Positions 1 to 64,000 of a stretch of 64,000 bases of DNA are shown one piece after another. Under the pieces are notes generated by a model. That model was not told where the DNA came from, made no database searches, and was given only the letters and a program-made list of their open reading frames with translations. Numbering within the stretch: the first letter of the stretch is position 1; each line of letters opens with the position of its first letter. The position numbers and the translations under genes are program-made. Where the stretch lies: the NCBI GenBank assembly GCA_964617735.1, contig CAZTXT010000002.1, positions 12,536-76,535 of the forward strand. The letters run 5' to 3'. Origin of the DNA: an uncultured Candidatus Saccharibacteria bacterium. GTDB taxonomy: Bacteria > Patescibacteriota > Minisyncoccia > Phycocordibacterales > DSPV01.

Positions 1-345
1 AATCAGCACTATTCTCTGCCATTGACCGAGCACCAGACGCTCGTTCTCTACCGGCACTGTCAGCGACGTACCGATAGCGCTCGAGAGAATATGGTCCGGC
101 ATGTGTTCCGGATTATGCGGATGTCGAAACTGCAGTTTGGGGACAATTTTCTCGAACGCATCGAGATAGTCCTGGTCTGTGCCGCCCGGGTCGAGGTCTG
201 CGGTAGTGAGCGCCGCAGAGGTATGCGTCAGAAAAAGCAAGATGACACCGTCGTCGACGCTTTGCTCATCAGCATAGCGCTGTATCTCATCGGTGATATC
301 GATCACCTCTTTCGGTTTCGTCGATAAGAACGCCAGCCTTCTCAT
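1..345 (-). CDS. YjbQ/UPF0047 family protein, partial; the C-terminus runs off the window start
   Basis: Absent from the supplied ORF track. Manual minus-strand translation from the ATG at 345-343 gives MRRLAFLSTKPKEVIDITDEIQRYADEQSVDDGVILLFLTHTSAALTTADLDPGG...HMPDHILSSAIGTSLTVPVENERLVLGQWQRIVLI. This matches the YjbQ HTSA(S/A)L and GxWQ blocks. There is no stop before position 1. The start codon overlaps the stop of the next gene (TAATG). Confidence 0.6.
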   Translation of the reverse strand, partial: MRRLAFLSTKPKEVIDITDEIQRYADEQSVDDGVILLFLTHTSAALTTADLDPGGTDQDYLDAFEKIVPKLQFRHPHNPEHMPDHILSSAIGTSLTVPVENERLVLGQWQRIVLI

Positions 346-710
346 TAGTTTCCAAACGTTCCGTCTTTGCGCGAATGCAGATAGATTTTGTTCCCATCAG
401 GATCGGCAATGGCCGCTCCGTGACACACGGGTGTCTCGTAGTGCTCATCAATAATCTTCACCCCTTTCTTCTTCAGCTCCGCGAGTGTCTTCTGGACGTC
501 CTCAACTGAAAACGCGACGCTCGCACACTTACCAATTGAATCTTTATCAAAGGTTCCAATATCAAAAGTGACATTTCCCGCTTCAAATTCTGCCCACGTA
601 TCTCCCGGCTCCCCGTAGGGCTTCAAGCCAAGTATATTCTTATAAAAATCCATTGCTTTTTTAAGATCTGATACATGGTACATCACAAAATCAGCACCTC
701 GTATTTTCAT
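345..710 (-). CDS. VOC (glyoxalase/bleomycin-resistance/dioxygenase) family protein
   Basis: 121-aa ORF with a glyoxalase-like beta-alpha-beta-beta-beta sequence pattern (MKIRGADFVMYHVSDLKKAMDFYKNILGL...). Confidence 0.65.
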   Translation of the reverse strand: MKIRGADFVMYHVSDLKKAMDFYKNILGLKPYGEPGDTWAEFEAGNVTFDIGTFDKDSIGKCASVAFSVEDVQKTLAELKKKGVKIIDEHYETPVCHGAAIADPDGNKIYLHSRKDGTFGN

Positions 711-767
711 AGTATAACGATTATTTTTTAATGCCCATCAGTATATCACTCTAGAGTGAGTTTTCGA

Positions 768-1136
768 TTATTTCTTTTTCCATCCAATATTCTGTTTTAC
801 GCGAAATCGTACTATCTTCCGGATAAGATTGAGTGGCAATGGTTTATCGAACGGGATCCGGATGGTTCCTTTTGACGTTAGGTATTTTGAAAGCTCCTTA
901 CGAAAGGCGCGGATAGCAGACGATCCCGCAGGGAAAAAACTTACATGATCTGCAAAGGCACCAAAATGCACGAGGTTTCCATGTAGCGTGAACGTCGGAA
1001 TTTGATAGCTAATCTTCTCTTTCGCTTCCGGTGCCGCTTTTTTAATCGTCTGCCGTATCAGGCGCAGCATCTTCTGCACATTCCTTGGATGCCTTTTGAT
1101 ATACTGTTCTATGGTTTTATACGCTGCTTTTTTCAT
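768..1136 (-). CDS. DUF1801 (YdhG/YjbR-like) domain protein
   Basis: 122-aa ORF with good coding appearance that resembles small DUF1801 proteins. The assignment is from memory only. Confidence 0.4.
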   Translation of the reverse strand: MKKAAYKTIEQYIKRHPRNVQKMLRLIRQTIKKAAPEAKEKISYQIPTFTLHGNLVHFGAFADHVSFFPAGSSAIRAFRKELSKYLTSKGTIRIPFDKPLPLNLIRKIVRFRVKQNIGWKKK

Positions 1137-1172
1137 AGAAAAATCCTACCTCAAACCTTTTGAAATGCAATA

Positions 1173-2027
1173 TTAATGGGAAAATAAATCATTTTTATTT
1201 AGAAACTCGATAAGTATATCTGACAATTTATCTTCCTTTTCCTGAAAATCGTGATCGCAATCGGTAATCTGATAGGTTTGAGTTCTTTGATTTTCCCTCT
1301 TCATCAGTTCAAGAGCATCTTTAATGGGGATGACTGTATACTCATTTTCATCGCCAATAACTGCAAGTATTGGGATTTTTATCTTCGAGAAACCAGGCAA
1401 TTTCTTTTTATGAAATGGTAGGGCGTCATCAAAAGCAGGGTTCGCATCTGAGAAATTAACATACGAATCGGCAGACTTAGGCATTATATCTGCATATGCA
1501 TTTCTATCTAGAAAAAAATCTCCTTTACCTTCTACAACAAATTTCTGAGCCTGTTCTAACTTCTTCTCATAATCTTTTACAAGAAAGGGTTCAGATCCTG
1601 GGGAGGTAGCCGGTGCAAGTAAAATAATTGCGGAAATCTTATCGCTATGCTTTCCGTGAAGCATGTAGTAGACGACTTTTTCAGTTCCCAAACTATGTCC
1701 TGACAGTATAATTTTCTTATAGCCCTCTTCGAGAGCGAATTCAACCCAGGCATCAATATCTATAATGCAATCCTCGAATTTCTCAACCGCAGCACCATTT
1801 CCTTGCCAGGCATCATAAACGCCAACTCCCCGATTGTTGGTCGATAACATCGACATGCCACTTTCTGAAAGCCTTTTCGTCAAAACTTCAACAAAATATT
1901 CTTCATAGAAATTACTCGCTGTACCGTGAATATTGAGAAAAACGGTTTTACTTTTGTCAGCACGTAGATGTAGCGCATGGAGCCAGATCCCGTCCGGCGT
2001 CTTTATTCGTTCTATGGGATAATCCAT
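1173..2027 (-). CDS. alpha/beta-fold hydrolase
   Basis: Has a GHSLG nucleophile-elbow motif and a typical alpha/beta hydrolase length. The start was moved to the internal Met (MDYPIERIK) at 2027 to remove an 88-nt overlap with the secA 3' end. Confidence 0.65.
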   Translation of the reverse strand: MDYPIERIKTPDGIWLHALHLRADKSKTVFLNIHGTASNFYEEYFVEVLTKRLSESGMSMLSTNNRGVGVYDAWQGNGAAVEKFEDCIIDIDAWVEFALEEGYKKIILSGHSLGTEKVVYYMLHGKHSDKISAIILLAPATSPGSEPFLVKDYEKKLEQAQKFVVEGKGDFFLDRNAYADIMPKSADSYVNFSDANPAFDDALPFHKKKLPGFSKIKIPILAVIGDENEYTVIPIKDALELMKRENQRTQTYQITDCDHDFQEKEDKLSDILIEFLNKNDLFSH

Positions 2028-2032
2028 TTGAT

Positions 2033-4534
2033 CTATTTTTGCTGACTCATCAATCTCTGGTGCTCTTCCGTATTGAGCATCCCACACTTTTTGTATTTCT
2101 TCCCGCTTCCGCAAAGGCAAAGGTCATTGCGGCCGAGTTCATTTTTATTCCGGTGAGACACCGTGACATTTCCGGTGCGCGTGATTTCAGCGGCTTTCTT
2201 TCGAACCTGCTCCATTTCCTTATCCTGTTGTGCAAAAGCACCCGCTGCCAGATTGGGTAGCACGTTGAGGATCTGCGCGCCGATAGCCATTTCCATTTCC
2301 TTGAACAACCGCAAACCTTCTTTCTTGTACTCCACCAGTGGGTCTCGCTGGCCATACGCACGTAGGTTCACCGAACCCCGCATATAATCCATGATCTCAA
2401 GGTGGTCGACCCAAAACATATCAATCGCCTGCAGAATGACGCGGCGCATTACAGTGTAGAACTCGGTATCCCCTAACTCCTTCTTTTTGCTTTCGATCAT
2501 CTTCTGGGCCTCTTCGCTTCCCTCCGCGATCTTCGCGAGATAATCGTCAATCGCGCGCGATTCGCCCACGAGCACCGCACGACGGCGCTCATAGATGGTT
2601 TTTCGTTGATGATTCATCACGTCGTCATACTCAAGCACATGCTTGCGCGCATCGAAATTGTAGCCCTCAATCTTCGTCTGGGCCGTCTCGATGGAGCGGG
2701 TTATCATCCGATTCTCGATCGGTTCATCTTCGGCAACGCCCAGGCGCGCCATCATGGATTTCATCGTGTCGCGCGGAAACACGCGCATGAGTTCATCTTC
2801 GAGAGAAACGAAAAACTGTGTCTCGCCCGGATCTCCCTGACGACCTGAACGGCCGCGCAACTGGTTGTCGATCCTTCGCGCTTCGTGCCGCTCGGTCCCG
2901 AGCACAAAGAGACCGCCAAGATCTTTCACTGCTCTGTATTGCTCGTCTGACGCAGGGATCCCGCCGAGCTTTATATCGACGCCACGCCCTGCCATATTCG
3001 TTGCGATGGTCACCGCGCTCTTTCGCCCTGCTTGAGCGATTATCTCGCCCTCCCGCTCGTGGTTCTTCGCATTGAGCACCTCGTGCTTCACCCCCTCGCG
3101 CGAAAGATATCCCGATAGTACTTCATTTTTCTCGATGGAGACCGTACCAACGAGCACCGGCTGCCCTTTTGCATTGAGCTCCTTTATCTTGCGCGCCACC
3201 GCGGTGAATTTTCCTTTCTCACTCTGGAAGATAAGGTCGTTTTGGTCGCCGCGCACCATCTCGCGGTTCGTCGGGATCGCTATCGTCTCGAGCCCATAGA
3301 CTTTGAAGAATTCCTCTTTCGACGTGAGCGCCGTGCCGGTCATACCCGAGAGTTTTTTATATAACCGAAAATAATTCTGGAACGTGATGGAAGCGAACGT
3401 CCGCGATTCTTTCTGGATAGCAACGCCCTCTTTCGCTTCAATAGCCTGGTGCAGACCTTCCGACCAGCGGCGCCCGGGCTGAAGGCGTCCGGTGAACTCG
3501 TCGACAATGACGATCTGTCCATCTTTCACCACGTACTCTTTGTCTTTATGAAAGAGCCCCCGCGCTTTTGTCGCGGTCTCGAGATGGTGGACGTATTTGA
3601 TACCCTTGTCGGTATAGATATTCCCCACGTTAAGGCGCTGCTCGGCTTTTGCGATACCGGCATCGGTGAGCGTCACCGCGTGAAGTTTCTTATCGAGCTC
3701 GTATTCTCTTCCCTCCTCGAAATCACGGACAAGAGAAGCAAAGGTCTTGTAGAGATCTTCCGACTCGGAGGTCATGGCAGAGATGATGAGCGGGGTGCGT
3801 GCCTCGTCGATGAGTATCGAATCTATCTCATCGACAATAGCAAAATTGAACGGGCGTTGGCGCAAGGCTTTTTCTTCATATTCGAGGTTATCGCGTAGAT
3901 AATCGAATCCAAATTCGTTATTCGTGCCATAGGTGATATCCGCCTCATACGCTTCGCGACGGGTGCACGGCCGCAAGAATTCGTAGACAACCTTGAATGA
4001 ACCGACGGCATCGCGCGTCTCATCGAGCTCTTTGTGCTCGGGGTCATAGCGATAGGATGAATCATGATTGATGACTCCGACCGAAAGCCCGAGTGCGTTG
4101 TAAATCTGCCCCATCCACACGGCATCGCGGCGTGAAAGATAATCGTTGACCGTCACTACATGCACTCCCTTCGCCGAGAGCGCATTGAGGTAGGCCGGCA
4201 GGGTCGCCACCAGCGTCTTGCCTTCGCCGGTCTTCATCTCCGCGATCATTCCCCAGTGCAGTACGATGCCGCCGATAAGCTGAACATCGAAGTGCCGCTG
4301 ACCGAGGGTTCGCTTCGCTGTCTCGCGCACCGCCGCGAACGCTTCGGGTAGGATATCGTCGAGCGCCTCACCCGCAGAAAGCCGGTTTCTGAAGTCGTGC
4401 GCTTTTTTCTTCAGCGCTTCATCGGAAAGGGATTGGAATTCAGGCTCCAGTGCATTGATACGCGCGACCAGCGGTTGTGCTTTTTGCACGATCTTGTCAT
4501 TTTCGCTACCAAAAATTCGGCTCAAAAAAGCCAT
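2033..4534 (-). CDS. secA: preprotein translocase ATPase SecA
   Basis: 833-aa ORF with a canonical SecA N-terminus (MAFLSRIFGSENDKIVQKAQPLV...), DEAD-like motor motifs and a C-terminal zinc-binding CLCGSGKKYKKCG tail. Confidence 0.97.
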   Translation of the reverse strand: MAFLSRIFGSENDKIVQKAQPLVARINALEPEFQSLSDEALKKKAHDFRNRLSAGEALDDILPEAFAAVRETAKRTLGQRHFDVQLIGGIVLHWGMIAEMKTGEGKTLVATLPAYLNALSAKGVHVVTVNDYLSRRDAVWMGQIYNALGLSVGVINHDSSYRYDPEHKELDETRDAVGSFKVVYEFLRPCTRREAYEADITYGTNNEFGFDYLRDNLEYEEKALRQRPFNFAIVDEIDSILIDEARTPLIISAMTSESEDLYKTFASLVRDFEEGREYELDKKLHAVTLTDAGIAKAEQRLNVGNIYTDKGIKYVHHLETATKARGLFHKDKEYVVKDGQIVIVDEFTGRLQPGRRWSEGLHQAIEAKEGVAIQKESRTFASITFQNYFRLYKKLSGMTGTALTSKEEFFKVYGLETIAIPTNREMVRGDQNDLIFQSEKGKFTAVARKIKELNAKGQPVLVGTVSIEKNEVLSGYLSREGVKHEVLNAKNHEREGEIIAQAGRKSAVTIATNMAGRGVDIKLGGIPASDEQYRAVKDLGGLFVLGTERHEARRIDNQLRGRSGRQGDPGETQFFVSLEDELMRVFPRDTMKSMMARLGVAEDEPIENRMITRSIETAQTKIEGYNFDARKHVLEYDDVMNHQRKTIYERRRAVLVGESRAIDDYLAKIAEGSEEAQKMIESKKKELGDTEFYTVMRRVILQAIDMFWVDHLEIMDYMRGSVNLRAYGQRDPLVEYKKEGLRLFKEMEMAIGAQILNVLPNLAAGAFAQQDKEMEQVRKKAAEITRTGNVTVSHRNKNELGRNDLCLCGSGKKYKKCGMLNTEEHQRLMSQQK

Positions 4535-4573
4535 GGTGCAGGCATTTTAGCACAAAAAGCGCTGATACCGAAG

Positions 4574-5587
4574 TTACCGGATCATCCTTACCTCGGGCTC
4601 AATGACGATGCCGACCGATCGGTGCACTGCGGTTGCGATCTTCTCTGCCAATGTCTCAACGTCTTGAGCGGTTGCGGTGCCTGCAGTGCAGATAACGAGT
4701 GCCTGCTTGGGTGAGACAGAGGCATCACCCACACGGAGGTTCTTCAATTTACAGACGTGATCGATTATCCATGCGAGTGAAAGTTTGTAGTGCCCCTTCC
4801 CTTCCGCAAAAGCGGGTAGTTCAGGATGTTCTTTCTTCAGTTTTTTGTATACCGCAGTGCTTACGATTGGGTTCTTGAAGAAGGATCCTGCAGTACCAGT
4901 CGTCTCTAGATCGGGGAATTTTCTGCTCCGGATCTCAAGGATCGCCGCGCGTATCTCGGAAAGAGACGGCCGGTTGTTTTTTGAGAAATGCGCTGCGACA
5001 TCTTTATAGGAAAGCCGAGGATGCGCTACTCTTGAGAGCGAGAGCGTGACCTTGGCGATGATAAGGTGCTTCGCTTCGTTCTTGAAGATACTGTCGCGGT
5101 AGCCGAGACGACAATCCCGTTTGGATACCGTGCGGATCGCGGAGGTTTTCGGATCGAATACCTCGACGCTGACCAGCAACTCTTTGAGCTCAACGCCATA
5201 CGCCCCGATGTTCTGCACTGGAGCGCCGCCGACCGTTCCGGGAATGCCTGAAAGATTCTCAAGCCCCCACAATCCCTTATCCACGCACAGCTGTACCAGA
5301 TCATCCCACGATTCCCCCGCGCCGACCTTAACCTCGACCGTTCCCTTTTTTTCAGAAAACTCGATGCCGAGTAGATTTATCTGTATCACAAGCCCCGGAA
5401 ATCCCGCGTCCGAGATGAGAACGTTCGAGCCGCCGCCCAGTGCAAGGATAGGAAGGCGTTCCTTTTTGGCGAACGCAACCGCAGTGTGTAAATCGGCAAG
5501 AGATTCCGCACGGCAAAAAAATCGGGCTTTCCCCCCGATTCTAAAGGTCGTCAACGACGAAAGCGGAACATGTTCTTCGATGGTCAT
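4574..5587 (-). CDS. murB: UDP-N-acetylenolpyruvoylglucosamine reductase MurB
   Basis: FAD-binding MurB signature (LSSLTTFRIGGKARFF...LGGGSNVL...) and a C-terminal MurB domain. The start was placed at the internal Met MTIEEH (5587); the track start is 5650. Confidence 0.85.
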   Translation of the reverse strand: MTIEEHVPLSSLTTFRIGGKARFFCRAESLADLHTAVAFAKKERLPILALGGGSNVLISDAGFPGLVIQINLLGIEFSEKKGTVEVKVGAGESWDDLVQLCVDKGLWGLENLSGIPGTVGGAPVQNIGAYGVELKELLVSVEVFDPKTSAIRTVSKRDCRLGYRDSIFKNEAKHLIIAKVTLSLSRVAHPRLSYKDVAAHFSKNNRPSLSEIRAAILEIRSRKFPDLETTGTAGSFFKNPIVSTAVYKKLKKEHPELPAFAEGKGHYKLSLAWIIDHVCKLKNLRVGDASVSPKQALVICTAGTATAQDVETLAEKIATAVHRSVGIVIEPEVRMIR

Positions 5588-5710
5588 GGATTTCAGCCCG
5601 CTATGGCCGGCGGGGCCAGCTCCTAAAACTAATGTCTTATATGAGTGCAACCGCCGGCCATAGCGAGACGCAACCCGATGCTAAGTATAGCAAAACCATG
5701 AAAAACGAAA

Positions 5711-5734
5711 GACCCCGCCGAGGCGGGGTTTTTC
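5711..5734. terminator. GC hairpin (ccccgc-gag-gcgggg) with a T-tract, intrinsic-terminator-like
   Basis: Seen directly: gaccccgccgaggcggggttttt. It lies in the intergenic region downstream of the minus-strand GT9-like gene. Confidence 0.45.
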
Positions 5735-5814
5735 GCAGACATTCGTTAGGGCTAGCGTCGGCTAGCACTCACAACACAGAGGTTACCATATTTCTCATAA
5801 AAATGCAAATTTAT

Positions 5815-5850
5815 AAAAAAGCGGCATTTTGGTAACTACCAAAATGCCGC
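5815..5850 (-). terminator. rho-independent terminator downstream of the minus-strand gene ending at 5874
   Basis: A 12-bp perfect stem gcggcattttgg/ccaaaatgccgc with loop taacta. On the minus strand it is followed by TTTTTT (plus-strand aaaaaa at 5815-5820). Confidence 0.7.
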
Positions 5851-5873
5851 TTTGAGTACAAACGATCGAGGGG

Positions 5874-6986
5874 TCAGATAAAGTCTCGAACGGATCGGGC
5901 GATCCGTTCGGCGCTCTTGCCGTCAACATGTAATCGATCACGGAGAGCGATCGCAGTCGGAATGTCCGACGCGATTTGCGTCTCAGCAACAGAAACATCG
6001 GATATGAGTGGGTAGATTTTCGAGATGAATTCCTCCGGTGAAGAAACTTCAGAGGTCGCTCCATATTCAACAGTCGGATACCGAGTCAGCCCTCCAAGAG
6101 ATTCCGTCATCTTGTTTCTGCCCACTTCCGAGGTCCAACTGACTGACACGCAACCGAGAAGTGCCGCCTCTACGAGACCAGTCGAATAGCAAGCGACCAC
6201 AACATCAGAATACAACATGTACTGGTGCGTCGTCGCCATGCTGTTAACCCAAAGGATCGGGACTTTCGCTTTTTTCACGGAATCGAGCCAGATCTTACAA
6301 AGAACCGGGTCGCCAAGAAACTTAGGATGCAACCCAACGATAAGGAGTGTGTTGAAGGGATCCTCGTTCACAGCCTTGATCACACCCTCGAGGTACGGAG
6401 TTGTGCTCTCGTCTTGCCCGAGAATATACACTGTCCGGGCAAAGCCTGCAGTGAGTGTATGCAAGAGAGGGTGACTCGGCACGCTCCCGGTCGCAAAGAC
6501 ATCGAACGCGGGTGAACCAGTCTCAACGATGATTGGTTTGTCGTGATAGTATCGTTCGATCATCTGCACGCCCACGCAGTCGAGCGTACAAACAAGATCG
6601 GGGACAACATCATTGGCACGCTGGTGACAACCCCAGATATCTTCGACAAAAACCACGGGAATGCTGCGGCTGTTGGCAATGAGGCAGATATCTCGCTCGA
6701 GATTGATCGGTGAGCCAAGGCTCGCCATCACAACATCGGGCTTGATCTTCTCGATAAGGTCAGCGGGGTCGATATCTCTACGCATGAGCGTCTTCGGGTC
6801 AAATTGACCTTCAGCAGGCACTCCGCCATAGACTTCGAAACCTGCTTCCTTTTGCCACCTCCTGATCGATAATCCTTCGGCGACGATAGTCACTACAAAA
6901 CCCTCCTTACTTAATAGTGCTGCCGGTTGGGTAAGCACTTGATAACCACCCATATCCTTCGTTACTACAAGTATCTTTTTGGCCAT
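5874..6986 (-). CDS. GT-B fold glycosyltransferase, GT9 (heptosyltransferase)-like
   Basis: The N-terminus KILVVTKDMGGYQVLTQPAALL resembles the GT9 ILVIRLSALGDVxLTTPAL motif. The length (370 aa) also fits GT9. The family call is tentative. Confidence 0.4.
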   Translation of the reverse strand: MAKKILVVTKDMGGYQVLTQPAALLSKEGFVVTIVAEGLSIRRWQKEAGFEVYGGVPAEGQFDPKTLMRRDIDPADLIEKIKPDVVMASLGSPINLERDICLIANSRSIPVVFVEDIWGCHQRANDVVPDLVCTLDCVGVQMIERYYHDKPIIVETGSPAFDVFATGSVPSHPLLHTLTAGFARTVYILGQDESTTPYLEGVIKAVNEDPFNTLLIVGLHPKFLGDPVLCKIWLDSVKKAKVPILWVNSMATTHQYMLYSDVVVACYSTGLVEAALLGCVSVSWTSEVGRNKMTESLGGLTRYPTVEYGATSEVSSPEEFISKIYPLISDVSVAETQIASDIPTAIALRDRLHVDGKSAERIARSVRDFI

Positions 6987-7120
6987 TTATGGCCTCCTTT
7001 CTAGGTTTTTGGTTTAACAATGTTCAAAACTAACCGAAGCACATAGTAACACAACCACTGTAAAAGTCAACAATCTCGTGATTGGATGCCCGTCTGTAGG
7101 TGAGAAAATTTGAATGAGGT

Positions 7121-9358
7121 TTAGGGATTTCTCCCCGCCTGGATCTCTTGAATGTAATAGTTGGCCTGATCTTTTTGTCCGGGAAAATCTTTGACGACAG
7201 TCTGAAGGATCGCGATAGCTTTCTGTCGCGCTCCACTGTTGAGGTAGGCTCCGGCGAGTGCGAAGCGCGCCTGCGGATCGAGCGGATCGTGATTAACCTG
7301 CGTCTCGAGCAGATGGATCGCAATGCTTGTTTTCCCCGCTGCCGAGTATGCGGAAACGAGCCGACTGTCGTATTCCTGTGTAGTGCCTGCAAGCGGCTCC
7401 ATGACTTTCTGAGCCGTATCAAAATCCTTTGCATAGATAAGAGCTACGGCGTAGATGATCCGCGCTTCATTGAAATCCGGTGCCAGATCATAGGCCTGCT
7501 TCATGATCTTCAACGCACTCGCAGCATCTCCCTTGTTGAGGTACGCAGACCCGAGCTCGAACATGATCGTCTGCTTGGTGGGAGAGAGTTCGAGTGCCCT
7601 GGTCAGATACTTGATCGCTTCATCGTAATTGTGAGAACGATTGAGGAATGAGCCAAGGAAAAGCTGGTAACGCGCGTCGTCCGGTGTCTTTTCTATCTGC
7701 TTGAGAAGCTCCGAGCGAGCCAGATCATAATATTGCTGTTTGAGCGTAAGATCCACCGACTGGGTATAGATGATCTGTAGTGCGCTTTGAGTGAGCTGCT
7801 CGCGGATCTCGGGATCGCCGAATGTATGCAACCCCAGTGTTTTCTGGAAATACTGCAAGTTCTTCGAAGGGCCCTCGGGCTGCGATTGTAGGGCATTGAT
7901 GAGCGTCGTCGAAGCGCGGAGCGCCGGCACATTGCATGCGTATGCCACAAAAACAACCAGCACGATGATGAGCGGCGTGATAATCCGATTCTGCAATGAA
8001 AGCGAAGCAGGAGCACGCTCGAACTTCCGAATAGACCATCCCGAAATGGAGTGCAGGTAGGCGAGTACCGCGAAGAACAGGATGTAGCTCGTGATGTTAT
8101 CGAAAACGAAAAGATTCTGAAAAAGATACGCGGCTAAAAGACCCGTCAGCACTGATTTCTCAAGAAGGTGCGGTATCTCGTGGCCTTTGGATAATTTGAG
8201 CCAACGGCTAAACCAATGCTTGAACGAGAAATCGAGCTCGGCCTGCTTCCATGTGTAGTAGAGGGCAAAAACCAAAATCGAAAGATATGCCAAGAGCCCT
8301 AAGATCCCGCCCGCGATGAGCCAATCGAAGATGACGTTGTGAGTTCGGTCGAACCATTGCTCCTGCGCATACATGTTAGGGTCGTAATACTTGTTGAAAA
8401 CATAATTGAAACTCTCCTGTCCCCAACCCACAAGGACTGTTTTAGGACTATCAGCAAATCCATGTAATGCCATCTTCCAGACCATGAAACGCGAACCCGC
8501 CTCACCGAAGGTGATAGAAGTGAGCCTCACCAACGAAGGCCGGCTGGTTACGAACGATGTATCTTTAAGTAGAGAGCCGAGAACGACCACCGCAAGCACC
8601 GCAGTGATAACGATGATACCCACGCGCCGGTGCACCGCATGATGAGAAAGCAGTGAGAGCAGGAGCGCAACGATGAAAAGACCGCCGAGCCAACCGAGGA
8701 TAGCGCCACGCGTCGCGGTGTGGTAGAGGATAAAAAGCTGCAGGAGCATCGTGGCTCCGTAGATCCAACGCCATGCGACCACTCGCCGCGATCGTACCAG
8801 CAAAAACAGGGTGATGAAAAAGTTGATGAGCATGAACGCCGCGAGATAGGTCGCATTGCCGAGCGTTCCGTCGAGCCGTACCCCTCCCTGATTGATGACT
8901 ATCTTCCCCGCAAGCTGCAACATGCCATAGATGGCCATGATGACGCTCGCGCCCACAGAGGTTTGGAAGAACCAGGTCCACTTCTTTTCAGTATTGAGCA
9001 CCGAAGAAGCAACGAGGAAATACGCGAAGAGATGCAGCAGCGTTATATATCCCTCCATCCGCTCGAAGTTGGACCAAAAACTCTTGAACGGATTAGCACT
9101 TAAAAGATCGGCGATGCCGATGATGACCAAAAACACGAAGATTCCCGCACCAAGCCACGAAAACTTCGGACGAAACGCAGGGTCGCGGAGAGCCAAGATA
9201 AGCCAAAGACCAAAGACGAATTCCGTGAGGAACCTGAACGCGAAGTTCTTGCCGGTGATGAACGGGAAAAACGAATGGGTCGCGATAATGAACGGGACAA
9301 AAAGGGTTAAGAAGAGGCCGGCGATGATCGCGTACTGGAGGTATTGGTTTATTTTCAT
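7121..9358 (-). CDS. O-antigen ligase/polymerase-like (Wzy_C) polytopic membrane protein with C-terminal TPR repeats
   Basis: About 10-12 predicted TM segments are followed by a soluble C-terminal region of about 250 aa with repeated TPR-like AxxxYxxxG blocks. The start was set to MKINQYL (9358); the track start is 9448. Confidence 0.7.
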   Translation of the reverse strand: MKINQYLQYAIIAGLFLTLFVPFIIATHSFFPFITGKNFAFRFLTEFVFGLWLILALRDPAFRPKFSWLGAGIFVFLVIIGIADLLSANPFKSFWSNFERMEGYITLLHLFAYFLVASSVLNTEKKWTWFFQTSVGASVIMAIYGMLQLAGKIVINQGGVRLDGTLGNATYLAAFMLINFFITLFLLVRSRRVVAWRWIYGATMLLQLFILYHTATRGAILGWLGGLFIVALLLSLLSHHAVHRRVGIIVITAVLAVVVLGSLLKDTSFVTSRPSLVRLTSITFGEAGSRFMVWKMALHGFADSPKTVLVGWGQESFNYVFNKYYDPNMYAQEQWFDRTHNVIFDWLIAGGILGLLAYLSILVFALYYTWKQAELDFSFKHWFSRWLKLSKGHEIPHLLEKSVLTGLLAAYLFQNLFVFDNITSYILFFAVLAYLHSISGWSIRKFERAPASLSLQNRIITPLIIVLVVFVAYACNVPALRASTTLINALQSQPEGPSKNLQYFQKTLGLHTFGDPEIREQLTQSALQIIYTQSVDLTLKQQYYDLARSELLKQIEKTPDDARYQLFLGSFLNRSHNYDEAIKYLTRALELSPTKQTIMFELGSAYLNKGDAASALKIMKQAYDLAPDFNEARIIYAVALIYAKDFDTAQKVMEPLAGTTQEYDSRLVSAYSAAGKTSIAIHLLETQVNHDPLDPQARFALAGAYLNSGARQKAIAILQTVVKDFPGQKDQANYYIQEIQAGRNP

Positions 9359-9454
9359 AGGGTACGCCCATGATATACAAAATCTTCTGCGAGAGCAAGA
9401 AAAAAATCCCTCCGCGCGAGCAGAGGGATTTTGCATTGTGGAGACCAAAGAACT

Positions 9455-10492
9455 CTAAGATTCTTGAACGGCAGCGAGTTCTTGTTCGGAGACCGCTTTT
9501 GTGGCAGCCTCGCGTGCTGCGCGCACGCGCCAATAATCGAGCAAGAATGAAACACTCTCGTCGAACGTGTACACCGGCTCCCAGCCGGTGGCGTCGAGGA
9601 ATTTCTTCGTTTCGGGAACTTGGAGAGTAACGTCCGTAGGCCGCAAGAGCCTGCGATCGAGACGAGTGCGGATAGGAGCCTTCGCCTTCGAGATGAGCGT
9701 CTTGAGAAAATCACCGATGGTAACCGACTTGGTACCGCCGATGTTATACGCTTCACCGGGTTTACAGTGAAGTGTAGCCTCCCAATACGCACGCATCGCG
9801 TCGCGCACATCAACAACGGTCCTGATCGAATCAAGGTTCCCGTGAACAAGTTCATCCTGCAATCCATGCTCGATGCGCGCGACTTGCCGCGCGAATGCAG
9901 ATGAGAACAGATCCGCCCGACGCGGATTGATGTAAGTGAACATCCGCGTTCGAATGACCGGAATGCCGTAGGATTCAAAATAGACCTGACCCAAGAGGTC
10001 CTGGGTCACTTTAGAAACTGCATACGGACTTGCGGGCCGTATCGCAGCTTCTTCGTTAATCGGTATCTCATCTTCCCTCACCAAACCGTATACCTCTGAC
10101 GAGGAACACAGCTGAACAATGGGTTTGAGACGGAGTATTCGTATTCCCTCAAAGAGGTTCGTGGTGCTCATGATATTGTTGTGCAAGACCGCGATGGGGG
10201 TCTCGAATGAACACCGTACATTCGCATGCGACGCAAGATGGAATATTACATCAGGCTTAGACGCGATAAGCGCCAGCGTGACAGATCCCATGTCCAGAAG
10301 GTCACACTCGTGCAGGGTAACAGAACGACGGATATTCTGCAGATTGTCGTCCGAAGTGGTGCTGTGCCAACGCGAGAGTCCGTGGACTTCGACGTGGGGA
10401 TGCTCTCTGACGATATACTCGGCAAGGTAGCTGCCGCCCGAGCCGGTGATACCCGTGATGAGTACCCGTCTGATGCTTCTTTCATTATGCAT
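9455..10492 (-). CDS. GDP-mannose-dehydratase-family SDR, probably GDP-4-keto-6-deoxy-D-mannose reductase (Rmd-like)
   Basis: The N-terminus ITGITGSGGSYLAEYI parallels the Gmd ITGITGQDGSYLAELL motif. It is a paralog of the adjacent gmd and is divergently transcribed from it. This is the same arrangement as rmd-gmd in GDP-D-rhamnose loci. Confidence 0.55.
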   Translation of the reverse strand: MHNERSIRRVLITGITGSGGSYLAEYIVREHPHVEVHGLSRWHSTTSDDNLQNIRRSVTLHECDLLDMGSVTLALIASKPDVIFHLASHANVRCSFETPIAVLHNNIMSTTNLFEGIRILRLKPIVQLCSSSEVYGLVREDEIPINEEAAIRPASPYAVSKVTQDLLGQVYFESYGIPVIRTRMFTYINPRRADLFSSAFARQVARIEHGLQDELVHGNLDSIRTVVDVRDAMRAYWEATLHCKPGEAYNIGGTKSVTIGDFLKTLISKAKAPIRTRLDRRLLRPTDVTLQVPETKKFLDATGWEPVYTFDESVSFLLDYWRVRAAREAATKAVSEQELAAVQES

Positions 10493-10643
10493 GATTATCC
10501 TTTCTCAAGGTTCAAAGCTAGCGGCAGTCCCTTCCGCGCACACGCGCGGCGGACAAACCTCTGCGCACTATCCTAACACTTAACCCGCTGTAAGTAATGG
10601 TACGGGACATTGACTGATTGCTATATATAATGCAAAGTACATA

Positions 10644-10670
10644 TGACACCATTTGACACCTCCTGACACT
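10644..10670 (+). promoter_or_regulatory. three TGACAC direct repeats with exact 10-bp phasing, putative operator, containing a TTGACA -35-like hexamer
   Basis: TGACACC at 10644, TGACACC at 10654 and TGACACT at 10664. The last repeat ends 18 bp before the ATG of the HTH gene at 10688. TTGACA lies at 10652-10657. Upstream AT-rich TTGACT (10610) and TATATATAAT (10622-10631) elements are also present. Confidence 0.4.
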
Positions 10671-10687
10671 TCTGATAGCTTAACCCT

Positions 10688-10939
10688 ATGGAAAACCAAG
10701 AGATAAAAGCGGGCGTTGTATATACGACTGCCGAGACGCAGGAGCTTCTAAAAGTAAGTAAAAGCACGATAAAGCGCCTGCTCAAAAAGGGGTTGATACG
10801 CGCGAACAAGATCGGCGGACAATACCGGATCCTTGGACATGAATTGCTCATGCTCCTCTCTCCCGACCTTGAGCGGAAGGCAGCGCGACAATATTTCAAG
10901 CTGAAACGAAAGGTCGTCCGGAATATCAACAAGTGGTAG
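10688..10939 (+). CDS. small helix-turn-helix DNA-binding protein (excisionase/MerR-type HTH)
   Basis: 83-aa ORF with a TAETQELLKVSKSTIKRLLKKGLIRANKIGGQYRI helix-turn-helix segment. It is the first gene of the plus-strand gmd-wzm-wzt operon. Confidence 0.5.
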   Translation: MENQEIKAGVVYTTAETQELLKVSKSTIKRLLKKGLIRANKIGGQYRILGHELLMLLSPDLERKAARQYFKLKRKVVRNINKW

Positions 10940-10966
10940 AACATTGAGCAAATAATCTCTCAAAAA

Positions 10967-12016
10967 ATGGCTACAAAAAGCAAAAAGAAAGTCGCGCTCA
11001 TTACCGGCATCACCGGGCAAGACGGATCATATCTAGCGGAGCTCTTGCTTGCAAAGGGTTACGACGTCCACGGTCTTATCCGCCGCTCATCCACGTTCAA
11101 CCACGATCGTATCAAACACATCTATGATTTCGTGCACCCCAAAAAGCTCCGCCTGCACTACGGTGATATCACCGATCTCTCATCGCTCGTGTCAATCGTC
11201 GCAAGCATACGACCTGACGAGCTCTATAACCTTGCCGCCCAAAGCCATGTAAAAGTCTCCTTCGAAACACCGGTCTATACTGGACAAGTCGATGCGATCG
11301 GCGTACTCAATACGCTCGAAGCGGTCAGGATCTTGAAACTCCCGACGAAGGTTTACCAAGCCTCCACCTCGGAAATGTACGCAGGGCATCCGAACGAGCT
11401 CCCCCAGGATGAACGAACTGCGTTCAGTCCGAAAAGCCCGTATGGCGCCGCGAAGCTCTATGCATTTCATCTGGCAAAAATCTATCGCGAGTCATACGGG
11501 ATGTTCGTCGTCAACGGCATTCTCTTTAATCATGAGAGCGAGCGGCGTGGAGAGAACTTCGTAACCCGAAAGATTACGCTCGGCATCAAAGAGATCCTTG
11601 CAGGAACCCGGAAGACCGTACGATTGGGGAACCTCGACGCTAAACGCGACTGGGGCCATGCGCAAGATTACGTGCGGGCGATGTATCTGATGCTCCAGCG
11701 CAAGAAACCCAGCGACTATGTCATCGCGACAGGCACGCAACGCACAGTCCGCGAATTCTGCGAACATGCCTTTAGGGAAGCGGGGATAAAACTCACGTGG
11801 TCAGGAAGGGGCTTGCATGAAAAAGGCATCGAAAAGAAAACGGGACGCGTACTAGTTGAGATAGATCCGGCATTCTTCAGGCCTAACGAAGTCTGGTCGC
11901 TGCAAGGCAATCCTAAAAGAGCTCGGCGAGAACTGAAATGGAAGCCTCGAATAGATTTCAGAACGCTGGTGAAACGAATGGTCAAAAGCGATCTGTCGAG
12001 CACGAAGCGCTTCTAG
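10967..12016 (+). CDS. gmd: GDP-mannose 4,6-dehydratase
   Basis: Canonical Gmd sequence (KVALITGITGQDGSYLAELLLAKGYDVHGLIRRSSTFNHDRI...), 349 aa. Confidence 0.93.
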   Translation: MATKSKKKVALITGITGQDGSYLAELLLAKGYDVHGLIRRSSTFNHDRIKHIYDFVHPKKLRLHYGDITDLSSLVSIVASIRPDELYNLAAQSHVKVSFETPVYTGQVDAIGVLNTLEAVRILKLPTKVYQASTSEMYAGHPNELPQDERTAFSPKSPYGAAKLYAFHLAKIYRESYGMFVVNGILFNHESERRGENFVTRKITLGIKEILAGTRKTVRLGNLDAKRDWGHAQDYVRAMYLMLQRKKPSDYVIATGTQRTVREFCEHAFREAGIKLTWSGRGLHEKGIEKKTGRVLVEIDPAFFRPNEVWSLQGNPKRARRELKWKPRIDFRTLVKRMVKSDLSSTKRF

Positions 12017-12020
12017 CCCC

Positions 12021-12851
12021 ATGATTTCAACACCGTCTCTAAAGATCATCCGTCCCAAAAAAACCTGGAGTCTCGCGGACTTGCGAGAGCTCTGGGAATA
12101 CCGCGAACTGCTCTACTTTTTCGCCTGGCGCGACCTTAAAGTGCGCTACAAACAAACCGTGATCGGCATACTGTGGGCGCTCTTCCAGCCATTTCTCACC
12201 ATGGTGGTCTTCTCGGTGTTCTTCGGCAAACTCGCGAAGATACCTTCCGAAGGCATCCCCTACCCTGTATTCGTCTATACGGGACTTTTGTTCTGGCAAT
12301 ATTTCTCAGGCGTGCTCGGGGACGCAAGCAACACGCTGGTTGCTAACGCTTCGATCGTCACCAAAGTATATTTTCCGCGCTTGCTGCTCCCGATCGCCGA
12401 CTCGATCACCAAGCTGGTCGATTTCGTGGTCGCATCGTTCATTCTCGCGGGGCTCATGATCTATTATCATTTCATTCCGAATCCCCTCAAGATCGCTATC
12501 GTTCCGCTCCTGGTACTAATTACCTTCCTCGCAGCGTCTGGTACGGGTCTCATTCTCGCTTCCATAAACGTCAGATACCGCGACGTACGCTATGTCCTTC
12601 CCTTCTTCATTCAATTGCTGTTGTTCGTTACGCCGGTGATCTACCCCTCATCGATTGCAGGGCGATTCGCCTGGGTGCTCTCCCTAAACCCGATGACGGG
12701 GGTCATCGGCGCCGCCCGCGCCGCCCTGTTGAACGTCTCTCCGATCGACTGGAATCTGCTTATATCCTCGCTCATCACGAGCACGGTGCTCTTTTTGCTG
12801 GGCGTTATCTTCTTTAAGAAAACGGAGCGCTATTTTGCTGACATCGTATAA
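12021..12851 (+). CDS. wzm: ABC-2 type polysaccharide export permease (Wzm/TagG-like)
   Basis: Six TM segments and an ABC-2 signature (WRDLKVRYKQTVIGILWALFQPF). Confidence 0.85.
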   Translation: MISTPSLKIIRPKKTWSLADLRELWEYRELLYFFAWRDLKVRYKQTVIGILWALFQPFLTMVVFSVFFGKLAKIPSEGIPYPVFVYTGLLFWQYFSGVLGDASNTLVANASIVTKVYFPRLLLPIADSITKLVDFVVASFILAGLMIYYHFIPNPLKIAIVPLLVLITFLAASGTGLILASINVRYRDVRYVLPFFIQLLLFVTPVIYPSSIAGRFAWVLSLNPMTGVIGAARAALLNVSPIDWNLLISSLITSTVLFLLGVIFFKKTERYFADIV

Positions 12852-12856
12852 CATCC

Positions 12857-14131
12857 ATGGAACCGATCATCGAAATAAAAAACCTTAGCAAGCGCTATCA
12901 GATAAACCGCGAACGCGGGGGGTATGTAGCGCTGCGTGACGTGATCACCCAAGTCGCGGCGCACCCGCTCACAATGCTTCGATCGAAAGCAAAATCGATC
13001 ATCGGGAAAAACACCAAAGAACCCTTTTTCGCCCTCAAGGATATCAACTTATCCGTGGGAAAAGGCGAAGTCGTCGGGATCATCGGCAAGAACGGCGCCG
13101 GAAAATCCACGCTTCTCAAGATCTTAACGGGCATCACTCCTCCTACGGAGGGCGAAGCGCGATTGCGAGGGAAAGTGGCATCGCTCCTTGAAGTCGGCAC
13201 TGGATTCCATCCGGAATTAACCGGACGAGAAAACATCTACCTCAACGGAGCGATCCTCGGCATGACTCGAAAAGAGATCGCGAAGAAATTCGATCAAATC
13301 GTGGAATTCTCCGGCATCGGGAAATTCCTCGACACTCCTGTTAAACGCTACTCAAGCGGAATGTATGTGCGACTCGCCTTTTCGGTCGCAGCGCATCTTG
13401 AGCCGGACATATTGCTCGTCGACGAAGTGCTGGCGGTTGGAGACGCGGAATTCCAGAAGAAATGCCTGGGTAAAATGGATGAGGTGACCAAGCAGGCGGG
13501 ACGCACCATAATCTTCGTCAGCCACAACATGGATGCCGTCAGTCGTTTATGCAAGACTACCCTCCTTCTCGATCAGGGTAAGGTCGTCGCCTATGGAGAT
13601 ACCGACGAAGTCATCGAACGATACTTAAGTGGAGGTTTTCGGGATGACGCAGGGCTCACGTTACCTCAAACCGACGGAGAAGTTACCATGCGCGATTTCT
13701 CGATACTACAGCATGGAAAAGAAGCTCAGAGCATCGACGGCGGGAGCCCGTTTCAAATACGCCTCGATTTTTCTATTGCACAGAAACTCAAATCATTTCG
13801 AGCCGGCATTTTTCTTTCGACACGCGCTGGCACGTTGATCTCCCGATCTTTCGTGCAGGATTACGCGCCGGCGCTCGAAGAGATCGCTCCCGGAAACTAC
13901 CGAACGATCTTAACGGTTCCAGCCAAACTCTTAATGGCTGGCGATTACGAGGTGGAAGCAAAACTCTTCTGTTTCGGCGTTAAAAGCTTTTTTGACGGAA
14001 AAAAGATTCAACAGAGCATAACCGTGCATACACCGAAGGAATACAACGAGCTCAAATCCAAAAGCGGGACAAAAGGATACTTTCTGATACCAGCGCCATG
14101 GACGATTGATTCAAAAAACCACCATGATTAA
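12857..14131 (+). CDS. wzt: polysaccharide ABC exporter ATP-binding protein (Wzt/TagH-like) with a C-terminal extension of about 170 aa
   Basis: Walker A GKNGAGKST, an LSGGM-like signature and a Walker B ILLVDE. The extra C-terminal domain is typical of Wzt substrate-recognition domains. Confidence 0.85.
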   Translation: MEPIIEIKNLSKRYQINRERGGYVALRDVITQVAAHPLTMLRSKAKSIIGKNTKEPFFALKDINLSVGKGEVVGIIGKNGAGKSTLLKILTGITPPTEGEARLRGKVASLLEVGTGFHPELTGRENIYLNGAILGMTRKEIAKKFDQIVEFSGIGKFLDTPVKRYSSGMYVRLAFSVAAHLEPDILLVDEVLAVGDAEFQKKCLGKMDEVTKQAGRTIIFVSHNMDAVSRLCKTTLLLDQGKVVAYGDTDEVIERYLSGGFRDDAGLTLPQTDGEVTMRDFSILQHGKEAQSIDGGSPFQIRLDFSIAQKLKSFRAGIFLSTRAGTLISRSFVQDYAPALEEIAPGNYRTILTVPAKLLMAGDYEVEAKLFCFGVKSFFDGKKIQQSITVHTPKEYNELKSKSGTKGYFLIPAPWTIDSKNHHD

Positions 14132-15167
14132 AGTGAAACTCACTACGCGAGACCCTTCCACTCCGATAATCCGGCAGACCCCGGGCAGTAGTGGGATCTG
14201 GGGCAATTGCCATTTCTTCGTTGATGATGACACCGACACATTCGACTGGTGGTTCGTATGGAATAATCTGCACCATCAAGAGAGTGCCGTAGGACCCCGA
14301 GAACATACGGTGCTCATGACCGGCGAGATCGACACTATGAAAACCTACCCACAATGGTATCTGAAGCAATTCGGGCACGTGATCTCATCGCAGCGCTTTC
14401 TCAAACACCCCCATCAGACCTACCGGCAAATATACCCCTGGATGATCGGACATATCGGATCGGGGTCTGGGATAGATCCAAAGGATTACCGGAAATACTT
14501 CACCCCGTATGAGACGCTTGCCGCGATGAAACCTCCGCAGAAAACGAAGCTGCTCTCGGTCATCACGTCATATAAAGAACGCATCCCGGCTCAAAAAACT
14601 CGGCATGAATTCATTGACGCGCTCAAGGCGCATTTTGGGGATCGGATGGATGTCTTCGGAGCCGGCACAAACTATATTCGCGATAAATGGGATGGGATTG
14701 CACCCTACCAGTACCATCTGGCCCTCGAGCACACACACGCTTCCGAGTACATCACCGAAAAACTCCCCGACGCGTATCTTGGATTCGCATTCCCCTTCTA
14801 CTATGGATGCTCCAATCTAGAGAAATATTTCGATTCGGACGCTTTCATCGCCATAGATATTCATGACCCCCAAGGAGCCATAGAGAAAATCGAACGAGCA
14901 ATTGCAGAGAATGTGTATGAAAAACGACAGGCAGCGATCCTAAAAGCGCGTTCGCTGATCCTCAATGAATACAACATGTTCGCGGTAATGGCTGACTTCT
15001 GCACCGCACACACTGAAACCGCTTCAGCACCATCAACCGTGACGCTAAAACCCGATGAGACCAAACCACTAACTACGCGGGTAGTCGCCCGATTGCGCTC
15101 GTTCACTATCCTCTATGCTCCGGTACGTTCGCTCTATCGGCTCTATCGCAAGATCCGGCATCAATAA
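14124..15167 (+). CDS. GT10-family alpha-1,3-fucosyltransferase-like glycosyltransferase
   Basis: YQYHLALEHTHASEYITEKL matches the GT10 YxFxLxFENSxxxxYxTEK donor-binding motif. The start was chosen at MIKVKLT (8-nt overlap with wzt); the track start is 14106. Confidence 0.55.
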   Translation: MIKVKLTTRDPSTPIIRQTPGSSGIWGNCHFFVDDDTDTFDWWFVWNNLHHQESAVGPREHTVLMTGEIDTMKTYPQWYLKQFGHVISSQRFLKHPHQTYRQIYPWMIGHIGSGSGIDPKDYRKYFTPYETLAAMKPPQKTKLLSVITSYKERIPAQKTRHEFIDALKAHFGDRMDVFGAGTNYIRDKWDGIAPYQYHLALEHTHASEYITEKLPDAYLGFAFPFYYGCSNLEKYFDSDAFIAIDIHDPQGAIEKIERAIAENVYEKRQAAILKARSLILNEYNMFAVMADFCTAHTETASAPSTVTLKPDETKPLTTRVVARLRSFTILYAPVRSLYRLYRKIRHQ

Positions 15168-15186
15168 CCGGCTCTCTCGATTACCC

Positions 15187-16152
15187 ATGAAAAGAACGAC
15201 AGCGACAAAAAAATATCTGATATTCGGCAACGGTTTCATCGCAAGCCACTATGCGCGGCATCTCATGGCGCACGGTGCCTTAGTGTATGTGACATTCCAC
15301 ACTAAGAAAAATTGGGATCTTCCCTCTAAAATCCAACTCAAAACACCCCATGACGTGAAAGATGCGGAGCAGCTGCTGCGATCGGTTGCGCCCAACTACA
15401 TAATCCTCACCCAAGGGCTTACCTTCATTCCCGACAACGATAGAGAATTACTCAAATCAGTGGAGTCAAACGTCTTATCCCCGCTGACCATTCTCGAAGC
15501 TCTCTACCGACTACGCCAGAGAGGAGAGGGTCGAGGGGTCAAGAAGATATTGACCTTCGGTTCTGCTGCTGAATATGGAGACAGTGATACGAGAAAATGG
15601 AAAGAGAACGCCTTCGACACGAAACCCAATTCATTTTATGGGCTCGTGAAGCATTGGCTCTTCGATACCGCGCGCTTCTACGCTTCACTGGGTGTTCCAT
15701 GCGTCCATATCCGCCATTTCAACACGGCCGGCCCAGGACAGTCCTCATCGTTCGTCATCTCCGCTTTCTGCAGGCAAATAGCCCAAATGGAGAAGCGTGG
15801 CAAGAAAGGTATCCTTACGTTGGGTGATCTCAAACAGAAACGAGACTTCGTTGATATACGTGACGCGCTACGGGCATATGACTTGATCATCGGGCGCGCA
15901 CGGGGAGGACAGATAGTGAATCTGTGCACGGGCAAAACCCATGCGGTCGAAGACATCGTGCAGATACTCTCCAAGCTCTCGAAGGTTCCCTTCAAAACGA
16001 AGGTCAATACGAAACTCTTCGCGCACAAGCGCAGGCCCAACAAAGTACTAGCCGGCTCTCCCGTATGGCTTTCGTCGCACGGCTGGAAACCACGCTTCAC
16101 GCTTCCGCAAACGGTTGAGACAGTCTTAGAATATTGGCGAAAAACTATATGA
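15187..16152 (+). CDS. NAD-dependent epimerase/dehydratase family protein (nucleotide-sugar reductase/epimerase)
   Basis: Rossmann motif IFGNGFIASHYARHL, SDR-like length and a YxxxK region. The start was set at MKRTTATKK (15187); the track start is 15115. Confidence 0.65.
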   Translation: MKRTTATKKYLIFGNGFIASHYARHLMAHGALVYVTFHTKKNWDLPSKIQLKTPHDVKDAEQLLRSVAPNYIILTQGLTFIPDNDRELLKSVESNVLSPLTILEALYRLRQRGEGRGVKKILTFGSAAEYGDSDTRKWKENAFDTKPNSFYGLVKHWLFDTARFYASLGVPCVHIRHFNTAGPGQSSSFVISAFCRQIAQMEKRGKKGILTLGDLKQKRDFVDIRDALRAYDLIIGRARGGQIVNLCTGKTHAVEDIVQILSKLSKVPFKTKVNTKLFAHKRRPNKVLAGSPVWLSSHGWKPRFTLPQTVETVLEYWRKTI

Positions 16153-18059
16153 AAAAACGGACAAAAAAAAATAGTGCGCTGATCATCGGGAACCGCCCAG
16201 TCGGCGATGGACACCCCGTATTCATCATTGCCGAAGCTGGTATCAACCACAACGGCAGCCTTACCCTCGCCAAAAAGCTCATCGACGCAGCGGCTGCATC
16301 GGGAGCCGATGCCGTGAAATTCCAACTACGGCACCTCGATGATCTGTATGTAAAGTCTGCTCGGGAAAATATCCACGGGGAAGATATCGGAACGCAGTAT
16401 CTCCTCTCTCTCATCAAAGACGCGGACTTGCCGAGCCGGCACTTCAAAGAACTCGCTCGCTACGCGCGCGAGAAGAACATCATGTTCCTCTGCACGCCCT
16501 GGGACAAGAAAAGCGCGGACTTTCTGGAGGCTTTAGGCGTGCCCGCTTACAAAGTGGCATCAGCAGACCTTATTAATTTCGAACTCCTCGAACATCTCAC
16601 AAAGAAAAAGAGGCCGATGATCATCTCGACGGGCATGGCAAGCGCCGGCGAGATCGAACGTACCATACGATTCCTCGATGATCGCGGCGCTCTATATGCG
16701 CTGCTGCACTGCAACAGCACTTATCCTGCTCATACCAAAGACCTTAATCTTCATTTCATCGCACGCCTCAAAGAAATGAGCGGGGGCACGGTTGGTTATT
16801 CGGGGCATGAACTCGGTATAGCGCCGACGCTCGCGACGATACCCCTAGGAGCTCGAATCATCGAACGACATTTGACGCTCGATCGGACCATGACCGGCCC
16901 TGACCACGCCGCGAGCCTTGAGCCCGAAGAGTTCAAACAACTGGTCCGCGATATCCGCCGCATCGAAGAGGCACTCGGCAGCGGAAAGAAATTTGTGACC
17001 GCAGGCGAATACATCAATCGGAAAAATCTTGGGAAAGGCCTGGTAGCCACAAAAGCGATACGCAAAGGCGACGTGATCACTCGTGCCATGGTCGCGGCGA
17101 AAAGTCCCGCAAAAGGCATTTCGCCACAAGAACTCTACGCCCTAGTGGGGAAAAAGGCCCGGAGGGATCTGCAGAAGGACGAGTATTTCACGGAGGAGGA
17201 CCTTGGCAAAAAACCCGTGCGCAAAAGCGGCTTCCCTGAAAGCCGCTGGGGTATCATCGCTCGCCCGTACGATATCGGTATGATGAGCGCAGGCATAAAA
17301 CCAACCGTGGTGGAGTTACATTTCAGCTCACGGGACCTCGACCACTCATTCATCCTCCCCGACTTCCCCAACGCCGAGCTTATCGTGCATCTGCCGGAGC
17401 TTTACGGGACCGAACTGCTCGACCTTTGTTCACCCGATGAGAACGTGAGGAAAAAAGGAATAGAGGACGTCAACCGCGGACTTAATCTCGTGCGGAAACT
17501 GCGCAAACATTTCGGTAAGACACCTCGGCGCGTGAAGACAGTCGTGCACGTCGGCGGCATGACCTACGGAAACTTTGCTACGCTAACCAAACGTAAAGCG
17601 ATGTACGATAATCTCGCACGTTCGCTCAAGCAACTTAACTTGAACGGCATAGAAATACTGCTTGAGAACCTCCCTCCGTACCCGTGGTACAAGGGCGGAC
17701 AATGGTTCTCTAATACATTCATGGATGCCGATGAGATGGCTCAATTTGCTAAAAAGACAGGCTTAGGCCTCTGCTATGACTCGAGCCATGCCCAACTGTA
17801 TTGCAATTTCGCAAAAAAAGATCCCGTGGCCTTCTTCAAGATCCTCCGTCCCTTTGTGCGCCACATCCATCTCTCCGACGGAGGTGGAACTGACGGCGAG
17901 GGATTGCAGATTGGGAATGGCGATGTGCCCTGGAAGAAACTCTTGCCAGAGGTGAAAAAAACTAAAGTATCATACACGCCGGAGATATGGATGGGGCATC
18001 GAAACCACGGCGAAGGATTCTGGATCGCCCTTAAACAACTTAAGCGGTTGGGTTTATAA
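16134..18059 (+). CDS. fusion protein: NeuB-type nonulosonic-acid synthase (PEP-condensing TIM barrel plus SAF domain) with a C-terminal xylose-isomerase-like TIM barrel
   Basis: The N-terminal 350 aa or so are NeuB/PseI/LegI-like (PVFIIAEAGINHNGSLTLAKKLIDAAAASGADAVKFQ... then a SAF segment). The C-terminal 290 aa or so carry an AP-endonuclease-2/xylose-isomerase-like HIHLSD motif. An alternative start at ATG 16149 gives an ATGA overlap with the upstream stop. Confidence 0.7.
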   Translation: MAKNYMKKRTKKNSALIIGNRPVGDGHPVFIIAEAGINHNGSLTLAKKLIDAAAASGADAVKFQLRHLDDLYVKSARENIHGEDIGTQYLLSLIKDADLPSRHFKELARYAREKNIMFLCTPWDKKSADFLEALGVPAYKVASADLINFELLEHLTKKKRPMIISTGMASAGEIERTIRFLDDRGALYALLHCNSTYPAHTKDLNLHFIARLKEMSGGTVGYSGHELGIAPTLATIPLGARIIERHLTLDRTMTGPDHAASLEPEEFKQLVRDIRRIEEALGSGKKFVTAGEYINRKNLGKGLVATKAIRKGDVITRAMVAAKSPAKGISPQELYALVGKKARRDLQKDEYFTEEDLGKKPVRKSGFPESRWGIIARPYDIGMMSAGIKPTVVELHFSSRDLDHSFILPDFPNAELIVHLPELYGTELLDLCSPDENVRKKGIEDVNRGLNLVRKLRKHFGKTPRRVKTVVHVGGMTYGNFATLTKRKAMYDNLARSLKQLNLNGIEILLENLPPYPWYKGGQWFSNTFMDADEMAQFAKKTGLGLCYDSSHAQLYCNFAKKDPVAFFKILRPFVRHIHLSDGGGTDGEGLQIGNGDVPWKKLLPEVKKTKVSYTPEIWMGHRNHGEGFWIALKQLKRLGL

Positions 18060-18063
18060 TCAC

Positions 18064-18864
18064 ATGGTGCGCGCGAACAAACAAAAGAACAAACAACTTG
18101 CACGATTCTACGACACGGTGTACCGCAAGGGTGAGAAAAAACACCACACTGAATTTCTCTTTGGAAGATCGAAACTTCCTCCCGATGAGACTGCCGCGCT
18201 CGCTGCGATCAACTGGAAAGGAAAAACGGTGCTCGACGTTGGCTGCGGCACGGGTCTTATGGCATACGAGGTCGCCCGCCGCGGCGGGAAGAGAGTTGTC
18301 GGCATCGATTACAGCAGAGACGGCATCGCACACGCACGTGCGCAATACTCCCACGCGAATCTCGAATATCGCTGCGAGGATGTAGCAGACCATCATGGGC
18401 GCTACGATATCATCGTATCCTTGGGAACCCTCGAGCACATTGACGATCCGCTCTCGACGCTCAAGCAACTCAAGAGGATGCTCACTCCCAAAGGAATGCT
18501 TGTGCTCACCTCCCCCAATTGGCTAAACCCCCGCGGCTATATCTTGCAAACGCTGCTTCAGCTCTTCGATGCACCGATAACGCTCGCTGACATACACTAC
18601 CTGACACCGGTCGAATATAACGCATTCGCAAAGAAACTGGGCATGAAACTGACCTGGTCGACGTTCGATTTCAACTGGGCGCACGGCCCCAAGCTCATCA
18701 AAGACCTCAAGCGCCGCCTCCCCAACGTCTTCCGGGATATGAAGCTCCTCAAAAAACGAAAACAGATCGATGCCTTTATCCGCTGGATTGAAACGCATGT
18801 CTTGCCGTTCGATAACACGCTGCCGTGGAGCGGTGCGACTGGACTGTATATATTGAAACGATGA
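18064..18864 (+). CDS. class I SAM-dependent methyltransferase
   Basis: Motif I VLDVGCGTGLMAYEVA and motif II-like blocks. Confidence 0.8.
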   Translation: MVRANKQKNKQLARFYDTVYRKGEKKHHTEFLFGRSKLPPDETAALAAINWKGKTVLDVGCGTGLMAYEVARRGGKRVVGIDYSRDGIAHARAQYSHANLEYRCEDVADHHGRYDIIVSLGTLEHIDDPLSTLKQLKRMLTPKGMLVLTSPNWLNPRGYILQTLLQLFDAPITLADIHYLTPVEYNAFAKKLGMKLTWSTFDFNWAHGPKLIKDLKRRLPNVFRDMKLLKKRKQIDAFIRWIETHVLPFDNTLPWSGATGLYILKR

Positions 18865-19697
18865 ACACGGTAAAAGAAAACCTCAAACGCGTGCCGGTAA
18901 TCGGCAGAGCATCGGTTTCCCTCTACAGCAAACTCATCCGCGCCAAAAATCGGAAGCTCATTCGCAGGAATGCTGAACTGAAGAATGCCTTCGCGGGAAG
19001 GCGCTGCTTCATCATCGCAACCGGACCCTCGATAAAGACGCAGGACCTCAAACCTCTTTCGGGGGAGCTTTGCATCAGCGTGAGCAATTTCTTCCTGCAT
19101 CCCGATTTTAAGATCATACGACCACAATTCCATCTCTTCGTGGCCTCCCATCCGCCCGTAACCGAGGAACAATACACTGCTTATTTCAAGGACGCCGAAA
19201 AGCATTTCCCGGAAGGGCAGAAGGTTCTCGTTTCGATCACCGACAAGCATATCGTAGATAAATCGTCAGTATTCAAAAAACAAAATGTCTACTATTACTC
19301 TCTCGGGCACAAACCACTCAACGACACGATCGATTTTTCCCGAGATCTTCCGATCATCCAGACCAGCGCTCAAACTGCCAGCTACCTCGCCCTCTATCTC
19401 GACGCTTCGGCTCTATTTCTCTTAGGGTGCGACCATGACTGGATCCTTCATGTCGGTGAGACCCGGCACTTTTACAGCGAGAAAGATAGCTCACTCTCTC
19501 AAGCCGGGTATAGTGAATGGAGCGAGGACTTTGGACGAGAATGCGAGGCGTACGTAAAGCTCTGGGATGTATACCGAAAACTCAAACGCTACACGGTTTC
19601 TCGAGGCATTGCGATCACCAACTGCACCAATGGCGGGCTGCTCGATCTCTTTCCACGGAGAACGCTCGAGTCCGTGATCAAAAACAAAACACTATGA
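18862..19697 (+). CDS. DUF115 (Maf/MptE-like) family protein, putative nonulosonate-type transferase
   Basis: CFIIATGPSIK resembles the GPSL-type motif of DUF115/motility-accessory-factor proteins. The start was set at ATG 18862, giving an ATGA overlap with the upstream stop. Confidence 0.4.
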
Positions 19698-20494
19698 GCT
19701 TATCGCATCGAGTAGAGCGCATAAAACGTGCATGGTCCGAGCGCAAACGACAGCGGAAAGGAGAATCGCTGATAAAAAAATATGCTCGATTCCCGCGCTA
19801 CACGCCAACGACACTGCACTGGGATGGCATCGAGTTGTCGGCCCCTGACGGCATTTCAGTTGCGCATCAGATCAACGAGGTATTGATGCTGGAGAAATTA
19901 AGATTTGATACCCCATCAAATCCGATCATCTACGATTGCGGCGCGAATGTCGGTGTCGTAAGCATCTATTTTAAAAAGCTCTTTCCGCAAGCAAAGATAA
20001 TCGCGTTCGAAGCAGATACAAAAATCGCTTCATTCCTGAAAGAAAACCTCAGAAAAAACAAAGTCGAGGATATATCCGTCGTGGAAAAAGCCGTATGGGT
20101 CGATTCCAAGGGGGTTGATTTTGGCTCTGAAGGAGCCGACGCGGGCTCGATCCATCGAACGCAGGAGAAAACCAGAGTACCGTCAGTGCGACTGCGCGAT
20201 TACCTTGCCTCGGAAAAACGCATCGCGATGCTCAAGATCGACATCGAAGGGGCGGAACTCGAAGTCCTGGAAGACTGCCGGGATGCGCTCAACGGAGTCG
20301 AGAGAATCTTCGTCGAATTCCATTGCGAGAAATCAAAACCACAAAAACTCGACCGTATGTTAAGCCTGCTCTCGGAAAACGGGTTCAGATATTTCATAGA
20401 GAATACGACCGTACTAAAGCATCCATTCATCGATATCCCCAAAGGCCCTACGGATCTTCAGGTCAATATCTATGCATATCGCCGCAAGAATTAA
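19694..20494 (+). CDS. FkbM-family methyltransferase
   Basis: IYDCGANVGVVSIYF and a C-terminal FkbM-like region. The start was set at the internal ATG 19694 (ATGA overlap). Confidence 0.65.
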   Translation: MSLSHRVERIKRAWSERKRQRKGESLIKKYARFPRYTPTTLHWDGIELSAPDGISVAHQINEVLMLEKLRFDTPSNPIIYDCGANVGVVSIYFKKLFPQAKIIAFEADTKIASFLKENLRKNKVEDISVVEKAVWVDSKGVDFGSEGADAGSIHRTQEKTRVPSVRLRDYLASEKRIAMLKIDIEGAELEVLEDCRDALNGVERIFVEFHCEKSKPQKLDRMLSLLSENGFRYFIENTTVLKHPFIDIPKGPTDLQVNIYAYRRKN

Positions 20495-21476
20495 ACGAAA
20501 GATCGGAACTCTACGTGAGGCCGCGGTGGCTAAAATCGCGCTCTCCGGAGAGGGGGCGCTGGCACTTTTGTATCATCGCATCGCCACCCTTCCCTACGAC
20601 CCACAACGACTCTGCGTCTCCCCTGAGAATTTCAGGGACCAGCTTGCACACCTCAAGAGAACCTATCGCATGCTCCACCCGAAAGAATTCATCGAGATCA
20701 TTACCGCAAAGAGGGCTCTCCCCAAACGAAGCTGCATCATAACGTTCGACGACGGATATGCAGACAATGTCAAAGAGGCGCTGCCGATCCTTGAGGATGC
20801 AGGCGTCACTGCTATCTTTTTCATTGCGACCGGATATGTCGGCGGGCGGCGTGAATTCTGGTGGGATGCACTCGAACAAATCGTTTTGGGCAAAGAAGTG
20901 CTCGGGGTCCCCTTCCTCCCGCTTTCGGTTTCGTCTCCTGTCGCAGGAAAACGCATAGAGCACCGGACTATTGTTTCAGATAAAGATCGGCATTACTTCT
21001 ACCGCGATATGATTAGACTTCTCAAAACCCTTCGGCCTGATGAGCGCGATTCGATCATACGCGATGTCGCGCAAAGCTTTGGCAGAGAGCTCAAAACCAG
21101 AGAATCGCACCGACCCATGACCGAAGCGGAGTTGGTATCACTCTCCCGATCACCCTCTGCAGTCATCGGCGCCCATACCGTGCACCACGCAAGCCTCGGC
21201 GTACTCACACCGAAAGAGCAACTCGAAGAACTATCGGAGTCGAAAAATACGCTTCAGAAAATAACGGGAAAGTCCGTGGCCGCCGTGGCGTATCCCTATG
21301 GGAGCGCGCATGACTTCAATAGAGAGACGAAAATCGCATGCCGCAACGCAGGCTTCACGCTCGCGTTTTCCAACTGCCCGGGGAAGATAAAGTCGCACTC
21401 CGACCTCTTCGCGCTGCCGAGAATCATGGTTCAAAACGTCGAGGGAGCGGCTCTATCCTCTTCTCTACCCCAATAA
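20472..21476 (+). CDS. polysaccharide deacetylase (NodB-homology / CE4) family protein
   Basis: CIITFDDGYADNV (TFDDG motif) and downstream His motifs. Confidence 0.7.
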   Translation: MHIAARIKRKIGTLREAAVAKIALSGEGALALLYHRIATLPYDPQRLCVSPENFRDQLAHLKRTYRMLHPKEFIEIITAKRALPKRSCIITFDDGYADNVKEALPILEDAGVTAIFFIATGYVGGRREFWWDALEQIVLGKEVLGVPFLPLSVSSPVAGKRIEHRTIVSDKDRHYFYRDMIRLLKTLRPDERDSIIRDVAQSFGRELKTRESHRPMTEAELVSLSRSPSAVIGAHTVHHASLGVLTPKEQLEELSESKNTLQKITGKSVAAVAYPYGSAHDFNRETKIACRNAGFTLAFSNCPGKIKSHSDLFALPRIMVQNVEGAALSSSLPQ

Positions 21477-21482
21477 TCTACA

Positions 21483-22742
21483 ATGCGCATTTTAGAGATC
21501 AATACTATAGATACTCGAGGAGGGGCAGCCAAAGTCGCCTGGACGCTCAAAGGAGAGTTTGAGCGAGCGGGGAACGTCGTCGACTTCTTCGTAAAGCACC
21601 GATACTCGAACGATCCGCATACCTTTGTAATGCGCTGGCCGAGCACCATGAGCCGATCACTGCAGAGAATCCTCAGAAAAGATGTGGGGAGTTTCCTCGA
21701 GAATAAATTGCGCCCGTATCTGGCCAACGATTTAGAGTGGTTCGGCACCGAGAAATTGCTCGAGACCGAAGCTTTTCAAAAAGCGGATATCATCCACTGC
21801 CACAATCTCCATGGAAATTATTTCAGCCTCAAAACCCTAGAGCAGATGTCGGCCCAAAAACCCGTAATCTGGACACTCCACGATATGTGGGCGCTGACGG
21901 CGCATTGCGCGCACACCAAACTTGCGATAGGAAACGATGGATTTTTCCCGTGCGAAAGCCGCAACGCCTATCAATCGCTCTGCTGGCCCAACGAAGCGCA
22001 CCTCACCTCGGTCAAGAAAGAAACCTACGCGCGCTCCACGCTCCATATCGTAGCACCGTGCCACTGGCTGGATCGAAAAGTCTCGGAGAGCATTCTTCAG
22101 CATATGCCTCGCAGTGTGATACCCAATGGTATAGATGTCTCGCTATTCTCGCCAAAAGATAAGAAGGCCCTGCGAGAACGCCTGAATATACCACCTGAAA
22201 GCTGCGTAATACTATTCTCAAGCGCAAGCGGCGCGAGCAGAGAAAAAGGAGGAGACGAGCTGCGCACGATCACACAACATTTTTCAAAGAGAACAGATGT
22301 GCTATTTCTCCTGATCGGAGACACTAAAGAAGTCATGGGCGAGCAGGTACGGTCAATACCGTTTATGGAAAAGCAAAGCGATCTCGCTGATCTCTATGCA
22401 GCCGCAGATATATTTCTTTTCCCTTCTCATGCGGAAACATTCCCTCTTTCAGTACTTGAAGCGATGAGTTCAGGACTTCCTGTCGTTGCGTTCAATGTAG
22501 GAGGAATCAAAGAGGCCGTCACTGATGGCGAGACAGGGTTCCTTTCTGACCCCCTCGATACTGATTCACTGATCAACGCAATCGAAAGACTCATCGGGAT
22601 GGGAGCGAGCGGCCGCAAGAAAATGGGCGAAACTGCTCGGGCCCGCGCGGTCAAAGATTTCAGTCAAACGCGCATGGCCGAGAGCTACAAAGCGCTCTAC
22701 CAACAGGTGCTCACCGAAAGAGCATCGACAAAACATTCATGA
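21483..22742 (+). CDS. GT4-family glycosyltransferase
   Basis: GT-B architecture with a C-terminal EX7E-like region (FPSHAETFPLSVLEAMSSGLPVVA). Confidence 0.8.
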   Translation: MRILEINTIDTRGGAAKVAWTLKGEFERAGNVVDFFVKHRYSNDPHTFVMRWPSTMSRSLQRILRKDVGSFLENKLRPYLANDLEWFGTEKLLETEAFQKADIIHCHNLHGNYFSLKTLEQMSAQKPVIWTLHDMWALTAHCAHTKLAIGNDGFFPCESRNAYQSLCWPNEAHLTSVKKETYARSTLHIVAPCHWLDRKVSESILQHMPRSVIPNGIDVSLFSPKDKKALRERLNIPPESCVILFSSASGASREKGGDELRTITQHFSKRTDVLFLLIGDTKEVMGEQVRSIPFMEKQSDLADLYAAADIFLFPSHAETFPLSVLEAMSSGLPVVAFNVGGIKEAVTDGETGFLSDPLDTDSLINAIERLIGMGASGRKKMGETARARAVKDFSQTRMAESYKALYQQVLTERASTKHS

Positions 22743-23548
22743 TCGTCGTCACCCTACAAGGAGGTCTCGGTAATCAACTGTTCCAATATGCCGCGGGACG
22801 CGCTTTTGCCGCGAAACTCAAAACAAAGGTTTCTTTCGACCCCGCATGGTTCGCCGCAAGTAAACAGCGAACGCTTAAACTCGATCAGTTCAAACTCTCG
22901 CCTGATACGCAAATAGAAATAGGTGTCGGCAAACGCCTTCGGACACCCAAGCACGTGCATGAACGTCTTCCCGGCTTCGATCCTATCCTCACACTTACCG
23001 ATAATTGCATCTACGACGGGTATTGGCAGAGTAGCAAGTACTTCGAGGATATTGGGCAAGAGATCCGCACGGAATTGGAGCTTAAGAATCCGCCAAGCAA
23101 AAGAATGCAGGAGTGGGCAGATGTGATAGCAAGTTCCGCGGGCAGTGTTTCCCTGCATATCCGGCGCGGCGATTACCTCTGGGAAAAACATCAATCGGTA
23201 CTCGGCGTCCTGCCAATCGCCTATTATAAGGAAGCGATCAAAATGCTTGCCGAACGAATAGGCACTCTAACCCTCTTCGTTTTCTCCGACGATATCCCGT
23301 GGGCAAAAAAGAATCTTGACTCCCCTTTTAAGACCTACTTCGTCTCCGACCCCACACTGATCGACACCGAAGAACTGTTCCTGATGAGCCACTGCAGACA
23401 CCATATCATTGCGAACTCCTCCTTCAGTTGGTGGGCGGCGTGGATTAATCAAAAACCAGAGAAGCTAGTGCTTGCGCCCAAAAATTGGTTCAAAGACAAA
23501 GAGCGAGAGCCTCGAGATCTAATTCCGGATACATGGATAACACTCTAG
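22739..23548 (+). CDS. GT11-family alpha-1,2-fucosyltransferase-like glycosyltransferase
   Basis: Motif I GGLGNQLFQYA, HIRRGDY and a C-terminal NSSFSWWAAW motif, all GT11 hallmarks. Confidence 0.7.
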   Translation: MIVVTLQGGLGNQLFQYAAGRAFAAKLKTKVSFDPAWFAASKQRTLKLDQFKLSPDTQIEIGVGKRLRTPKHVHERLPGFDPILTLTDNCIYDGYWQSSKYFEDIGQEIRTELELKNPPSKRMQEWADVIASSAGSVSLHIRRGDYLWEKHQSVLGVLPIAYYKEAIKMLAERIGTLTLFVFSDDIPWAKKNLDSPFKTYFVSDPTLIDTEELFLMSHCRHHIIANSSFSWWAAWINQKPEKLVLAPKNWFKDKEREPRDLIPDTWITL

Positions 23549-24573
23549 CAAAACCGAAAATAAGCGTGCTCATGCCGGTTTATAATGGCGAACGTTTCAT
23601 CGCCGAGTCCATCCACAGCGTGTTCAACCAGACGTTCACCGATTTTGAACTGTTAGTGATAGACGATGGATCGACCGATCAAAGCGCAGCGATCGTCAGC
23701 TCATTTAAGGACAAACGCATCAGACTCGTGCGCAATGAGAAAAACCGGGGACTTGTCGCGGTCCGCAATCAAGCAATCGAACTCTCCCGAGGCGAGTACC
23801 TCGCATGGCTCGATGCCGATGACATCGCACTGCCTGATCGGCTCAAGCAGGAGAGCTCGTTTCTCGACGCACACCATGAGGTAGGGCTTATCGGATGCGC
23901 CGCCGCCATCATCGACGAGGAGGGCAAACGAACGGGTATCGTCTGGAAGAATGCCACCCCACCCGAGAAGATGTCGGTGATGCTCCTCTTCCACAATTGC
24001 TTCACCCAATCGTCGGTAATGCTCCGCCGACCCGCTCTGCTGAATGAGAAGTATCGCGAAGGCTTCGCGCCGGCAGAAGATTACGAACTCTGGACCCGGA
24101 TTGCTGCCACAAAGAAATGCATGAATCTCCCTAAGGTCCTCACTCTCTACCGCAAACATAGAAGCGTCTCTGGATCGAATACTGAAAAAGGGCGGGTTGC
24201 GATCGAGAGAATTACCCGAAGCGAGTTGCAGAAACTGGGGATCAACCCAACAGGAGAGGAATACCGTCTGCACCGAACCAACTATGGATATGACGGGAAC
24301 GACCTGTATAAATTCCTGGATGCTCGGGAATCCTGGCTCATGCGCCTAAAGGAAGCGAATACATCTGCACAGCGCTTCGATACGAAAATATTCGACGAAG
24401 TCCTTGCCGAGCGCTGGCTTGCATCCTGCAGTGCTAATGCAAGCGGTGGCCTGCGCGTCTGGAGACGATTCTGGGATTCTGAACTCCTTAGAGGAGTCAA
24501 AATCGGGCAGCAGCTGATGAGTATCCTGAAATTCGCAATCAAGTGCAGCGTGCGTGTACGCCGGCGTCAATAA
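23533..24573 (+). CDS. GT2-family glycosyltransferase
   Basis: ISVLMPVYNGERFIAESIHSVFNQTFTDFELLVIDDGSTD (GT-A DXD region). The start was set at MDNTLAK (23533); the track start is 23485. Confidence 0.8.
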   Translation: MDNTLAKPKISVLMPVYNGERFIAESIHSVFNQTFTDFELLVIDDGSTDQSAAIVSSFKDKRIRLVRNEKNRGLVAVRNQAIELSRGEYLAWLDADDIALPDRLKQESSFLDAHHEVGLIGCAAAIIDEEGKRTGIVWKNATPPEKMSVMLLFHNCFTQSSVMLRRPALLNEKYREGFAPAEDYELWTRIAATKKCMNLPKVLTLYRKHRSVSGSNTEKGRVAIERITRSELQKLGINPTGEEYRLHRTNYGYDGNDLYKFLDARESWLMRLKEANTSAQRFDTKIFDEVLAERWLASCSANASGGLRVWRRFWDSELLRGVKIGQQLMSILKFAIKCSVRVRRRQ

Positions 24574-24584
24574 ATCCCATCGAA

Positions 24585-25508
24585 ATGCTCATTACCGCAC
24601 TAAGACGAGTAAAGAGAATGGTCCGGGAAACTCGAAAAGCCCTCGCAACACGCTGGCTTTACTTTAGAGCGAACCACCGCAAGAGAGAACACCTCGTCAT
24701 CACTGATTCCGGCCAAAAGGGCGACGATATCTATCCGATGTCGTGTAAAGCCCGCGGATTCTTCTCCTTATTCAACGAGATACTCGATACGATAGCTCTG
24801 TATGGAACAAGCGATATCAGCGTGGTACTCAATCATACGCATTACAACGAACGAGAGACAGACAACATGTGGGATTATTATTTCGAGCCAGTCCAGAATG
24901 TGTCTAAACGCAATTACAAGGCATCGTTCAATATTCGGCCGTTCCGGGACCATCGGATCATGGAGAGTCCAAAGAAGATTGCGCTCTTGCATGAGGTACT
25001 GCAAAAAAGAGTCGTGGTGAAAAAAGAGATACAGCAGGACGCAGATGCTTTTTATGCACAGCACCTTTCAGGACATACCGTCATCGGCGTCCACTTCCGC
25101 GGATACGACGTCGCGGATAATTTTGCTATCGTCTCTCACCTTCTGCGCAAAGCTCCACCCGAGGATTATTGCTCCGTGCTCGATTCAACCCCTTTTGACT
25201 ATGTCTTTCTCGCCACCGATGATATGCCAGCGTACGAATTCTTCCAAAAACGCTATCCGGGTAAAGTCATCTCCTTTTCCCGCCTGAGAGATGACACGAA
25301 GAAAGTCGTTCTCGCGCATAGCGACAAATTCTCCAAAAAAGAATTAGGGAGAGAAGTGCTCATCGACTGCCTGTTGCTCTCTCGCTGTAATATACTGCTC
25401 CACGGCAGCTCAAACATTCCCGCAGCCGCCAAATTCCTCAACCCTGCATTGAAAACCGTGAACCTCGATGTTCTGGCGCTAGAAAAAGAAAAACGGGCCG
25501 GCCGCTGA
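24585..25508 (+). CDS. putative glycosyltransferase of the fucosyltransferase-like (GT11/GT23/GT65) superfamily
   Basis: GVHFRGYD parallels the HxRRGD motif. VFLATDD and HGSSNIPAAAKFL parallel GT11 motifs III and IV. The similarity is weak and taken from memory. Confidence 0.35.
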   Translation: MLITALRRVKRMVRETRKALATRWLYFRANHRKREHLVITDSGQKGDDIYPMSCKARGFFSLFNEILDTIALYGTSDISVVLNHTHYNERETDNMWDYYFEPVQNVSKRNYKASFNIRPFRDHRIMESPKKIALLHEVLQKRVVVKKEIQQDADAFYAQHLSGHTVIGVHFRGYDVADNFAIVSHLLRKAPPEDYCSVLDSTPFDYVFLATDDMPAYEFFQKRYPGKVISFSRLRDDTKKVVLAHSDKFSKKELGREVLIDCLLLSRCNILLHGSSNIPAAAKFLNPALKTVNLDVLALEKEKRAGR

Positions 25509-25526
25509 AACGCGGCCGGCTTTATA
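25497..25526. terminator. bidirectional rho-independent terminator between convergent genes
   Basis: A 9-bp GC stem gccggccgc/gcggccggc with loop tgaaac, followed by tttata. A-rich sequence upstream gives a T-tract on the other strand. The hairpin overlaps the stop codon of the plus-strand gene. Confidence 0.65.
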
Positions 25527-25540
25527 CTAAACGCCGATGT

Positions 25541-26701
25541 TCACTGTTTCCCGTTTATAAATCCGAGTATGCGATCGGCACGCTTTTGCCAGGTATGCTC
25601 CTGTACCTTAAGACGCGCAGTTTCAATTCTCTCCTTCGCGGCTGGGTCGGTAGCGGCTGCGTTTATTCCTTCGGAGAGAGCTTTGGGGTCGCTGGGAGCG
25701 ACGAGATAGGCTGACGTGTCATCCACGATCTCTTCTATCGATTGGAGACGCGTGGCCACTATCGGTTTCCCGGCTGCCATATATTCAAAAACCTTCATCG
25801 GCGACATGTAGTGATTGTAATGCTCGGTCTTCGGAAACGGCGCAACCAAGACATCACAAACCGCGAGACATTCGGGGATCTGCCCGTGCGGTATCCAGCC
25901 GGCAAATTGGACGCGTCCAGAGATGTGGAGATCTCTGCAGGTATCGCGGTATGCTTTGATCTCATCGGTCGATCCCCCAACAATGAGCAAATGAAAACGA
26001 GGGGGCAACAGAGAAAGCGCGTGGAGTAAGGTGGTAATCCCCTTTTCCATACCCATCGTTGAGAGCGCGCCAACATATCCGACGAGAATACTTCCGGTCG
26101 AGACTGCGAACTTCTCCCGCAAAGAGCCGGTGGTCTTCGAAAATGCTTCGACATCCACCGCATTAGGTTCAGAGAAAAGCTTTAAGCTGGAAAGTCCGAA
26201 CCGTTCGATGAGCTCATTGCGCTTCCATCGATTCGTAGCAATAACAGCGCACACGCGCGAAAACAGCGTTCGGTTCATAAATGAACGCTTCGGGAGATCA
26301 TGCACTTCGTAGACAGTCTTAGAGAAAAAGAACGACGCGAGGAGAAGCGGCAAAGCCTCGTTGGAATAGATGATATCGTTTCGTTGAGCGCTCAAGAGCA
26401 GAACACCCAGCGAAAATGCCGAAAAGAACCCGTAGCTCACCGAGAACGCGACTCGTTTGAAAACCGGAACGGAAAAAAGATCGAGTGTGGGAACATAGAC
26501 CGTCTTGAAATCGACGGACAGATCATAATAGTTTTTCGGCGATTCCTTCGCCCGCGCGAGCCGCCGCGGCACAAGCACCGCGGTTTCTACACCCTCCGCT
26601 GCAAAAGCTTCCGCGCTTTTCGCGGCAAAGATCGCTGCCGCTTTTTCTCCCGGGAATCTTCCGTGGAAAAGCAAAAAAAACCTTTGTTTTCGGGCAGACA
26701 T
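25541..26701 (-). CDS. GT4-family glycosyltransferase
   Basis: GT-B fold with a C-terminal E...E region (VAPFPKTEHYNHYMSPMKVFEYMAAGKPIVA). Confidence 0.8.
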   Translation of the reverse strand: MSARKQRFFLLFHGRFPGEKAAAIFAAKSAEAFAAEGVETAVLVPRRLARAKESPKNYYDLSVDFKTVYVPTLDLFSVPVFKRVAFSVSYGFFSAFSLGVLLLSAQRNDIIYSNEALPLLLASFFFSKTVYEVHDLPKRSFMNRTLFSRVCAVIATNRWKRNELIERFGLSSLKLFSEPNAVDVEAFSKTTGSLREKFAVSTGSILVGYVGALSTMGMEKGITTLLHALSLLPPRFHLLIVGGSTDEIKAYRDTCRDLHISGRVQFAGWIPHGQIPECLAVCDVLVAPFPKTEHYNHYMSPMKVFEYMAAGKPIVATRLQSIEEIVDDTSAYLVAPSDPKALSEGINAAATDPAAKERIETARLKVQEHTWQKRADRILGFINGKQ

Positions 26702-26765
26702 TGCAGTAAAGAAATGTTAGCAAAAAAGAAGCGAGTATGCTATTTTAAAGCGACTTTGGAGCTAT

Positions 26766-27935
26766 ATGCAAAAGAAGATACCTCCACGGACACATAAAAA
26801 AGCAAGCCGGAGCGATCCGGCGCTTAAACGTCTGATCCCGGTTTCGGAACCGAACATCGGAGAAAAAGAAAAACGCTACCTAATCGATGCTATCGAGAGC
26901 GGTTGGGTATCATCCAACGGCCCTTACTTGGCTCGATTCGAAAGAAATTTTGCCGCTTATTGTGGACGGGCATACGGACAAGTCGTATCGAATGGGACCG
27001 TCGCACTACACCTGGCGCTTCTTGCACTGGAGATAGGCCCAGGCGATGAAGTCATTGTTCCGAATCTAAGCTTCGTGGCCTCCGCGAATGCCGTCGTGCA
27101 TGCGGGAGCGACTCCTATCTTCGTTGACATAGAACCTGATACGCTCAACATCGATGCGGCGAAAATAAAAGCGAAGATCTCACCCCGCACGAAAGCCATT
27201 ATGGTCGTGCACCTTTTGGGCCACCCAAGCGATATGGACGCGATCGAGAGTATCGCCCGGGAACACCAATTGCGTATCATAGAAGATGCCGCCGAAGCTC
27301 ACGGAGCAACCTATAAAGGCAGAATGTGCGGCTCATTCGGAGATGTCAGTTGTTTCAGCTTCTACGGAAATAAAACTATCACGATGGGCGAAGGAGGAAT
27401 CTGTCTCACCGATGATGCGGAGCTTTATAGAAAAATCAACATCCTTCGCGGTCAGGGAATGACACCGAATAAACGCTACTGGCATGAGATCGTTGGCTAC
27501 AATTATCGCCTGACCAACATTCAAGCGGCACTCGGCTCTGCCCAGCTCGAGCGGATAGGTGAGCTTTTGAAAATAAAACGAGCGAATGCCAAGCTCTATC
27601 AAAAGCTTCTTTCTGGAATAGCGGGTGTTTCCTTTCCCGTTGAAAAGCCCTACGCAAAGAGCAGCTATTGGATGGTAACGATCATGGTTAATACGAAGAA
27701 AGCTGGTATGTCGAGAGATGCGCTGGGAGAGGAGCTGGGCAAAAGAGGTATAGAAACAAGAATACTTTTCTATCCAATTTCTCATTTGCCCCCGTATAAG
27801 ATGAACGGAAAAGGACTGGACGTATCGGAGAGTATCGCGTATGAAGGACTCATGCTGCCGTCATCAACAAAGCTTTCATCAAAAGATATCGCCTATATTT
27901 GCGACCAGATCAAGGATATCCTCGCAAGAAAATGA
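26766..27935 (+). CDS. DegT/DnrJ/EryC1/StrS-family PLP-dependent nucleotide-sugar aminotransferase
   Basis: The N-terminal SNGTVALHLAL block and overall similarity to PglE/PseC/LegC-type aminotransferases. Confidence 0.85.
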   Translation: MQKKIPPRTHKKASRSDPALKRLIPVSEPNIGEKEKRYLIDAIESGWVSSNGPYLARFERNFAAYCGRAYGQVVSNGTVALHLALLALEIGPGDEVIVPNLSFVASANAVVHAGATPIFVDIEPDTLNIDAAKIKAKISPRTKAIMVVHLLGHPSDMDAIESIAREHQLRIIEDAAEAHGATYKGRMCGSFGDVSCFSFYGNKTITMGEGGICLTDDAELYRKINILRGQGMTPNKRYWHEIVGYNYRLTNIQAALGSAQLERIGELLKIKRANAKLYQKLLSGIAGVSFPVEKPYAKSSYWMVTIMVNTKKAGMSRDALGEELGKRGIETRILFYPISHLPPYKMNGKGLDVSESIAYEGLMLPSSTKLSSKDIAYICDQIKDILARK

Positions 27936-29209
27936 CCATCGGTTTTTATTTCGAGTGTCAGAAAAGATCAGGTGGGGTTTATCAATATGCCCTCAACATC
28001 CTGGCTTCGCTGCGCGAGATGCGCGAGCATCGATTCATCGTATTCAACATCTCACCCGACTTCCCTTTTGATGAGTTTCGTCTATCCAACTGGAGCATCA
28101 TCAATCTGATACCGATCGCCCAAAAGAGCGCTCCGTCCGCAAAAACCGAGACACCTCAACAAAAAGAAGTGCGCTACTATGCCTTCAAAAGGCGCCTATC
28201 GCTTCTTATTATCTCTTTTCTGCGCGTACTACATCTTTATTCTCTTGAAGCATTTTTTGCTCAGCAGAAATCAAAGATGCGCGCGCGCGCGTTTGACGGT
28301 AAAGGGATCGATCTCATGCTTTTCCACGGACCTTCTGAACTCTCGTTTCTCACCAAAATTCCTTCTATCGTCCCAGTCCATGACATCCATCACAAACTAC
28401 ATCCCGAGTCTCCGGAGCTTTCAGACATCGGACAATTTAAAAAACGTGAACTCCAAATCGAACAGATTAAAAAACATGCCTATAAAATAATCACGAACTC
28501 GCCTGTAGTTCGAAAGGACTTGATCCGTCTCTATGGGATTCCAGCAGAGCGCGTGGAATCGGTACCCTGTCCACCCCCTCTGTATATGCACGCAAAAATA
28601 GAACCCGATGCTCGCATACGGGTTCAACAGAAATATCACATCCCGGATAAATTCCTTTTTTATCCAGCGCAATTCTGGCCGCATAAAAACCACCGCGGTC
28701 TCATTGAAGCGATGAAAATACTTAAAGACGCAGGTCTTACCCCCAACCTCGTCCTTGTCGGTAGCAATCAGCCGCTGTGGGGAGAATATGAGCGAGTTCA
28801 GAAACTTTCCAGTCAGTATGGGCTTGAGGGCCAGATCCACATTCTCGGTTATGTTGAAAACGAAGAAATGCCCGTGCTCTACAGCATGGCAGAGGCTATG
28901 GTGATGCCGACCCTCTTCGGGTTTACCTATCCGGTATTCGAGGCTTGGCTTGCAGGCTGTCCGGTAATCTACTCCAACGACCGGACCTCGCGGGAGCAAG
29001 CAGGCGATGCGGCGCTTCTCGTTGATCCACACAACCCAGCGGATATCGCCGATAAGATAAAAAGAATTCTTGAGGACAAGGCACTCAGAAAAGACCTTAT
29101 TCAAAAAGGGCTCGCGAATGCCGCACGCAATTCGTCCGAGAAACTAACTGCTAAAATAAGAGAACTATTCACTACGTTTGAAAAAGAGAGGCGCGCCCGA
29201 ACACGTTAA
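27932..29209 (+). CDS. GT4-family glycosyltransferase
   Basis: C-terminal GT4 core (LVGSNQPLWGEYERV...MVMPTLFGFTYPVFEAWLAGCPVI). The start was set at ATG 27932 (ATGA overlap with the upstream stop). Confidence 0.75.
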   Translation: MTIGFYFECQKRSGGVYQYALNILASLREMREHRFIVFNISPDFPFDEFRLSNWSIINLIPIAQKSAPSAKTETPQQKEVRYYAFKRRLSLLIISFLRVLHLYSLEAFFAQQKSKMRARAFDGKGIDLMLFHGPSELSFLTKIPSIVPVHDIHHKLHPESPELSDIGQFKKRELQIEQIKKHAYKIITNSPVVRKDLIRLYGIPAERVESVPCPPPLYMHAKIEPDARIRVQQKYHIPDKFLFYPAQFWPHKNHRGLIEAMKILKDAGLTPNLVLVGSNQPLWGEYERVQKLSSQYGLEGQIHILGYVENEEMPVLYSMAEAMVMPTLFGFTYPVFEAWLAGCPVIYSNDRTSREQAGDAALLVDPHNPADIADKIKRILEDKALRKDLIQKGLANAARNSSEKLTAKIRELFTTFEKERRARTR

Positions 29210-29820
29210 TCGGAGATATCTTTTATTTCCGGATTGAGCCTGTCTAGGTATCTCACCTTGTCGGGAATATCCTTAATGACGGTCGCTCCCATGCCGATTA
29301 CAACATAATCACCGACCGTAATGTGGTCGCGGATCAAGGTACCCATTCCAACAAACGTACTCTCTCCGATGACCACCCCTCCGCCGGTCGCAACGTTAGG
29401 ATTTAAGTCTGAATGATCCCCGACCACGTTGTCATGATCCACATTGACATGGTTATTGATGAGCACGTTACTGCCGATCTTAGAATTGACGTTGATGTGA
29501 CTGAACGCCCCCACCATGACGTTTTGACCCAGCGAGACGCTATCCTCCACAAATGCTTCTGGGTGAATCGCGTTTACAAATTTCGCGCCCGATCTCTTCA
29601 GAAGCTCATAGGCCTCCCGTCGAAATTGTATGTTGCCGATAGCCACAAAAAAATGATGATCTGGTACGAACTTCTTGAACTCTTCCGTCTTACCCAGCAC
29701 GTGCGGACCCTCGATCTGCTCATCTAAAAAGCCCACGACCCGATTCTTAGGATCATGCTCTAAAATGTTCTTGATGACGAAACCGTTTTGCCCCCCACCA
29801 ACAATAATTATTTTTTTCAT
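29206..29820 (-). CDS. hexapeptide-repeat (left-handed beta-helix) sugar N-acetyltransferase (PglD/NeuD/WbpD-like)
   Basis: An N-terminal Rossmann-like KKIIIVGGGQNG is followed by imperfect hexapeptide repeats. The start was set at MKKIII (29820); the track start is 29868. Confidence 0.7.
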   Translation of the reverse strand: MKKIIIVGGGQNGFVIKNILEHDPKNRVVGFLDEQIEGPHVLGKTEEFKKFVPDHHFFVAIGNIQFRREAYELLKRSGAKFVNAIHPEAFVEDSVSLGQNVMVGAFSHINVNSKIGSNVLINNHVNVDHDNVVGDHSDLNPNVATGGGVVIGESTFVGMGTLIRDHITVGDYVVIGMGATVIKDIPDKVRYLDRLNPEIKDISD

Positions 29821-29907
29821 ATCAAGGCCAGATGAGCCTACGTTACCGATGAACGGCTCATAAATCAAGTCTCTAGTTCCATTTTACACTCCCAATTATA
29901 GCATGCT

Positions 29908-30753
29908 ATGATGACCGCTATGGCTTTTAAAAAATGCGATTGCGAACTCTGCAGATTCGAAAATCCCAAGATCGCGACCGCCGCGATCATTATTAATGAT
30001 CAAAAACTTCTCGTTGCTAAAAGAAACACCGAACCGTTCAAGGGCGCATGGGATTTTTTTGGCGGTTACGCATCGAAGGGCGAGACTCCAGAAGAAAGCC
30101 ATCGCAGAGAAATAAAGGAAGAGCTCGGGACTGACTGCGAAGTTACTTTTTTGGGCGCCTTTCCCGGCACTGCCAGCTACAAAGAGTTCGAATTTCCTGT
30201 GGTCAATTTCGCGTATCTGACAGAATTAAAAGGCACGATCAAACTCGACACGAAGGAAAACTCGCACGCTGCGTGGATTCCGATCGCGGATATGAAAGAT
30301 ATCGCTTTTGATTCAAACCGAAAAATACTCGATTTTTTGAAGAAGAAATGGACGTTCGATCTAGAGACGTTAAGAAAACTGGTACACCAGCTTGACCCTT
30401 CCGCTGTGGTAAGTGAGCAATCACTCTATAAAGCGATGCTCAACGGTTTTATCAGCACCGTTTACGATGGAGGTAGGCTGGTTGGCATGGGCTGGATCTT
30501 CCCGCGTCAGACGCTTTTACGAAAACAAGCGGTCGTTGAGGACATGATCGTCGACGATAGCGAGCGTGGCAAAGGCCTCGGGAAAAAGATCCTTCTGGAT
30601 CTGCTTGCATGGGCGAAGAGCGAAGGCGTTGAGGTGGTCGAACTGACCACCAATCCAAAACGAGTCGCCGCGAACTCTCTCTACCAAAAAGTTGGTTTCA
30701 AACTCCACGTTACCAACCACTACCTATTGGACTTGGAAAAGTACACCTCGTAA
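29908..30753 (+). CDS. NUDIX hydrolase - GNAT N-acetyltransferase fusion protein
   Basis: The N-terminal Nudix box is GGYASKGETPEESHRREIKEELG. The C-terminal GNAT core is QAVVEDMIVDDSERGKGLGKKILLDLLAWAK... Confidence 0.65.
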   Translation: MMTAMAFKKCDCELCRFENPKIATAAIIINDQKLLVAKRNTEPFKGAWDFFGGYASKGETPEESHRREIKEELGTDCEVTFLGAFPGTASYKEFEFPVVNFAYLTELKGTIKLDTKENSHAAWIPIADMKDIAFDSNRKILDFLKKKWTFDLETLRKLVHQLDPSAVVSEQSLYKAMLNGFISTVYDGGRLVGMGWIFPRQTLLRKQAVVEDMIVDDSERGKGLGKKILLDLLAWAKSEGVEVVELTTNPKRVAANSLYQKVGFKLHVTNHYLLDLEKYTS

Positions 30754-30755
30754 GA

Positions 30756-30792
30756 AAAAGAAACCGCCACGCTATTGTACGTGGCGGCTTTC
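30756..30792. terminator. bidirectional rho-independent terminator between convergent genes
   Basis: An 8-bp stem ccgccacg/cgtggcgg with flanking A-run and T-run (aagaaaaagaaa ... ctttcgtat). Confidence 0.6.
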
Positions 30793-30804
30793 GTATCTGC
30801 TGTG

Positions 30805-31356
30805 TCAGTAAGGGAAGATCGTGTCGTAGAGATCAAGAAGCGCTTTGTGAATACCCGTGTCTGCTAAGAGCTTCTCCCGATTGTACTCCTGGAGACCCCA
30901 ACCAGGAACGTATCCGGTTTTTTCGAGATTTGCTGCCGTATGTTCACGTTCTTGTGGAGTCAGCTCCACAGCAAAAACTTGAACAACGCCATGGCAACCA
31001 ACGTTTTGGGGTTCTTGCTCGCGATCCTTCCAAAGGTACTCGTTCTCTTTCACATAGGTGAAACGCTCCGCCCCAAGAAGCAAGGAAGTCTCTCTAAAGA
31101 AGACCCTCTCGATTGCTTGAATGGGGGTCTGACCAGCAGCTCGCCGTCCGCCGATCACCCAAACTCCCTGCATCGGCTTCTGTGAACGTTTTATAAGCCA
31201 AAACGTCTTACGTAAACTATCAATAACGACAGCGTCCACGCAGACGATGATGAAGCTACGTATCGCTTCCTCGTATGCTGTGGCAGTCATAAAGTACCGC
31301 TGCATACTGTGTTCAGGCGTTTCCCGATAAAGGGTCGGGAGGGTTGCTTCTTTCAC
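30805..31356 (-). CDS. NUDIX-fold hydrolase-like protein (possible GDP-sugar hydrolase analog)
   Basis: It has a degenerate Nudix-like segment, GGRRAAGQTPIQAIERVFFRETSLLLG. The family call is weak. Confidence 0.3.
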   Translation of the reverse strand: MKEATLPTLYRETPEHSMQRYFMTATAYEEAIRSFIIVCVDAVVIDSLRKTFWLIKRSQKPMQGVWVIGGRRAAGQTPIQAIERVFFRETSLLLGAERFTYVKENEYLWKDREQEPQNVGCHGVVQVFAVELTPQEREHTAANLEKTGYVPGWGLQEYNREKLLADTGIHKALLDLYDTIFPY

Positions 31357-31660
31357 AAGATCCTTTCGGTTTGTAGCTACGTGAAAGGGTTTTTAAACCC
31401 TAACAACATAACGAAGTTTAGTGTTTATCTCATCTGGTTATAACACATCTATTAGAAAATGCAATATCTGTACTCTTACTAGTTTCTTAAGTGCTTGCTC
31501 TACCCTATCAGTAAGTACTTGGGGCGAAAGAATGCGGATATATACCAACGTATGCAATTTTCTTAACCGTAGCCATTACATCGATGTGTAACTCGAAAAT
31601 GTCAAAACCTCGAGTACTCCCAACATTTTTATAGTGAGCATCGAGCCGATAATTTCAGGC

Positions 31661-32623
31661 TCATTGAGAACTAGCGAAAAAGGAGCGATGGAGATGCTCG
31701 GCGAGGAATTGTCTTCCCTGCGCATTAAGATGCTCATCAGGAAATGGGCCATGGATAAAATTACTCGAGTCTAGATCAAAAGCCCAATTGAAGCATGTAA
31801 CTCCTTTTTCCGAGAGAACATGACACACGGTCTCTGCGTTCTTTCTGGTTTGAGGCAGGAAGTCTTTACCGACATATCGCTCTCCATTTTGATAATCGAT
31901 CGGCGTCAAATATGAGTACACTGCAATCCCCGCGGCCTGCGCGGTTTCTATCGCGTCCTCAAGTGAGCGGAGCTTACGATGATCTTCGCCCAGGTCGTAC
32001 ATATAATCGTAGATGTAGACGTCTCTGATATTTTCAGTGGTAGTAGCGGACTTCAGTTTATTCTCAAAATCCCTTACCAACCCAACCGTCGTAGTTCCAT
32101 AATACACCGGTGTCTGCAGAAATTTCTCTTCAGGAACCTCATTAAGGTTAAGGGCTCCCAGAATCGCAAGCGGACGATAAAAATCGGTCACTATCTTCGG
32201 CCGAGCTGAAAAGAAGAACTTGAGCTTTTCCGCCTGATACTCGGGTTTTAGATCCCAGCTCGGAGAAAATGAACGCAGATTGATCGGAATGATCACCGCC
32301 TGGGGGCGAACCGCCTCCCGGCTAATGTAGTGAAGATAGATTGCATACATATCAGTGTTATCGGACCCACGCGAAAAGTCGGCGATAGAATATGCCGGGT
32401 CGATTTTCGCGATCTTTTCCGCAACAGTTGATTTGTCCGCTTCGTGGGTTTGTACGGTTTTGGGCACGCTGTCCCCAAAGTAAATGACGCGCTGATGCTC
32501 GCGCAAGAATCTATCGAGCAACGCCACTTCGGGTACTGGGCCGATAATGAATCGAGAGATGAGAATCTGGGAAATAAGGATTATGATCAGAAATCCAAGA
32601 GATTTGTACAAGATCGGTTTCAT
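31661..32623 (-). CDS. membrane-anchored SGNH/DltD-AlgX-like protein (extracytoplasmic partner of the MBOAT)
   Basis: A single N-terminal TM anchor (ILYKSLGFLIIILISQILISRF) is followed by a GDS block (VIYFGDSVP). Its position immediately downstream of the MBOAT resembles DltB-DltD and AlgI-AlgJ/X pairs. The start was set at MKPIL (32623); the track start is 32656. Confidence 0.55.
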   Translation of the reverse strand: MKPILYKSLGFLIIILISQILISRFIIGPVPEVALLDRFLREHQRVIYFGDSVPKTVQTHEADKSTVAEKIAKIDPAYSIADFSRGSDNTDMYAIYLHYISREAVRPQAVIIPINLRSFSPSWDLKPEYQAEKLKFFFSARPKIVTDFYRPLAILGALNLNEVPEEKFLQTPVYYGTTTVGLVRDFENKLKSATTTENIRDVYIYDYMYDLGEDHRKLRSLEDAIETAQAAGIAVYSYLTPIDYQNGERYVGKDFLPQTRKNAETVCHVLSEKGVTCFNWAFDLDSSNFIHGPFPDEHLNAQGRQFLAEHLHRSFFASSQ

Positions 32624-32624
32624 A

Positions 32625-34130
32625 TCAGAATTGGAAATAAATAAAACGGATCTCATGGGTTACACCGAGATTGAGGACCGCAAGGACGCTCAATGCATAG
32701 AGAAGATATCGGATCCATCCAGCGCTCCCATGGATCCGACGCGCCAGATCAAAACGGCTATCCGCTATCTCAACCACAACGAACGCTGCCACGATCGCTA
32801 TATACAAAAAGAGATGAAGTTTTCCTGTCGGAGCGAACGCACTGCTCACAATCTCTCGCAGAGGGTTAAGCGAAAACTCCATAAGGGAAGTCGCCACGGC
32901 AGCGATCGAACTTCCAACGCTTACGATGGCGCTCCTCAAGATAAACAAGGAATCCGAAAATGAGGCGGCTCTGAAGAAAATAAAGCCAGAACAAACCAGC
33001 GCAAAGGTTATTATGACGCTTATCCCGTGGGAAAGTCGGGGAAATCGGGATAATTTGAGAAGTTCAGCGGACCTCTTTCGCCACCGCTCGGTAACCTGTC
33101 CGAGAACTATATAGACGCCATGGATCCCACCAAACGCGACGTAGGTCCACGCCGCACCGTGCCAGAGACCATTGAGCAAAAAGGTGATCAGTGCTGCTCC
33201 CGCGATCCGTATTTGCAGATTCCCTTTTTTCCAGAGCGCGAGCGGATAATAAACATAGTCGCGCAGCCAGTTCGAAAGCGAAATATGCCAACGCCTCCAA
33301 AATTCCGCGATGGAGGGTGCGAGGAACGGCCGGTCAAAATTCACCGTAAGGTCATATCCTAAAACACGCGCCGAGCCGACCGCGATATCGGAATATCCGG
33401 AAAAATCGCCGTAGACCTGAAATGCGAAGAAGACAGTCGCGGCAATGAACGCAAGTCCCGAATACTCGTGGGGGTGGGAGAAAACTGGAGTCGCATAGCT
33501 TGCCAGGTTGTCAGCGATAACGACCTTTTTGAAAAAACCCCACAACATCCGCTCTAACCCGCGCCGAACGGAATCTGGATCGAACGCATGGCTTGCTTTA
33601 AGTTGAGGCAGTAGGTGGGCAGGACGTTCGATGGGGCCAGCCACGAGCTGGGGAAAGAAAAGGACGTAGAGAGCATAGGTCAGGATATTCTTCTCTGCAC
33701 GGTACCGCCCCCAATACACCTCGATCACATAGCTTAAACTTTGAAAGACGTGGAATGAGAGGCCGAGCGGAAGGGCAACCCCGAGAATGACGAGAGGATA
33801 GTTCCAATGTAGAAACTGCGCGATGGTCGCAACGTTTTCGTTGAAAAAGTTGAAGTATTTGAAGAAGAAAAGCGTGCCGATATTGGCGGCGATACTTAAT
33901 AGCAAGAGGATCGTGCGCTTCCTACCCTGGAACTGCTCCATCGCCTGCGCCAAGAAGAAGTCGGTGACAATGAGAAAGATGAGAATAAGGATATACTTCG
34001 GGATAAAAGCCATGTAAAAGTAGCAGCTTGCCGCAAGCATCATCAAGGGACGGACCTTGGGTGCCATCGCATAATACGCAATGACCACTACAGGGAAAAA
34101 GATGAAAAATGAGAGCGAGTTGAATCCCAT
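32625..34130 (-). CDS. MBOAT-family membrane-bound O-acyltransferase (DltB/AlgI/PatA-like)
   Basis: 501 aa and polytopic, with the conserved MBOAT His region WRRWHISLSNWLRDYVYYPL. Confidence 0.85.
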   Translation of the reverse strand: MGFNSLSFFIFFPVVVIAYYAMAPKVRPLMMLAASCYFYMAFIPKYILILIFLIVTDFFLAQAMEQFQGRKRTILLLLSIAANIGTLFFFKYFNFFNENVATIAQFLHWNYPLVILGVALPLGLSFHVFQSLSYVIEVYWGRYRAEKNILTYALYVLFFPQLVAGPIERPAHLLPQLKASHAFDPDSVRRGLERMLWGFFKKVVIADNLASYATPVFSHPHEYSGLAFIAATVFFAFQVYGDFSGYSDIAVGSARVLGYDLTVNFDRPFLAPSIAEFWRRWHISLSNWLRDYVYYPLALWKKGNLQIRIAGAALITFLLNGLWHGAAWTYVAFGGIHGVYIVLGQVTERWRKRSAELLKLSRFPRLSHGISVIITFALVCSGFIFFRAASFSDSLFILRSAIVSVGSSIAAVATSLMEFSLNPLREIVSSAFAPTGKLHLFLYIAIVAAFVVVEIADSRFDLARRIHGSAGWIRYLLYALSVLAVLNLGVTHEIRFIYFQF

Positions 34131-34135
34131 GATAG

Positions 34136-34894
34136 CTACAATTCCTCGGTTTCAGGTGCCACCAGCATGGTTAAATCCTTTTCTTCGCATCGATCCGAAC
34201 AAAGCGAAGATACTACAACCGCCACATCGGATGCTTCAGCGAGTTTACCGGTCGGACTGCCCCTCCTGACCATCTCTAAGAAGGCTGCCGGTGTATCTTT
34301 ATTGAGACCGCCCGGGAGCACCCCCGGTGCGACCGAATAGACCCGAACGGAAAACGGTGCTAGTTCCTCGCGTAGTGCTACAAGCATCCCCTGCTGTGCG
34401 AATTTCATCGGACTATAAGCTCCACGAGCTTTCGTGTTGACTGGAGTAGAAACCGACGCTGTTGTGATCCCAATTAGTACCCCTCTTCCGGCACGCTTGA
34501 GAGCGTCGGCGCAGTGGGAAAGGAAATTAAAACTGCCGAAGACATTGGTCTCGAACTGTTCGCGGAGATCCTCAATCGACGTACGGTAGAGCGGCGCGCG
34601 CTTCGGCAGGGTACCCGCCGCATGAATACATGCGTAAGGAACCTCCCTATAGTCTTGTTCGATACCATCGAGCACACGTGACAGTGCAGAAGAATCTCTA
34701 AGATCGCATGAATACGATCGATGGCCCGATCCGGTAAGCCCCGCAAGAAACTTTGTAACCTCTGGTGCCGAAGATGTGTGGTAGAGCGCTGCGATGAAAA
34801 ACCCGTCAGCAGCGAGTTTGCGGCAAATGGCCGAACCCACATATCCCATTGAGCCTGACACGACCGCGATGTGTTTTTTTGTGCTTTTTGTCAT
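34136..34894 (-). CDS. SDR-family oxidoreductase (FabG-like ketoreductase)
   Basis: Gly-rich dinucleotide motif VVSGSMGYVGSAI and catalytic YSPMK (YxxxK). Confidence 0.8.
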   Translation of the reverse strand: MTKSTKKHIAVVSGSMGYVGSAICRKLAADGFFIAALYHTSSAPEVTKFLAGLTGSGHRSYSCDLRDSSALSRVLDGIEQDYREVPYACIHAAGTLPKRAPLYRTSIEDLREQFETNVFGSFNFLSHCADALKRAGRGVLIGITTASVSTPVNTKARGAYSPMKFAQQGMLVALREELAPFSVRVYSVAPGVLPGGLNKDTPAAFLEMVRRGSPTGKLAEASDVAVVVSSLCSDRCEEKDLTMLVAPETEEL

Positions 34895-34897
34895 CGA

Positions 34898-35323
34898 TCA
34901 ATCTCTGACCTGAACCGTGGCGACCCCACAGACAACCTCTTCTCTGCCCTTGCGGACCGAGATATCCACATCGATGACGCGCGTTGCGGGACTCTTCGAC
35001 TGTACAGTCCCGATGACCTCAACGGTATCCCCCATATACACCGGCTTCTTGAAGCTCAAGGTCTGACGGAGATATAAACAGCTTTCTCCCGGCAAATGCA
35101 TGCCGACCATCCGCGAGCAGAGCGCTCCGATCAGCATCCCATGCACCAGTCTCCGGCCAAAACTCGTCTTTTGCGCGTACGCATCATCCATATGGAGTGG
35201 ATTCTCATCGCCCGAGAGACGCGCGAAGTCCAAAACATCTTGAGCGTTGATAGTACGCTCAAAACGGGCGGTGTCCCCCACTGAGATATCCGAAAAATGC
35301 CGATGTGCAGGGATTTTATTCAT
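34898..35323 (-). CDS. MaoC-like (R)-specific enoyl hydratase/dehydratase (hotdog fold)
   Basis: DENPLHMDDAYAQKTSFGRRLVHGML is the MaoC dehydratase signature. Confidence 0.75.
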   Translation of the reverse strand: MNKIPAHRHFSDISVGDTARFERTINAQDVLDFARLSGDENPLHMDDAYAQKTSFGRRLVHGMLIGALCSRMVGMHLPGESCLYLRQTLSFKKPVYMGDTVEVIGTVQSKSPATRVIDVDISVRKGREEVVCGVATVQVRD

Positions 35324-35550
35324 AAGTTCTTCCCACGCTTAAGAACGACGCGGCGTATATCGCCGACAGTTTTTGAGCTGACGACTTCATCGATAGTAAA
35401 AGAGAAACCGAAACGTTTTTCCAGTTCCGAGATGAAAAATAAGTAGTTCATAGAATCCCATTCCGGGATATCTTTAGGGGAAAGCGAGTCAGAGATGCTC
35501 TGGAGCGGAATCTTAAAAACCCTATGCAGTATGGTATCAAAATCATGCAT
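35320..35550 (-). CDS. acyl carrier protein (phosphopantetheine attachment)
   Basis: 76 aa. EWDSMNYLFFISELEKRFGF contains a DSL-type Ser attachment motif (DSM). Confidence 0.75.
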   Translation of the reverse strand: MHDFDTILHRVFKIPLQSISDSLSPKDIPEWDSMNYLFFISELEKRFGFSFTIDEVVSSKTVGDIRRVVLKRGKNL

Positions 35551-36592
35551 GGCTCAGTTTGACCCAACGAGGGGTTTTAAAAGACTCCGACAGAGAGCCC
35601 TCTCCTCCCCCAAAGACTCTCCGAACAAAATCTCGCGCGGGCCCATTCTTTTCCGACTCGACAAAATCGATGGTCGTCTTCAGGGCACCGCTCTCACTGG
35701 CACGGCGTACAATAAAGGACACAAAAGCATCTTCCACGCCCCGGCCAAATACTCGACAGCTCATCAGAAGGTATTCTATCGCCCACACCGACGGGTTGGT
35801 GCGTACTAGCGCAAACGCGATAACGCCGTAATCCCCGAACCGATCGCTTAACGTAGCATGAAAAACCCGATAGTCGCCGCTTCGGATATATTTTCGTATC
35901 TCGGGTTCAGAGAGTGGTTGCTTGTGGATGTTAAACTGGTTCGTTTTTTCAGTCAGTTGCGAGAGACGTGCAAGATGCAGGTCGCTGTCTTCATAGACTG
36001 TTAGTTCCAGATGTAAACTCTTCAAGAAATCTTCTTTCGTCGGAGAACGACTCTCCTCGGCTCTCCGCAATCTCTCGGTAACATAATAATTTCCGCGCAT
36101 GGTATCTTCATCGGTAACCGCGTCCATTGCAAAATACGGCAAGGCGTTGAGAAAACGAACATAGTCGGAAGGACTCTCCGGCATCTCCGGCGTCTCCACT
36201 TCAGGTACCAGCGAGCGCGCCAGCGCGCGATTGGTCGGATCATCATCCAAAAATACCATCGAGTCGAGACCGATATTCAATTCTTGCGCCAACTCGCGCA
36301 GATTCTGCGCTTTGTCATTCCAATTGATACGCGCTGCCGCGAAGTGATGCTCTTTGAGCACCATATTAGGATGAGCACGTATCACCTGCCACGCATCGTC
36401 AGGATTATTTCTGCTATTGATAGCCAACAAGACACCGCTCTGTTGCCGATCGAGAAGCATTTGTTGAAATGCCAGAAAATAATTCCCGGGCGGATCGAGC
36501 GAAAGCGCGATACCCTCTATACCATCCTCTCCCGCGACGCCTCCCCAGAGGGTATTGTCGAGATCGACTACGATGCATTTTTTGTTATTCAT
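35543..36592 (-). CDS. FkbH-like protein (HAD-superfamily IIIC phosphatase/acyl-ACP-forming loader)
   Basis: HAD motif I VVDLDNTLWGGV, the FkbH-like middle region and a C-terminal GNAT-like tail. The start was chosen at MNNKKCIVVD (36592); the track start is 36646. Confidence 0.7.
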   Translation of the reverse strand: MNNKKCIVVDLDNTLWGGVAGEDGIEGIALSLDPPGNYFLAFQQMLLDRQQSGVLLAINSRNNPDDAWQVIRAHPNMVLKEHHFAAARINWNDKAQNLRELAQELNIGLDSMVFLDDDPTNRALARSLVPEVETPEMPESPSDYVRFLNALPYFAMDAVTDEDTMRGNYYVTERLRRAEESRSPTKEDFLKSLHLELTVYEDSDLHLARLSQLTEKTNQFNIHKQPLSEPEIRKYIRSGDYRVFHATLSDRFGDYGVIAFALVRTNPSVWAIEYLLMSCRVFGRGVEDAFVSFIVRRASESGALKTTIDFVESEKNGPARDFVRRVFGGGEGSLSESFKTPRWVKLSHA

Positions 36593-36935
36593 ATAACTGA
36601 ACCGCAATGGCAACTGCCATGGTCTTTTCATGGCTAATCGAGACAAGTATGGAGCGTTGGTATCGATTGCGGATCCACACTCCCGGTCTTCCGTCCTTAC
36701 CGCGCCGTATCTCGATGCTCCTGATCAAGCGCAGTGGGTCTGTGAAAGTCTTACGTACGGCTTCCTTTGCCGCAAAAGTCCCTGCCAAATGCACCCGAGC
36801 ATCTTTGAAAGAAAAACAATGCGCGCGCTCGATTGCGCTGAAATTGTCAAGCAAAAAGCGACTTTTTCGATCCCGTTCGAACGGCGCAAAACGCTTAACC
36901 GCCACGATATCGATACCGACGCCGCGAACACCCAT
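36585..36935 (-). CDS. acpS: holo-[acyl-carrier-protein] synthase (4'-phosphopantetheinyl transferase, AcpS type)
   Basis: MGVRGVGIDIVAVKRF... (the GIDIV motif) and a length of about 117 aa from the internal start at 36935. Confidence 0.7.
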   Translation of the reverse strand: MGVRGVGIDIVAVKRFAPFERDRKSRFLLDNFSAIERAHCFSFKDARVHLAGTFAAKEAVRKTFTDPLRLIRSIEIRRGKDGRPGVWIRNRYQRSILVSISHEKTMAVAIAVQLYE

Positions 36936-36984
36936 ATGCGCAGTATTGTACCGAAAAAACGGATTTTTACAACGATGCGACCTC

Positions 36985-38040
36985 CTAGAGAGAACGGAGA
37001 ACCGCGGCAACTCTCTCCCCTAAAACCGCCGGGAGTAGAAGTTCTTGATAAGTCTTGTGCGCATTGCGGGATAGACGCGCACGAGCTTCAGGATCGTTTT
37101 TCAAGGAAACGATAGCATGGGCAAGATCCTCGGCATCACAAGCCCTGACGAACGAACAATTTAAACCGTCTGACAAAAGCTCGCGGTTGCTCTTTGAATC
37201 ACGGGTGATAAACGGCATGCCCAGAGCAAGCGCCTCGATCGTCTTATGCTGAATGGTGCGATCGAGCCGTTCATTGTCGCTGAACTGACCCAAGAGCACC
37301 TGCGCCGAAAGCATGGTCCGGCGTAGTTCCGGTGCGTCAAGGAATACACCGATGAGCTTAACTTCAGAGAGTCCGTAACGGCTGATCAGCGCCTTGATCT
37401 TCTCTTGCTGCGCTCCCCAGCCAATGAGAATAAACGTGATCGGTTCATTGCGTAACAGTCGCGCCGCCTCGATCACATATTCAGCGCCGGTCGCTGGCAG
37501 GAACATGCCGCGGAATAAAACGGTAAATCCTGTATTCTTCTTAACCAATGGGTCGGGGTGGAACACCGATTCATCGGCACCGGTGAACACAACGTGCAAT
37601 TTGCGCAGCGGAACAAAAAAGAACTTCGCTATAAAACGTTTTTGTGCCTCGCTTTCAACCAGTATGGCGTCTGAGACTGCAAACGCCAGAAAGTCAGAAA
37701 GCCAGAAAAAGAAAGCATGCAATGAAAACCGCCGATGCATCTCCCGGTCAAGGATATACGCCTCGTACGATGAGGCCAGCGCGTTGTAAATGATCTTTTT
37801 GCGCTGCGCCAGATAGGCGACGATCGCACAGCGTGGACTTAAATATCCTATCCAGATCAGATCGACATCGCGAAGCGCGCGAAGCGCGCGGAAGAGTCCA
37901 GTGTACTTCTTAAAACCTGATCTCTGATCGATGAGCTCCAGGAATCGGATGCCCCGCCGCTTGAGTTCTTCGATATACACCTTATCCCGCGGGGCTGTTG
38001 GTGGATAGATGCCGACAAAAGCTATGCTGCGTACGTGCAT
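36985..38040 (-). CDS. GT4-family glycosyltransferase
   Basis: GT-B fold with a C-terminal E..E-type motif region (HKTIEALALGMPFITRDSKSNRE). Confidence 0.75.
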   Translation of the reverse strand: MHVRSIAFVGIYPPTAPRDKVYIEELKRRGIRFLELIDQRSGFKKYTGLFRALRALRDVDLIWIGYLSPRCAIVAYLAQRKKIIYNALASSYEAYILDREMHRRFSLHAFFFWLSDFLAFAVSDAILVESEAQKRFIAKFFFVPLRKLHVVFTGADESVFHPDPLVKKNTGFTVLFRGMFLPATGAEYVIEAARLLRNEPITFILIGWGAQQEKIKALISRYGLSEVKLIGVFLDAPELRRTMLSAQVLLGQFSDNERLDRTIQHKTIEALALGMPFITRDSKSNRELLSDGLNCSFVRACDAEDLAHAIVSLKNDPEARARLSRNAHKTYQELLLPAVLGERVAAVLRSL

Positions 38041-38041
38041 A

Positions 38042-39505
38042 TTAGGAAGTCTTCAACGTAAAGATATCATGACCATCTTTACGTTCAAGGAATTGGTACT
38101 TACGTGAGAGTATCTCGGCGCCCTCCGCTTCAAACCGATCCGCGGACGGAGAAACGAGTATGTCGGGCAGTGGGTTCTCAAGCAGCGGGTTCACACCGAT
38201 ATCCGGCATACCGGTCAAAGAGAACACCACCGACCGATGTGGGTTTCTCATTTGGGAATACAATCCGACGTCCGACAATATCCCAATGGTTTTCTCGGGG
38301 TATAGCCGATCGAGATAGCGCGCGATCTCGATGGACTCTCTCGATGTATAGATGTCCGCCGAAACAAAAAGCTGGACCAGCTGCACCACGATCAAAAGAC
38401 CCGTCAGCGTAAGCGTTCCGGTCGCGAGCTTGAATTTCCTGAAAAAAGCCGCGCGACGCTGTAAGGTGTGCACCAGAGTTAGGAGCGCATGCGGCACAAT
38501 CAACAGGATGAGCAATTCGGCAATGAGGAGATAGCGGAGCCAGCCTGGACTGCGCAGATAATAGACGAATGCGAACACATTGTAGACAATACAGAAGTCA
38601 TAGAGCAACGCTGTTTCTTTTCTCCGAACAAAGAAACGTGCCGCGATTATAAGCGTCAGCAGAATGGAAAAATAGATAAGCGTCGTCGAAGCGAAAAAAT
38701 GGGCTAAATTTGAGTGTATGTTCGCCCCGATATCCGAACTGTAGGGGTTCCGGTAAAAATTACCGATGCGCGACCAGAAAGCGCTTGAAAAAGGATTGCC
38801 ATTCACCACCGAGAGCCAGAGCAGAGCCGACGGAAGAATCCCGAGCGCAAGCGCGAGCGTTCGGCCGAGAAAACGCCGCGGCTCACGCATCAATACGATG
38901 AGAAGCGCCGGAAGTGCGAGCAAGAACACCGAAGGTTTCGCGGCAATAGAGAATCCCAGCATGATGCCTGCAAGCACCGGAGATTTGCGTTCGAAAAGAA
39001 GATAGAGAGCAAGAGAAAATAACGCGAATCCCGGTATCTCCCCGACTACGGTACGACCATTGGCATAAAAAGACGCGAAGCTCGCGATGAGGGCGACCGA
39101 CAAGAGCGCAAGCGGCGAGTCGAACGATCTGCGTGCAAACATATATGCCGCTACAAGCGCGCAGAGCATCCAGACAAGCATGTATACCCTTGCCAGCGAG
39201 AAATTAAAACCGAATACGCTAAAGAGTAAAGAGAGCGGAGTGGTGACTGGATACCCGGTGGACTGGATGGTCTCGGGATGATCGGTAAACTTCCCGGGCG
39301 CGTATTCAAAATCGAGTATGTGGTTCTTCCCAAAACTCTTCGCAAGTTCGATGCTCACCGCCTCATCGGTCGAAAGCCGAGGTTTGTCGGTTAACGTCGA
39401 AACGGAAAACACTAACACGAAAATGATGATCGCAGCTGCAGCCGCACACTCAAGGCGGCGTCGTCTTTGCAATGAACCGGTACTGATCGATCCTACGTTT
39501 TCCAT
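38042..39505 (-). CDS. GT-C fold polytopic membrane glycosyltransferase (ArnT/PMT GT39/GT83-like)
   Basis: 487 aa with more than 10 predicted TM segments. It is adjacent to a polyprenyl-phosphate sugar synthase. Confidence 0.55.
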   Translation of the reverse strand: MENVGSISTGSLQRRRRLECAAAAAIIIFVLVFSVSTLTDKPRLSTDEAVSIELAKSFGKNHILDFEYAPGKFTDHPETIQSTGYPVTTPLSLLFSVFGFNFSLARVYMLVWMLCALVAAYMFARRSFDSPLALLSVALIASFASFYANGRTVVGEIPGFALFSLALYLLFERKSPVLAGIMLGFSIAAKPSVFLLALPALLIVLMREPRRFLGRTLALALGILPSALLWLSVVNGNPFSSAFWSRIGNFYRNPYSSDIGANIHSNLAHFFASTTLIYFSILLTLIIAARFFVRRKETALLYDFCIVYNVFAFVYYLRSPGWLRYLLIAELLILLIVPHALLTLVHTLQRRAAFFRKFKLATGTLTLTGLLIVVQLVQLFVSADIYTSRESIEIARYLDRLYPEKTIGILSDVGLYSQMRNPHRSVVFSLTGMPDIGVNPLLENPLPDILVSPSADRFEAEGAEILSRKYQFLERKDGHDIFTLKTS

Positions 39506-40242
39506 AATCGTTTCGCGACCCGGCGGTATAAAAATTTAAATGATTCCCAGACCGTCCAAAGGCCGTATTCGATGCTGCGTTTGAGATTTATCGACGATGC
39601 TTCCTTGAAGTACCGTACCGGAACCGGGATATCACCGATCGAGAAACCCTTATCGATGATACCGAAGAGCATCTGGGTATCGAAGATGAAATCGTCCGAA
39701 AACCCTTTGAAGTCGACGGACTCAAGCACCGCTCTACTATATGCGCGCATGCCCGTATGCCATTCGGAAAGATTGCGCCCACTGACAAAATTCTCCCAGA
39801 GGGTCAAGACGCGATTCGCGAAATATTTATAGAGCGGCATACCGCCTTTGAGGGCTTCGCGACGGCTTCTGATGCGACTCCCGAGCATCACATCGAAATG
39901 TCCATCTCGTATGAACTCGACGAAATACCGGACCAACTTCGGATCGTACTGATAATCAGGGTGGAGCATTACCACGATATCGGCGCCGCGTGAGAGCGCA
40001 AGGGAATAACAGGTCTTTTGATTGCCGCCGTAACCCAGATTTTTCTTATGCCGATGTACCGTAAAAGGTTTCGGAAGTGTACGCTTGATCTCTTGGGCAA
40101 CATCCACCGTTGCGTCGTCGCTCCGATCGTCAACCAGAATGAATTCGCTGACAGAATCCATCGGAACATCCGCGATCGTTTTTCCTAAAGTCGCGGCAGC
40201 GTTATAGGCAGGCAGAACTATGATAACGTTGGGTTTAAGCAT
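39493..40242 (-). CDS. GT2 polyprenyl-phosphate sugar synthase (GtrB/DPM1/ArnC-like)
   Basis: VIIVLPAYNAAATL...EFILVDDRSDDATVDVAQEI. The start was set at MLKPNV (40242); the track start is 40323. Confidence 0.75.
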   Translation of the reverse strand: MLKPNVIIVLPAYNAAATLGKTIADVPMDSVSEFILVDDRSDDATVDVAQEIKRTLPKPFTVHRHKKNLGYGGNQKTCYSLALSRGADIVVMLHPDYQYDPKLVRYFVEFIRDGHFDVMLGSRIRSRREALKGGMPLYKYFANRVLTLWENFVSGRNLSEWHTGMRAYSRAVLESVDFKGFSDDFIFDTQMLFGIIDKGFSIGDIPVPVRYFKEASSINLKRSIEYGLWTVWESFKFLYRRVAKRLWKT

Positions 40243-40438
40243 CAAAAAACACTCTACCGTAAAACACGACCTTTTTCCATGTCGCCTGCGAGATGAATGA
40301 AGAGCAAAAAAATCCCACCGCAAGGATACCGCGGTGGGACTCTCGGCCGTCAGTCAATCGACCAAGTCTGAATGTCGAGCATTGCACCCGACACATCGCA
40401 GTGTATCGCTCGGTAAAGAATTGTCAATTGCACGAATT

Positions 40439-41245
40439 TTACCGGTGCCGCTTAGCCAGCAAAGCATGCACGAGCAGATTTCGGCACAGATCCCAGTGAT
40501 ACACGTGCCGCTCCCACTCAAGCGCCCACGGCATGCGCGTACCAGAACAGAAAATGCTATTGCGGACATAACGGAAGATGTAGAGCGCGGAGATCTTAGC
40601 GTTCTCGGCACATACGCCGATCCATTCGATAAACGAGATCGTGGTGCGGCGCGTGATCTCAAGATCAATATAATGTTTCCACTTCTCCCGCCAGATCATA
40701 GGGTCTGAACTGACGGGGACCAACATGAATTGCTTGGTTTTTTGCACAAGTGCATGAGGCTTGATCTGTATACGCTCATGTATCGGCTTTATAAAAGCCA
40801 CGACCGTACTTTTATGGAAGAAACGCATCTGCCATGTCGGATAGGTAGCCGCACAGGAGATCACTTTCCCTTTTATGGTGTAGAGGCGGTTCACCCAATA
40901 CGCCGCAGGTTTATTCAGAGAAACGATAGAGCGGATCTCGGAGATAAGCTGTGGCGTCATCAACTCATCCGAATCAAGAAAGAAAAACCAATCCTGTGTC
41001 GAGGCCGCAAGCGTCTGGTTGCGCACTCCCGCAAAATCGCTGATGCGGCCGGAGGAATCCTGAAAACGCCTCTCTTGCGCGAGAACCCGTGCGCCAGCCT
41101 TCCTCGCGATCTCGACCGTATCATCGGTACTCCCGCCATCGGCAATGATGATCTCTGCAAAGTCCTGCGCCGACGCAAGCGCCGCCGGCAACACTTCAGC
41201 CGAATTGCGCGTCAGTATGGAGAGTGTGCAGGGGATCTTAGGCAT
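40439..41245 (-). CDS. GT2-family glycosyltransferase
   Basis: LSILTRNSAEVLPAALASAQDFAEIIIADGGSTDDT (GT-A fold). The start was set at MPKIP (41245); the track start is 41380. Confidence 0.7.
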   Translation of the reverse strand: MPKIPCTLSILTRNSAEVLPAALASAQDFAEIIIADGGSTDDTVEIARKAGARVLAQERRFQDSSGRISDFAGVRNQTLAASTQDWFFFLDSDELMTPQLISEIRSIVSLNKPAAYWVNRLYTIKGKVISCAATYPTWQMRFFHKSTVVAFIKPIHERIQIKPHALVQKTKQFMLVPVSSDPMIWREKWKHYIDLEITRRTTISFIEWIGVCAENAKISALYIFRYVRNSIFCSGTRMPWALEWERHVYHWDLCRNLLVHALLAKRHR

Positions 41246-42302
41246 GAGCGTGGCGACTATCGTGGCTTTCGGTGAGCACCTTGTACAATTTATCAGAGAG
41301 CTCGGCGAGACTATGGTGCGATACAGAGAGCGTACGCATGTCGCTCCGCGCCTGCTGTTTCTCTTCGCTCGAAAGCGCAAGGAGGGACTCTAGTTTCTGG
41401 GAAAGTGCCTGTATATCATTTTCGGGGAACACGAATCGCTCATCCACAAGTTCACTGAAATCCTTGCTCGATGCAAGCACCATGCACTCGCATGCGGCGG
41501 CCTCGAAGAGCGTTTTGTCGTACATGCCGGAAGGAGAGAGATTCACGAATACTTCGTGTGCGCTGTAGACCCGCGGACCTTCCGTATAGGGTAATCCGGC
41601 AGGAAATTGGACCCTATCGCGCAGGCGAAGCTCATCAGCGCGGCGCTTGAGCATCTCGAAATAATCGGCATCGCGCTCATGGGGAGCGCCATAGAAATCG
41701 GCGGAGAACGCGACGTTGCGTGCATGCAATCGTCCGAGTGCTTCGATCAGAAGCTCCGGACGCTTCGACGGAGCGATACGCGCATAGAATAACACCGAGC
41801 GCGCAACGCGCGCGACCGTGGGGAGGGGTTTGTAAAATTCTACATCGATGCCGACCGGCATGAGTATCGTCTTACGATACCGTGCAGTGTATGAGAATTT
41901 CGAGGTGCAGAAGACATTCGTGCAAAAAAGTGCGGCGATTTTGGTCAGCACCGAACCCGCGTAATGATTGCGCCAGAGGTAAATTTTCTTACGGATGAGC
42001 TTCCAGAAAAGTCCTCCCAGAAGGACGTACTCTTGATTCATGTGCACGAGAACCGCGTCGTAGAGATGTTGTTTCGAAAAGACGGCGCGGTAGAAATTCC
42101 AAAGGTATTTGAGCCTCGATTTTCCTTCTTCTTTGCCTAGCGATACCACCGAGACATTGGCGGGCACTCGCACCTCTCCGCGTTCAAGGCAGATCACCAC
42201 TATCGATTCGAAATTCTGTGCGAATTCCGATACCCAGCGGTTCATGAACCCAAGTACGCTGTCACGAGCGTCCATTTTCTGCGTGATGATCAGAAGCCGC
42301 AT
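41238..42302 (-). CDS. GT4-like glycosyltransferase
   Basis: GT-B-like architecture with a C-terminal FPENDIQALSQKL region. The assignment is moderate. Confidence 0.6.
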   Translation of the reverse strand: MRLLIITQKMDARDSVLGFMNRWVSEFAQNFESIVVICLERGEVRVPANVSVVSLGKEEGKSRLKYLWNFYRAVFSKQHLYDAVLVHMNQEYVLLGGLFWKLIRKKIYLWRNHYAGSVLTKIAALFCTNVFCTSKFSYTARYRKTILMPVGIDVEFYKPLPTVARVARSVLFYARIAPSKRPELLIEALGRLHARNVAFSADFYGAPHERDADYFEMLKRRADELRLRDRVQFPAGLPYTEGPRVYSAHEVFVNLSPSGMYDKTLFEAAACECMVLASSKDFSELVDERFVFPENDIQALSQKLESLLALSSEEKQQARSDMRTLSVSHHSLAELSDKLYKVLTESHDSRHAHA

Positions 42303-42305
42303 GAA

Positions 42306-43025
42306 TTATGAGAAGATATTAAAACGAACGATATGCCAGAATGCCGCGATGCCATCCCTCCAGCCGATCTTTTTCCCTTGTTTGTAAGTGCGGCCATGAT
42401 AGGAGATCCCGACTTCATACACGCGATAGGATTTGATCCGCGCGGTGATCTCGGGTTCAATGCCGAACCGGGTCGAGACGAGCTTTTCCTTGATGGCATC
42501 GACCACCATCCGACTGAACATCTTATAGCCCGTCTCCATATCGGTGAGATTGAGGTTCGTGAACATATTTGAAACCGTCGTCAATAGACGATTGCCGAAA
42601 TAATGCCAGAAATAAAGGACTCGATGCGGCGCGGCGCTGATGAATCGGGATCCGAAAACCACATCTGCAGTTCCCTCAAGGATCGGTGAGAGCATAGCGG
42701 ACCAGTCCCGAGGGTCGTATTCCAGATCGGCATCTTGGATCACTACGACATCACCCGTGGCGAGCTTGAGACCGTCCCTCACTGAAGTACCCTTCCCTTG
42801 ATTCTCCACGTGTCGCATGCCGACGACACGCTGCATCCACCCCGAGATGATCGCGGGAGTCGCATCGTTCGATGCGTCGTCGACGACAATGACCTCCCGA
42901 CCGAAACCGTCCGGTAGCGGTGTGGAAAAGACCCGCTGCAAGAGCCGATCTAAGGTCTCGGCTTCGTTGTAAACGGGGATAACGACGGAGAGAGTGCGGC
43001 TCCGACTGCGCGTGGTTTTCTCCAT
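42306..43025 (-). CDS. GT2 polyprenyl-phosphate sugar synthase (GtrB/DPM1-like)
   Basis: LSVVIPVYNEAETL...VIVVDDASNDAT...VVIQDADLEYDP is the classic Dpm1/GtrB pattern. Confidence 0.75.
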   Translation of the reverse strand: MEKTTRSRSRTLSVVIPVYNEAETLDRLLQRVFSTPLPDGFGREVIVVDDASNDATPAIISGWMQRVVGMRHVENQGKGTSVRDGLKLATGDVVVIQDADLEYDPRDWSAMLSPILEGTADVVFGSRFISAAPHRVLYFWHYFGNRLLTTVSNMFTNLNLTDMETGYKMFSRMVVDAIKEKLVSTRFGIEPEITARIKSYRVYEVGISYHGRTYKQGKKIGWRDGIAAFWHIVRFNIFS

Positions 43026-44371
43026 AGCAGCCTCATACTAGCGAAAAAGCCAGCCGATGCCAAGATAAACAAAAAAGGAGACGCCGGAATGCGAAAGCGC
43101 GCATAGGCGACCGGACCGGTGACCGCCGCGAAATAGAGAACGATCAGGAACAGAAAAGTGATCTCCCGAAACCTAACGCGCCCCAGTAGAGCGATGAACG
43201 CGAGGAGCAGTAGAGCGCACAGAATGATCTGCTCCGTTGTGCTGACGGGATTGGCGCGTAAATAGTGCACGACGCCGGCGACATCACCGCGCAGAAGCAA
43301 ATTGGTGAGATTGACCGATTTCTGCGGAAAAACCGCCGCGCCCGCTATGTCATTGTATGTCGCAAAGAAGTTATCCAAACTGCTCGAGAAAAAGAACGGC
43401 AGAGTCTTGACGGCATAAAACTCCGCGAAATGGAGCGGATCGCGGACGATATAGCCGAGAGCGACGTGCGTCAGTTGAGCGCTGTACGCAAGATCGGCGT
43501 AACCGCTTAAGGGAACCGGTGCCTCATTCTGCAAACGCAGACGCCCTTGATCCGGCGTGATATGGTCGCGATAAGAAAGGAATTCCGGCACGGTGTAGTG
43601 AAAAAGATTGAATGCAGAGACAGAGGAAACGCCCCAGACGCCGCTTACCACGCGGTTGCGGGCAATCCACGGCATCAGCACAGCTGAGAATGATAAGAGG
43701 AGCAATAAGACCGAGAGAGCGGCGCGGCGAACGAATTCCGCGCCGCTCATCGCCTCTCGCACGACAATATAGAGCGCGAAGATCAAGGGCAAATACAAAG
43801 ATACGGGTTTAATGAGCACTGAGAGCGCGAGCAAAACTCCTGACACGAACTCGGGAGAGAAGACCCGGGGGCGGACGATGATCACGTAGGTCGCCAGGGT
43901 CAAGAAGAATACGTGCGGGATTTCAGAGAGGATCACGAGCGCATGATAGATGGTATTGGGATCGATCAAAAAAAGTACGGATGCGACTGCGCCGACTGGA
44001 GATGAGAAAAGAAATCGTCCGAGGGAAAATAAGAGCACAGCGGTCAGATACACCAACAGTATCTGCAGAAGCGGGAAATAGGTGTACGAACCAAACACAC
44101 TCTTCCAGAGAGCGAGCATAAAAGGATAGCCCGGGGTGCGAAATGTTTCGTGTTCGCCTCGCTCGTGCCCGAAATTGCCATGGGTAAGCCAATTATCGGC
44201 AAGCGAGACGAATCCAGAAGAATCAGAGCCGTAAACGGGTAGCGTCTCAACAACTCCCCGATCCGCTTCTACGCCCGATAGACTACGAGTATATAAAAAT
44301 GCCGGCGTATAGACGAGGGCGCTTAGCAGAGCAAGCGCAAGCGCGGCTTTAACGGTGGGATTGAATGTCAC
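42950..44371 (-). CDS. GT-C fold polytopic membrane glycosyltransferase (GT39/GT83-like)
   Basis: 473 aa with multiple TM segments. It is flanked by GtrA-like and GtrB-like genes. Confidence 0.55.
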   Translation of the reverse strand: MTFNPTVKAALALALLSALVYTPAFLYTRSLSGVEADRGVVETLPVYGSDSSGFVSLADNWLTHGNFGHERGEHETFRTPGYPFMLALWKSVFGSYTYFPLLQILLVYLTAVLLFSLGRFLFSSPVGAVASVLFLIDPNTIYHALVILSEIPHVFFLTLATYVIIVRPRVFSPEFVSGVLLALSVLIKPVSLYLPLIFALYIVVREAMSGAEFVRRAALSVLLLLLSFSAVLMPWIARNRVVSGVWGVSSVSAFNLFHYTVPEFLSYRDHITPDQGRLRLQNEAPVPLSGYADLAYSAQLTHVALGYIVRDPLHFAEFYAVKTLPFFFSSSLDNFFATYNDIAGAAVFPQKSVNLTNLLLRGDVAGVVHYLRANPVSTTEQIILCALLLLAFIALLGRVRFREITFLFLIVLYFAAVTGPVAYARFRIPASPFLFILASAGFFASMRLLWRKPRAVGAALSPSLSPFTTKPRP

Positions 44372-44850
44372 GATATCGGCGGTTGATTTTGTCGGATAAA
44401 AACGTAGCGACGATAGAGTATGAAACTCTCAATCGCGATCAAAATGCTCGCGATCAACTGCGAAAGCAGGTACCAGAGCCCCAAAATATCGACGCAGACA
44501 TACACAAGCGCGGTATTGATGCCAATATTCATTATGGATATGGCGAAATAAACGATCATCTGCCGATGCACCATCGTCAGGCTCGTATAACCGAACGTAA
44601 AGAATTTCTGCAGGAAAAAACTCGTCACGTATCCGATAAGAACCGCGAGCACCGACGCGACGAGATAATAAAGATGGGCTATTTCGACTAAAAAAGCGAG
44701 AGAGAACAGATTCGCCGCCGCACCCATGCTTCCGGAAAAGACATATTTGATATAGATGCGATAGCGATAGGTCAGATCATGCAGATCGGGGTGGAACCAT
44801 TTGAAACCACTCCACCAGAAGCGTTTTAATTTTTCGTATACGGACATCAT
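44368..44850 (-). CDS. GtrA-family small membrane protein (putative polyprenyl-P-sugar flippase)
   Basis: 160 aa with four TM segments. YIKYVFSGSMGAAANLFSLAFLVEIAHLYYLVASVLA matches the GtrA-like family pattern. Confidence 0.7.
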   Translation of the reverse strand: MMSVYEKLKRFWWSGFKWFHPDLHDLTYRYRIYIKYVFSGSMGAAANLFSLAFLVEIAHLYYLVASVLAVLIGYVTSFFLQKFFTFGYTSLTMVHRQMIVYFAISIMNIGINTALVYVCVDILGLWYLLSQLIASILIAIESFILYRRYVFIRQNQPPIS

Positions 44851-45986
44851 CGACGCAACAATCCTGCAATGCTCTGATAATAGAGCTTCCCATACGCATC
44901 CTCTGGAATGAGTAACTGTTGAGCCTGCGATCGAAGCGCGGCTCCGTAAGAGAGCCGGAGATCTTCGTCATCGATGAGCTCCGCAAGAGCGCGCGCAAGG
45001 CATTCAACATCTCCGACCGGACAAATGAATCGCTCATAGGAAGCAGGAATTAGTTCGCGGATGATGCCCACGTCCGTGCTGACAATCGGCTTCGCATGAG
45101 CCGCCGCTTCGAGGAGGACTAGGCCATAGCCTTCGAAACGCGAGGTGGCGAGCACGATATCGGCTTCGCGGTAGAGCGATGAAAGCTTGGTTTGCCAGGG
45201 TTTATATTGAACATCCTTCTCTAATCTTAATGCTTTAACCTCCCGCATGATCAGCCCCTCTTCCGGGCCTTCTCCGACAATAAGAAGTTCTGCATGCCCT
45301 GTGCGCTCCCGCGCCTTCGCAAAAGTCCGAAGCAAAACCGGAAAATCTTTTTCTCGGGCAAAACGTCCTAGGGAAAGCACTCGAGGCGAGCGGCGCGAGT
45401 TTAGTTTGGCGGAAGGCGGCTCGGAGAGGCTCTCGAGAGCCTGACGAGCAAAGACCGGCAATACAACGATGGGGGTGCTCGCGGCGGGCACGATCGTGCG
45501 CACTGCTTCAGCAACCCGGCGACTCACTGCCCTGATGCCCGAGGCTTTACGTAAGACATGCCGAGCAATACGAACCCGCATTCGATTAAGCCAGAAAACG
45601 CGGAGAAACTCGGGGTTCAAAAGATCAGTGTGCACCTGAACCTGCAGTGGTATATTGCTTTTGCGGCAAACGAGCAATCCGGCCAAACCGCACTCGAACG
45701 GATCTTGGACGGTAACGACCGAGTTCTCTCCGTTCATCCCGCGCTGCGCGATGAGCGCGCGAGCGAGCGACACGCTGTCCTTGATGTAGAGCGCACGCGA
45801 AAACGAATTGGTCGGATAGAGCCAGAGATTCCCTAACTGCTGCGCTTTAAAGCCTTCTTCCATGCGGCAGAAGACGATCACGTGCAGTTCGTCGAAGAGA
45901 GCGCTTTGTTTGAGCAGCCGCTCGCGCACCGCGCTTCCCTCTTCGAACACTTTTCGGTCAGTACCAATAGAGATCACATGTATCAT
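44847..45986 (-). CDS. GT4-family glycosyltransferase
   Basis: GT-B fold with a C-terminal EGYGLVLLEAAAHAKPIVSTDVG block. Confidence 0.75.
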   Translation of the reverse strand: MIHVISIGTDRKVFEEGSAVRERLLKQSALFDELHVIVFCRMEEGFKAQQLGNLWLYPTNSFSRALYIKDSVSLARALIAQRGMNGENSVVTVQDPFECGLAGLLVCRKSNIPLQVQVHTDLLNPEFLRVFWLNRMRVRIARHVLRKASGIRAVSRRVAEAVRTIVPAASTPIVVLPVFARQALESLSEPPSAKLNSRRSPRVLSLGRFAREKDFPVLLRTFAKARERTGHAELLIVGEGPEEGLIMREVKALRLEKDVQYKPWQTKLSSLYREADIVLATSRFEGYGLVLLEAAAHAKPIVSTDVGIIRELIPASYERFICPVGDVECLARALAELIDDEDLRLSYGAALRSQAQQLLIPEDAYGKLYYQSIAGLLRR

Positions 45987-48151
45987 GATTGCTTGAACTG
46001 TTCGATAAACTCTCCGGCGATCTGCTTCCAGGTGTGGGTAAAATCGAATTCCCTGAGTTTTTTAAGATACCCTTCGTATTGCCTATCATCCGCAAGGGCT
46101 AAGAATGCGGCAGTGATCTCATCCTCCTGTAGAGGGTCTACCACGATCCCCAATCCGCCGACACGGTTGAGGATCCCACAGTATTTAGTAAGAATAAAGG
46201 GCTTCTCATATTGTATGGCCTCCGCAATAAAATTCGGCGAAACGTCTGAAAGCGACGGCAGCACCGCTGCATAACAATGCGCTATCCGATGCATCAGTTC
46301 CTCATGGGGCACAGACAGAAACTCAAGCGCGATCGAGGGATTCTTCACCCGCGCCCTCTCAAACGCTGCCTTTAGATGATCGAGATTCTTGATTTTTATC
46401 GGACGCCCGACCCATATAAAATTCTTCGCCTGCTGCTTTTGAGTGGAAGATTTGCTGCCGTAAAAATTCTCGATGACGGCAGTCTTTCTAACATCAAGAC
46501 GATAGGGCTCTTTCCATAGTTCACGCTGCCATGCAGTGTTGAATGCAAGCCGATGATAGTGAGGAAAAGAAGATCGAATCAACCAAAACACGAGCCTTTC
46601 TTTAAGTGTCATGCTCCGTCGCATCGAATAAAATTCCGGGAGTGGGATTTCTGCTCCGGTTCTCTGTACGTACTGTTCCCACAAGAAATCCCCGCCGATA
46701 CGAGCGATCACTTTTCTGCGCATGAGACGGGCGGCGAATACCGTCGGAAGTCCAACCGAGAGAGTGTCGAGCGAGAGCGCATAATCGCAAAGATACAAGG
46801 GGAACAACAAACGCAGAACGTATATGAGATGCTTTATCCCCGAAGGAAGACGCGAGTTTAGGTACACAACGACACTCACTGAATAGCCTTTGTCGATAAA
46901 GCTATCACGCAAGTTTTTTGCGTATTTCGCTTGACTACCGACACCGGGAGGATAGAAACCGGTTGCTATGAGCACGCGCCGGTATTCTCCATTCCATAAT
47001 GGCTCGAATGCTTCCCGATGCATCCGATCGGCGATTGCATCCCAATCGTAGCGCTCCTTCACCCTCTGTCGCGCCTCGTCGATGATACCCCGCCGCAATT
47101 CGCTGTCGCGCATTAGGGTCTGGATCTTGAGCGCCAAGTCGCGCGGGTCATTCACTCCACAGAAAAGCCCTGTTTTCTTGTCTTCGAGAAAATCGGTGAT
47201 GCCACCGACCGGAGTCGCGATGACGGGCACCCCCGCCGCCATGGCTTCTATAAAAGAGATACCGAAACCTTCCGACGAGGAAGGTCGAGCGAAAACATCC
47301 GCGGCCGCGAGATATTCGGGAATCCATTCATTCTCGACATTCCCCGCGAACACCACTCGGTCAGAGACCCCGAGCTTTGCGGTAAGGCGTTTAAGTTCCT
47401 GTTCGAGTTCTCCCGATCCTGCGATGAGAAGCTTGAATTCCTTCGGTAAAGCAGCCACGGCACGGATGCAGTCATCAACGCGGTTCTTCGCGACGAGGCG
47501 CGAAACCGTGATCACTACCCAATCATGCGCGGAAAATCCGAATTCTTTGCGCCGGCGCGCGCGGGCACCAGGACCACTGTGTTCCGAGAAGAACCTCACG
47601 TCCACACCGTTAGGGATCAGCACGATCGGAGTAGCAGAACTAGTGCGCCGCGCGCGCGCTTCTAAATATCTGCTAATGACCGTAATGCGATCAGAGACTT
47701 TGAAAACGAGGACATGCCATGGCCTTATGAAAAGAGAGTACAAAAATTCATTGCCGAAGGCATAGCGGGCCAGATGTGCCTCTTCATCACCTTCTTGGAG
47801 CGTGAGCAGAAGCGGGAGATGTCGGTAAAAAATCTTGAAGAACGCGGCGGCAACGGAAGCCTGACTTGCCATCATGGACCAGAGTAGATTGTACTTTCTT
47901 TGACGATGGAGCACGTATGCCTTAAGAAACCCGAATATCGGCAAAAGAAATTTATCGATTTTCGCACCTACTCCTACCCGATGCACCAAAATCCGTCCGA
48001 TTCTCTCGGACGGCGGCAACTGCACGCTCAAACGCGCCGTGAGCACCTCAAATTCGATCTCCGGCAGACGTTCCGCAATCTCCTTTATGGCAAGCTCCGC
48101 CCCGCCTATGTTCGGCAGGAAATTCGTTGAAAATACAAGGATTTTCTTCAC
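45983..48151 (-). CDS. tandem double-domain GT4 glycosyltransferase (722 aa)
   Basis: There are two complete GT-B units. The first is KILVFSTNFLPNIGGAEL... with EGFGISFIEAMAAGVPVIATPVGG. The second is RRVLIATGFYPPGVGSQAKY... with a C-terminal GT core. Confidence 0.7.
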   Translation of the reverse strand: MKKILVFSTNFLPNIGGAELAIKEIAERLPEIEFEVLTARLSVQLPPSERIGRILVHRVGVGAKIDKFLLPIFGFLKAYVLHRQRKYNLLWSMMASQASVAAAFFKIFYRHLPLLLTLQEGDEEAHLARYAFGNEFLYSLFIRPWHVLVFKVSDRITVISRYLEARARRTSSATPIVLIPNGVDVRFFSEHSGPGARARRRKEFGFSAHDWVVITVSRLVAKNRVDDCIRAVAALPKEFKLLIAGSGELEQELKRLTAKLGVSDRVVFAGNVENEWIPEYLAAADVFARPSSSEGFGISFIEAMAAGVPVIATPVGGITDFLEDKKTGLFCGVNDPRDLALKIQTLMRDSELRRGIIDEARQRVKERYDWDAIADRMHREAFEPLWNGEYRRVLIATGFYPPGVGSQAKYAKNLRDSFIDKGYSVSVVVYLNSRLPSGIKHLIYVLRLLFPLYLCDYALSLDTLSVGLPTVFAARLMRRKVIARIGGDFLWEQYVQRTGAEIPLPEFYSMRRSMTLKERLVFWLIRSSFPHYHRLAFNTAWQRELWKEPYRLDVRKTAVIENFYGSKSSTQKQQAKNFIWVGRPIKIKNLDHLKAAFERARVKNPSIALEFLSVPHEELMHRIAHCYAAVLPSLSDVSPNFIAEAIQYEKPFILTKYCGILNRVGGLGIVVDPLQEDEITAAFLALADDRQYEGYLKKLREFDFTHTWKQIAGEFIEQFKQS

Positions 48152-48188
48152 CCGTCTATATTAGGCCAAAAATGGCTTAGATTCAACA

Positions 48189-49016
48189 TCATTCGGTCTC
48201 ATCGACGATCTTGAAATCATCGATATCGTCAGTTTCTTTTTTCCTGTTGCTCAACCAGAAAGCGGCGAGTGCGAGGGCAATAAGGATAGCGAGAAGCACA
48301 TACCACCGAAGCGGCGAATCTCCTTCGCGAGAAACGGGGACCGGAGATGTGTCGGTCGCACCAGCAAAAGCAACCGCCGTCGGTCCGTCCGGTTTCTGAT
48401 CAATAGAAGATATAGGAGACTTGGCGGATCGTGCGGTCTGAGTGGTCGCGGCTGATTTTGGGGATGATACGACCGCATGAGACGGCGCCGTCTCGACTTT
48501 CACCGGCGGCGGTAGATAAACGTTCGCTTTCCCCGGGGTCGGAGCGCTCGCTATCCATGATCCAGAAATCAATTGAAGAGAATTCCCATCGCCGCCGGCG
48601 CCCCAGACCGGTTTATAATTCACTTCACTCACCACCACCCCCTTCCCGTCTTTTAATGCCAACGTCTCACCGGAAGTATTATTGAGGGAAAAAGAACTAT
48701 CGAAGAGAGTGCCTGCAAAACCAGGGAAATCCAAGAGAAACGCGCTCGGATTGCTCGCAAGCACTGCGAACCCTCCGGGCTGCAGGTATGTATTGCCTTG
48801 CACGATCAGAAGCTTATGATTCGCATTCCCCTCAAAGAATCTCCAACCCGAAATATCGATGCTTGCCTCACCGATGTTTTGCGCTTCTACCCACTCGCGG
48901 CCGTCATCACTGCCAGCGGGATTGTACATGATCTCGCTGACGATCACCTGGCCGAACGCCATTAAAGGCACGAGGGCAAGAGGAGCAACGAGGGCAAGGC
49001 TAGTTTTTCTCCCCAT
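48189..49016 (-). CDS. secreted/membrane-anchored lamin-tail-domain (LTD) protein
   Basis: Signal peptide MGRKTSLALVAPLALVPLMAFG, an LTD-like VIVSEIMYNPAGSDDGREWVEAQNIGEASIDISGWRF block, a Ser/Thr/Pro-rich linker and a C-terminal TM anchor. Confidence 0.55.
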   Translation of the reverse strand: MGRKTSLALVAPLALVPLMAFGQVIVSEIMYNPAGSDDGREWVEAQNIGEASIDISGWRFFEGNANHKLLIVQGNTYLQPGGFAVLASNPSAFLLDFPGFAGTLFDSSFSLNNTSGETLALKDGKGVVVSEVNYKPVWGAGGDGNSLQLISGSWIASAPTPGKANVYLPPPVKVETAPSHAVVSSPKSAATTQTARSAKSPISSIDQKPDGPTAVAFAGATDTSPVPVSREGDSPLRWYVLLAILIALALAAFWLSNRKKETDDIDDFKIVDETE

Positions 49017-50757
49017 GTAATATCTTCTTCAAGACTTCCTCGGGAACTTCTTTCTTAGCCGACAGGTGTTTGTCTTGATTATCGGTGGTTACTTCCTTTT
49101 TCGGCTCTTGCACTTTTGGCGTTTCAGGAACCTTCGGTTTCTCTTCTGAAGACTTGGCATGTTCCTTAAGCGCTTCCTCAAGGGCCTTGCGGAGTGCACC
49201 TCCTCCCCCAGCCGATTGCTTATTTTCCGAAGGTTTATTATCTCTCCTACGGTCTTGCTTTAAATAGTTGAGTGAGATCGCGCGCTGGAGATCAGCTTCC
49301 TTCTCTCGACGGTCCGAACCGCTGGATTGCGATGTCGGGGCAGTCCGCCGTTCGCCTGCCCCCTGGCGTACTACAGGGGGGCGGCTCGGTCGCTCCTGGG
49401 GACGTGATGTACGTATCGGCGCCTGCTGATCCATGGAGGGAATAGTACGCTCAGCATGCCATTCCCGAATGCCGCCCTCAACGATGTCGCGCGGACGCGC
49501 GAACGCGGAGCGCGAGAGCGAGAGGATCGCCTCGCGGTACGAGACGGAGCTGGCAGCGATCGGCGGCAGGGTCGTCGCCGAAAACGGCGGCGAGGTGACC
49601 CCGTCGATCATGAGCTTCAGATAGATCTGCGCGAAACCGAGATTGACCATATCTTGCGCGGAGAACTGAGGAGCGAATTCTTTCTCGAGGACTTCGGCAT
49701 CATAGGCGCCCACACGGAAACACACCATCGTGCCAACGTTGCCGAACACCGCGGCTCTGACTTCATCCGACATCTGCTCGATATATTGGTGCGCGACGGT
49801 GAGATTCAACTTATACTTGCGCGCTTCCGAGAGGATGTCAGCGAACGATTCGTTCGCAAATGATTGGAATTCATCGACATAGAGATAAAAATTCGGGAGA
49901 ACTCTCAGTTCCCGCTCCGACGTATCGGCGCGTGATATCGCGCCCAGATACACTTTGGTGATGAGCATGCTGCCCAAAAGATTCGCGTTAGCCTCGCCCA
50001 CTTTCCCTTTTGAAAGGTTGAGAATAAGCACCTTGCGCTCATCCATCATTTTGCGCAGATCGAATGTTGATTTCGGCTGACCGATGATATTGCGAATCAA
50101 CGGGTTGGAAATGAATTGCCCGATCTTGTTTTGTATAGCGGCACCGGCCTCTTGCATGTATCGATCGCCATAGCGGGCGAATTCGTCGGTCCAGAATGCT
50201 TTGACCGATACGTCGCTGATATTATCGACAACCCGCTTGCGAAACTCCTTGTCCGCAAGCATACGGTTAACACCCAGGAGCGTCGAGTCGGGATATTCAA
50301 GGAGCGCCAACAGGATATTGTTGAGGATATATTCCATGCGGGCCGACCATGCATCCACCCAGATCTTCTTGAATGCAGACATCAGTCCGTTCGAGACGAG
50401 GTGCCGTTTGTCGGGCCCAACATCCTCCATGACGTTGAATGAGACCGGATAATCAGTATCGAACGGCGCGAAATAAAGAACGTCGCGGACGCGATCGGCC
50501 GGCACATAGTCGAGGAGAAGTTCGGCGGTTTTCCCATGCGGGTCGATGAATGCCAAACCATTGCCATTGCGGATATCCTGAATGGCCATGTTTTCGAGCA
50601 TGGTCGACTTTCCCATGCCGGTCTTTCCGATAACATACACATGCCGCGACCGATCCTTCGTTTTTATCCCAAACGGGACTTTCTTGTTGCGCGAATCGGT
50701 TTGTGCAAAATACGTTATCTGATTCTCATTCTCAAGATTGATTTCCTTTTGCGGCAT
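49000..50757 (-). CDS. soluble P-loop ATPase of the TraD/VirD4 type-IV-coupling-protein / DUF87 class with a disordered charged C-terminal tail
   Basis: Walker A VIGKTGMGKST and Walker B LYVDEFQ. The C-terminal 130 aa or so are low-complexity and rich in R, E, K and P. There is no N-terminal TM segment. Confidence 0.5.
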   Translation of the reverse strand: MPQKEINLENENQITYFAQTDSRNKKVPFGIKTKDRSRHVYVIGKTGMGKSTMLENMAIQDIRNGNGLAFIDPHGKTAELLLDYVPADRVRDVLYFAPFDTDYPVSFNVMEDVGPDKRHLVSNGLMSAFKKIWVDAWSARMEYILNNILLALLEYPDSTLLGVNRMLADKEFRKRVVDNISDVSVKAFWTDEFARYGDRYMQEAGAAIQNKIGQFISNPLIRNIIGQPKSTFDLRKMMDERKVLILNLSKGKVGEANANLLGSMLITKVYLGAISRADTSERELRVLPNFYLYVDEFQSFANESFADILSEARKYKLNLTVAHQYIEQMSDEVRAAVFGNVGTMVCFRVGAYDAEVLEKEFAPQFSAQDMVNLGFAQIYLKLMIDGVTSPPFSATTLPPIAASSVSYREAILSLSRSAFARPRDIVEGGIREWHAERTIPSMDQQAPIRTSRPQERPSRPPVVRQGAGERRTAPTSQSSGSDRREKEADLQRAISLNYLKQDRRRDNKPSENKQSAGGGGALRKALEEALKEHAKSSEEKPKVPETPKVQEPKKEVTTDNQDKHLSAKKEVPEEVLKKILHGEKN

Positions 50758-50790
50758 AAAGCTATCAAAGCACCGTACACCTAACTATAG

Positions 50791-50828
50791 CAAAAAAGCC
50801 CCCGGAGGACGAACATCCCTCCGAAGGC
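50791..50828 (-). terminator. probable rho-independent terminator after the minus-strand gene ending at 50843
   Basis: A cggagg/cctccg stem with flanking gcc/ggc, followed on the minus strand by TTTTTTG (plus-strand caaaaaag). Confidence 0.45.
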
Positions 50829-50842
50829 ATGAACCAACACGA

Positions 50843-51124
50843 TTATTGCTGAAGCTGTGACAAAGGCTTATTCTCGATGTCTATGAGAAGACTCGAAACC
50901 TGCTCATTCCATTTGTCCCTTGGCGTCTCCTGACCCACAAAGACATTCCCGTTCTCGTTGGGCACTTCTCCGTCCTTAAGCCACGGCCATTTCTCGCGGA
51001 GCCTCCGCCGACCAGCCGGCGGAATATCGCTTGCACATTTGACTGCGGCCATATGGAAACGAGGTGTCTGTTGAGCTTCAGCGTTCTTCGACTGAACCGT
51101 TTTTTCGTTATTGGTGGATAACAT
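50843..51124 (-). CDS. hypothetical small protein
   Basis: 93-aa ORF followed by a terminator. No recognisable domain. Confidence 0.35.
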   Translation of the reverse strand: MLSTNNEKTVQSKNAEAQQTPRFHMAAVKCASDIPPAGRRRLREKWPWLKDGEVPNENGNVFVGQETPRDKWNEQVSSLLIDIENKPLSQLQQ

Positions 51125-51316
51125 AACTCACTGACTGTTTTGTTTTTGTTGGTTTGAGAAAAACAGGACTCCAATACAAAACGATATTGCAAAGAGCCCG
51201 CTCTCAATCGTACACCTCTGTTCTAGGGGTTACAATCCGTCTAGATTTAAGAAACAGATAAAGCATTCTGTCAAATATTGGACGCGAATCCCTCGAAAGT
51301 CAGACCCCCAAGAGCC

Positions 51317-52486
51317 CTATTCACTCGAAAGCGCTTCACGCGTATATCGGTTTGCCGCGTTCCACAAAAGCCACGAGCCTAATCCGCTCTCATGCACCGC
51401 GCGCATCTGCGCTTGGATCATCTCTGGTGTATAGATTGCACCAAGATTGAAATCCTGGAGCCATGGTCGCAGCTTCCACGGTGTCGTACTGGCGCGGGCA
51501 ACAGCACTTTCCATGGAGAACTTCACGACTTCGTAGGGTTTCGAGGCCGGATTCTCATAGCCTAAGAACCCTGGCGGGTAGTGGGAAGGATAGACCATAG
51601 GGGCAACATAGTCGAAGTGCGGCAGTATATTTTCGAGGACCTGTCCGATGTTGAGATCGTCGGTGTTGGTTGTGGTCATACCGAAAACATCAGCCGATAT
51701 CGTAATACCTTCTCCTCTAAGCTCCCGATCGAGGTATGAGAAAAATTCGGTGAGCACTTCCGCTTTTCCTCCGTGAGGATCAGCATCAATGATCGATTCG
51801 CTGAAGGGAAAATAGATATCTTGCATATTCCCATCCGAGGGGAACCGAATGTAGTCGAAATTTATCTCGTCGAAACCGATCTGGTGAGCTTCCCGTGCAA
51901 GCACAACGATGTAATCCCACATTTCCTTCGCGCCAGGGTCGATATAGCTGATGCCTTTCCGATCGGTCCACAGCTTTTCTTTGTTACTTTGATATTTGAT
52001 CGCGAGTTCAGGATGCAGAGCCGTCATCGTCGGGTCCTGGAAGACCGTGATACGCCCGATCACGTATATTCCCTGCTTATGGAGGGTTGCGATGAATTCC
52101 TTCATATCAGCCGCATGGCAGTGCTTTGAGAGCACGCCAGCGAGCACAGGATTTTTGGATTCGAACGATACGCCTCCACTGTAGTCTTTGATGTCGATGA
52201 CTATCGAATTAATTTCGGTTTCATTCACCAATTTGACCAACTGTGAACGGAGGTCCTCGTTTGCAGCAAGGCATTGGGACATATAGAGTCCTTTGACAGG
52301 GATAGGAGTCGAAACATGCGCCACTGGCGGCTCTACGGGCGGCATGGGCGCGGCTGCTTCAAGCGAGGCGCTATAGCGTATCGGTGGAGCAACCGGAAAG
52401 AGCGCGTAGGCTAGTATGAAGAGCACCACGACCATCGCGCCCGCGATGAGAAGGAAGACATCTCTGGTGCGGAAGAGGCGCGGCAT
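51317..52486 (-). CDS. membrane-anchored putative glycoside-hydrolase-like TIM-barrel protein (GHL10/DUF4015 family)
   Basis: An N-terminal TM anchor, then blocks typical of DUF4015 (IDIKDYSGGVSF..., GFDEINFDYIRFP, LWNAANRYT). The start was set at MPRLF (52486); the track start is 52552. Confidence 0.55.
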   Translation of the reverse strand: MPRLFRTRDVFLLIAGAMVVVLFILAYALFPVAPPIRYSASLEAAAPMPPVEPPVAHVSTPIPVKGLYMSQCLAANEDLRSQLVKLVNETEINSIVIDIKDYSGGVSFESKNPVLAGVLSKHCHAADMKEFIATLHKQGIYVIGRITVFQDPTMTALHPELAIKYQSNKEKLWTDRKGISYIDPGAKEMWDYIVVLAREAHQIGFDEINFDYIRFPSDGNMQDIYFPFSESIIDADPHGGKAEVLTEFFSYLDRELRGEGITISADVFGMTTTNTDDLNIGQVLENILPHFDYVAPMVYPSHYPPGFLGYENPASKPYEVVKFSMESAVARASTTPWKLRPWLQDFNLGAIYTPEMIQAQMRAVHESGLGSWLLWNAANRYTREALSSE

Positions 52487-52487
52487 A

Positions 52488-52754
52488 CTACATACGATTT
52501 TTCCTCTCGATTGAGGGTTGCGGCGAAGAAGCCTTCGTCGGCTGCGCACCATTTTCAGTGAACGTGTCGGCTTCGCGAGGATACTGCCGCGCGAGCTTGA
52601 GGATAGTTTCCCGACCGAGATAGTAAAGATAGACGAGGATCAAAAGCACACCTGTCGCGACGTAGAGTCTGATCTTCCAGATTGACGGCATACCCAGCAA
52701 ACTCACGGCGACAAGCCAAATGCCGAATCCCAGTACCGTGTGCGGTCTTAACAT
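52488..52754 (-). CDS. small membrane protein (two TM segments)
   Basis: The internal start MLRPHTVLGFGIWLVAVSLL... gives an 88-aa protein with two hydrophobic helices. Confidence 0.35.
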   Translation of the reverse strand: MLRPHTVLGFGIWLVAVSLLGMPSIWKIRLYVATGVLLILVYLYYLGRETILKLARQYPREADTFTENGAQPTKASSPQPSIERKNRM

Positions 52755-52847
52755 GCGGACATTATACCAAGCGCAGGGGCAATTCAAAGGAGGAGCATTG
52801 CACAACTATGATAAGATAGGTCTGGACAACTCTTCGAAAGGATACGT

Positions 52848-53288
52848 ATGAATAACCAAATCACTGCCGTCGATATCGAAGTATTCCAGCGCGGCGAAAT
52901 GATCCTCAAGCCACCGGTCGGGGCTGAATCGCAAGAAATTCTGCGCGGAAGGATCCGAAAGGTATCGTGCAAAGAGATTTCATTGCTCCAGGAAGGAGAA
53001 GCCGAGCTAAAGTGCATCCAGACGATCAGTATTCTATTCGGCTGGATTGTAGAAGAAAGAACTGTTCAAAAAAATCCTACGGAGAAAAAGATCCGTAGGA
53101 AATTGAAATGTTTCGGCTATCTGCTCGAAAATCTCGATGTCGATATCGCTTCGATAATCCGCACAAGATCCTATCTTAAATTCCAGACTATCGCAGGCGA
53201 GACTGGCATATGGCTCAGCAAAGACCACGTTGACACGCTCAAACGGGAAACGCTTAAAAGACTCTTAAAAGAGCACCGTGAGAGTTAA
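52848..53288 (+). CDS. hypothetical protein
   Basis: 146-aa ORF followed directly by a strong terminator. No recognisable domain. Confidence 0.4.
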   Translation: MNNQITAVDIEVFQRGEMILKPPVGAESQEILRGRIRKVSCKEISLLQEGEAELKCIQTISILFGWIVEERTVQKNPTEKKIRRKLKCFGYLLENLDVDIASIIRTRSYLKFQTIAGETGIWLSKDHVDTLKRETLKRLLKEHRES

Positions 53289-53325
53289 GAGCCGCTGCAG
53301 TACTGCAGCGGCTCCTTTTATTTAT
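53289..53325. terminator. bidirectional rho-independent terminator (perfect 12-bp palindrome)
   Basis: gagccgctgcagtactgcagcggctc followed by cttttatttat. It lies between the convergent genes ending at 53288 (+) and 53322 (-). Confidence 0.75.
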
Positions 53326-53999
53326 AAAGGAGCAACCAGCACCACAAACTCCCCTCTCATCTCGTCTCCATGTTCGGTAAAGTGTGCGTGTACATGCGGC
53401 GCAGTCCCTGAAACCACCTGTTCGAACATTTTCGTAATCTCCCGCGCGACGACAACGCGATGGTTCTGTCCCAAAAGTTCTGAGAGACGTTGTAGTGTTT
53501 TCATGATACGGTGCGGGGACTCATAAAATACGACAGTACGTTTCGATGCGGCGATCTCGGAAAACAATTTCTCTTTTCCTTTTTTATGCGGCAAAAAACC
53601 CAGAAAAAGAAAATCAGAAGCTGGTAGGCCAGAGATCGAGAGCGCCGCAACTGCGGCGTTAGCGCCGGGCACCGCAACGATCGGCATATCAGGGAACTTT
53701 TCGCGGACCGCGGCAACAAGCTGCGACCCCGGATCGGATATTCCCGGAGTTCCCGCGTCAGAGACGAGGGCGACGCTCTTCCCTACCTCAAGGATTTTCA
53801 CTATCGCGTTTATCTTCGGCGCACCGCTTTTCGCATGGAACGAGAGTAGGGGTTTTTCGATGTTATAGCGCTGCAAGAGTTTGAGCGTCTCGCGGGTATC
53901 TTCGCAGACGATGAGATCGACAGACGAGAATACGCTTAGCGCACGCAACGTGATATCTTCCAGATTCCCTATCGGCGTGGCGACAACATAGAAATTCAT
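53322..53999 (-). CDS. rsmI: 16S rRNA (cytidine1402-2'-O)-methyltransferase RsmI
   Basis: FYVVATPIGNLEDITLRALSVFSSVDLIVCEDTRET is the canonical RsmI/tetrapyrrole-methylase N-terminus. The start was set at MNFYVV (53999); the track start is 54023. Confidence 0.85.
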   Translation of the reverse strand: MNFYVVATPIGNLEDITLRALSVFSSVDLIVCEDTRETLKLLQRYNIEKPLLSFHAKSGAPKINAIVKILEVGKSVALVSDAGTPGISDPGSQLVAAVREKFPDMPIVAVPGANAAVAALSISGLPASDFLFLGFLPHKKGKEKLFSEIAASKRTVVFYESPHRIMKTLQRLSELLGQNHRVVVAREITKMFEQVVSGTAPHVHAHFTEHGDEMRGEFVVLVAPL

Positions 54000-54003
54000 G
54001 GAT

Positions 54004-55302
54004 TTATTTTTTACGAACAACAAGCTTCTCGGCTAAATGGTAGATATCACCGGCACCCATCGTAACGAGCACATCATTATTTTGCAAAGAAGATCGCAGA
54101 GACGTCTCCAGGTTTTTGAGGTTCGGAGCGTACCGCACCGAGCCTTTCGGCAGATGCTGTTTGATCGCGGCGGCGAGCTTTTTCCCTGAAATGGACGGAT
54201 CGCGCTTCTCCCGTGCGGCGAAAATGGGTGTGATGACGATTTCGTCGGCTCCAGCGAAGGATTCCGAGAATTCCTTCAGGAGTGTTTTGGTGCGCGAATA
54301 GAGATGGGGTTGAAAGACAACGACGAGCCGAGCCCGAGGATGCTTCTCGCGGAATCCTGCGATTGCCGCACGCACCTTCTCCGGATTATGTGCATAATCG
54401 TCATAGACAAGCGCTCCGTTTTTGGTCTTTCCTTTGAAGTCGAACCGACGCCATGTGCCGGAGAAATTCTTAAGAGACCTCTGTGCCGACCGCGGCACAA
54501 TACCCGCGACATGAGCGGCCGCGGCGGCCGCGGCCGCGTTCTCACGGTTATGCTTGCCCGGTAATTTCAACGCAAGGTTCGTATCAAGAAAATCCGTGTA
54601 ATCGATAGTCTTTGCGGACAGTGCTCCCAATGAGCTGCGAACCTTTGTTGACGTTATCACATAACCGTTTTTAGGCGCCTTCGCCGCGAGCTCGGCGAAT
54701 GCCGATTCGATATCGGCCAAATCCTGATAATAGTCGAGGTGATCGAGGCCGATGTTCGTAATGATAAGAATGGTCGGCTCAAGATGAAGGAACGCGCGGC
54801 GGTAATCGTCCGCTTCAACAATAAGATAGTCGCTGGTGCCGGCGATAAAATTCTTCTTTGAACCTTTGAAGAGGCTACCGACAATGACGGTGGGTTTAAG
54901 ACCTGCATCAATGAAGATCTTTGCGACCATCGCGGTCGTGGTCGTTTTGCCATGCGTGCCCGCGATAGCGATCGTATGCTTATCTTTAGACAAAAGTCCC
55001 AATGCTTCAGGATAAGAGAAGACCGGTATCCCCTTTCTTCGAACCTCTTCGATGAATTCGGGTTTGAATTCCGATATCGCAACCGAATAAATGACCGCAT
55101 CGGCATCCTTCGGAATACTGAAGATCTTCTGGCCGATAGTCACCGCTATTCCATGGGCCTTGAGCTCATCGGTGACTGGCGAGCTGCTGGTGTCCTGTCC
55201 ACTGACGTTCCTTCCTTCATGCTTGAACCAATACGCAAGCGCGGAAACGCCGATGCCTCCGATGCCGAGAAAATGAATATGTTTCGCCTGACGCAGATGC
55301 AT
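54004..55302 (-). CDS. murC: UDP-N-acetylmuramate--L-alanine ligase MurC
   Basis: HIHFLGIGGIGVSALAYWF... and GTHGKTTTTAMV P-loop, 432 aa. Confidence 0.93.
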   Translation of the reverse strand: MHLRQAKHIHFLGIGGIGVSALAYWFKHEGRNVSGQDTSSSPVTDELKAHGIAVTIGQKIFSIPKDADAVIYSVAISEFKPEFIEEVRRKGIPVFSYPEALGLLSKDKHTIAIAGTHGKTTTTAMVAKIFIDAGLKPTVIVGSLFKGSKKNFIAGTSDYLIVEADDYRRAFLHLEPTILIITNIGLDHLDYYQDLADIESAFAELAAKAPKNGYVITSTKVRSSLGALSAKTIDYTDFLDTNLALKLPGKHNRENAAAAAAAAHVAGIVPRSAQRSLKNFSGTWRRFDFKGKTKNGALVYDDYAHNPEKVRAAIAGFREKHPRARLVVVFQPHLYSRTKTLLKEFSESFAGADEIVITPIFAAREKRDPSISGKKLAAAIKQHLPKGSVRYAPNLKNLETSLRSSLQNNDVLVTMGAGDIYHLAEKLVVRKK

Positions 55303-55403
55303 ACAGGCATCCTATCAAAAGCACAACAACTTGACAATATATATTTTCTATGACAACATCTCCAGTTAGACAACCTGAAACTCAATAAAGAAAGGATAGT
55401 TCT

Positions 55404-56330
55404 ATGATAAATAATGTTCTGGAAACAGGAGTTGCCCCAACGCGGATTTTTCATCCGTTCGGTGATGTGGAGGTGCGCCTCTTCGGACGTAATGGCGGGG
55501 AAACTGATTGGAGTATCAGAAACCTGAACAACGAAAGTCACCGTAACCCGAGCGGTAAAGGTGTCGCCGAGTTCTACAAGCTTCAATACATGGCTGCCGC
55601 CGCAAAGAGGTGTGTGGTGTATGCACCATACCCGGCATTCAATGCCGTCATATGCGACAGCAAGAACCTAAAAACGGAATTTGCTTCTAACGATGATTCG
55701 ATGGTTGAAGCAGATTTCCCCGATAACTGGTCCTGGGTTCTCTTTCGTGGGGCCAAGGCCGACGGCTGTGAAATACCCATGATAGGAGCTTTCTTCCTAG
55801 CCTCCGCCGACTGCCTCACCATTGTCGCGTTGAGTCCAATCGGCAATTTGATCTGTGCACATGCAGGCGGGCGGTCGCTCTACGACGAACAACTCGTGCT
55901 TACTGGCAAACCATCTCGGGAGCACGAAAGTGTGGTAGATGCAATTGCCAGGAAACTTGGGAAAGAGATGCCCCATAACGAGTTCTTCATCACCGGTGGC
56001 ATCTGCGGCCATCATTTCCAACATAGTTGGAATGACCGTCAATGTGGTGAGAAGAATAAGAAAATAACGGAGTATCTCATCAAGCGATGGGGCCGCCAGT
56101 GCGTCTGGGAGCGACCAGAGAGCGGCTTCTGGTCACTTAAGGACATCATTGCCACCCAGCTCTCCAAACACCATGTCGGACGCTCGCAGATAGCCTGCGA
56201 CGACATTTGCACCTACAGCGACCGAGACAAAAGTGGCGACCACATGTGGTGGTCGAACAGACGGGCAATGGACGAGAAAGACGGCACTGAATTGTGCCGC
56301 AATGGCGTCCTGGTGTTTCGCAAAAAATAG
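55404..56330 (+). CDS. divergent PgeF/YfiH (DUF152, laccase-domain) family protein with an N-terminal extension
   Basis: ASADCLT (the ADC-P-type motif), CAHAGGRS (the HAGWRG-type motif) and a C-terminal CTYSDRDKSGDHMWWSNRR (CTxC...FxSxRR-type). Together these match the family's His/Cys/His catalytic-triad blocks. The first 110 aa or so are extra. Confidence 0.5.
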   Translation: MINNVLETGVAPTRIFHPFGDVEVRLFGRNGGETDWSIRNLNNESHRNPSGKGVAEFYKLQYMAAAAKRCVVYAPYPAFNAVICDSKNLKTEFASNDDSMVEADFPDNWSWVLFRGAKADGCEIPMIGAFFLASADCLTIVALSPIGNLICAHAGGRSLYDEQLVLTGKPSREHESVVDAIARKLGKEMPHNEFFITGGICGHHFQHSWNDRQCGEKNKKITEYLIKRWGRQCVWERPESGFWSLKDIIATQLSKHHVGRSQIACDDICTYSDRDKSGDHMWWSNRRAMDEKDGTELCRNGVLVFRKK

Positions 56331-56392
56331 TTCCTTCAGATGCAAAAAGCCCCGATTCGCGTACGCGAATCGGGGCTGATTTTTATAAAGAA

Positions 56393-57049
56393 CTAAACCC
56401 TTTCAGTCTCCAACAACTGGCACTCCTCCCAGAGCTGCTTGGCGAGGTTGTCGAGCCAGCGAGAGAGTTGGAGCGCCGGCGCCTCAGGACCGCAAACATC
56501 GAAGGTGTAGTCTTCTTTACCCGCTTCTTTGACTGCCCTTCGGACAGCCATCAGCTGGTTCTCGCAAAACGGCTGCGATGAAACCACGAGGTAACGCCTA
56601 GGTATTGCAACTTCAAGCCAGGCCTTCACTGTCTCCGCTGTGTTCGCCGGACGAATTTTCTCGCCGACCTTAACCGAAGCGGCGCAGATCGAGAACATTC
56701 TCCAGTGTTCAACATCCATCCAGCAAAGGGCTTGGGCCATCATATCAATCTCGTCTTTAGGCCAGAGACCTTGCTGCTGATATTTTTTCCAATCCCTGTC
56801 TGAGCGCGTACTGAAGACCGCACCCGTTTCTTCAAGAATGGCTGGGACATGCTCTGGCATTTCCTGTTCAGGATTGAGCGGCCGATTGCTCCCGAGCAAA
56901 TACACGGCTTGCGGAATCGAACCCTTTCGAAACCTCTTTTGAGGATCAAGCTCTTGATCGATCAGAAACTTCACACGACGCACAACCGCCTTGAGCGTCG
57001 CACCGAGCAACAGTGTGCCATTGTACTTCTTGCTGAAGTCTATCGGCAT
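56393..57049 (-). CDS. DUF218 (YdcF/ElyC/SanA-like) domain protein
   Basis: YLVVSSQPFCENQLMAVRRA resembles the DUF218 conserved block. The assignment is weak. Confidence 0.35.
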   Translation of the reverse strand: MPIDFSKKYNGTLLLGATLKAVVRRVKFLIDQELDPQKRFRKGSIPQAVYLLGSNRPLNPEQEMPEHVPAILEETGAVFSTRSDRDWKKYQQQGLWPKDEIDMMAQALCWMDVEHWRMFSICAASVKVGEKIRPANTAETVKAWLEVAIPRRYLVVSSQPFCENQLMAVRRAVKEAGKEDYTFDVCGPEAPALQLSRWLDNLAKQLWEECQLLETERV

Positions 57050-57350
57050 CGCCGCCGCACCAAGCGGCCTGAGTAGGGCTATCTCCTCGTTGGTCGGGAA
57101 CCGCCCACCAAGCTGGGCGCGAAATGTTCCCTCTTTCGCCTTGACCCACTTCTCCTGAAGAAGAGTGTTGAGTCCTAACGGACTGATATCATCGGATGAT
57201 ATTAAGCCCTTGCAATCTTACCAACTGCACAAGCGTGGGATTCACCACGCCATTGTTAATGAGCATAATCTTCCTTTCATTCTCGGAATTTCGGAAACAA
57301 AAACCGCATACCTTCAGGCATGCGATTACTGAGGGCAGGATAGCACAAGA

Positions 57351-58667
57351 CTACAGCTCTGTCAATATCTTGTTGAACTGCTCTCCCCGATCGTATTCGT
57401 TCTTGAATAATCCGAACGATGCAAACGCTGGACTGAACAAAACGATATCGCCCTCTACAACAAGCCCCTTAGCTTTCAAGACCGCGTCTTTGAGATCGAC
57501 GGCCGGTATCGCATCGGGTAACCCGTCTTTTATTTTCGTCGTACCGCTTCCCGGAAGCAGCAGGACCTGTTTGCAGTAATTCGGGATTTCATCAATAAGC
57601 GCGCTCATATTCAGACCTTTATCCGACCCGCCCATGATGAGCACTATCTTCTTTTTATGGGAATCACCGATCGCGCGCAAACCTGCAATGGTCGCGTCCG
57701 GAGTCGTCGCATTGCTGTCATTATAATAAGTCACCCCGTTAACCATTCTTTTCAGTTCAAGCCGCCCAGCAAGACCTGCAAACCGATTGAACGCAGCGCG
57801 CGTCCCTTTAACGGTCCTAATTCCCAGGAGCTTTGCAACCGCGATCGCGCACGCGGCATTCAGACGGTTGTGCCCGCCGGGCAAGTGGACCATATGATCA
57901 CGCGGCACGCCCGCGCGGTGCGCAACGAGGACTTCGCCCGCGTCGCTCCAATCGAATTTATCAGCGATATCTTCCCCGACGACCAGATGATCCCCTGGCT
58001 TCTGGAATTTGAAGATATTGGCTTTGTCCGAGAAATACGTCTGCATATCGCCGTTGTAGTAATTCATGTGGTCGGGCAGAAAGGTCGTGAACACGGCAAT
58101 ATGCGGACTGATCATGGACTCGCCGAAGCCTTGGAGCTGCCAAGAATCAAGCTCGAGCACAACGAAATCGCCCTCGAGGACTTTCTCAAGCAACGGAAGC
58201 GTTGCGACATCTTTGATATTGCCGCCGAGAAAAACGCGCTTGCCGGCATCCTTGAGTATCTCGTAAATCAAAGCCGCTGTCGTCGATTTGCCCCGGGTTC
58301 CCGTCACTCCAATGACCGTGATCGGTGGCGCGAGTTTAGAGAACAGGGACGCATCCATTTCTATCGGGATACCCTTGCGCCGCGCTTCGGCGATGAAGAG
58401 TGAATCAAGCGGAACGCCGGCGGCCTTGAGAATGAAGTCTCTATCGCGAAAATCCTCGAGCTGGTGGCCACCAACGTGCACAGTGATAGTAGGAAAACGC
58501 TTGAGCCGCTCAAGCGATGGCTTGAGCTCTTCGGCGCTTTTGAGGTCGGTAATGATAAGGTCAGCTCCGAGCTTCGCCATAAATTCGGCGTCTCCGACAC
58601 CCCGACCGAGCAGTCCGAGTCCCATCAAAGTGATCTTTTTATTCTTGAAATAATCCTGATAGCGCAT
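57351..58667 (-). CDS. murD: UDP-N-acetylmuramoyl-L-alanine--D-glutamate ligase MurD
   Basis: KITLMGLGLLGRG N-terminus, GVTGTRGKSTTAALI P-loop, Mur ligase middle and C-terminal domains, 438 aa. Confidence 0.9.
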   Translation of the reverse strand: MRYQDYFKNKKITLMGLGLLGRGVGDAEFMAKLGADLIITDLKSAEELKPSLERLKRFPTITVHVGGHQLEDFRDRDFILKAAGVPLDSLFIAEARRKGIPIEMDASLFSKLAPPITVIGVTGTRGKSTTAALIYEILKDAGKRVFLGGNIKDVATLPLLEKVLEGDFVVLELDSWQLQGFGESMISPHIAVFTTFLPDHMNYYNGDMQTYFSDKANIFKFQKPGDHLVVGEDIADKFDWSDAGEVLVAHRAGVPRDHMVHLPGGHNRLNAACAIAVAKLLGIRTVKGTRAAFNRFAGLAGRLELKRMVNGVTYYNDSNATTPDATIAGLRAIGDSHKKKIVLIMGGSDKGLNMSALIDEIPNYCKQVLLLPGSGTTKIKDGLPDAIPAVDLKDAVLKAKGLVVEGDIVLFSPAFASFGLFKNEYDRGEQFNKILTEL

Positions 58668-58739
58668 AACTGCATAGTAGCAAAAGAAAAGCGGCTCGGA
58701 AAACGAATGTTTTCCGAGCCGCAGTTGTCACTGATATAG

Positions 58740-59297
58740 CTAGGAGTACCAATGTGGCATCCCAGTTGCCCTTCGAGCCGGTCGAGTGGGGCGGGCATGG
58801 TGTGTCCCCGCGTTCCGGGTTATCGAAGCGAGGAGTTCCCTCGCTTCCTTGTCGGTAATCTCCTCTTCCGAGAGATCTGGATTCTCTGGCGCCGAAGAAG
58901 TCGAGGTGGTGCCCGTTTCCGTCGCTGTTTCGGAGGCGACCGAGACCGAAGGCTGACGTTCAGCAATCTGTAGGACTGCGGCATCAAAAGACTTTTTGAT
59001 GCCCCAGACCACTACTTCCCGGCTCGAGTTGGCTACAAAGAAGACTTCGTCTCCAACCACCACGGGGGCTTTAATCCACACGTCTTTGAGCCGCGGGAGG
59101 TCCTCGCCGGCGCACACCTGGTACCCGTACAATTTTACCGGGAGCCAAGCGTCATTGCCATGTCCGATGACCCGGACATAGGCAGCCGCTTTTGGAGCGA
59201 ATCTTCCTTTTCTCGGCGCAGGAACGCTCTTGACCCTGCCGAACGAAACTACAACGATCTCGTCGTTCAATAATCTGAGTTTATTATCTACTCTCAT
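58740..59297 (-). CDS. hypothetical protein with an acidic, Ser/Thr-rich C-terminus
   Basis: ORF with coding-like composition and no recognisable domain. The start was moved to MRVDNKL (59297). Confidence 0.3.
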   Translation of the reverse strand: MRVDNKLRLLNDEIVVVSFGRVKSVPAPRKGRFAPKAAAYVRVIGHGNDAWLPVKLYGYQVCAGEDLPRLKDVWIKAPVVVGDEVFFVANSSREVVVWGIKKSFDAAVLQIAERQPSVSVASETATETGTTSTSSAPENPDLSEEEITDKEARELLASITRNAGTHHARPTRPARRATGMPHWYS

Positions 59298-59502
59298 GTT
59301 AAGGGACAAAACAATACTAGCCTCTAGTTTCAACGACCGCCCAACGGCGATCATTGTCTACGCATCCTCGTAGAAAGGTGGGCGTCATATTGCCACTGCT
59401 ATCTGGTGAAGATGGTAACAGACTATACGAGAAATGTCAAGCACATAAAAAGACTTAAGCTGAGCCATTTTTATATAAAAACAGAGCAAAATCGATCAGA
59501 GG

Positions 59503-59584
59503 TGGGCACGGGGAGATTTGAACTCCCAACCCTTGCGGGATGCGCTTCTGAGACGCACGCGTATGCCAATTCCGCCACGTGCCC
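59503..59584 (-). tRNA. tRNA-Leu (anticodon CAG), type II with a long variable arm
   Basis: Hand-folded cloverleaf. The acceptor is GGGCACG/CGTGCCC with discriminator A. The anticodon stem is TGCGT/GCGCA and the loop CTCAGAA (U33, CAG, A37). The long variable arm is TCCCGCAAGGGTT and the T-arm GGGAG-TTCAAAT-CTCCC. No CCA is encoded. Confidence 0.85.
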
Positions 59585-59629
59585 GTGGAAGTAGCTTACC
59601 GCGTTCGCACATGACGGGCAAACAATTCC

Positions 59630-59920
59630 CTAAAGATATTTCTTGAGTTCTACCTCAATCTCATCGATTTTCTCGGGAGAGAAAGTATGGTCGTGCGGGT
59701 GAGTCCGAAGCCACGAGATCACATGATCGACATCTTGAGATTGAATACCCGCTCCTTGACCCGACGGTCTCGTCTCGGTTAGTGCTCCGCTGAAAAGACC
59801 CTCGACTTGGTCGAGTTGTTTCTCGTTCAACCCTTTCTGGTACAACTCAAGGCGAACTTTTTTCCGAAATTCTTCCGGGGACACGCGTGGTTTTGAATTT
59901 CCAAAATCAAATATTCCCAT
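59630..59920 (-). CDS. hypothetical protein
   Basis: 96-aa ORF with no recognisable domain. Confidence 0.35.
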   Translation of the reverse strand: MGIFDFGNSKPRVSPEEFRKKVRLELYQKGLNEKQLDQVEGLFSGALTETRPSGQGAGIQSQDVDHVISWLRTHPHDHTFSPEKIDEIEVELKKYL

Positions 59921-59997
59921 AGGTGTTCACTATCTTGCTAACGTCTCCAGTATAGCGCACTGAGGATATTTATTATAACCACGCACCAACCCCAAGA

Positions 59998-61419
59998 TCA
60001 GAGCTTTTCCACGAGAACCATATTCGTGTCAATCGCCTTTCCAAACGGCAGGCCGCAGACAATGACAATCGTCTCCCCTTTTAGGGCAAATCTCCTCGTT
60101 AAGAAATAGCGACGTATCAGAGATAATACATTATCAAAATCTTTCGGCGGATTGAAAACAGCGGGGTGAACGCCGAACGAGAGGTTTTGGATGCGTGCCC
60201 GGACAGCATCCGGGGTCATCGAGATGATATGTTGGGATGGCTTGTGCCGAGAGAGCATGCGCGCAGTCCTTCCGGATTTAGTAAGTGCAACGATGAAGCG
60301 CGAGCCGACGGTATCGGCCGTAGAGACTGCGGCCGAGGTGACTGAATCGGTCACATAATGATTCTCCTCATGACTTCTGCGACGCAGGGCGAGTTTGCGA
60401 TGCAGATAATCCCGCTCTACGCGGAGCGCGACACGTTCCATCACCTTGACCGCTGCTATCGGATGCGAGCCGAGTGCAGTTTCTCCAGAGAGCATTACCG
60501 CATCAGTTCCATCGAGTATCGCGTTTGCAATATCGGAGACCTCTGCTCGGGTCGGAACCGCGCTTGAGGTCATTGATTCGAGCATCTGGGTTGCCGTGAT
60601 GACGGGTTTACCGGCATGGTTTGCTTTACGGATAAGATTCTTTTGGATAAGCGGGACTTCTTCGGGGGACGTCTCAACGGCGAGATCACCGCGCGCTACC
60701 ATGATGACGTCGGCTGCGGCAGTGATTTCGTCTGCATTCTCTACGGCCTGACGAGTCTCCATTTTTGCGACAATAGCCGCAGTGGAATGCGCCGCGCGCA
60801 AAAGTCTCTGCAACGCGAATATATCATCGGCGCTCCGAACAAACGAGATAGCGAAAAAGTCGGCTCCGATAGAAGCGCCGAATCGTATATCTTGCTTATC
60901 TTTCACGGTGAGCGATGGCATTGATAGATGCGCGTCGGGAACAGAGATTCCTCTGCGCCCGCGGATGACTCCACCGGACACTACGCGACAGCGTATATCA
61001 TACTTCGACGTGGAGAGCACCGTGAGACGACATTTGCCATCATCGACCAGAATCGTATCGCCTTTGGAAACTTCTTGGGGTAGACGCACATAATTGACCC
61101 ATACCCGATGTTCATCACCGACGATGGGTTTGGTGATCAACACAAATTCTCTGCCATGCTGCAACGTTATCGTATCCTCCTTAAAATCGCCGATGCGGAT
61201 CTTAGGACCGCAGAGATCGATAAGAATTCCCGTGTGCGTTTGCTTTTTCTTAGAGATCGCCTGGACGATTTTGATGCGCCGACGATGCTCGGCATGGTCG
61301 CCGTGCGAAAGATTGCAGCGGAATACATCAACGCCCGCATCGACAAGCGCTCCGATCGTCTTCGCATCCTCGCTGGCCGGACCCAACGTCGCTATAACCT
61401 TTGTCTTTTTCTCTGACAT
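59998..61419 (-). CDS. pyk: pyruvate kinase
   Basis: KTKVIATLGPASED..., MVARGDLAVE and the overall PK barrel and C-terminal domain, 473 aa. Confidence 0.93.
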   Translation of the reverse strand: MSEKKTKVIATLGPASEDAKTIGALVDAGVDVFRCNLSHGDHAEHRRRIKIVQAISKKKQTHTGILIDLCGPKIRIGDFKEDTITLQHGREFVLITKPIVGDEHRVWVNYVRLPQEVSKGDTILVDDGKCRLTVLSTSKYDIRCRVVSGGVIRGRRGISVPDAHLSMPSLTVKDKQDIRFGASIGADFFAISFVRSADDIFALQRLLRAAHSTAAIVAKMETRQAVENADEITAAADVIMVARGDLAVETSPEEVPLIQKNLIRKANHAGKPVITATQMLESMTSSAVPTRAEVSDIANAILDGTDAVMLSGETALGSHPIAAVKVMERVALRVERDYLHRKLALRRRSHEENHYVTDSVTSAAVSTADTVGSRFIVALTKSGRTARMLSRHKPSQHIISMTPDAVRARIQNLSFGVHPAVFNPPKDFDNVLSLIRRYFLTRRFALKGETIVIVCGLPFGKAIDTNMVLVEKL

Positions 61420-61486
61420 ACCAAAAGAAAATTCTTAACCTTGCTAAAGGCAAACGTAAGGGTAAGAGAATAAATACCGCACTGCG

Positions 61487-61560
61487 TGCAAGTGGAAGGA
61501 CTCGAACCTTCGACCTCCCCATTATCAGTGGGGTGCTCTAGCCACCTGAGCTACACTTGC
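61487..61560 (-). tRNA. tRNA-Ile (anticodon GAT)
   Basis: Hand-folded. The acceptor is GCAAGTG/CACTTGC with discriminator A. D-arm GCTC-AGGTGGCTA-GAGC. The anticodon stem is CCCCA/TGGGG with loop CTGATAA (GAT). T-arm GAAGG-TTCGAGT-CCTTC. 74 nt. Confidence 0.9.
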
Positions 61561-61751
61561 ACGCAATGAACTATTTGATTGCTTAGCCAAGCGAACGAAC
61601 CGTCTCTATGCTCTGCAGATCAATGGTGTCGCCCTAGCCAACCTCTCTTACACATACGGTAGCCTCGAAAATATAGCAAAAAAAGGCCTTAGCAGCAATA
61701 AAAAATGCGCCGCGTACGATTAGAAAGTACGCGGCGCTTCATCCGCTTTCC

Positions 61752-62192
61752 TCAAGCAAGGAACTTTTTAACCTTTTTCCAGTAAGCTTTCGTTGAGAAC
61801 ATTTTCCATCCAGCGGGCCCGCCGTTCCAGATGCGCGCCCGGTCTTCATCCATGGGAACGTGTCCAAGCAATTCTTTGGTGGCGTAATGGCTGGTATACC
61901 ACCGGCATAACTTCTCCGACAATTCACGGTTGCCGAGGCAATCGGATGCGTGATAAGCGGTTTTGTGTGCACGATTATAGTCGAGCACTACCGGTTCACG
62001 AATTTGCAGAGCGCCATAGGCAGGATGCTTCAAGTGTCGGTCACCGATCGCGTAGTCATTATCAGCCGACTCGACGCGAGCCAAACTGGCGAGCAACTCA
62101 GCTGATTGACCACGAGTATGCACGATACTCGCCAGGATTGCGAGGAGAATGATTGCGATAATACCGAAGGCACTCCAAACTGTTTCCCTCAT
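61752..62192 (-). CDS. membrane-anchored lysozyme-like / lytic-transglycosylase (SLT)-like protein
   Basis: An N-terminal TM segment (VWSAFGIIAIILLAILASIV), then an E-S ... GALQI ... YN segment reminiscent of SLT catalytic blocks. The call is low-confidence. The start was set at MRETVW (62192). Confidence 0.3.
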   Translation of the reverse strand: MRETVWSAFGIIAIILLAILASIVHTRGQSAELLASLARVESADNDYAIGDRHLKHPAYGALQIREPVVLDYNRAHKTAYHASDCLGNRELSEKLCRWYTSHYATKELLGHVPMDEDRARIWNGGPAGWKMFSTKAYWKKVKKFLA

Positions 62193-62337
62193 TTTCCGTT
62201 TCTCGAATCTAAGTCTAAAGGATTTCTGGAGATGTTTTCTAGCCATACAATGATCTTTCTTTTGGTTGAGGTTTACATCAAGGTACTGACTGAACTACGA
62301 AGCACAGTATCATATATGATGTGTAAAGTCAATACAC

Positions 62338-62367
62338 GAGAAAACCGCCCAACTGGGCGGTTTTCTC
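62338..62367. terminator. strong 13-bp perfect hairpin (gagaaaaccgccc-aact-gggcggttttctc), intrinsic terminator downstream of the 16S rRNA 3' end
   Basis: Seen directly. The stem has GC-rich inner and A/T-rich outer halves, giving U-tracts on both strands. Confidence 0.6.
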
Positions 62368-63152
62368 GTTCACCCGAGCATCACCGTAGGCGAGTGCTTT
62401 AGGGTACCATTCTCTATTTTGTTCCGTTCATGTATCGGTCTTTCCCGACAGCCATATGCCCTATAGGAGTGGCACATCTCCTAGCGATCGCTTGTGACGA
62501 TTGCTAACCGACCTATCAGACCTCGTACGCAGTGCGCAGAGATCAATGATCCTTAAAATATTCCACGAGCAGCTTCCGCTACCCGTGCCTTGTTACGACT
62601 TACTCCCTGTCACCGAATTTACCGTGACGCCCCCGAAAGGACGCTTCAGGCACTCCCGGCTCCCTTGAGTTGACGGGCGGTGAGTACAAGACTTGAGAAC
62701 GTATTCACCGCGGTATAGCTGACCCGCGATTACTAGCGATTCCGGCTTCATGAGGTCGAGTTGCAGACCTCAATCCGAACTGACGCCGCTTTTTTAGGAT
62801 TGGCTCGGCCTTTACATCGGCGTTGCATCCGTCTGTAGCGGCGATTGTATCACGTGTGTAGCCCAGGGCATCAGAGGGCCATGCTGATTTGGCGTCATCC
62901 TCACCTTCCTCTCCCGTGAGGGAGCAGTCTCGCCAGACATTTAAAACTGGCAACGAGGGTTGCGTTCGTTACCCCACTTAAGGGAACAGCTCAAACCACG
63001 AACTGACGACAACCATGCAGCACCTGTCTAATCGTCCTTGTGAGACGAGTAATCTTTCGACTACTCTTCGATTAGATTTCAAGCCCTGGTAAGGTTTTTC
63101 GCTTGTCATCGAATTAAACCACATGATCCACCGCTTGTGCAAGTCCCCGTCT

Positions 63153-63184
<32 letters not shown>

Positions 63185-63294
63185 ACCCAGGCGGATGTCT
63201 TAACGCGTTAGCTTCGTCTCTCAGAGGGTCGATACTCCGAAAAACCAGACATCATCGTTTAGGGCGTGGACTACTGGGGTATCTACAATGTTGT

Positions 63295-64000
63295 TACTGC
63301 TTGCACACTTTGTTGAAAGGGCCACACTCGTGACCCATGAATCTTAGCGAAGGTTTTCTTTAACCTTTACACCAAGATGATTCGCGATTTTTCGGGCTTT
63401 CTTCCTCATTTGGTAGAGTTGACGGCTCCGGTCCCTATTCGAGTGATAGGATAATGGACTTTTTAAAGCAATCAACTCTATGCCGCTGATATGGACCTCG
63501 ATACAGAAGCCTCCCCATCCGGATCGGTCGCCATCCCATTCGATGAGTTTAACTGATGGTACTCTCATAAATCGCTCCTTTCTATTTTCTCTCAACAAAG
63601 TGTGCAAGCTGGTGCGGGCATTTCTGCCGCACTCTTACGATCGCTCGTAAGTTCGGACTATATCTTCCCGATCATTCGCTGTTAGGCGAAGTGATTTAGG
63701 GTTTGGCGTATAGTCTCTACGGGTTCCTGCATAGTAGGCAGTGGAGCGAACCGATCACTCGGTTCGCTTGTGGTCTGTAGCGTGCTTCTCAAGATATGCT
63801 GTGTCCTTCCCTTCGCCTTTATTGAGGCTACTGGTCACGGTGTGTAGAGGATATATCCCCCACCAGCTCCACTTTCGTCGCTTCTGCAGTCCACTGCCTA
63901 CTATGCAAGCCTTCCCTCGGGATTGTCTCCTGTTACAGAGAGTTTCCCCGATATAGCCACCAAAGCACTTTCGTTACCGAAATGCTTGGTCCAATCATTC
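63295..64000 (-). other. insertion in the 16S rRNA gene of at least 700 nt (putative self-splicing intron/intervening sequence), extending beyond the window
   Basis: No 515-535 block (TTACCGCGGCKGCTGGCAC) or other 5' 16S blocks occur between 63295 and 64000. Long-range 18-bp inverted repeats sit at 63299-63316/63592-63609 and 63728-63745/63890-63907. There is a local 9-bp hairpin at 63746-63767. Confidence 0.5.
63344..63607 (-). CDS. small ORF (87 aa) inside the 16S insertion, possible intron-encoded protein
   Basis: The ORF is bracketed exactly by the 18-bp inverted repeat and is basic and Arg/Lys-rich. No LAGLIDADG, GIY-YIG or HNH motif was recognised. Confidence 0.25.
   Translation of the reverse strand: MHTLLRENRKERFMRVPSVKLIEWDGDRSGWGGFCIEVHISGIELIALKSPLSYHSNRDRSRQLYQMRKKARKIANHLGVKVKENLR

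Follow-up and report, generated by a model that had tools for sequence, protein, structure and literature searches.

Both of the characterised Kdn pathways start from Man-6-P, which is converted to Kdn-9-P and then taken through a phosphatase step, and the synthase of Prymnesium parvum showed no activity on free mannose (PMC6200933). In Serratia marcescens, neuA and a neuB with a COG1082 domain were the only sialic-acid biosynthesis genes identified in the KL1 and KL2 capsule loci. Strains with these loci make KDN, identified against standards, in a neuB-dependent manner, together with minor Neu5Ac (PMC9000132).

We analysed a 64-kb stretch of DNA (the window) that contains an uninterrupted forward-strand reading frame (16134..18059) encoding 641 aa when counted from TTG. 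A public gene call (P0001; 636 aa, 100% identical) begins at the ATG at 16149, within an ATGA that also holds the stop codon of the SDR gene upstream, and the gene likely starts there (16149..18059, 636 aa). Three domains were found above Pfam thresholds. The NeuB PEP-condensing barrel (16278..16991; residues 49-286 in ORF numbering) was matched over positions 1-241 of the 241-position model (4e-82; 275.7 bits vs a threshold of 22.1). It is followed by a SAF/antifreeze-like domain (17040..17204; PF08666, residues 303-357, 2.3e-10; 41.3 bits vs 21) and by a xylose-isomerase-like (beta/alpha)8 barrel (17244..18047; PF01261, AP_endonuc_2, residues 423-619, 3e-21; 76.7 bits vs 31.1), all on the forward strand. 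AlphaFold modelled the full-length protein with confidence (pLDDT 89.6, pTM 0.72). The initial annotation had described a single reading frame joining a complete NeuB/SAF module to a TIM barrel, and the ORF listing and Pfam agree with it; it was also right that NeuB, PseI and LegI, where characterised, are stand-alone proteins.

A search for orthologous fusions showed that proteins of this three-domain make-up occur in hundreds of genomes, far beyond chance. NeuB, SAF and AP_endonuc_2 domains were present in all of the best 120 database homologs (47-100% identity), the fused form was found in 76 of 77 related genome loci from many phyla, and conserved residues run across the NeuB/TIM junction among the homologs. 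The clade of TIM domains is small, with 696 representatives among 1.84 billion proteins; it is encoded by at least 552 species-representative genomes and is almost always part of the same protein as NeuB or encoded next to it. Its architectures are NeuB-SAF-TIM, CBS-NeuB-SAF-TIM, TIM alone and TIM-CBS, and in two loci (L007 and L006) a NeuB gene is followed by a separate TIM gene. These split pairs could be taken to mean that a sequencing, assembly or frameshift artefact had joined two neighbouring genes, and an error at about 17150-17250 had been raised as a concern. Against this, an identical 636-aa protein was called on two assemblies (an NCBI 77-kb contig and a Logan contig) and the best homologs and related loci are continuous. 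Since the architecture is conserved and split gene pairs exist as well, the fusion is not an artefact, and that explanation can effectively be discarded.

The synthase module appears complete. When it was aligned residue by residue with N. meningitidis NeuB, C. jejuni PseI and B. subtilis SpsE, the catalytic and metal residues were intact (E29, K57, Q59, K135, S138, D140, S218, H220, E239, H241 and D252 in 636-aa numbering). E25, K53, Q55, K129, S132, S213, H215, E234, H236 and D247 of N. meningitidis NeuB were all matched, and E134 of that protein is replaced by D140. The aligned residues E29, K57, Q59, K135, S138, S218, H220, E239, H241 and D252 were invariant in 27 fusion homologs. The fusion shares barrel, SAF domain, catalytic and metal residues with the stand-alone NeuB/PseI/LegI/SpsE enzymes (PDB 1xuu, 8h2c and 1vli; E ~1e-51 to 1e-54), to which it adds a catalytic-looking domain of 275 aa. 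It scored below the cutoffs of the NCBIfam equivalogs for NeuB (TIGR03569; 340.5 vs 399.65) and PseI (TIGR03586; 269.5 vs 340.25), and in the alignment the position of Arg314, which binds the N-acetyl group in N. meningitidis NeuB, was not conserved. The reaction expected of the module joins PEP to an aldose, or aldose phosphate, of manno configuration and yields a 2-keto-3-deoxy nonulosonic acid; the metal-dependent TIM barrel would perform a step next to this condensation.

The C-terminal domain modelled alone with AF2 gave eight beta/alpha repeats (pLDDT 91.1, pTM 0.91). Foldseek returned 207 PDB matches at E<=1e-3, of which the best 50 were all xylose-isomerase-like/Endo IV-type barrels or DUF692/MbnB relatives. 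Together with Pfam, these results uphold the earlier placement of the domain in the xylose-isomerase-like superfamily, and the HxHxxD-type motif ascribed to it is present (HIHLSD at nt 17862-17879). UlaE, ketose 3-epimerases, YcjR, MJ1311, Endonuclease IV (Endo IV), CbiR and MbnB share its fold and have the E/D/H/E metal positions in common with it, although identity to them is only 12-18% and TM scores are 0.55-0.67. Two epimerases and, in third place, CbiR were the closest NCBIfam matches, all far below cutoff: the top match to ketose or pentulose-phosphate 3-epimerases reached 22.3 bits vs 305 (12-16% identity in structural alignments) and CbiR 18.5 vs 105. The clade has signatures of its own (WGxxxRxxD, ENLPPxPW, DGEGLQIG and PEIWxGH) and two sub-types, HEN and NQT.

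Conservation was scored over 147 diverse clade representatives, and R372, E389, H391, D396, H414, H467, E506, D544, H547, H574, D577, E584, E612 and H617 were conserved. The Glu-Asp-His-Glu metal-site tetrad is complete in the window protein (E506/D544/H574/E612). It belongs to the HEN sub-type, which keeps both Glu of ketose 3-epimerases, while in 86 of the 147 representatives (~58%) the first Glu is Gln. The latter are the NQT sub-type, which has the same genomic role, in a NeuA and NeuB context. The site is unusually His-rich and conserved, in the manner of Endo IV-type phosphoesterases: the invariant H414, H467, E506, D544, H547, H574 and E612 align by motif with H69, H109, E145, D179, H182, H216 and E261, seven of the nine His/Asp/Glu ligands of the trinuclear metal site of Endo IV. 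The equivalence of H414 and H69 is probable, and that of D582/E584 with D229/H231 uncertain. Endo IV and MJ1311 share with the barrel its DxxH and HxxD motifs as well as the beta2 and beta3 histidines; UlaE lacks these two histidines.

The initial annotation had proposed that the fused domain epimerises or isomerises the 6-carbon substrate or the 9-carbon product, which is plausible. If it acted on the substrate, it would be a metal-dependent aldose(-phosphate) 2-epimerase or aldose-ketose isomerase that makes the manno-configured sugar from Glc/GlcNAc-type sugars or Fru-6-P, in place of NeuC/LegG. Sugar 3-epimerases are indeed its best structural matches, and UlaE, the D-psicose/tagatose 3-epimerases and YcjR all deprotonate next to a carbonyl. 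UlaE was ahead of Endo IV both in Foldseek (E 8.5e-11 vs 4.5e-08) and in hhalign (probability 82% vs 13% for Nfo). The complete tetrad of the window protein fits such a role, promiscuity of such an enzyme would explain the KDN with minor Neu5Ac of Serratia, and NeuC-type 2-epimerases were found in none of the 77 related loci, nor was a NeuC/LegG-type gene found in the window, where LegB-, LegC- and LegH-like genes are present. However, the Glu that most of the clade replaces with Gln is an essential base in ketose 3-epimerases, and the low profile scores also count against this assignment. Moreover, a further mannose-forming isomerase would be redundant, given that Man-6-P belongs to central metabolism and that the fusion has ManC/PMI nearby, immediately upstream of NeuA and the fusion in Ensifer and at position -3 in Nitrospirae loci; with 6-phosphate substrates, a phosphatase would still be missing. 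We regard a substrate-forming epimerase or isomerase as rather unlikely.

The genes around the fusion in the 77 loci fit an ulosonic-acid pathway. A CTP_transf_3 CMP-sugar synthetase was the commonest neighbour (63 of 77 loci, at position -1 in 46), and phmmer with an Orenia NeuA seed found NeuA family members in 67 of the 77. In the closest relative (L010) the CMP-sugar synthetase lies two genes upstream of the fusion. Ulosonic-acid transferases (KpsC/S-like, Maf/MptE-like) adjoin the fusion in related loci. KdsD-like genes were found in none of the 77 loci, KdsC-type HAD phosphatases in only seven, and DegT within six genes in only 7 of the 41 loci with full flanks. The substrate-supply partners NeuC, PseB-C-H-G or LegB-C-H-G were not found beside the synthase, the LegC-like and PglD-like genes of the window being distal and ambiguous.

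An SDR, adh_short or GFO/IDH/MocA oxidoreductase was located within two genes of the fusion in 39 of 59 loci and within four in 38 of 49. The pairing of a dehydrogenase with a xylose-isomerase-like barrel is well established in the Iol, Ycj and Lgd pathways. This would suit a TIM domain whose substrate is the 9-carbon product, or a keto intermediate formed by a neighbouring NAD(P) oxidoreductase, and which epimerises, isomerises or dehydrates that substrate next to the carbonyl to give a non-standard stereoisomer or modified ulosonic acid; YcjS/YcjR, IolG/IolE-IolI and LgdA/LgdB would be the models. YcjR is among the structural matches, and in the window the NAD-dependent SDR (epimerase/dehydratase family; 15115..16152, forward strand) is translationally coupled to the fusion. 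It is kept at -1 in relatives from Patescibacteria, Methanosarcinales and Desulfobacterales (orthologs 53-55% identical) and has only weak NCBIfam matches (LegB, 62 bits). Yet the oxidoreductases belong to three unrelated families, none was found within four genes in 11 of the 49 full-flank loci, the Ensifer fusion has none beside it, and neuA and neuB are the only sialic-acid genes reported from Serratia. They therefore look like lineage-specific tailoring enzymes. The Serratia product, moreover, is ordinary KDN. We find action of the barrel on the product or a keto intermediate unlikely.

Downstream of the fusion, and on the same strand, lies a conserved class-I SAM methyltransferase (18064..18864), with orthologs at +1/+2 that are 58-78% identical; some archaea encode it as one protein with the synthase (P0102; L087, with an anchor of 963 aa). 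The next gene (18825..19697) encodes an MptE-like (Maf/DUF115-type) protein, a candidate ulosonic-acid transferase with a weak Pfam match (21.7 bits). Its orthologs in L010-L014 are 47-59% identical, and the one in L013 is above the Pfam threshold (39.2 vs 34.6). An FkbM-family methyltransferase (19517..20494; recognised by Pfam and by NCBIfam TIGR01444, 96 bits vs 37.7) continues the co-directional string. Upstream in the same cluster (10967..15167, forward strand) are GDP-mannose 4,6-dehydratase (gmd; 501 bits vs 415), Wzm, Wzt with Wzt_C and a GT10-like glycosyltransferase. The initial annotation had seen no CMP-nonulosonate cytidylyltransferase in the window, and we also found no CTP_transf_3 gene there, either by Pfam (ORFs of at least 150 aa, ~1.2-49 kb) or by tblastn with 86 family members and the Orenia NeuA. 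No KdsC-type gene was found in the window.

Between 6 and 13 kb from the fusion, partly on the opposite strand, are genes for a LegC-family aminotransferase (363 bits), a NeuD/PglB/VioB acetyltransferase (above cutoff), a 4,6-dehydratase-like SDR, a NUDIX-GNAT protein and a NUDIX protein. With no LegG/NeuC in the window, these genes could mean that the fusion is a legionaminic-acid-type synthase acting on a 2,4-diacetamido-2,4,6-trideoxyhexose that the LegB-like, LegC-family and NeuD/PglD-family proteins would supply, where the NUDIX protein would release the sugar and the TIM domain would epimerise C2. Besides their distance from the fusion, these genes are not conserved beside it in the closest relatives (L010-L015) or family-wide, and together with gmd they would be equally explained by GDP-N-acetylperosamine synthesis. 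The unconserved position of Arg314 also counts against this reading, and we judge a legionaminic-type synthase improbable.

Our best explanation, a tentative one, is that the fusion is a genuine bifunctional Kdn-type ulosonic-acid synthase in which the putative TIM step is phosphoester hydrolysis. The part concerning the product is the firmer one: a deaminated, Kdn-type sugar is somewhat probable, because the fusion has neither NeuC-type nor aminosugar genes as conserved partners and KDN production in Serratia genetically needs the NeuB+COG1082 protein. This precedent and the mannose-centred contexts (ManC/PMI in Ensifer and Nitrospirae, gmd in the window) make Kdn the lead, although at the window locus the LegC-family, NeuD/PglD-family and dehydratase-like genes would allow an aminated substrate and no cytidylyltransferase is present. 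The non-standard nonulosonic acid of the initial annotation is probably right in so far as the product is other than Neu5Ac, Pse and Leg; the leading candidate is nonetheless a known sugar, possibly O-methylated.

For the TIM domain, we cautiously favour phosphoester hydrolysis over a substrate 2-epimerase or isomerase. The barrel may be a hitherto unrecognised ulosonate-9-phosphate phosphatase outside the HAD family, or a phosphoesterase of another kind by which the sugar is freed, and Kdn-9-P is its possible substrate. The Endo IV-like site, the rarity of KdsC-like genes and the phosphatase step in both characterised Kdn routes are consistent with this. On the other side, the structures and profiles nearest to it belong to sugar epimerases and not to phosphoesterases, a KdsC-type phosphatase is nonetheless present in seven loci, the Endo IV D229/H231 equivalents are uncertain, and the frequent neighbouring oxidoreductases would suit keto-sugar chemistry. 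Also, characterised bacterial NeuB, PseI and LegI use unphosphorylated sugars. In the favoured scheme, the NeuB domain would convert Man-6-P and PEP to Kdn-9-P, which the TIM domain would hydrolyse to Kdn and Pi in place of the HAD phosphatase of the Bacteroides pathway. The methyltransferase next to the fusion would probably O-methylate the sugar, a cytidylyltransferase from elsewhere in the genome would activate it with CMP, and the MptE-like protein would attach it to a glycan, most likely one of the cell surface, that Wzm/Wzt exports.

Nonulosonic acids affect the face that microbes show to hosts, to phages and to other microbes, and homologs of NeuB, NeuC and NeuA are what predictions of their pathways rely on. 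The present family is a large and phylogenetically broad NeuB set that works without NeuC and bears an extra catalytic-looking domain. Establishing the role of this domain would correct the blanket annotation 'N-acetylneuraminate synthase', make Kdn-type glycans (often methylated or sulfated) predictable in Chloroflexota, the candidate phyla radiation, marine Synechococcus and clinical Serratia, and could yield a compact two-gene module for CMP-Kdn. If the phosphatase assignment is true, NeuA and NeuB-TIM would between them suffice to lead from central metabolism to a deaminated nonulosonic acid in its CMP-activated form. This two-gene route would then operate in hundreds of lineages, most of them uncultured (Patescibacteria, Chloroflexota, Desulfobacterota and archaea), and in Serratia, Xanthomonas and Comamonas, serving capsules, O-antigen-like glycans and flagellin glycosylation.

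The fusion is not a categorically new system, as the architecture is already in databases and has one mention in the literature; it is a conserved family that is biochemically uncharacterised. The Bacteroides thetaiotaomicron (Kdn-9-P synthase BT1714, HAD phosphatase BT1713 and CMP-Kdn synthetase) and Prymnesium parvum pathways combine a NeuB-family synthase with a cytidylyltransferase and turn a mannose-derived substrate into a deaminated nonulosonate, without a NeuC-type step, as is proposed for the fusion family. In these pathways the synthase is a separate protein, and any phosphatase that has been identified belongs to the KdsC-type HAD enzymes; the fusion has a TIM barrel instead, and neither the window nor 70 of the 77 related loci have a KdsC-type gene. 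The adjacent CMP-sugar synthetase of the Kdn pathway, absent from the 64-kb window, is found in 63-67 of those loci. Serratia differs in being a gammaproteobacterium with a Wzy-type capsule, whereas the window, from a probable Patescibacterium, carries an ABC-transporter glycan cluster and no adjacent neuA. By domain composition, the level at which the two were compared, the KL1/KL2 NeuB is like the window fusion (NeuB family plus an AP_endonuc_2-type COG1082 domain), and in Serratia this protein, with a NeuA-type cytidylyltransferase as its partner and without NeuC, is required for a KDN-containing glycan.

The open reading frame at 16134..18059 (+) is uninterrupted and encodes 641 aa from a TTG codon, in agreement with the initial annotation, which had read it as a single gene joining a NeuB-type synthase to an isomerase/epimerase-like TIM barrel. 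An ATG at 16149, which overlaps the stop codon of the preceding gene (ATGA), is the start used in public gene calls (P0001, 636 aa, 100% identical); residue numbers refer to this 636-aa protein, with 5 to be added for the 641-aa ORF. Pfam searches with the ORF found a complete NeuB domain (E 4e-82), an SAF domain (E 2.3e-10) and an AP_endonuc_2, or xylose-isomerase-like, TIM barrel (3e-21, 76.7 bits against a cutoff of 31.1), the last carrying the anticipated HxHxxD motif as HIHLSD (nt 17862-17879). AlphaFold2 gave a pLDDT of 89.6 for the full-length protein and 91.1 for the C-terminal domain (pTM 0.91), and when the C-terminal model was compared with the PDB, Foldseek returned only xylose-isomerase-like barrels, as the annotation had expected. 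An identical protein was called on the NCBI contig and in an independent Logan assembly, which, together with the conservation of the architecture, rules out a frameshift or assembly artefact. This concern had also been raised at the outset and was addressed through homologs, the fusion being continuous across its relatives.

We compared the NeuB domain with N. meningitidis NeuB and found that the PEP-, metal- and sugar-binding residues are retained (E29, K57, Q59, K135, S138, S218, H220, E239, H241, D252). E134 of the meningococcal enzyme is replaced by Asp in the fusion, as in a Leptospira NeuB, and the position of Arg314, which contacts the N-acetyl group, is not conserved. Judged by its domain, these residues and the SAF domain, the protein belongs to the NeuB family; it falls outside the NeuB and PseI equivalogs, scoring under both NCBI equivalog cutoffs.

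Orthologous fusions were sought in a collection of 5.8 billion proteins, and the best 120 homologs (47-100% identical) all had the same three domains. They were about 620-650 aa long, one with an added methyltransferase domain, and came from Patescibacteria (Taylorbacteria, Paceibacterota), Rokubacteria, Chloroflexota, Nanoarchaeia, Helarchaeota and the cultured Orenia marismortui. Invariant residues flank the domain junction on both sides in a 27-sequence alignment. Relatives of the C-terminal domain are encoded by at least 552 genomes in a scan of one genome per species, and 76 of the 77 best loci have it fused to NeuB. Split versions were also found: locus L007 has a 346-aa NeuB gene followed after a 3 bp gap by a 275-aa TIM gene, and locus L006 has a NeuB/SAF gene and then a TIM-CBS gene. 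Two enzymes that occur both fused and as adjacent genes are, classically, linked in function.

When the C-terminal domain by itself was searched exhaustively with HMMER against 1.84 billion representative proteins, just 696 matches reached E<=1e-3, and 133 of these reached E<=1e-30. Their architectures were NeuB-SAF-TIM (~630 aa), CBS-NeuB-SAF-TIM (~750 aa), TIM alone (~275 aa) and TIM-CBS; the small number of matches and their linkage to NeuB mark the barrel as a small clade dedicated to NeuB. By sequence and structure comparison this clade lies far from all characterised members of its superfamily. Foldseek aligned the model to its matches with TM 0.55-0.67 and 12-18% identity, and UlaE, ketose 3-epimerases, MJ1311, YcjR, Endonuclease IV and MbnB all scored in one range. 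The top PDB sequence match was the uncharacterised MJ1311 (E 3e-4), and the NCBIfam models for fructoselysine 3-epimerase, IolO and CbiR scored 18-22 bits against cutoffs of 105-305. The domain is thus assigned to the PF01261 superfamily but to no characterised family inside it. An MbnB-like oxidase role, which arose from a weak PDB sequence match, was set aside: MbnB-type enzymes act on peptides, and the genomic context gives no support. The structural neighbours do agree with the main rival to the reading favoured below, a 2-epimerase/isomerase barrel that would supply a manno-configured substrate in place of NeuC/LegG; it is in essence the substrate-side idea of the initial annotation, and we rate it only slightly less likely.

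Predicted metal positions of the barrel follow a Glu-Asp-His-Glu pattern: E506 (LLENLPP), D544 (YDSSH), H574 (HIHLSD) and E612 (TPEIW). In 147 diverse domain sequences H414, D544, H547, H574, E584 and E612 were 100% conserved, and D577, E389, D396, H617 and R372 were 95-99% conserved. The clade splits cleanly by residues 467, 506 and 507 (nt 17547-17549 and 17664-17669 in the TIM domain of the fusion). The HEN sub-type (H467/E506/N507; 61 representatives) has no CBS domain, comprises 600-700 aa fusions and stand-alone proteins, and includes the window protein, those of Orenia and Helarchaeota and essentially all 77 census loci. The NQT sub-type (86 representatives), seen beside HEN among homologs P0149-P0414, has Asn/Ser, Gln and Thr at these positions and consists mostly of CBS-containing (CBS-NeuB-SAF-TIM) proteobacterial and cyanobacterial proteins; examples are those of Ensifer and Sporolactobacillus. 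Because NQT has Gln here, ~58% of the representatives lack the superfamily's first canonical metal-ligating and catalytic Glu. This Glu is the catalytic base in sugar 3-epimerases, and judged from the alignment more than half of the clade can do without it, which weakens the case for an epimerase or isomerase.

We used hhalign of the family profile with single E. coli sequences solely for motif equivalences, since the matches were weak (probability 13% for Nfo and 82% for UlaE). In this motif alignment the Endonuclease IV ligands H109, E145, D179, H182, H216 and E261 correspond to H467, E506, D544, H547, H574 and E612, whereas UlaE lacks the beta2 and beta3 histidines present in the window's barrel. 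Sugar 3-epimerases have a single-metal site; the His-rich one predicted for this barrel is thus the more elaborate. What the gene encodes is an intact NeuB-type synthase covalently joined to an intact-looking, predicted metal-dependent barrel of a NeuB-dedicated clade.

Gene neighbourhoods were surveyed at 80 loci by calling and clustering ORFs; the anchor gene was recovered in 77, mostly from Chloroflexota MAGs. No neighbour of the fusion was as frequent as a CTP_transf_3 cytidylyltransferase, which clustering placed in 63 of the 77 loci (position -1 in 46), and a KpsC/KpsS-like Capsule_synth protein occurred in 39 loci (+1 in 34). Further frequent neighbours were adh_short/SDR/GFO oxidoreductases, methyltransferases, PAPS-synthesis genes and sulfotransferases; a DegT aminotransferase lay within six genes in just 7 of 41 loci. 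NeuB-TIM is usually accompanied by a CMP-sugar synthetase and never, in the 77 loci, by a NeuC-type epimerase or a KdsD-like gene. These counts define a conserved core of a NeuA-like gene and NeuB-TIM, surrounded by ulosonic-acid transferases and tailoring enzymes. The absence of NeuC again agrees with a barrel that acts as epimerase or isomerase, although such an activity would be redundant with PMI: ManC/PMI is at -3 in two Nitrospirae loci, and on the Ensifer canadensis chromid the fusion is directly 3' of ManC/PMI and a cytidylyltransferase. With oxidoreductases nearby, the barrel might instead act on the product or on a keto intermediate that they supply, which we regard as improbable.

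The fusion is also hosted by flagellin-glycosylation islands with Maf/MptE-like proteins (Orenia, Xanthomonas campestris, Comamonas aquatica) and, in marine Synechococcus, by a KpsC/S and sulfotransferase locus. The X. campestris (L093) and C. aquatica (L094) islands contain CBS-NeuB-TIM, a cytidylyltransferase, several methyltransferases, a 640-656 aa MptE-like protein and a Rieske / ring-hydroxylating oxygenase (721..1866 and 1..827, respectively) reminiscent of the Rieske-type CMP-Neu5Ac hydroxylase. In Chloroflexota loci (L047, L059, L071, L086 and L089, for example) and Synechococcus KORDI-100 (L095), a conserved cassette around CTP_transf_3/NeuB-TIM comprises PAPS synthase, adh_short, CTP_transf_3, NeuB-TIM, a KpsC/KpsS-like transferase, a methyltransferase and sulfotransferases. 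Its gene content points to sulfated, methylated ulosonic-acid polymers, in line with the sialylated and sulfated EPS reported from granular sludge (PMC10483923). A KdsC-type HAD phosphatase is found in 7 of 77 loci, including L043, L037 and L017, and in at least four of the seven it is fused to a second CTP_transf_3 cytidylyltransferase. These NeuA-KdsC-like fusions (~400 aa; L029, L044, L059 and L064, ~3000-4400, position -5) suggest that these clusters encode a second ulosonate pathway, of the phosphorylated kind. Sugar kinases adjoin the fusion at some loci, either a CBS-GHMP kinase directly upstream (L069, 7582..8946; L022) or an HldE-like PfkB kinase/nucleotidyltransferase (L036 and L045, ~12288..13832), which hints that phosphorylated sugars may feed the pathway.

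In the window the fusion lies in a co-directional string (+). It is preceded by gmd (GDP-mannose 4,6-dehydratase, 10967..12016, over the equivalog cutoff), Wzm and then Wzt with the glycan-binding C-terminal domain Wzt_C (12021..14131), a GT10-like transferase (14106..15167) and, directly before it, an SDR. It is followed by a class-I methyltransferase, an MptE-like protein and an FkbM methyltransferase, in that order, and the string continues with a polysaccharide deacetylase and then GT4, GT11, GT2 and NodZ-like transferases. For the SDR, the methyltransferase and the MptE-like gene, syntenic orthologs (47-78% identical) occur in the nearest relatives, L010-L015, which are Taylorbacteria, further Patescibacteria and one Methanosarcinales MAG; this makes the organism a probable Patescibacterium. 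A Woesearchaeota synthase-TIM protein (L087, 5816..8707; P0102; 959-963 aa) has a further C-terminal class-I methyltransferase domain, which would tie the neighbouring methyltransferase of the window to the same pathway. No cytidylyltransferase, NeuC, KdsC, KdsD or ManC was found within the 64-kb window by Pfam (ORFs >=150 aa, ~1.2-49 kb) or by tblastn and phmmer with seed queries that included 86 CTP_transf_3 sequences; the missing CMP-nonulosonate cytidylyltransferase had been noticed in the initial annotation. In the relative L010 a CTP_transf_3 gene is two genes upstream of the fusion.

A LegC-family aminotransferase (26766..27935 (+), 363 bits, just below cutoff), a NeuD/PglB/VioB (NeuD/PglD-family) acetyltransferase (29206..29868 (-), over cutoff) and a second, 4,6-dehydratase-like SDR (9455..10492 (-)) could make GDP-N-acetylperosamine or a bacillosamine/legionaminic precursor. 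With gmd, the set would suit synthesis of GDP-N-acetylperosamine no less than that of a legionaminic-acid precursor and therefore does not settle the substrate of the fusion. A NUDIX-GNAT fusion protein (29908..30753 (+)) and a second NUDIX protein (30805..31356 (-)) inside the glycan cluster could, by analogy, be nucleotide-sugar hydrolases with an N-acetyltransferase, PseG+PseH-like in logic. Together with gmd and the GT10-like transferase, the fucosyltransferase-type GT11 and NodZ-like enzymes (22739..23548 and 24543..25508, both (+)) suggest a fucosylated or 6-deoxyhexose-rich glycan. At 7121..9448 (-) lies the gene of a 775-aa, TPR-containing O-antigen-ligase-like (Wzy_C) protein; with Wzm/Wzt, in a probable Patescibacterium without an outer membrane, this looks like O-antigen-style machinery for another surface polymer. 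A second glycosylation block (36985..48151 (-)) holds two PMT_2 (GT39/83-like) membrane transferases, GtrA and several GT2/GT4 genes, one of them for a 722-aa double GT4, and is followed by a Lamin-tail-domain protein (48189..49016). Three ORFs of 331-370 aa had no Pfam match (5874..6986, 31661..32656 and 35543..36646, all (-)).

On balance, we propose that the product is probably a CMP-activated deaminated nonulosonic acid of the Kdn type. In the window it would probably be O-methylated, because the methyltransferase is conserved and sometimes fused; the MptE-like protein would transfer the sugar, and the glycan exported by Wzm/Wzt would display it. For the barrel we tentatively favour phosphoester hydrolysis, specifically dephosphorylation of Kdn-9-P, since the two-gene module would then cover the three activities of the known Kdn pathway, no more and no fewer. 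The conserved site also appears closer to Endonuclease IV-type multi-metal hydrolases than to epimerases. To our knowledge no manno-sugar other than Man-6-P is abundant in cells; this, and the PMI gene beside the module in some genomes, likewise argues for the phosphatase.

The NeuB-TIM architecture is abundant in databases as 'N-acetylneuraminate synthase family protein', and full-text literature searches found no characterised fusion and one mention in print, a remark on Serratia; a large phylogeny of NulO synthases is silent on the extra domain, and an apparent match in a lipocone paper was irrelevant. The fusion is thus not categorically new but an uncharacterised variant of a known enzyme kind, to which the window contributes a Patescibacterial member within an ABC-transporter glycan cluster. 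In S. marcescens bloodstream isolates with KL1/KL2 capsule loci, neuA and neuB are the only sialic-acid genes, and this NeuB bears an extra COG1082 'sugar phosphate isomerase/epimerase' domain (PMC9000132). These strains make KDN with about 5% Neu5Ac, and deletion of neuB abolishes sialic acid and capsule; on the enzyme the authors comment only that it 'may have additional functional properties' (PMC9000132), and the follow-up paper says nothing further on the domain. We liken the Serratia NeuB to the fusion by domain composition alone; it was absent from the plasmid collection and from the best 120 matches of the Ensifer homolog. In both characterised Kdn routes (B. thetaiotaomicron and Prymnesium parvum), Man-6-P is converted to Kdn-9-P and a phosphatase is needed, and the algal (P. 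parvum) synthase refuses free mannose (PMC6200933).

Follow-up and report, generated by a model that had tools for sequence, protein, structure and literature searches.

The NUDIX-GNAT protein encoded in the window, the 64-kb stretch of DNA analysed here, is on sequence grounds one orthologous and uncharacterised enzyme, putatively bifunctional, that is not dedicated to nonulosonates. The best explanation, which we hold tentatively and place a little below an even chance, is that its GNAT half N-acetylates a hexosamine phosphate, as GNA1 or the C-terminal domain of GlmU does, and supplies UDP-GlcNAc. The GNAT half would use acetyl-CoA and GlcN-6-P or GlcN-1-P to form the N-acetylated product, standing in for the left-handed β-helix (LβH) C-terminal half of GlmU. 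The product would lead to UDP-GlcNAc, and from there to peptidoglycan synthesis and every UDP-GlcNAc-derived glycan pathway; in the window, the pathway supplied would be the DegT/PglD/NeuB glycan island. The Nudix half is predicted to cut a nucleotide pyrophosphate bond in the hexosamine/UDP-GlcNAc pool, and its putative substrates include, for example, UDP-GlcN, UDP-GlcNAc, a pyrimidine NDP/NTP or an alarmone. We infer both substrates, that of the GNAT half and that of the Nudix half, whereas the anatomy, family distribution, neighbourhoods and motifs described below were observed directly.

The glycan island of the window, about 40 kb long, contains the DegT, PglD-type acetyltransferase and NUDIX-GNAT genes and also encodes a NeuB-like synthase. 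DegT (26766-27935, plus strand) is a LegC-like PLP sugar aminotransferase of 389 aa (Pfam DegT_DnrJ_EryC1, E=1.7e-125); its top NCBIfam match is the LegC family with 363 bits, under the cutoff of 420, and PseC scores 290 bits. A GT4 glycosyltransferase (27899-29209, plus strand; Glycos_transf_1, 1.2e-28) separates DegT from a PglD/NeuD/LegH-type hexapeptide N-acetyltransferase (29206-29820, minus strand; PglD_N E=1.3e-11, Hexapep E=2.1e-13), which exceeds the cutoff of TIGR03570, the NeuD/PglB/VioB family (180.7 versus 160.8 bits). The ORF of this acetyltransferase covers 29206-29868, and 29820 marks an internal ATG (MKKIIIVGGG). The fusion (29908-30753, plus strand) is a single unbroken ORF of 281 aa with Pfam NUDIX and GNAT domains. 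These three assignments, already made in the initial annotation, are confirmed by sequence comparison far above chance. The genes do not share an operon: DegT and GT4 are co-directional, and PglD is read towards GT4 and away from the fusion. The fusion forms a single-gene unit, followed by a hairpin with a 12-bp stem (30761-30790), terminator-like for both strands by consensus scan only, and by a convergent second Nudix gene (30805-31356, minus strand). The latter encodes a standalone Nudix protein with a degenerate box that resembles GDP-mannose mannosyl hydrolase (NCBIfam PRK15434, 1.1e-5), and its only significant PDB matches are to E. coli GDPMH (1rya, 9.4e-5).

The NeuB-like gene (16134-18059, plus strand) lies 12 kb from the three-gene locus and encodes a fusion of NeuB, SAF and xylose-isomerase-like TIM domains (Pfam NeuB, 4e-82), with 340 bits for NeuB_NnaB, below the cutoff of 399, and 269 bits for PseI. 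An SDR 4,6-dehydratase-like protein (9455-10492, minus strand; GDP_Man_Dehyd, 7e-64) scores 114 bits for LegB and 136 bits for Gmd, each under cutoff, and is a candidate for the first step of the amino-sugar branch. Neither a CMP-nonulosonate synthetase nor a NeuC/LegG/PseG homologue was found in the 64-kb window. The lack of NeuC, PseG and LegG here is consistent with the two roles that the initial annotation had suggested for the fusion, in which the Nudix half would strip the nucleotide from an NDP-2,4-diacetamido-trideoxyhexose in place of PseG/LegG and the GNAT half would perform a PseH-like N-acetylation. This double nonulosonate role is nevertheless very unlikely, as both domains and the wider distribution of the fusion argue against it.

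The Nudix domain (aa 22-139; 29971-30324, plus strand; Pfam NUDIX E=1e-18) carries a canonical Nudix box at 30064-30132, GYASKGETPEESHRREIKEELGT. Both this box and the RGKGLG motif of the GNAT domain are invariant across 26 aligned homologues, in which the invariant Nudix residues are G52, G53, E59, R67, E68, E71 and E72. Ahead of the box lies a CxxC motif, the vestige of one half of a zinc ribbon, and the Zn_ribbon_Nudix domain is present in relatives. The domain also contains an AFDSN..IL motif, which we take to be typical of COG1051 ADP-ribose-type enzymes. In sequence and in predicted fold it groups with MutT, RppH and NudG rather than with sugar-nucleotide hydrolases; the nearest structures are BdRppH (3ees) and MutT, and the GDP-mannose mannosyl hydrolase score is 19 bits against a cutoff of 146. 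Unlike in MutT-type enzymes, the Lys that follows the GG is replaced by Tyr or Phe, and every equivalog score falls far short of its cutoff (MutT, 34 versus 98 bits). A canonical Nudix box cleaves pyrophosphate to yield a sugar-1-phosphate and NMP. NeuB requires a free aldose instead, and PseG (GT-B fold) and LegG/NeuC (Epimerase_2 fold) both release free sugar. This chemistry argues against replacement of PseG/LegG by the Nudix half.

The GNAT domain (aa ~150-275; 30355-30732, plus strand; Pfam Acetyltransf_1 3e-15, aa 180-264) contains the acetyl-CoA motif RGKGLG, an invariant E211-D212 dyad and Y259 (alignments A1, A2). An AlphaFold2 model of the fusion reached a pLDDT of 85.8 and a pTM of 0.78. 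PseH, itself a GNAT, did not match the domain at E<=10, and a PDB sequence search with the domain retrieved no PseH or WecD structure at E<=1, which argues against the PseH-like second N-acetylation. The top matches were B. subtilis YvbK, B. cereus 1y9k (function unknown), RimI, and streptothricin or phosphinothricin acetyltransferases; the PDB sequence matches also included GNA1 of four species, T. brucei, A. thaliana, human and A. fumigatus (1.6e-7 to 0.48). The Glu104/Asp105 dyad of C. elegans GNA1 binds the 3-OH and 4-OH groups of the sugar (PMC3413214), and E211-D212 on β4 matches it. The fusion resembles eukaryotic GNA1 further in having a small GNAT domain with this dyad at the start of β4, a following R-G-x-G-L-G and a Tyr in ..LYxKxGF, and in the position predicted for it in the UDP-GlcNAc pathway. 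The two are not orthologues, with ~26% identity over 82 residues, a fused Nudix domain and a bacterial (CPR) origin, and conservation of the phosphate-binding Lys136/Arg164 and of Cys141 of GNA1 is not evident. Homology fixes neither substrate, and the Nudix half is not a necessary consequence of the GNA1-like model; both points weigh against it.

Foldseek with the GNAT domain placed RimI and Naa50 above GNA1 (rank 34), with Naa30 also high, and RimI was the top NCBIfam match (3.9e-7). Together with BdRppH and MutT as the top structural matches of the Nudix domain, these rankings point to a general, non-sugar housekeeping protein, a MutT/RppH/NahA-like nucleotide or RNA-cap pyrophosphatase joined to a RimI-like protein N-acetyltransferase, for which glycan islands would be insertion hot spots. 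Such a function is unlikely; RimI reaches 30 bits against a cutoff of 86, far under its family cutoff, as is MutT, and most CPR species representatives do not encode the fusion, unlike a core gene.

The fusion constitutes a single tight family, seen so far only in the ultrasmall bacteria of the Patescibacteria (CPR), with more than 400 clusters that are 55-75% identical. A homologue search gave 413 matches, and the NUDIX-GNAT architecture is common to more than 400 homologues; the best 120 of the 413 are all ~271 aa long and 64-75% identical, and each named one belongs to Woese-, Levy-, Giovannoni-, Uhr- or other Patescibacteria. At 50% clustering with E<=1e-30, only 6 representatives were obtained, and 37 GTDB species representatives matched the search patterns of the fusion. 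No context-specific subfamily was observed: the nearest relatives of the window copy are a DnaG-RpoD copy (73.7% identity) and a mur/GlmS copy (72.7%), and its identity to copies in NeuB contexts is <=67%. A search of a paper library found no published description of the fusion.

Neighbourhoods were counted at 65 non-redundant fusion loci, taking genes within 10 kb as neighbours. DegT (19/65), a PglD-like acetyltransferase (13/65) and NeuB (10/65) recur, often in tight operons, which supports an association of the fusion with amino-sugar and nonulosonate genes. L014, L018 and L112, for example, carry the series UDP-sugar dehydrogenase, fusion, DegT, PglD, NeuB, dehydratase, with no NeuC/PseG detected within 10 kb, an arrangement that favours the double nonulosonate role. 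Against it, NeuC-type hydrolysing epimerases adjoin or lie near the fusion at three NeuB loci (L023, L082 and L094), and NeuC_NnaA scores 402 bits at L008. At the NeuB-linked loci examined, a PglD/hexapeptide or PseH-type acetyltransferase is encoded separately from the fusion; at the nonulosonate locus L043, separate GNATs match PseH at 8e-10 and 1.7e-8. NeuB is absent within 10 kb at 55 of the 65 loci.

Amino-sugar or glycan operons, closely spaced and variable in gene order, account for about 26-29 of the 65 loci, well above the few percent that a random gene would be expected to reach (rough estimate), which argues against housekeeping. Conserved housekeeping or mur-cluster synteny surrounds the fusion at 23 loci, and the fusion follows DnaG-RpoD at 8 and lies between GreA and LysRS(-SerRS) at 7; these last two syntenies favour housekeeping. 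The fusion is often flanked by a hexapeptide acetyltransferase and DegT, and several loci (L014, L018, L020, L037, L046, L094 and L114) contain two DegT genes. These arrangements, with a weak WecD-type match (PRK10975, 7e-5), would suit an accessory NDP-amino-sugar enzyme whose GNAT half acetylates the amine made by the second DegT, as WecD does, and whose Nudix half binds or clears an NDP-sugar intermediate or has a housecleaning role. This is quite improbable: WecD scores are far under cutoff, mur and housekeeping loci carry the fusion without an aminotransferase, and its sequence remains uniform across WbpB/E/D-like, Leg-like, Pse-like and sugar C-methyltransferase loci. A role in resistance or defence, such as that of an antibiotic acetyltransferase or a phage-defence Nudix, is a far more remote prospect. 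The Nudix domain matches the PADLOC candidate PDC-S07 (1.3e-17), streptothricin acetyltransferases match weakly, and the patchy distribution with high conservation suggests horizontal spread; however, the PADLOC score (61.7 bits) does not exceed that of generic Pfam NUDIX (68 bits), Sat reaches 26 bits against a cutoff of 360, and the neighbours at the 65 loci include no recurrent defence or mobile-element genes.

UDP-GlcNAc supply by the GNAT half would explain recruitment of the fusion beside many glycan and cell-wall pathways, because UDP-GlcNAc feeds them all. Recurrent neighbours that act first on UDP-GlcNAc include NeuC, PglF/PseB-type dehydratases, UDP-sugar 6-dehydrogenase and WecA/MraY-like transferases. 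Conservation of the fusion (65-75%) exceeds that of its neighbours (adjacent DegT 37%, PglD 28-36%, MurB/C 34-41%), which fits a common central substrate. A uniform protein beside many sugar and cell-wall genes makes this supply likelier than replacement of two sialic-acid-like sugar steps.

A further context is the mur cluster, in which 8 of the 65 loci place the fusion in the order MurA, MurE~GlmU-N, YvcK/GlmR, fusion, GlmS, MurC, MurB; in L065 the order is rearranged and the fusion still lies between GlmS and MurE~GlmU-N. GlmS or its remains accompany the fusion at all 8, and at some loci GlmS is frameshifted or a remnant beside an intact fusion, a point against the GNA1-like model. The mur-cluster GlmS aligns over its full length to E. 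coli GlmS (7e-118), and YvcK is over the NCBIfam cutoff. The GlmU-like domain of MurE~GlmU runs to the C-terminus without a Hexapep/LβH (acetyltransferase) domain, and a Hexapep domain is present in 0 of the best 120 CPR homologues of the GlmU-N domain; all CPR GlmU-type uridylyltransferases examined lack the LβH half, and what remains is a solitary uridylyltransferase or one joined to MurE. In the mur clusters, only the acetyltransferase and the mutase of the UDP-GlcNAc pathway are otherwise unaccounted for. The fusion would share the reaction and pathway position of the GlmU LβH domain, the GlcN-1-P N-acetyltransferase, and its gene adjoins those of a GlmU-type uridylyltransferase, GlmS and GlmR, although the GNAT fold is unrelated to the left-handed β-helix. 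Against this reading, the loci with the mur/GlmS context may derive from no more than two or three related lineages (YvcK 55-85% identical). Since the fusion occurs in only a subset of CPR and the shortened GlmU is apparently general, the fusion cannot be a universal solution; another supply route would be salvage of GlcNAc, for which Capnocytophaga gives a precedent (PMC4358021).

GlmR is a UDP-GlcNAc-binding activator of GlmS (PMC7525490, PMC6171935), and uridyltransferase activity has been reported for it (PMC13046274). A Nudix gene is linked to glmR in Bacillus too: in B. subtilis, yvcI/nahA is the first gene of the glmR operon, and its product acts on (p)ppGpp and RNA 5' ends (PMC6171935, PMC7584652), a precedent that favours the housekeeping function. 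The fusion also resembles NadM-Nudix (NMN adenylyltransferase/ADP-ribose pyrophosphatase), in which the partner of the Nudix domain is a biosynthetic enzyme from the same metabolite pool; the partner domain and pathway differ, and NadM-Nudix structures (2qjo, 2qjt) are among the PDB matches.

The Nudix-GNAT fusion is a single uninterrupted ORF of 281 residues (29908-30753, + strand), with the Nudix domain at residues 22-139 (1e-18) and the GNAT domain at residues 180-264 (3e-15). A DegT-family aminotransferase of 389 residues (26766-27935, +; Pfam 1.7e-125) and a PglD/NeuD-type hexapeptide acetyltransferase (29206-29820, −) precede it, and the ORF listing and profile searches confirm all three genes named in the initial annotation. 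The aminotransferase scores best with the NCBIfam LegC family, at 363 bits versus a cutoff of 420, and reaches 290 bits with PseC versus 423; below both equivalog cutoffs, it is best classed by these scores as a DegT-family member with LegC closest. The hexapeptide protein, which carries PglD_N and Hexapep domains, passes the TIGR03570 cutoff (180.7 versus 160.8 bits), which places it among the NeuD/PglB/VioB sugar acetyltransferases. The DegT, PglD and fusion genes do not make up a single operon. The DegT gene has the same direction as a GT4 gene, PglD is convergent with the GT4 gene and divergent from the fusion, and 3´ of the fusion a hairpin with a 12-bp stem is followed by a convergent second Nudix gene. 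The frequency of promoter-like sites was not above that in shuffled sequence. In GC content, the DegT-to-fusion block (0.47-0.49 versus 0.51 for the window) differs too little to support its transfer.

The window comes from a bacterial chromosome, with SecA and MurB on one side and MurC, MurD and pyruvate kinase on the other. Between these flanks, from ~9.4 to 48 kb, lies a glycan island that contains Gmd and a second Gmd/LegB-like SDR, a Wzm/Wzt ABC exporter, fucosyltransferase-type genes, methyltransferases, a polysaccharide deacetylase, numerous GT2 and GT4 genes, an MBOAT/SDR/MaoC/FkbH module, and PMT_2 and GtrA genes. Its NeuB-like synthase (16134-18059, +; 641 residues) is under both cutoffs (NeuB 340 versus 399; PseI 269 versus 340) and carries, after the NeuB and SAF domains, a C-terminal AP_endonuc_2/xylose-isomerase-like TIM barrel. 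No homologue of CMP-nonulosonate synthetase, NeuC, LegG or PseG was found across the 64 kb. Three distinct fucosyltransferase-like families, GT10 (14106-15167), GT11 (22739-23548) and NodZ-like (24543-25508), occur together with Gmd within 9455-25508 of this CPR-type genome, and the Wzm/Wzt exporter shares a co-directional gene string with them. The ~40-kb island is bounded by MurB (4574-5650) and by MurC, a Cu-oxidase_4/PgeF-like gene and MurD within 54004-58667; in another fusion-bearing locus, L006, MurC and MurB stand side by side with the fusion. The island may have expanded inside an ancestral mur cluster.

The Nudix half displays the superfamily box GX5EX7REUXEEXGU and the α/β/α fold. 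Its box, GYASKGETPEESHRREIKEELGT, is canonical, with G52/G53, E59, R67, E68, E71 and E72 invariant in 26 homologues, the Pfam score is 68 bits versus a cutoff of 21.1, and the domain is predicted to be catalytically intact. Fold matches give TM values of 0.72-0.83, normalised to the target, in a whole-model comparison dominated by this half. By sequence and fold it groups with BdRppH, MutT, NudG, MutT2 and NUDT15, and its relatives include the pyrimidine-nucleotide enzymes NudG, MutT2, DR0079 and CDP-Chase. MutT is nearest by fold only, the 8-oxo-dGTPase model TIGR00586 giving 34.4 bits versus a cutoff of 97.9. Half of the N-terminal zinc ribbon present in standalone relatives is retained. A PADLOC match to PDC-S07 would point to a resistance or defence gene, which we regard as very improbable; this hit is a generic Nudix match and was rejected.

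These features do not fit the proposal that the Nudix domain replaces PseG or LegG. PseG and LegG (NeuC) have a GT-B or Epimerase_2 fold and release a free reducing sugar, whereas the domain of the fusion has a Nudix fold and groups by sequence and fold with MutT, RppH and NudG, UDP-X diphosphatase coming only at rank 43. The GDP-mannose mannosyl hydrolase type has a degenerate box linked with C1-O cleavage and release of the free sugar; in contrast, the fusion keeps the full canonical box and scores 19.4 bits with that model versus a cutoff of 146. A canonical Nudix box directs attack on phosphorus and yields sugar-1-phosphate and NMP, and NeuB-type synthases need a free aldose; the suggested shortcut would therefore require a further phosphatase.

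The second Nudix gene (30805-31356, −) encodes a standalone protein of 183 residues with a degenerate box, GGRRAAGQTPIQAIERVFFRETSL, whose only significant matches among solved structures are to E. coli GDP-mannose mannosyl hydrolase (9.4e-5). No Nudix type other than GDP-mannose mannosyl hydrolase is known to release free sugar and GDP. By these similarities the standalone protein probably belongs with the Gmd/fucosyltransferase genes, and is a better candidate than the fusion for freeing a sugar from a GDP-sugar or for any nucleotide stripping here.

The GNAT half is a member of its superfamily, as judged by the acetyl-CoA motif R/Q-x-x-G-x-G/A on β4-α3 and a Pfam Acetyltransf_1 score above cutoff: its RGKGLG acetyl-CoA loop is invariant in the 26-homologue alignment, the Pfam score is 56.9 bits versus 20.7, and a separate model of the domain (pLDDT 82.6) has GNAT topology. 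The PseH-like role proposed for it earlier was not borne out. PseH (TIGR03585) is absent among the 25 listed of 27 GNAT-domain matches at E<=10, placing it at best at E>0.066, and the 60 PDB matches listed with E<=1 contain neither a PseH nor a WecD structure. Two separate GNATs of the nonulosonate locus L043 match PseH at 8e-10 and 1.7e-8.

The PDB sequence matches of the GNAT domain include GNA1 of T. brucei (1.6e-7), A. thaliana, human and A. fumigatus. Glu211-Asp212, invariant in the 26 sequences at the start of β4, align with the motif IEDVVV in GNA1 from T. brucei and correspond to the Glu104/Asp105 dyad on β4 of C. elegans GNA1, which binds the sugar 3-OH and 4-OH (PMC3413214). The GNA1 residues Lys136/Arg164, which contact the 6-phosphate, and the family-wide Cys141 (C. 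elegans numbering) are not evidently kept, the aligned residues being Val/Glu and Thr-Thr. Other basic residues, Arg200, Arg205, Lys251 and Arg252, are invariant in the fusion, and placing them requires a complex. The best sequence matches are YvbK and 1y9k (uncharacterised function), and a fold search with the domain model ranked RimI and Naa50 above GNA1; these fold matches, to generic GNATs (1y9k, RimI, Naa50), do not discriminate GNA1 and were set aside. The GNAT half is not a GNA1 orthologue. It may work like GNA1, as does the apicomplexan enzyme, an independently evolved GNAT (PMC5838249). The acetyltransferase domain of GlmU is a left-handed β-helix (LβH) with hexapeptide repeats; the fusion has a GNAT fold and can be a functional analogue of it at most.

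Searching 5.8 billion proteins yielded 413 homologues. The best 120 of these all have ~271 residues, the same two-domain architecture and 64-75% identity, and every named one belongs to Woese-, Levy-, Giovannoni-, Uhr- or other Patescibacteria. Of 1.84 billion representatives at 50% identity, only six match at E<=1e-30; beyond them come standalone GNATs of ~143 residues and zinc-ribbon Nudix proteins of ~170 residues. Ten apparent two-domain relatives from this search were rejected by Pfam, nine being tandem Nudix-Nudix proteins and one a GNAT without a Nudix match, and no reverse-order GNAT-Nudix fusion was among them. Pattern scans located 37 loci in GTDB species representatives and 173 in metagenomes. 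In the NeuB-linked locus L043 (3990-4912) the Nudix half (177 residues) and the GNAT half (132 residues) are separate adjacent ORFs, accompanied by the two PseH-like GNATs, a formyltransferase-like gene and a DUF4910 gene. GNAT-only relatives with 55-65% identity occur in three further loci (L042, 6065-6469; L044, 7230-7718; L045). Literature searches on Nudix and GNAT proteins in Patescibacteria, on GNA1 with Nudix and on CPR GlmU/GlmS gave no description of the fusion; it is an undescribed, conserved CPR protein, and its tight family is known only from Patescibacteria. The phylum of the window was judged from these homologues.

The fusion is conserved far more strongly than its neighbours: in loci whose fusion is 67-70% identical to that of the window, DegT is 37%, PglD 28-36% and MurB/MurC 34-41% identical. 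The window copy is 73.7% identical to a copy in a DnaG-RpoD context, 70-72.7% to copies in mur/GlmS contexts and at most 67% to copies in NeuB contexts; the copies form no context-specific subfamily.

For a neighbourhood census, 127 loci were reduced to 92 groups (97% identity of the fusion), 65 of which had at least 5 kb of flank; ORFs within ±10 kb of each fusion were clustered and the cluster seeds annotated by Pfam and NCBIfam. Within 10 kb, the 65 loci contained an SDR dehydratase/epimerase in 23, DegT in 19, a PglD-like acetyltransferase in 13, NeuB and GT4 in 10 each, MurE fused to the uridylyltransferase half of GlmU (MurE~GlmU-N) and YvcK in eight each, RpoD and LysRS in seven each, and UDP-sugar dehydrogenase and CMP-sugar synthetase in six each. 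By context, eight loci lie in a mur/dcw cluster, eight have the order DnaG-RpoD-fusion, seven GreA-fusion-(aminotransferase)-LysRS-SerRS and three DegT-PglF-fusion-…-MurB; 10 contain NeuB, the window's locus among them, about 15 are other amino-sugar contexts without NeuB, WbpA/B/D/E-like ones included, and 13 are uninformative. These neighbour counts and classes establish a real association with amino-sugar genes, but mur and housekeeping contexts occur too, and the fusion is not specific to nonulosonate loci. The RpoD and LysRS neighbourhoods would suit a housekeeping protein unrelated to sugars, which the amino-sugar association leaves unlikely.

Canonical nonulosonate enzymes coexist with the fusion in several loci. 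NeuC-type hydrolysing epimerases lie beside or near it in L023, L082 and L094, and in L008 an adjacent NeuC scores 402 bits with NeuC_NnaA. The NeuB-linked loci examined have their own PglD/hexapeptide or PseH-type acetyltransferase. We consider an accessory NDP-amino-sugar acetyltransferase, which the DegT and PglD neighbours would accommodate, distinctly unlikely, and the original mechanism, in which the Nudix and GNAT halves catalyse two nonulosonate steps, improbable despite the NeuB association.

Peptidoglycan and most surface glycans of bacteria start from UDP-GlcNAc, whose synthesis in model bacteria requires the essential, bifunctional enzyme GlmU. Eight non-redundant loci show the gene order MurA / MurE~GlmU-N / YvcK (GlmR) / fusion / GlmS / MurC / MurB; L065 is a rearranged version in which the fusion still lies between GlmS and MurE~GlmU-N. 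The MurE~GlmU-N protein (L006/L058, 5072-6970; L049, 1222-3168; also L061, L065 and L104) lacks the LβH half: its GlmU-like part covers positions 2-243 of the ~450 in GlmU and stops at the C-terminus, with no Hexapep domain after it. Of the 120 proteins closest to the CPR GlmU-N domain, none has a Hexapep domain, and several lie on contigs of 270-680 kb. In L091 (5962-7356) an extra GlmU-N-type nucleotidyltransferase is joined not to LβH but to a HAD-like domain (motif FIFDIDNT), and may be a phosphatase or phosphomutase of the same pathway. The gene 3´ of the fusion in the mur context matches E. coli GlmS along its entire length (7e-118). L049, L050, L104 and L065 have an intact GlmS; the gene is frameshifted into pieces in L052 (3886-4733), L054 (10827-12394) and L055, and a 40-residue remnant in L006 (8815-8934) and L058; the fusion is intact even in the latter five loci. 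YvcK in these loci is above its own NCBIfam cutoff. GlmR/YvcK binds UDP-GlcNAc and activates GlmS (PMC7525490, PMC6171935), uridyltransferase activity has been reported for it (PMC13046274), and the roles of GlmS, GlmM and GlmU in UDP-GlcNAc synthesis have been summarised (PMC4358021).

These observations indicate that a large bacterial radiation has the uridylyltransferase half of GlmU only, and that a subset of it also encodes a highly conserved Nudix-GNAT protein among GlmS, GlmR, GlmU-N and Mur genes. Because the CPR GlmU-N lacks Hexapep/LβH, no canonical enzyme is visible in these bacteria for the acetyltransferase step on the way to UDP-GlcNAc, and it is at precisely this place that they encode a conserved GNAT. 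Gene context, together with motifs that agree in part, points to the fusion as an enzyme of the UDP-GlcNAc pool whose GNAT half would supply the N-acetylation missing from CPR GlmU, a reading to which we give nearly even weight. Somewhat more tentatively, Patescibacteria could make UDP-GlcNAc by a hybrid route, in which a GNA1-like GNAT, permanently fused to a predicted active Nudix domain, carries out the hexosamine-phosphate N-acetylation that is missing. The fusion would then be a mobile 'UDP-GlcNAc supply cassette', placed by different lineages in the mur cluster or next to any UDP-GlcNAc-consuming glycan pathway that they carry, such as the window's island, and its Nudix half would serve to edit or regulate that pool of nucleotide sugars. 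The B. subtilis operon yvcI(nahA)-yvcJ-glmR-yvcL-crh-yvcN offers a precedent for linking a Nudix gene with glmR, and YvcI/NahA hydrolyses (p)ppGpp and RNA 5´ ends (PMC6171935, PMC7584652). Should the GNAT half prove to be the acetyltransferase that is missing, it would close a metabolic gap in CPR reconstructions, and the GNA1 reaction would have a second independent GNAT solution, as already in Apicomplexa. For annotation, the case cautions against taking each gene of a nonulosonate-type island as a pathway step.

Two further features of the window were observed. An acyl-decoration module (31661-36646, −) comprises an MBOAT/DltB-like protein (184 bits), an unassigned 331-residue protein, an SDR, a MaoC dehydratase and an FkbH/HAD-IIIC protein; an MBOAT gene also comes after the fusion in L038. 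At the edge of the glycan island (48189-50757, −), a lamin-tail-domain protein is encoded together with a TrwB/type-IV-coupling-protein-like ATPase.

What the first reader, a model, noticed from the sequence alone, without database searches (positions are those of the whole stretch)
31661..36935. Dlt-like ACP-dependent glycopolymer acylation cassette with an FkbH loader in place of DltA
Seven consecutive minus-strand genes encode AcpS (holo-ACP synthase), an FkbH-like HAD-IIIC protein, a stand-alone ACP, a MaoC dehydratase, a FabG-like SDR ketoreductase, an MBOAT and a membrane-anchored SGNH/DltD-AlgX-like protein. The carrier protein plus MBOAT plus DltD-like trio is the architecture of the D-alanylation machinery (DltC/DltB/DltD). 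The amino-acid-activating DltA is replaced here by FkbH. In polyketide systems FkbH converts 1,3-bisphosphoglycerate into glyceryl-ACP. The added dehydratase and ketoreductase could turn glyceryl-ACP into a pyruvoyl- or lactyl-type unit, or another C3 unit, before transfer across the membrane. That step is speculative. The cassette lies at the 3' end of a 16-kb glycosyltransferase array. The predicted target is an extracytoplasmic glycopolymer carrying a non-acetyl, glycolysis-derived acyl decoration. A dedicated AcpS next to the ACP argues the carrier is used.
Basis: partly seen in the sequence, partly recalled or inferred. Interest (0 to 1): 0.85.

Follow-up and report, generated by a model that had tools for sequence, protein, structure and literature searches.

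The report
Carrier-protein-fed cell-surface acylation cassette
Seven tightly packed genes, conserved as a block in many ultrasmall (Patescibacteria/CPR) bacteria, appear to make a three-carbon acyl group from a glycolysis intermediate on a carrier protein and pass it through a membrane acyltransferase pair onto a cell-surface polymer; this combination has not been described, and the key hand-off is inferred, not shown.

Summary
All seven minus-strand genes exist. They are AcpS, an FkbH protein (HAD-IIIC plus a GNAT-like domain), a 76-aa ACP with a conserved WDS serine, a MaoC dehydratase, an SDR, an MBOAT and a membrane-anchored SGNH protein whose best fold match is DltD.

The full block, in the same order, recurs in at least five other Patescibacteria contigs, one of them without flanking glycosyltransferases. 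About 20 further contigs carry both the FkbH and the MBOAT. No other transferase is conserved with the block.

The MBOAT is not DltB-like. It ends in FIYFQF, the FxYxxF acyl-shuttle motif fused to PatA/AlgI-type MBOATs, which are thought to use acyl-CoA. So this looks like a hybrid: a Dlt-style carrier-protein donor feeding a PatA-style MBOAT–SGNH relay.

The likely chemistry is 1,3-bisphosphoglycerate to glyceryl-ACP, then pyruvoyl-ACP (MaoC), then lactyl-ACP (SDR), then an ester on an envelope polymer.

Caveats:
- Related MBOAT–SGNH pairs occur without the cassette.
- FkbH–ACP modules occur with other transferases.
- The ACP-to-MBOAT transfer is untested.

I found no literature on this system. 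I rate it a new variant of a known kind.

The parts
36585..36935 (-). acpS: holo-ACP synthase (group I phosphopantetheinyl transferase), 116 aa
   Evidence: PF01648 E 8e-10; TIGR00556 58.7 bits, above its 45.35 cutoff. A homologue sits directly upstream of FkbH in L010, L090, L091, L092 and L173.
35543..36592 (-). FkbH-like loader, 349 aa: HAD-IIIC phosphatase domain (DLDNT, Asp10 codon 36563-36565) plus GNAT-fold domain with invariant Cys279 (codon 35756-35758)
35320..35550 (-). stand-alone acyl carrier protein, 76 aa; phosphopantetheine Ser33 (codon 35452-35454) in the WDSMN motif
   Evidence: PF00550 21.8 bits, above its 20.8 cutoff. W-D-S is conserved in at least 90% of 32 homologues.
34898..35323 (-). 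MaoC-type (R)-hydratase/dehydratase, 141 aa, motif GDENPLH
   Evidence: PF01575 78.4 bits. GD.N.LH is conserved in 17 homologues.
34136..34894 (-). short-chain dehydrogenase/ketoreductase, 252 aa, Y160-x3-K
   Evidence: PF13561 91 bits, PF00106 81 bits, KR domain 32 bits. No equivalog-level NCBIfam match.
32625..34130 (-). MBOAT, 501 aa, catalytic His324 (codon 33159-33161); PatA/AlgI-type with two extra C-terminal TM helices
   Evidence: PF03062 101.9 bits. Closest solved structure is DltB, E 4e-29, with WHG aligned to the DltB catalytic His. TIGR04091 DltB scores 184 bits, below its 375 cutoff.
32628..32645 (-). C-terminal hexapeptide FIYFQF, matching the FxYxxF acyl-shuttle motif; Tyr498 codon 32637-32639
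   Evidence: Sequence read directly. The same FIYF[QK]F C-terminus is found in 14 related MBOATs. The motif and its acyl-Tyr role are described in PMC12148441.
31661..32623 (-). membrane-anchored SGNH/DltD-like transferase, 320 aa (331 aa from the upstream ATG). N-terminal TM helix. GDS Ser52 (codon 32468-32470; Ser63 in 331-aa numbering), Asn115, His298 (codon 31730-31732).
36985..48151 (-). context: co-directional array of GT4, GT-C (PMT_2, two copies), GT2 (three copies), GtrA, and GT4 genes including a double GT4
   Evidence: Pfam. Not conserved with the cassette in L092.

Best explanation
This is a self-contained seven-gene operon. It builds a three-carbon acyl thioester on a dedicated carrier protein and exports it as an ester onto an extracytoplasmic envelope polymer.

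Proposed steps:
1. AcpS converts the 76-aa apo-ACP to holo-ACP at Ser33.
2. FkbH takes glycolytic 1,3-bisphosphoglycerate, removes the 3-phosphate with its HAD domain, and transfers the glyceryl group via Cys279 to the ACP.
3. The MaoC dehydratase removes water across C2-C3 to give enol-pyruvoyl, which tautomerises to pyruvoyl-ACP.
4. The SDR reduces the 2-keto group to give lactyl-ACP.
5. The MBOAT uses His324 to move the acyl group from the phosphopantetheine thioester to Tyr498 of its own C-terminal FIYFQF shuttle on the outer face.
6. The membrane-anchored DltD-like SGNH protein takes the acyl group on Ser52 and esterifies a hydroxyl of a surface glycopolymer.

What is shown here: gene content, motifs, folds and conserved synteny.

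What is inferred: every chemical step, above all the ACP-to-MBOAT transfer, the identity of the acyl group, and the acceptor.
For: **Domain and motif assignments:**

**The full block AcpS-FkbH-ACP-MaoC-SDR-MBOAT-SGNH recurs in the same order and strand:**
- L010 (Patescibacteria bin).
- L090 (Jorgensenbacteria).
- L091 (Sungbacteria; its SGNH partner belongs to a second subtype that is homologous by hhalign, probability 96%).
- L092 (no glycosyltransferase neighbours).
- L173.
- L165, whose FkbH is only 44% identical, keeps FkbH-ACP-MaoC-SDR-MBOAT-SGNH.

**Wider co-occurrence:**
- Among 163 FkbH loci, an MBOAT lies within 8 kb in 16 of 48 loci that have MaoC, against 4 of 115 that lack it. A ±4.5 kb clustering gives 9/37 against 5/123, Fisher p 7e-4.
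- Cassette-linked MBOATs form two clades of their own in a neighbour-joining tree.

**No alternative outlet:** no other acyltransferase is conserved with the block. The window's PglD-like gene has no counterpart in L010, L090, L091 or L092.

**Mechanistic precedents:**
- The FxYxxF acyl-Tyr shuttle and the MBOAT-to-SGNH relay are established for PatA/PatB and DltB/X/D (PMC12148441).
- Gene order matches the proposed pathway order.
- From my own knowledge, not retrieved here: in the FR901464 and bryostatin polyketide loading modules, FkbH plus a DH plus a KR convert glyceryl-ACP to lactyl-ACP.
Against: - MBOAT-SGNH pairs 39-49% identical to this one occur with no FkbH or ACP within 4-10 kb: L003, L004, L005, L007, L009 and L174.
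- Only one alignment column cleanly separates linked from unlinked MBOATs.
- The FkbH-ACP-MaoC(-SDR) module occurs without an MBOAT. L012 is followed by nonulosonic-acid-type genes. L013 has no MBOAT. L040 has an SGNH partner but no MBOAT.
- In other phyla the module sits next to hexapeptide-repeat or other transferases.
- The fused-shuttle MBOAT tested so far (PatA) uses acetyl-CoA, and PMC12148441 concludes that the non-Dlt MBOAT/SGNH pathways use acyl-CoA donors and have no carrier protein.
- No FkbH protein outside polyketide pathways has been characterised, so its substrate here is assumed.
- The SDR has no specific family assignment.
- The marine archaeal versions lack the SDR.
Confidence: 0.58

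Rival explanations
1. There are two independent modules that merely sit together. The MBOAT-SGNH pair is an ordinary acetyl-CoA-dependent O-acetyltransferase of the PatA/PatB or AlgI/AlgJ kind. The AcpS-FkbH-ACP-MaoC-SDR module supplies a C3 acyl group to a different, cytoplasmic transferase, for example for N-acylation of an amino or nonulosonic sugar of the same glycan.
For: - The MBOAT has the PatA-type architecture with a fused FxYxxF motif. That class is thought to use acyl-CoA.
- Close MBOAT-SGNH pairs exist without the cassette.
- The FkbH module exists without an MBOAT, next to NeuB or PseB-like genes (L012), or with LbH transferases.
- The window itself encodes NeuB, DegT and a PglD-like transferase.
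Against: - The seven genes stay contiguous, in a fixed order with overlapping or near-touching reading frames, across divergent Patescibacteria. This includes L092, which has no other glycan genes nearby.
- No second transferase is conserved with the block.
- Cassette-linked MBOATs are separate clades from unlinked ones.
Confidence: 0.25
2. The cassette is an ACP-to-MBOAT relay as proposed, but the acyl group is not lactyl. It could be glyceryl, pyruvoyl, hydroxypyruvoyl, or a group derived from a different acyl-phosphate substrate of this uncharacterised FkbH subfamily. MaoC and the SDR would then act in another order or on another intermediate.
For: - FkbH outside polyketide pathways is uncharacterised.
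- The archaeal and L013 versions have MaoC without the SDR.
- The SDR has only generic family matches.
- Known FkbH pathways oxidise glyceryl-ACP rather than dehydrate it (PMC7489565).
Against: - The MaoC hydratase motif is intact. Glyceryl-ACP is a 3-hydroxyacyl thioester, the normal substrate type for this enzyme class.
- MaoC and SDR co-occur (12 of 37 loci with MaoC against 10 of 123 without), in the order dehydratase then reductase.
- The FkbH-DH-KR to lactyl-ACP precedent in polyketide loading modules (own knowledge).
Confidence: 0.15

Closest known systems
Dlt D-alanylation system (DltA, DltC, DltB, DltX, DltD) of Gram-positive bacteria
   Same: - The acyl group is carried as a phosphopantetheine thioester on a small carrier protein.
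- An MBOAT with a catalytic His moves it across the membrane.
- An FxYxxF acyl-Tyr shuttle is used.
- The closest solved MBOAT is DltB.
   Different: - There is no DltA-type adenylating enzyme. The loader is FkbH, which uses an acyl-phosphate from glycolysis.
- The shuttle motif is fused to the MBOAT rather than carried on a DltX microprotein.
- The MBOAT scores below the DltB equivalog cutoff (184 against 375 bits).
- The window's SGNH protein gives no Pfam hit at all; across the family, PF04914 (DltD) appears only in sub-threshold hits from a few members.
- Two tailoring enzymes and a dedicated AcpS are included.
- The acyl group is probably lactyl, the 2-hydroxy analogue of alanyl, so it adds no positive charge.
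PatA/PatB, AlgI/AlgJ/AlgX and WssH/WssI MBOAT-SGNH O-acetylation systems
   Same: - The MBOAT is about 500 aa, with extra C-terminal helices ending in FxYxxF (FIYFQF here, FIYANF in N. gonorrhoeae PatA).
- The adjacent SGNH transferase is anchored by a single TM helix.
- Automated annotation calls close homologues 'AlgI'.
   Different: - Those systems have no carrier protein and take acetyl from acetyl-CoA.
- Here the pair is embedded in a conserved operon with ACP, AcpS, FkbH, a dehydratase and a reductase.
FkbH/FkbJ-type glyceryl-ACP pathways of polyketide biosynthesis (methoxymalonyl-ACP, tetronates; FkbH-DH-KR lactate starter modules of FR901464 and bryostatin)
   Same: - An FkbH-domain enzyme next to a stand-alone ACP (TIGR01686 above its cutoff).
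- Glyceryl-ACP is made from 1,3-bisphosphoglycerate (PMC7489565).
- Hot-dog dehydratase plus ketoreductase logic leading to lactyl-ACP (own knowledge).
   Different: - There is no polyketide synthase, ketosynthase or FabH-like enzyme in the block.
- The only outlet is an MBOAT-SGNH pair.
- The host is a reduced-genome Patescibacterium, not an actinomycete.
- The dehydratase is MaoC-type and the reductase is a free-standing SDR.
BF1531 of Bacteroides fragilis (PDB 3slr) and other FkbH-ACP modules in glycan loci
   Different: Most of those proteins are about 580 aa, with an extra N-terminal domain. Their neighbours are other transferases, VOC-fold proteins or KSIII, not MaoC and an MBOAT. Their function is unknown.

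Membership tests
Dlt D-alanylation system | DltA-type adenylation (AMP-binding) enzyme that loads the carrier protein | tested here: not met
   None of the seven proteins has an AMP-binding domain. The loader position is held by an FkbH-domain protein.
Dlt D-alanylation system | DltB orthologue (NCBIfam TIGR04091 equivalog, cutoff 375 bits) | tested here: not met
   184.2 bits, below 375. The protein also has about 110 extra C-terminal residues that DltB lacks.
Dlt D-alanylation system | Separate DltX microprotein carrying the FxYxxF motif | tested here: not met
   [quoted passage not shown] No separate small gene is needed or seen in the block.
Dlt D-alanylation system | DltD (Pfam PF04914) SGNH transferase with an N-terminal anchor | tested here: inconclusive
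Dlt D-alanylation system | Small carrier protein with a phosphopantetheinylated Ser | tested here: met
   PP-binding 21.8 bits, above its 20.8 cutoff; conserved WDS. It is a generic ACP, not a DltC equivalog.
PatA/AlgI-type MBOAT-SGNH polymer O-acyltransferases | MBOAT with an invariant catalytic His | tested here: met
   PF03062 102 bits. WH324G aligns with the catalytic-His region of DltB.
PatA/AlgI-type MBOAT-SGNH polymer O-acyltransferases | C-terminal FxYxxF acyl-shuttle hexapeptide fused to the MBOAT | tested here: met
   FIYFQF forms residues 496-501. It is conserved as FIYF[QK]F in 14 relatives. The motif definition comes from PMC12148441.
PatA/AlgI-type MBOAT-SGNH polymer O-acyltransferases | Adjacent SGNH-fold partner with a block I Ser, block III Asn and block V His | tested here: met
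   G-D-S (the Gly invariant, Asp and Ser at least 90% conserved), Asn invariant, and E-H at least 90% conserved. SGNH fold. The triad Asp could not be identified from sequence.
PatA/AlgI-type MBOAT-SGNH polymer O-acyltransferases | Acyl-CoA (acetyl-CoA) as donor, with no carrier protein | not testable with these tools
   Synteny with ACP, AcpS and FkbH argues against this. Donor use needs biochemistry.
FkbH family (glyceryl-ACP-forming HAD-IIIC enzymes) | TIGR01686 FkbH domain above its curated cutoff, covering both the HAD and the C-terminal parts | tested here: met
   286.9 bits against 146.65; residues 22-344 match profile positions 3-317 of 323.
FkbH family (glyceryl-ACP-forming HAD-IIIC enzymes) | HAD catalytic DxDxT motif, and a conserved Cys in the C-terminal acyltransferase-like domain | tested here: met
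   DLDNT and S-C279-R are invariant in 21 sequences. The C-terminal domain has a GNAT fold. That this Cys is the glyceryl-accepting residue of characterised FkbH enzymes is from my own knowledge.
FkbH family (glyceryl-ACP-forming HAD-IIIC enzymes) | Use of 1,3-bisphosphoglycerate and transfer to the adjacent ACP | not testable with these tools
   The adjacent ACP is present in 105-109 of about 160 loci. The substrate needs an assay.
AcpS (group I phosphopantetheinyl transferase) | TIGR00556 / PF01648 domain, about 120 aa | tested here: met
   58.7 bits against 45.35; 116 aa. The equivalog-level AcpS models score below their cutoffs.

The most novel reading that the evidence does not exclude
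Patescibacteria, and a related cassette in marine Thaumarchaeota, would decorate an envelope polymer with ester-linked lactate, the uncharged 2-hydroxy analogue of the D-alanyl ester. They would do this through a PatA-type fused-shuttle MBOAT that takes its acyl group from a carrier protein instead of acyl-CoA. The acyl group would be drawn directly from glycolytic 1,3-bisphosphoglycerate by FkbH. In organisms thought to lack fatty-acid synthesis, this would be the main or only use of ACP and AcpS. It would also be the first carrier-protein-dependent member of the non-Dlt MBOAT-SGNH class.
Probability: 0.35. Interest if true: 0.85.

Novelty: new variant of a known kind. Interest (0 to 1): 0.72.

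Why it matters
**For envelope biochemistry.** MBOAT-SGNH envelope acylation is currently split into two types. Dlt uses a carrier-protein donor and a separate DltX shuttle. The PatA/AlgI type is thought to use an acyl-CoA donor and a fused shuttle. This cassette would join the two and add a third way of activating the acyl group: an acyl-phosphate taken from glycolysis by FkbH, an enzyme otherwise known from polyketide pathways.

**For Patescibacteria biology.** The cassette predicts a new, chemically testable surface modification, a lactyl, glyceryl or pyruvoyl ester. It would occur in a huge and poorly understood bacterial radiation whose surface mediates its episymbiotic life. It also gives a function to the ACP and AcpS genes in genomes that otherwise seem to have no need for them.

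**For annotation.** The SGNH partner family has about 1,900 cluster representatives and no Pfam model. Its MBOAT partners are currently auto-annotated as 'AlgI' or 'DltB'.

Tried and rejected
- **Sequence searches of the SGNH partner.** Searches against Pfam, NCBIfam and PDB gave nothing significant. Only the fold comparison was informative.
- **Residues separating linked from unlinked MBOATs.** I looked for alignment columns that distinguish cassette-linked MBOATs from unlinked ones, as a hint of donor specificity. Only one column (Leu60 against Ala/Cys) qualified, which is too little to interpret.
- **Promoter and terminator scan of 31200-38200.** Promoter-like sites were at chance level (6 found, 6.1 expected). 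No terminator lies after the last gene on the minus strand.
- **Literature searches.** I searched for FkbH with MBOAT, polysaccharide, lactyl or HAD-IIIC, for MBOAT-SGNH with carrier protein, and for MBOAT in Patescibacteria. Nothing described this system. The FR901464/bryostatin lactyl-ACP precedent could not be retrieved and rests on my own knowledge.
- **PglD-like transferase (29206-29868) as the outlet for the acyl-ACP.** Rejected as the conserved outlet, because it has no counterpart next to the cassette in L010, L090, L091 or L092.
- **MaoC as a thioesterase.** There is only a weak 4HBT hit (E 6e-4), and the hydratase motif is intact.
- **Checking for fatty-acid synthesis elsewhere in the genome.** Not possible, because only the window and short loci are held.

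Full report

Yes. Window 31661-36935 holds seven co-directional minus-strand ORFs. They overlap or are separated by at most 5 nt, and only a 49-nt gap separates them from the glycosyltransferase gene upstream.

HMM searches give these assignments:
- AcpS: PF01648; TIGR00556 58.7 bits, above its 45.35 cutoff.
- FkbH-domain protein: TIGR01686 286.9 bits, above its 146.65 cutoff, covering almost the whole profile; TIGR01681 HAD-IIIC 72 bits.
- Carrier protein: PF00550 21.8 bits, just above its 20.8 cutoff.
- MaoC dehydratase: PF01575 78 bits.
- SDR: PF13561 91 bits.
- MBOAT: PF03062 102 bits.

The partner family conserves these residues (331-aa numbering):
- G61-D62-S63 directly after the N-terminal membrane helix.
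- N126.
- E308-H309.

These correspond to SGNH blocks I, III and V.

Likely true starts are 36592 for FkbH (349 aa) and 32623 for the SGNH gene (320 aa), as in public gene calls.

**2. What the MBOAT really is**

The closest solved structure is DltB (E 4e-29; the WHG histidine aligns). The protein nevertheless scores far below the DltB equivalog cutoff (184 against 375 bits). It also has about 110 extra C-terminal residues with two more hydrophobic helices.

It ends in FIYFQF. This is the FxYxxF 'acyl shuttle' motif. In PatA, its tyrosine is auto-acetylated and then donates to the SGNH partner PatB. In the Dlt system, the motif sits on the separate microprotein DltX (PMC12148441). Fourteen related MBOATs fetched here end in FIYF[QK]F.

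So the membrane half of the system is architecturally PatA/AlgI-like. That paper states that such pathways lack a carrier protein and use acyl-CoA.

**3. Is the cassette a unit?**

The SGNH partner family has 52 word-indexed hits and 1886 representatives in an exhaustive search. It is always found directly downstream of an MBOAT.

The FkbH protein belongs to a very conserved group, 60-72% identical, annotated from Patescibacteria, Sungbacteria and Jorgensenbacteria. The window is therefore almost certainly from a Patescibacteria (CPR) genome.

The whole block AcpS-FkbH-ACP-MaoC-SDR-MBOAT-SGNH recurs in the same order in:
- L010.
- L090, the same contig as L094.
- L091.
- L092.
- L173.

In L092 the flanks contain no glycosyltransferases, so the seven genes are themselves the conserved unit.

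L091, L066 and L165 use a second SGNH subtype (365-384 aa). It is homologous to the first by profile comparison (hhalign probability 96%). L165, whose FkbH is only 44% identical, still keeps FkbH-ACP-MaoC-SDR-MBOAT-SGNH.

Further co-occurrence evidence:
- 21 identical longest-contig lengths are shared between the top-120 FkbH hits and the top-120 MBOAT hits.
- Across 163 FkbH loci from two collections, an MBOAT lies within 8 kb in 16 of 48 MaoC-containing loci, against 4 of 115 others.
- An independent ±4.5 kb clustering gives 9/37 against 5/123, p 7e-4. Loci are phylogenetically non-independent, so these numbers are indicative only.
- A second group of linked loci comes from marine Thaumarchaeota (Nitrosopelagicus and TARA-type contigs). 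These have FkbH-ACP-MaoC-AcpS plus an MBOAT and no SDR.
- In a neighbour-joining tree, cassette-linked MBOATs form two clades of their own, separate from unlinked MBOATs.

**4. Evidence that cuts the other way**

- MBOAT-SGNH pairs 39-49% identical to this one stand alone in L003, L004, L005 (an archaeon), L007, L009 and L174 (Omnitrophota).
- Only one alignment column separates linked from unlinked MBOATs.
- The FkbH module also occurs without an MBOAT: L012 (next to NeuB and PseB-like genes), L013, and L040, where an SGNH partner follows the SDR but no MBOAT is found.
- In other phyla, FkbH-ACP pairs neighbour hexapeptide-repeat transferases with polysaccharide deacetylases, a 376-aa unknown protein, VOC-fold proteins or KSIII.

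FkbH-ACP is therefore a modular acyl-donor unit. The MBOAT-SGNH pair is one of several outlets, and it is the only one conserved in the Patescibacteria block.

**5. Mechanism proposed**

1. AcpS activates the ACP.
2. FkbH converts 1,3-bisphosphoglycerate to glyceryl-ACP. This is the established function of FkbH-like enzymes with stand-alone ACPs (PMC7489565).
3. MaoC dehydrates this 3-hydroxyacyl thioester to enol-pyruvoyl, which becomes pyruvoyl-ACP.
4. The SDR reduces it to lactyl-ACP. This is the same logic as the FkbH-DH-KR starter modules of FR901464 and bryostatin; that precedent is from my own knowledge and was not retrievable here.
5. The MBOAT (His324) passes the acyl group to Tyr498.
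6. The DltD-like SGNH protein (Ser52 in 320-aa numbering) esterifies an envelope polymer.

Gene order matches this pathway order. Lactyl is the 2-hydroxy analogue of alanyl, so the system would be an uncharged counterpart of D-alanylation.

The acceptor is unknown. In the window, the block ends an 11-kb array of GT4, GT2, GT-C (PMT_2) and GtrA genes. Because L092 lacks such neighbours, the target may be a general envelope polymer.

Only the anatomy, folds and synteny are shown. All of the chemistry is inferred.

**6. Comparison with known systems**

It works like Dlt in using a carrier-protein donor, an MBOAT, a Tyr shuttle and a DltD-fold transferase. It fails the membership tests for DltA, for a DltB equivalog and for a separate DltX.

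Structurally it is a PatA/AlgI-type MBOAT-SGNH pair, but in a conserved operon with a carrier protein, which that class is thought not to use.

Its cytoplasmic half is an FkbH/ACP module of polyketide type without any PKS.

Eight literature searches found nothing linking FkbH or a carrier protein to non-Dlt MBOAT systems, and nothing on MBOATs in Patescibacteria.

**7. Verdict**

The finding is real, conserved and apparently undescribed. It is a new variant of the MBOAT-SGNH envelope acylation theme.

| Explanation | Confidence |
|---|---|
| ACP-to-MBOAT relay | about 0.58 |
| Two adjacent but independent modules | about 0.25 |
| Relay with a different acyl group | about 0.15 |

Interest: 0.72.

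Noticed in passing
window 62551-63410 (-), with 61486-61560 (-) and 61752-62246 (-): The bacterial 16S rRNA match (631 bits) really aligns only model positions about 700-1533; the first 700 or so positions are skipped. Bases 63411-64000 are not recognised as 16S. An unusually long gap of about 990 nt, holding a 164-aa ORF, separates the 16S 3' end from tRNA-Ile. This could be a CPR-type rRNA insertion, or a truncated or misassembled gene.
   Followed up: partly
window 10967-29209 (+): A second large glycan locus lies on the opposite strand. It encodes a Wzm/Wzt ABC transporter, GDP-mannose dehydratase-type enzymes, GT10, GT11 and NodZ-like (fucosyl-type) transferases, FkbM-type and other methyltransferases, a polysaccharide deacetylase, DegT, and a NeuB fused to a xylose-isomerase-like TIM barrel (16134-18059, 641 aa).
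   Followed up: partly
window 29206-31356: Between the two glycan loci lie a PglD-like hexapeptide acetyltransferase (29206-29868, -), a NUDIX-GNAT fusion (29908-30753, +) and a second NUDIX protein (30805-31356, -). The same trio follows the SGNH gene on the public fragment L002.
   Followed up: no
window 48189-50757 (-): A lamin-tail-domain protein and a TrwB/TraG-like type IV coupling ATPase sit directly upstream of, and co-directional with, the glycosyltransferase array.
   Followed up: no
loci L010-L172 (FkbH loci from many phyla): FkbH-ACP pairs are widespread in glycan loci of Acidobacteriota, Bacteroidales, Gemmatimonadota, Thaumarchaeota, DPANN and Asgard archaea. They come in distinct neighbour sets: a 180-aa hexapeptide transferase with a polysaccharide deacetylase (21 loci), a 376-aa unknown protein (32 loci), a VOC-fold protein (40 loci, never together with MaoC), KSIII (10 loci) and NeuB (7 loci). 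Most of these FkbH proteins are about 580 aa with an N-terminal extension, like BF1531.
   Followed up: partly
L029, L099, L102, L110, L112, L117, L120 (marine Thaumarchaeota-type contigs): A related arrangement, FkbH-ACP-MaoC-AcpS with an MBOAT ending in FIYFQF within a few kb, occurs in marine archaea. It has no SDR and often also has a hexapeptide transferase and a deacetylase. These MBOATs form their own clade.
   Followed up: partly
L040 9018-13634: AcpS, a 577-aa FkbH, ACP, MaoC and SDR are followed directly by an SGNH partner of the second subtype. No MBOAT is detectable, and the next gene looks like a Wzx-type flippase. This is an exception to the MBOAT-SGNH pairing.
   Followed up: partly
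proteins P0353, P0398, P0422 (675-832 aa): Some members of the SGNH partner family are fused at the C-terminus to a secretory-lipase / alpha-beta-hydrolase domain. They give sub-threshold Pfam DltD hits (E about 5e-4).
   Followed up: no
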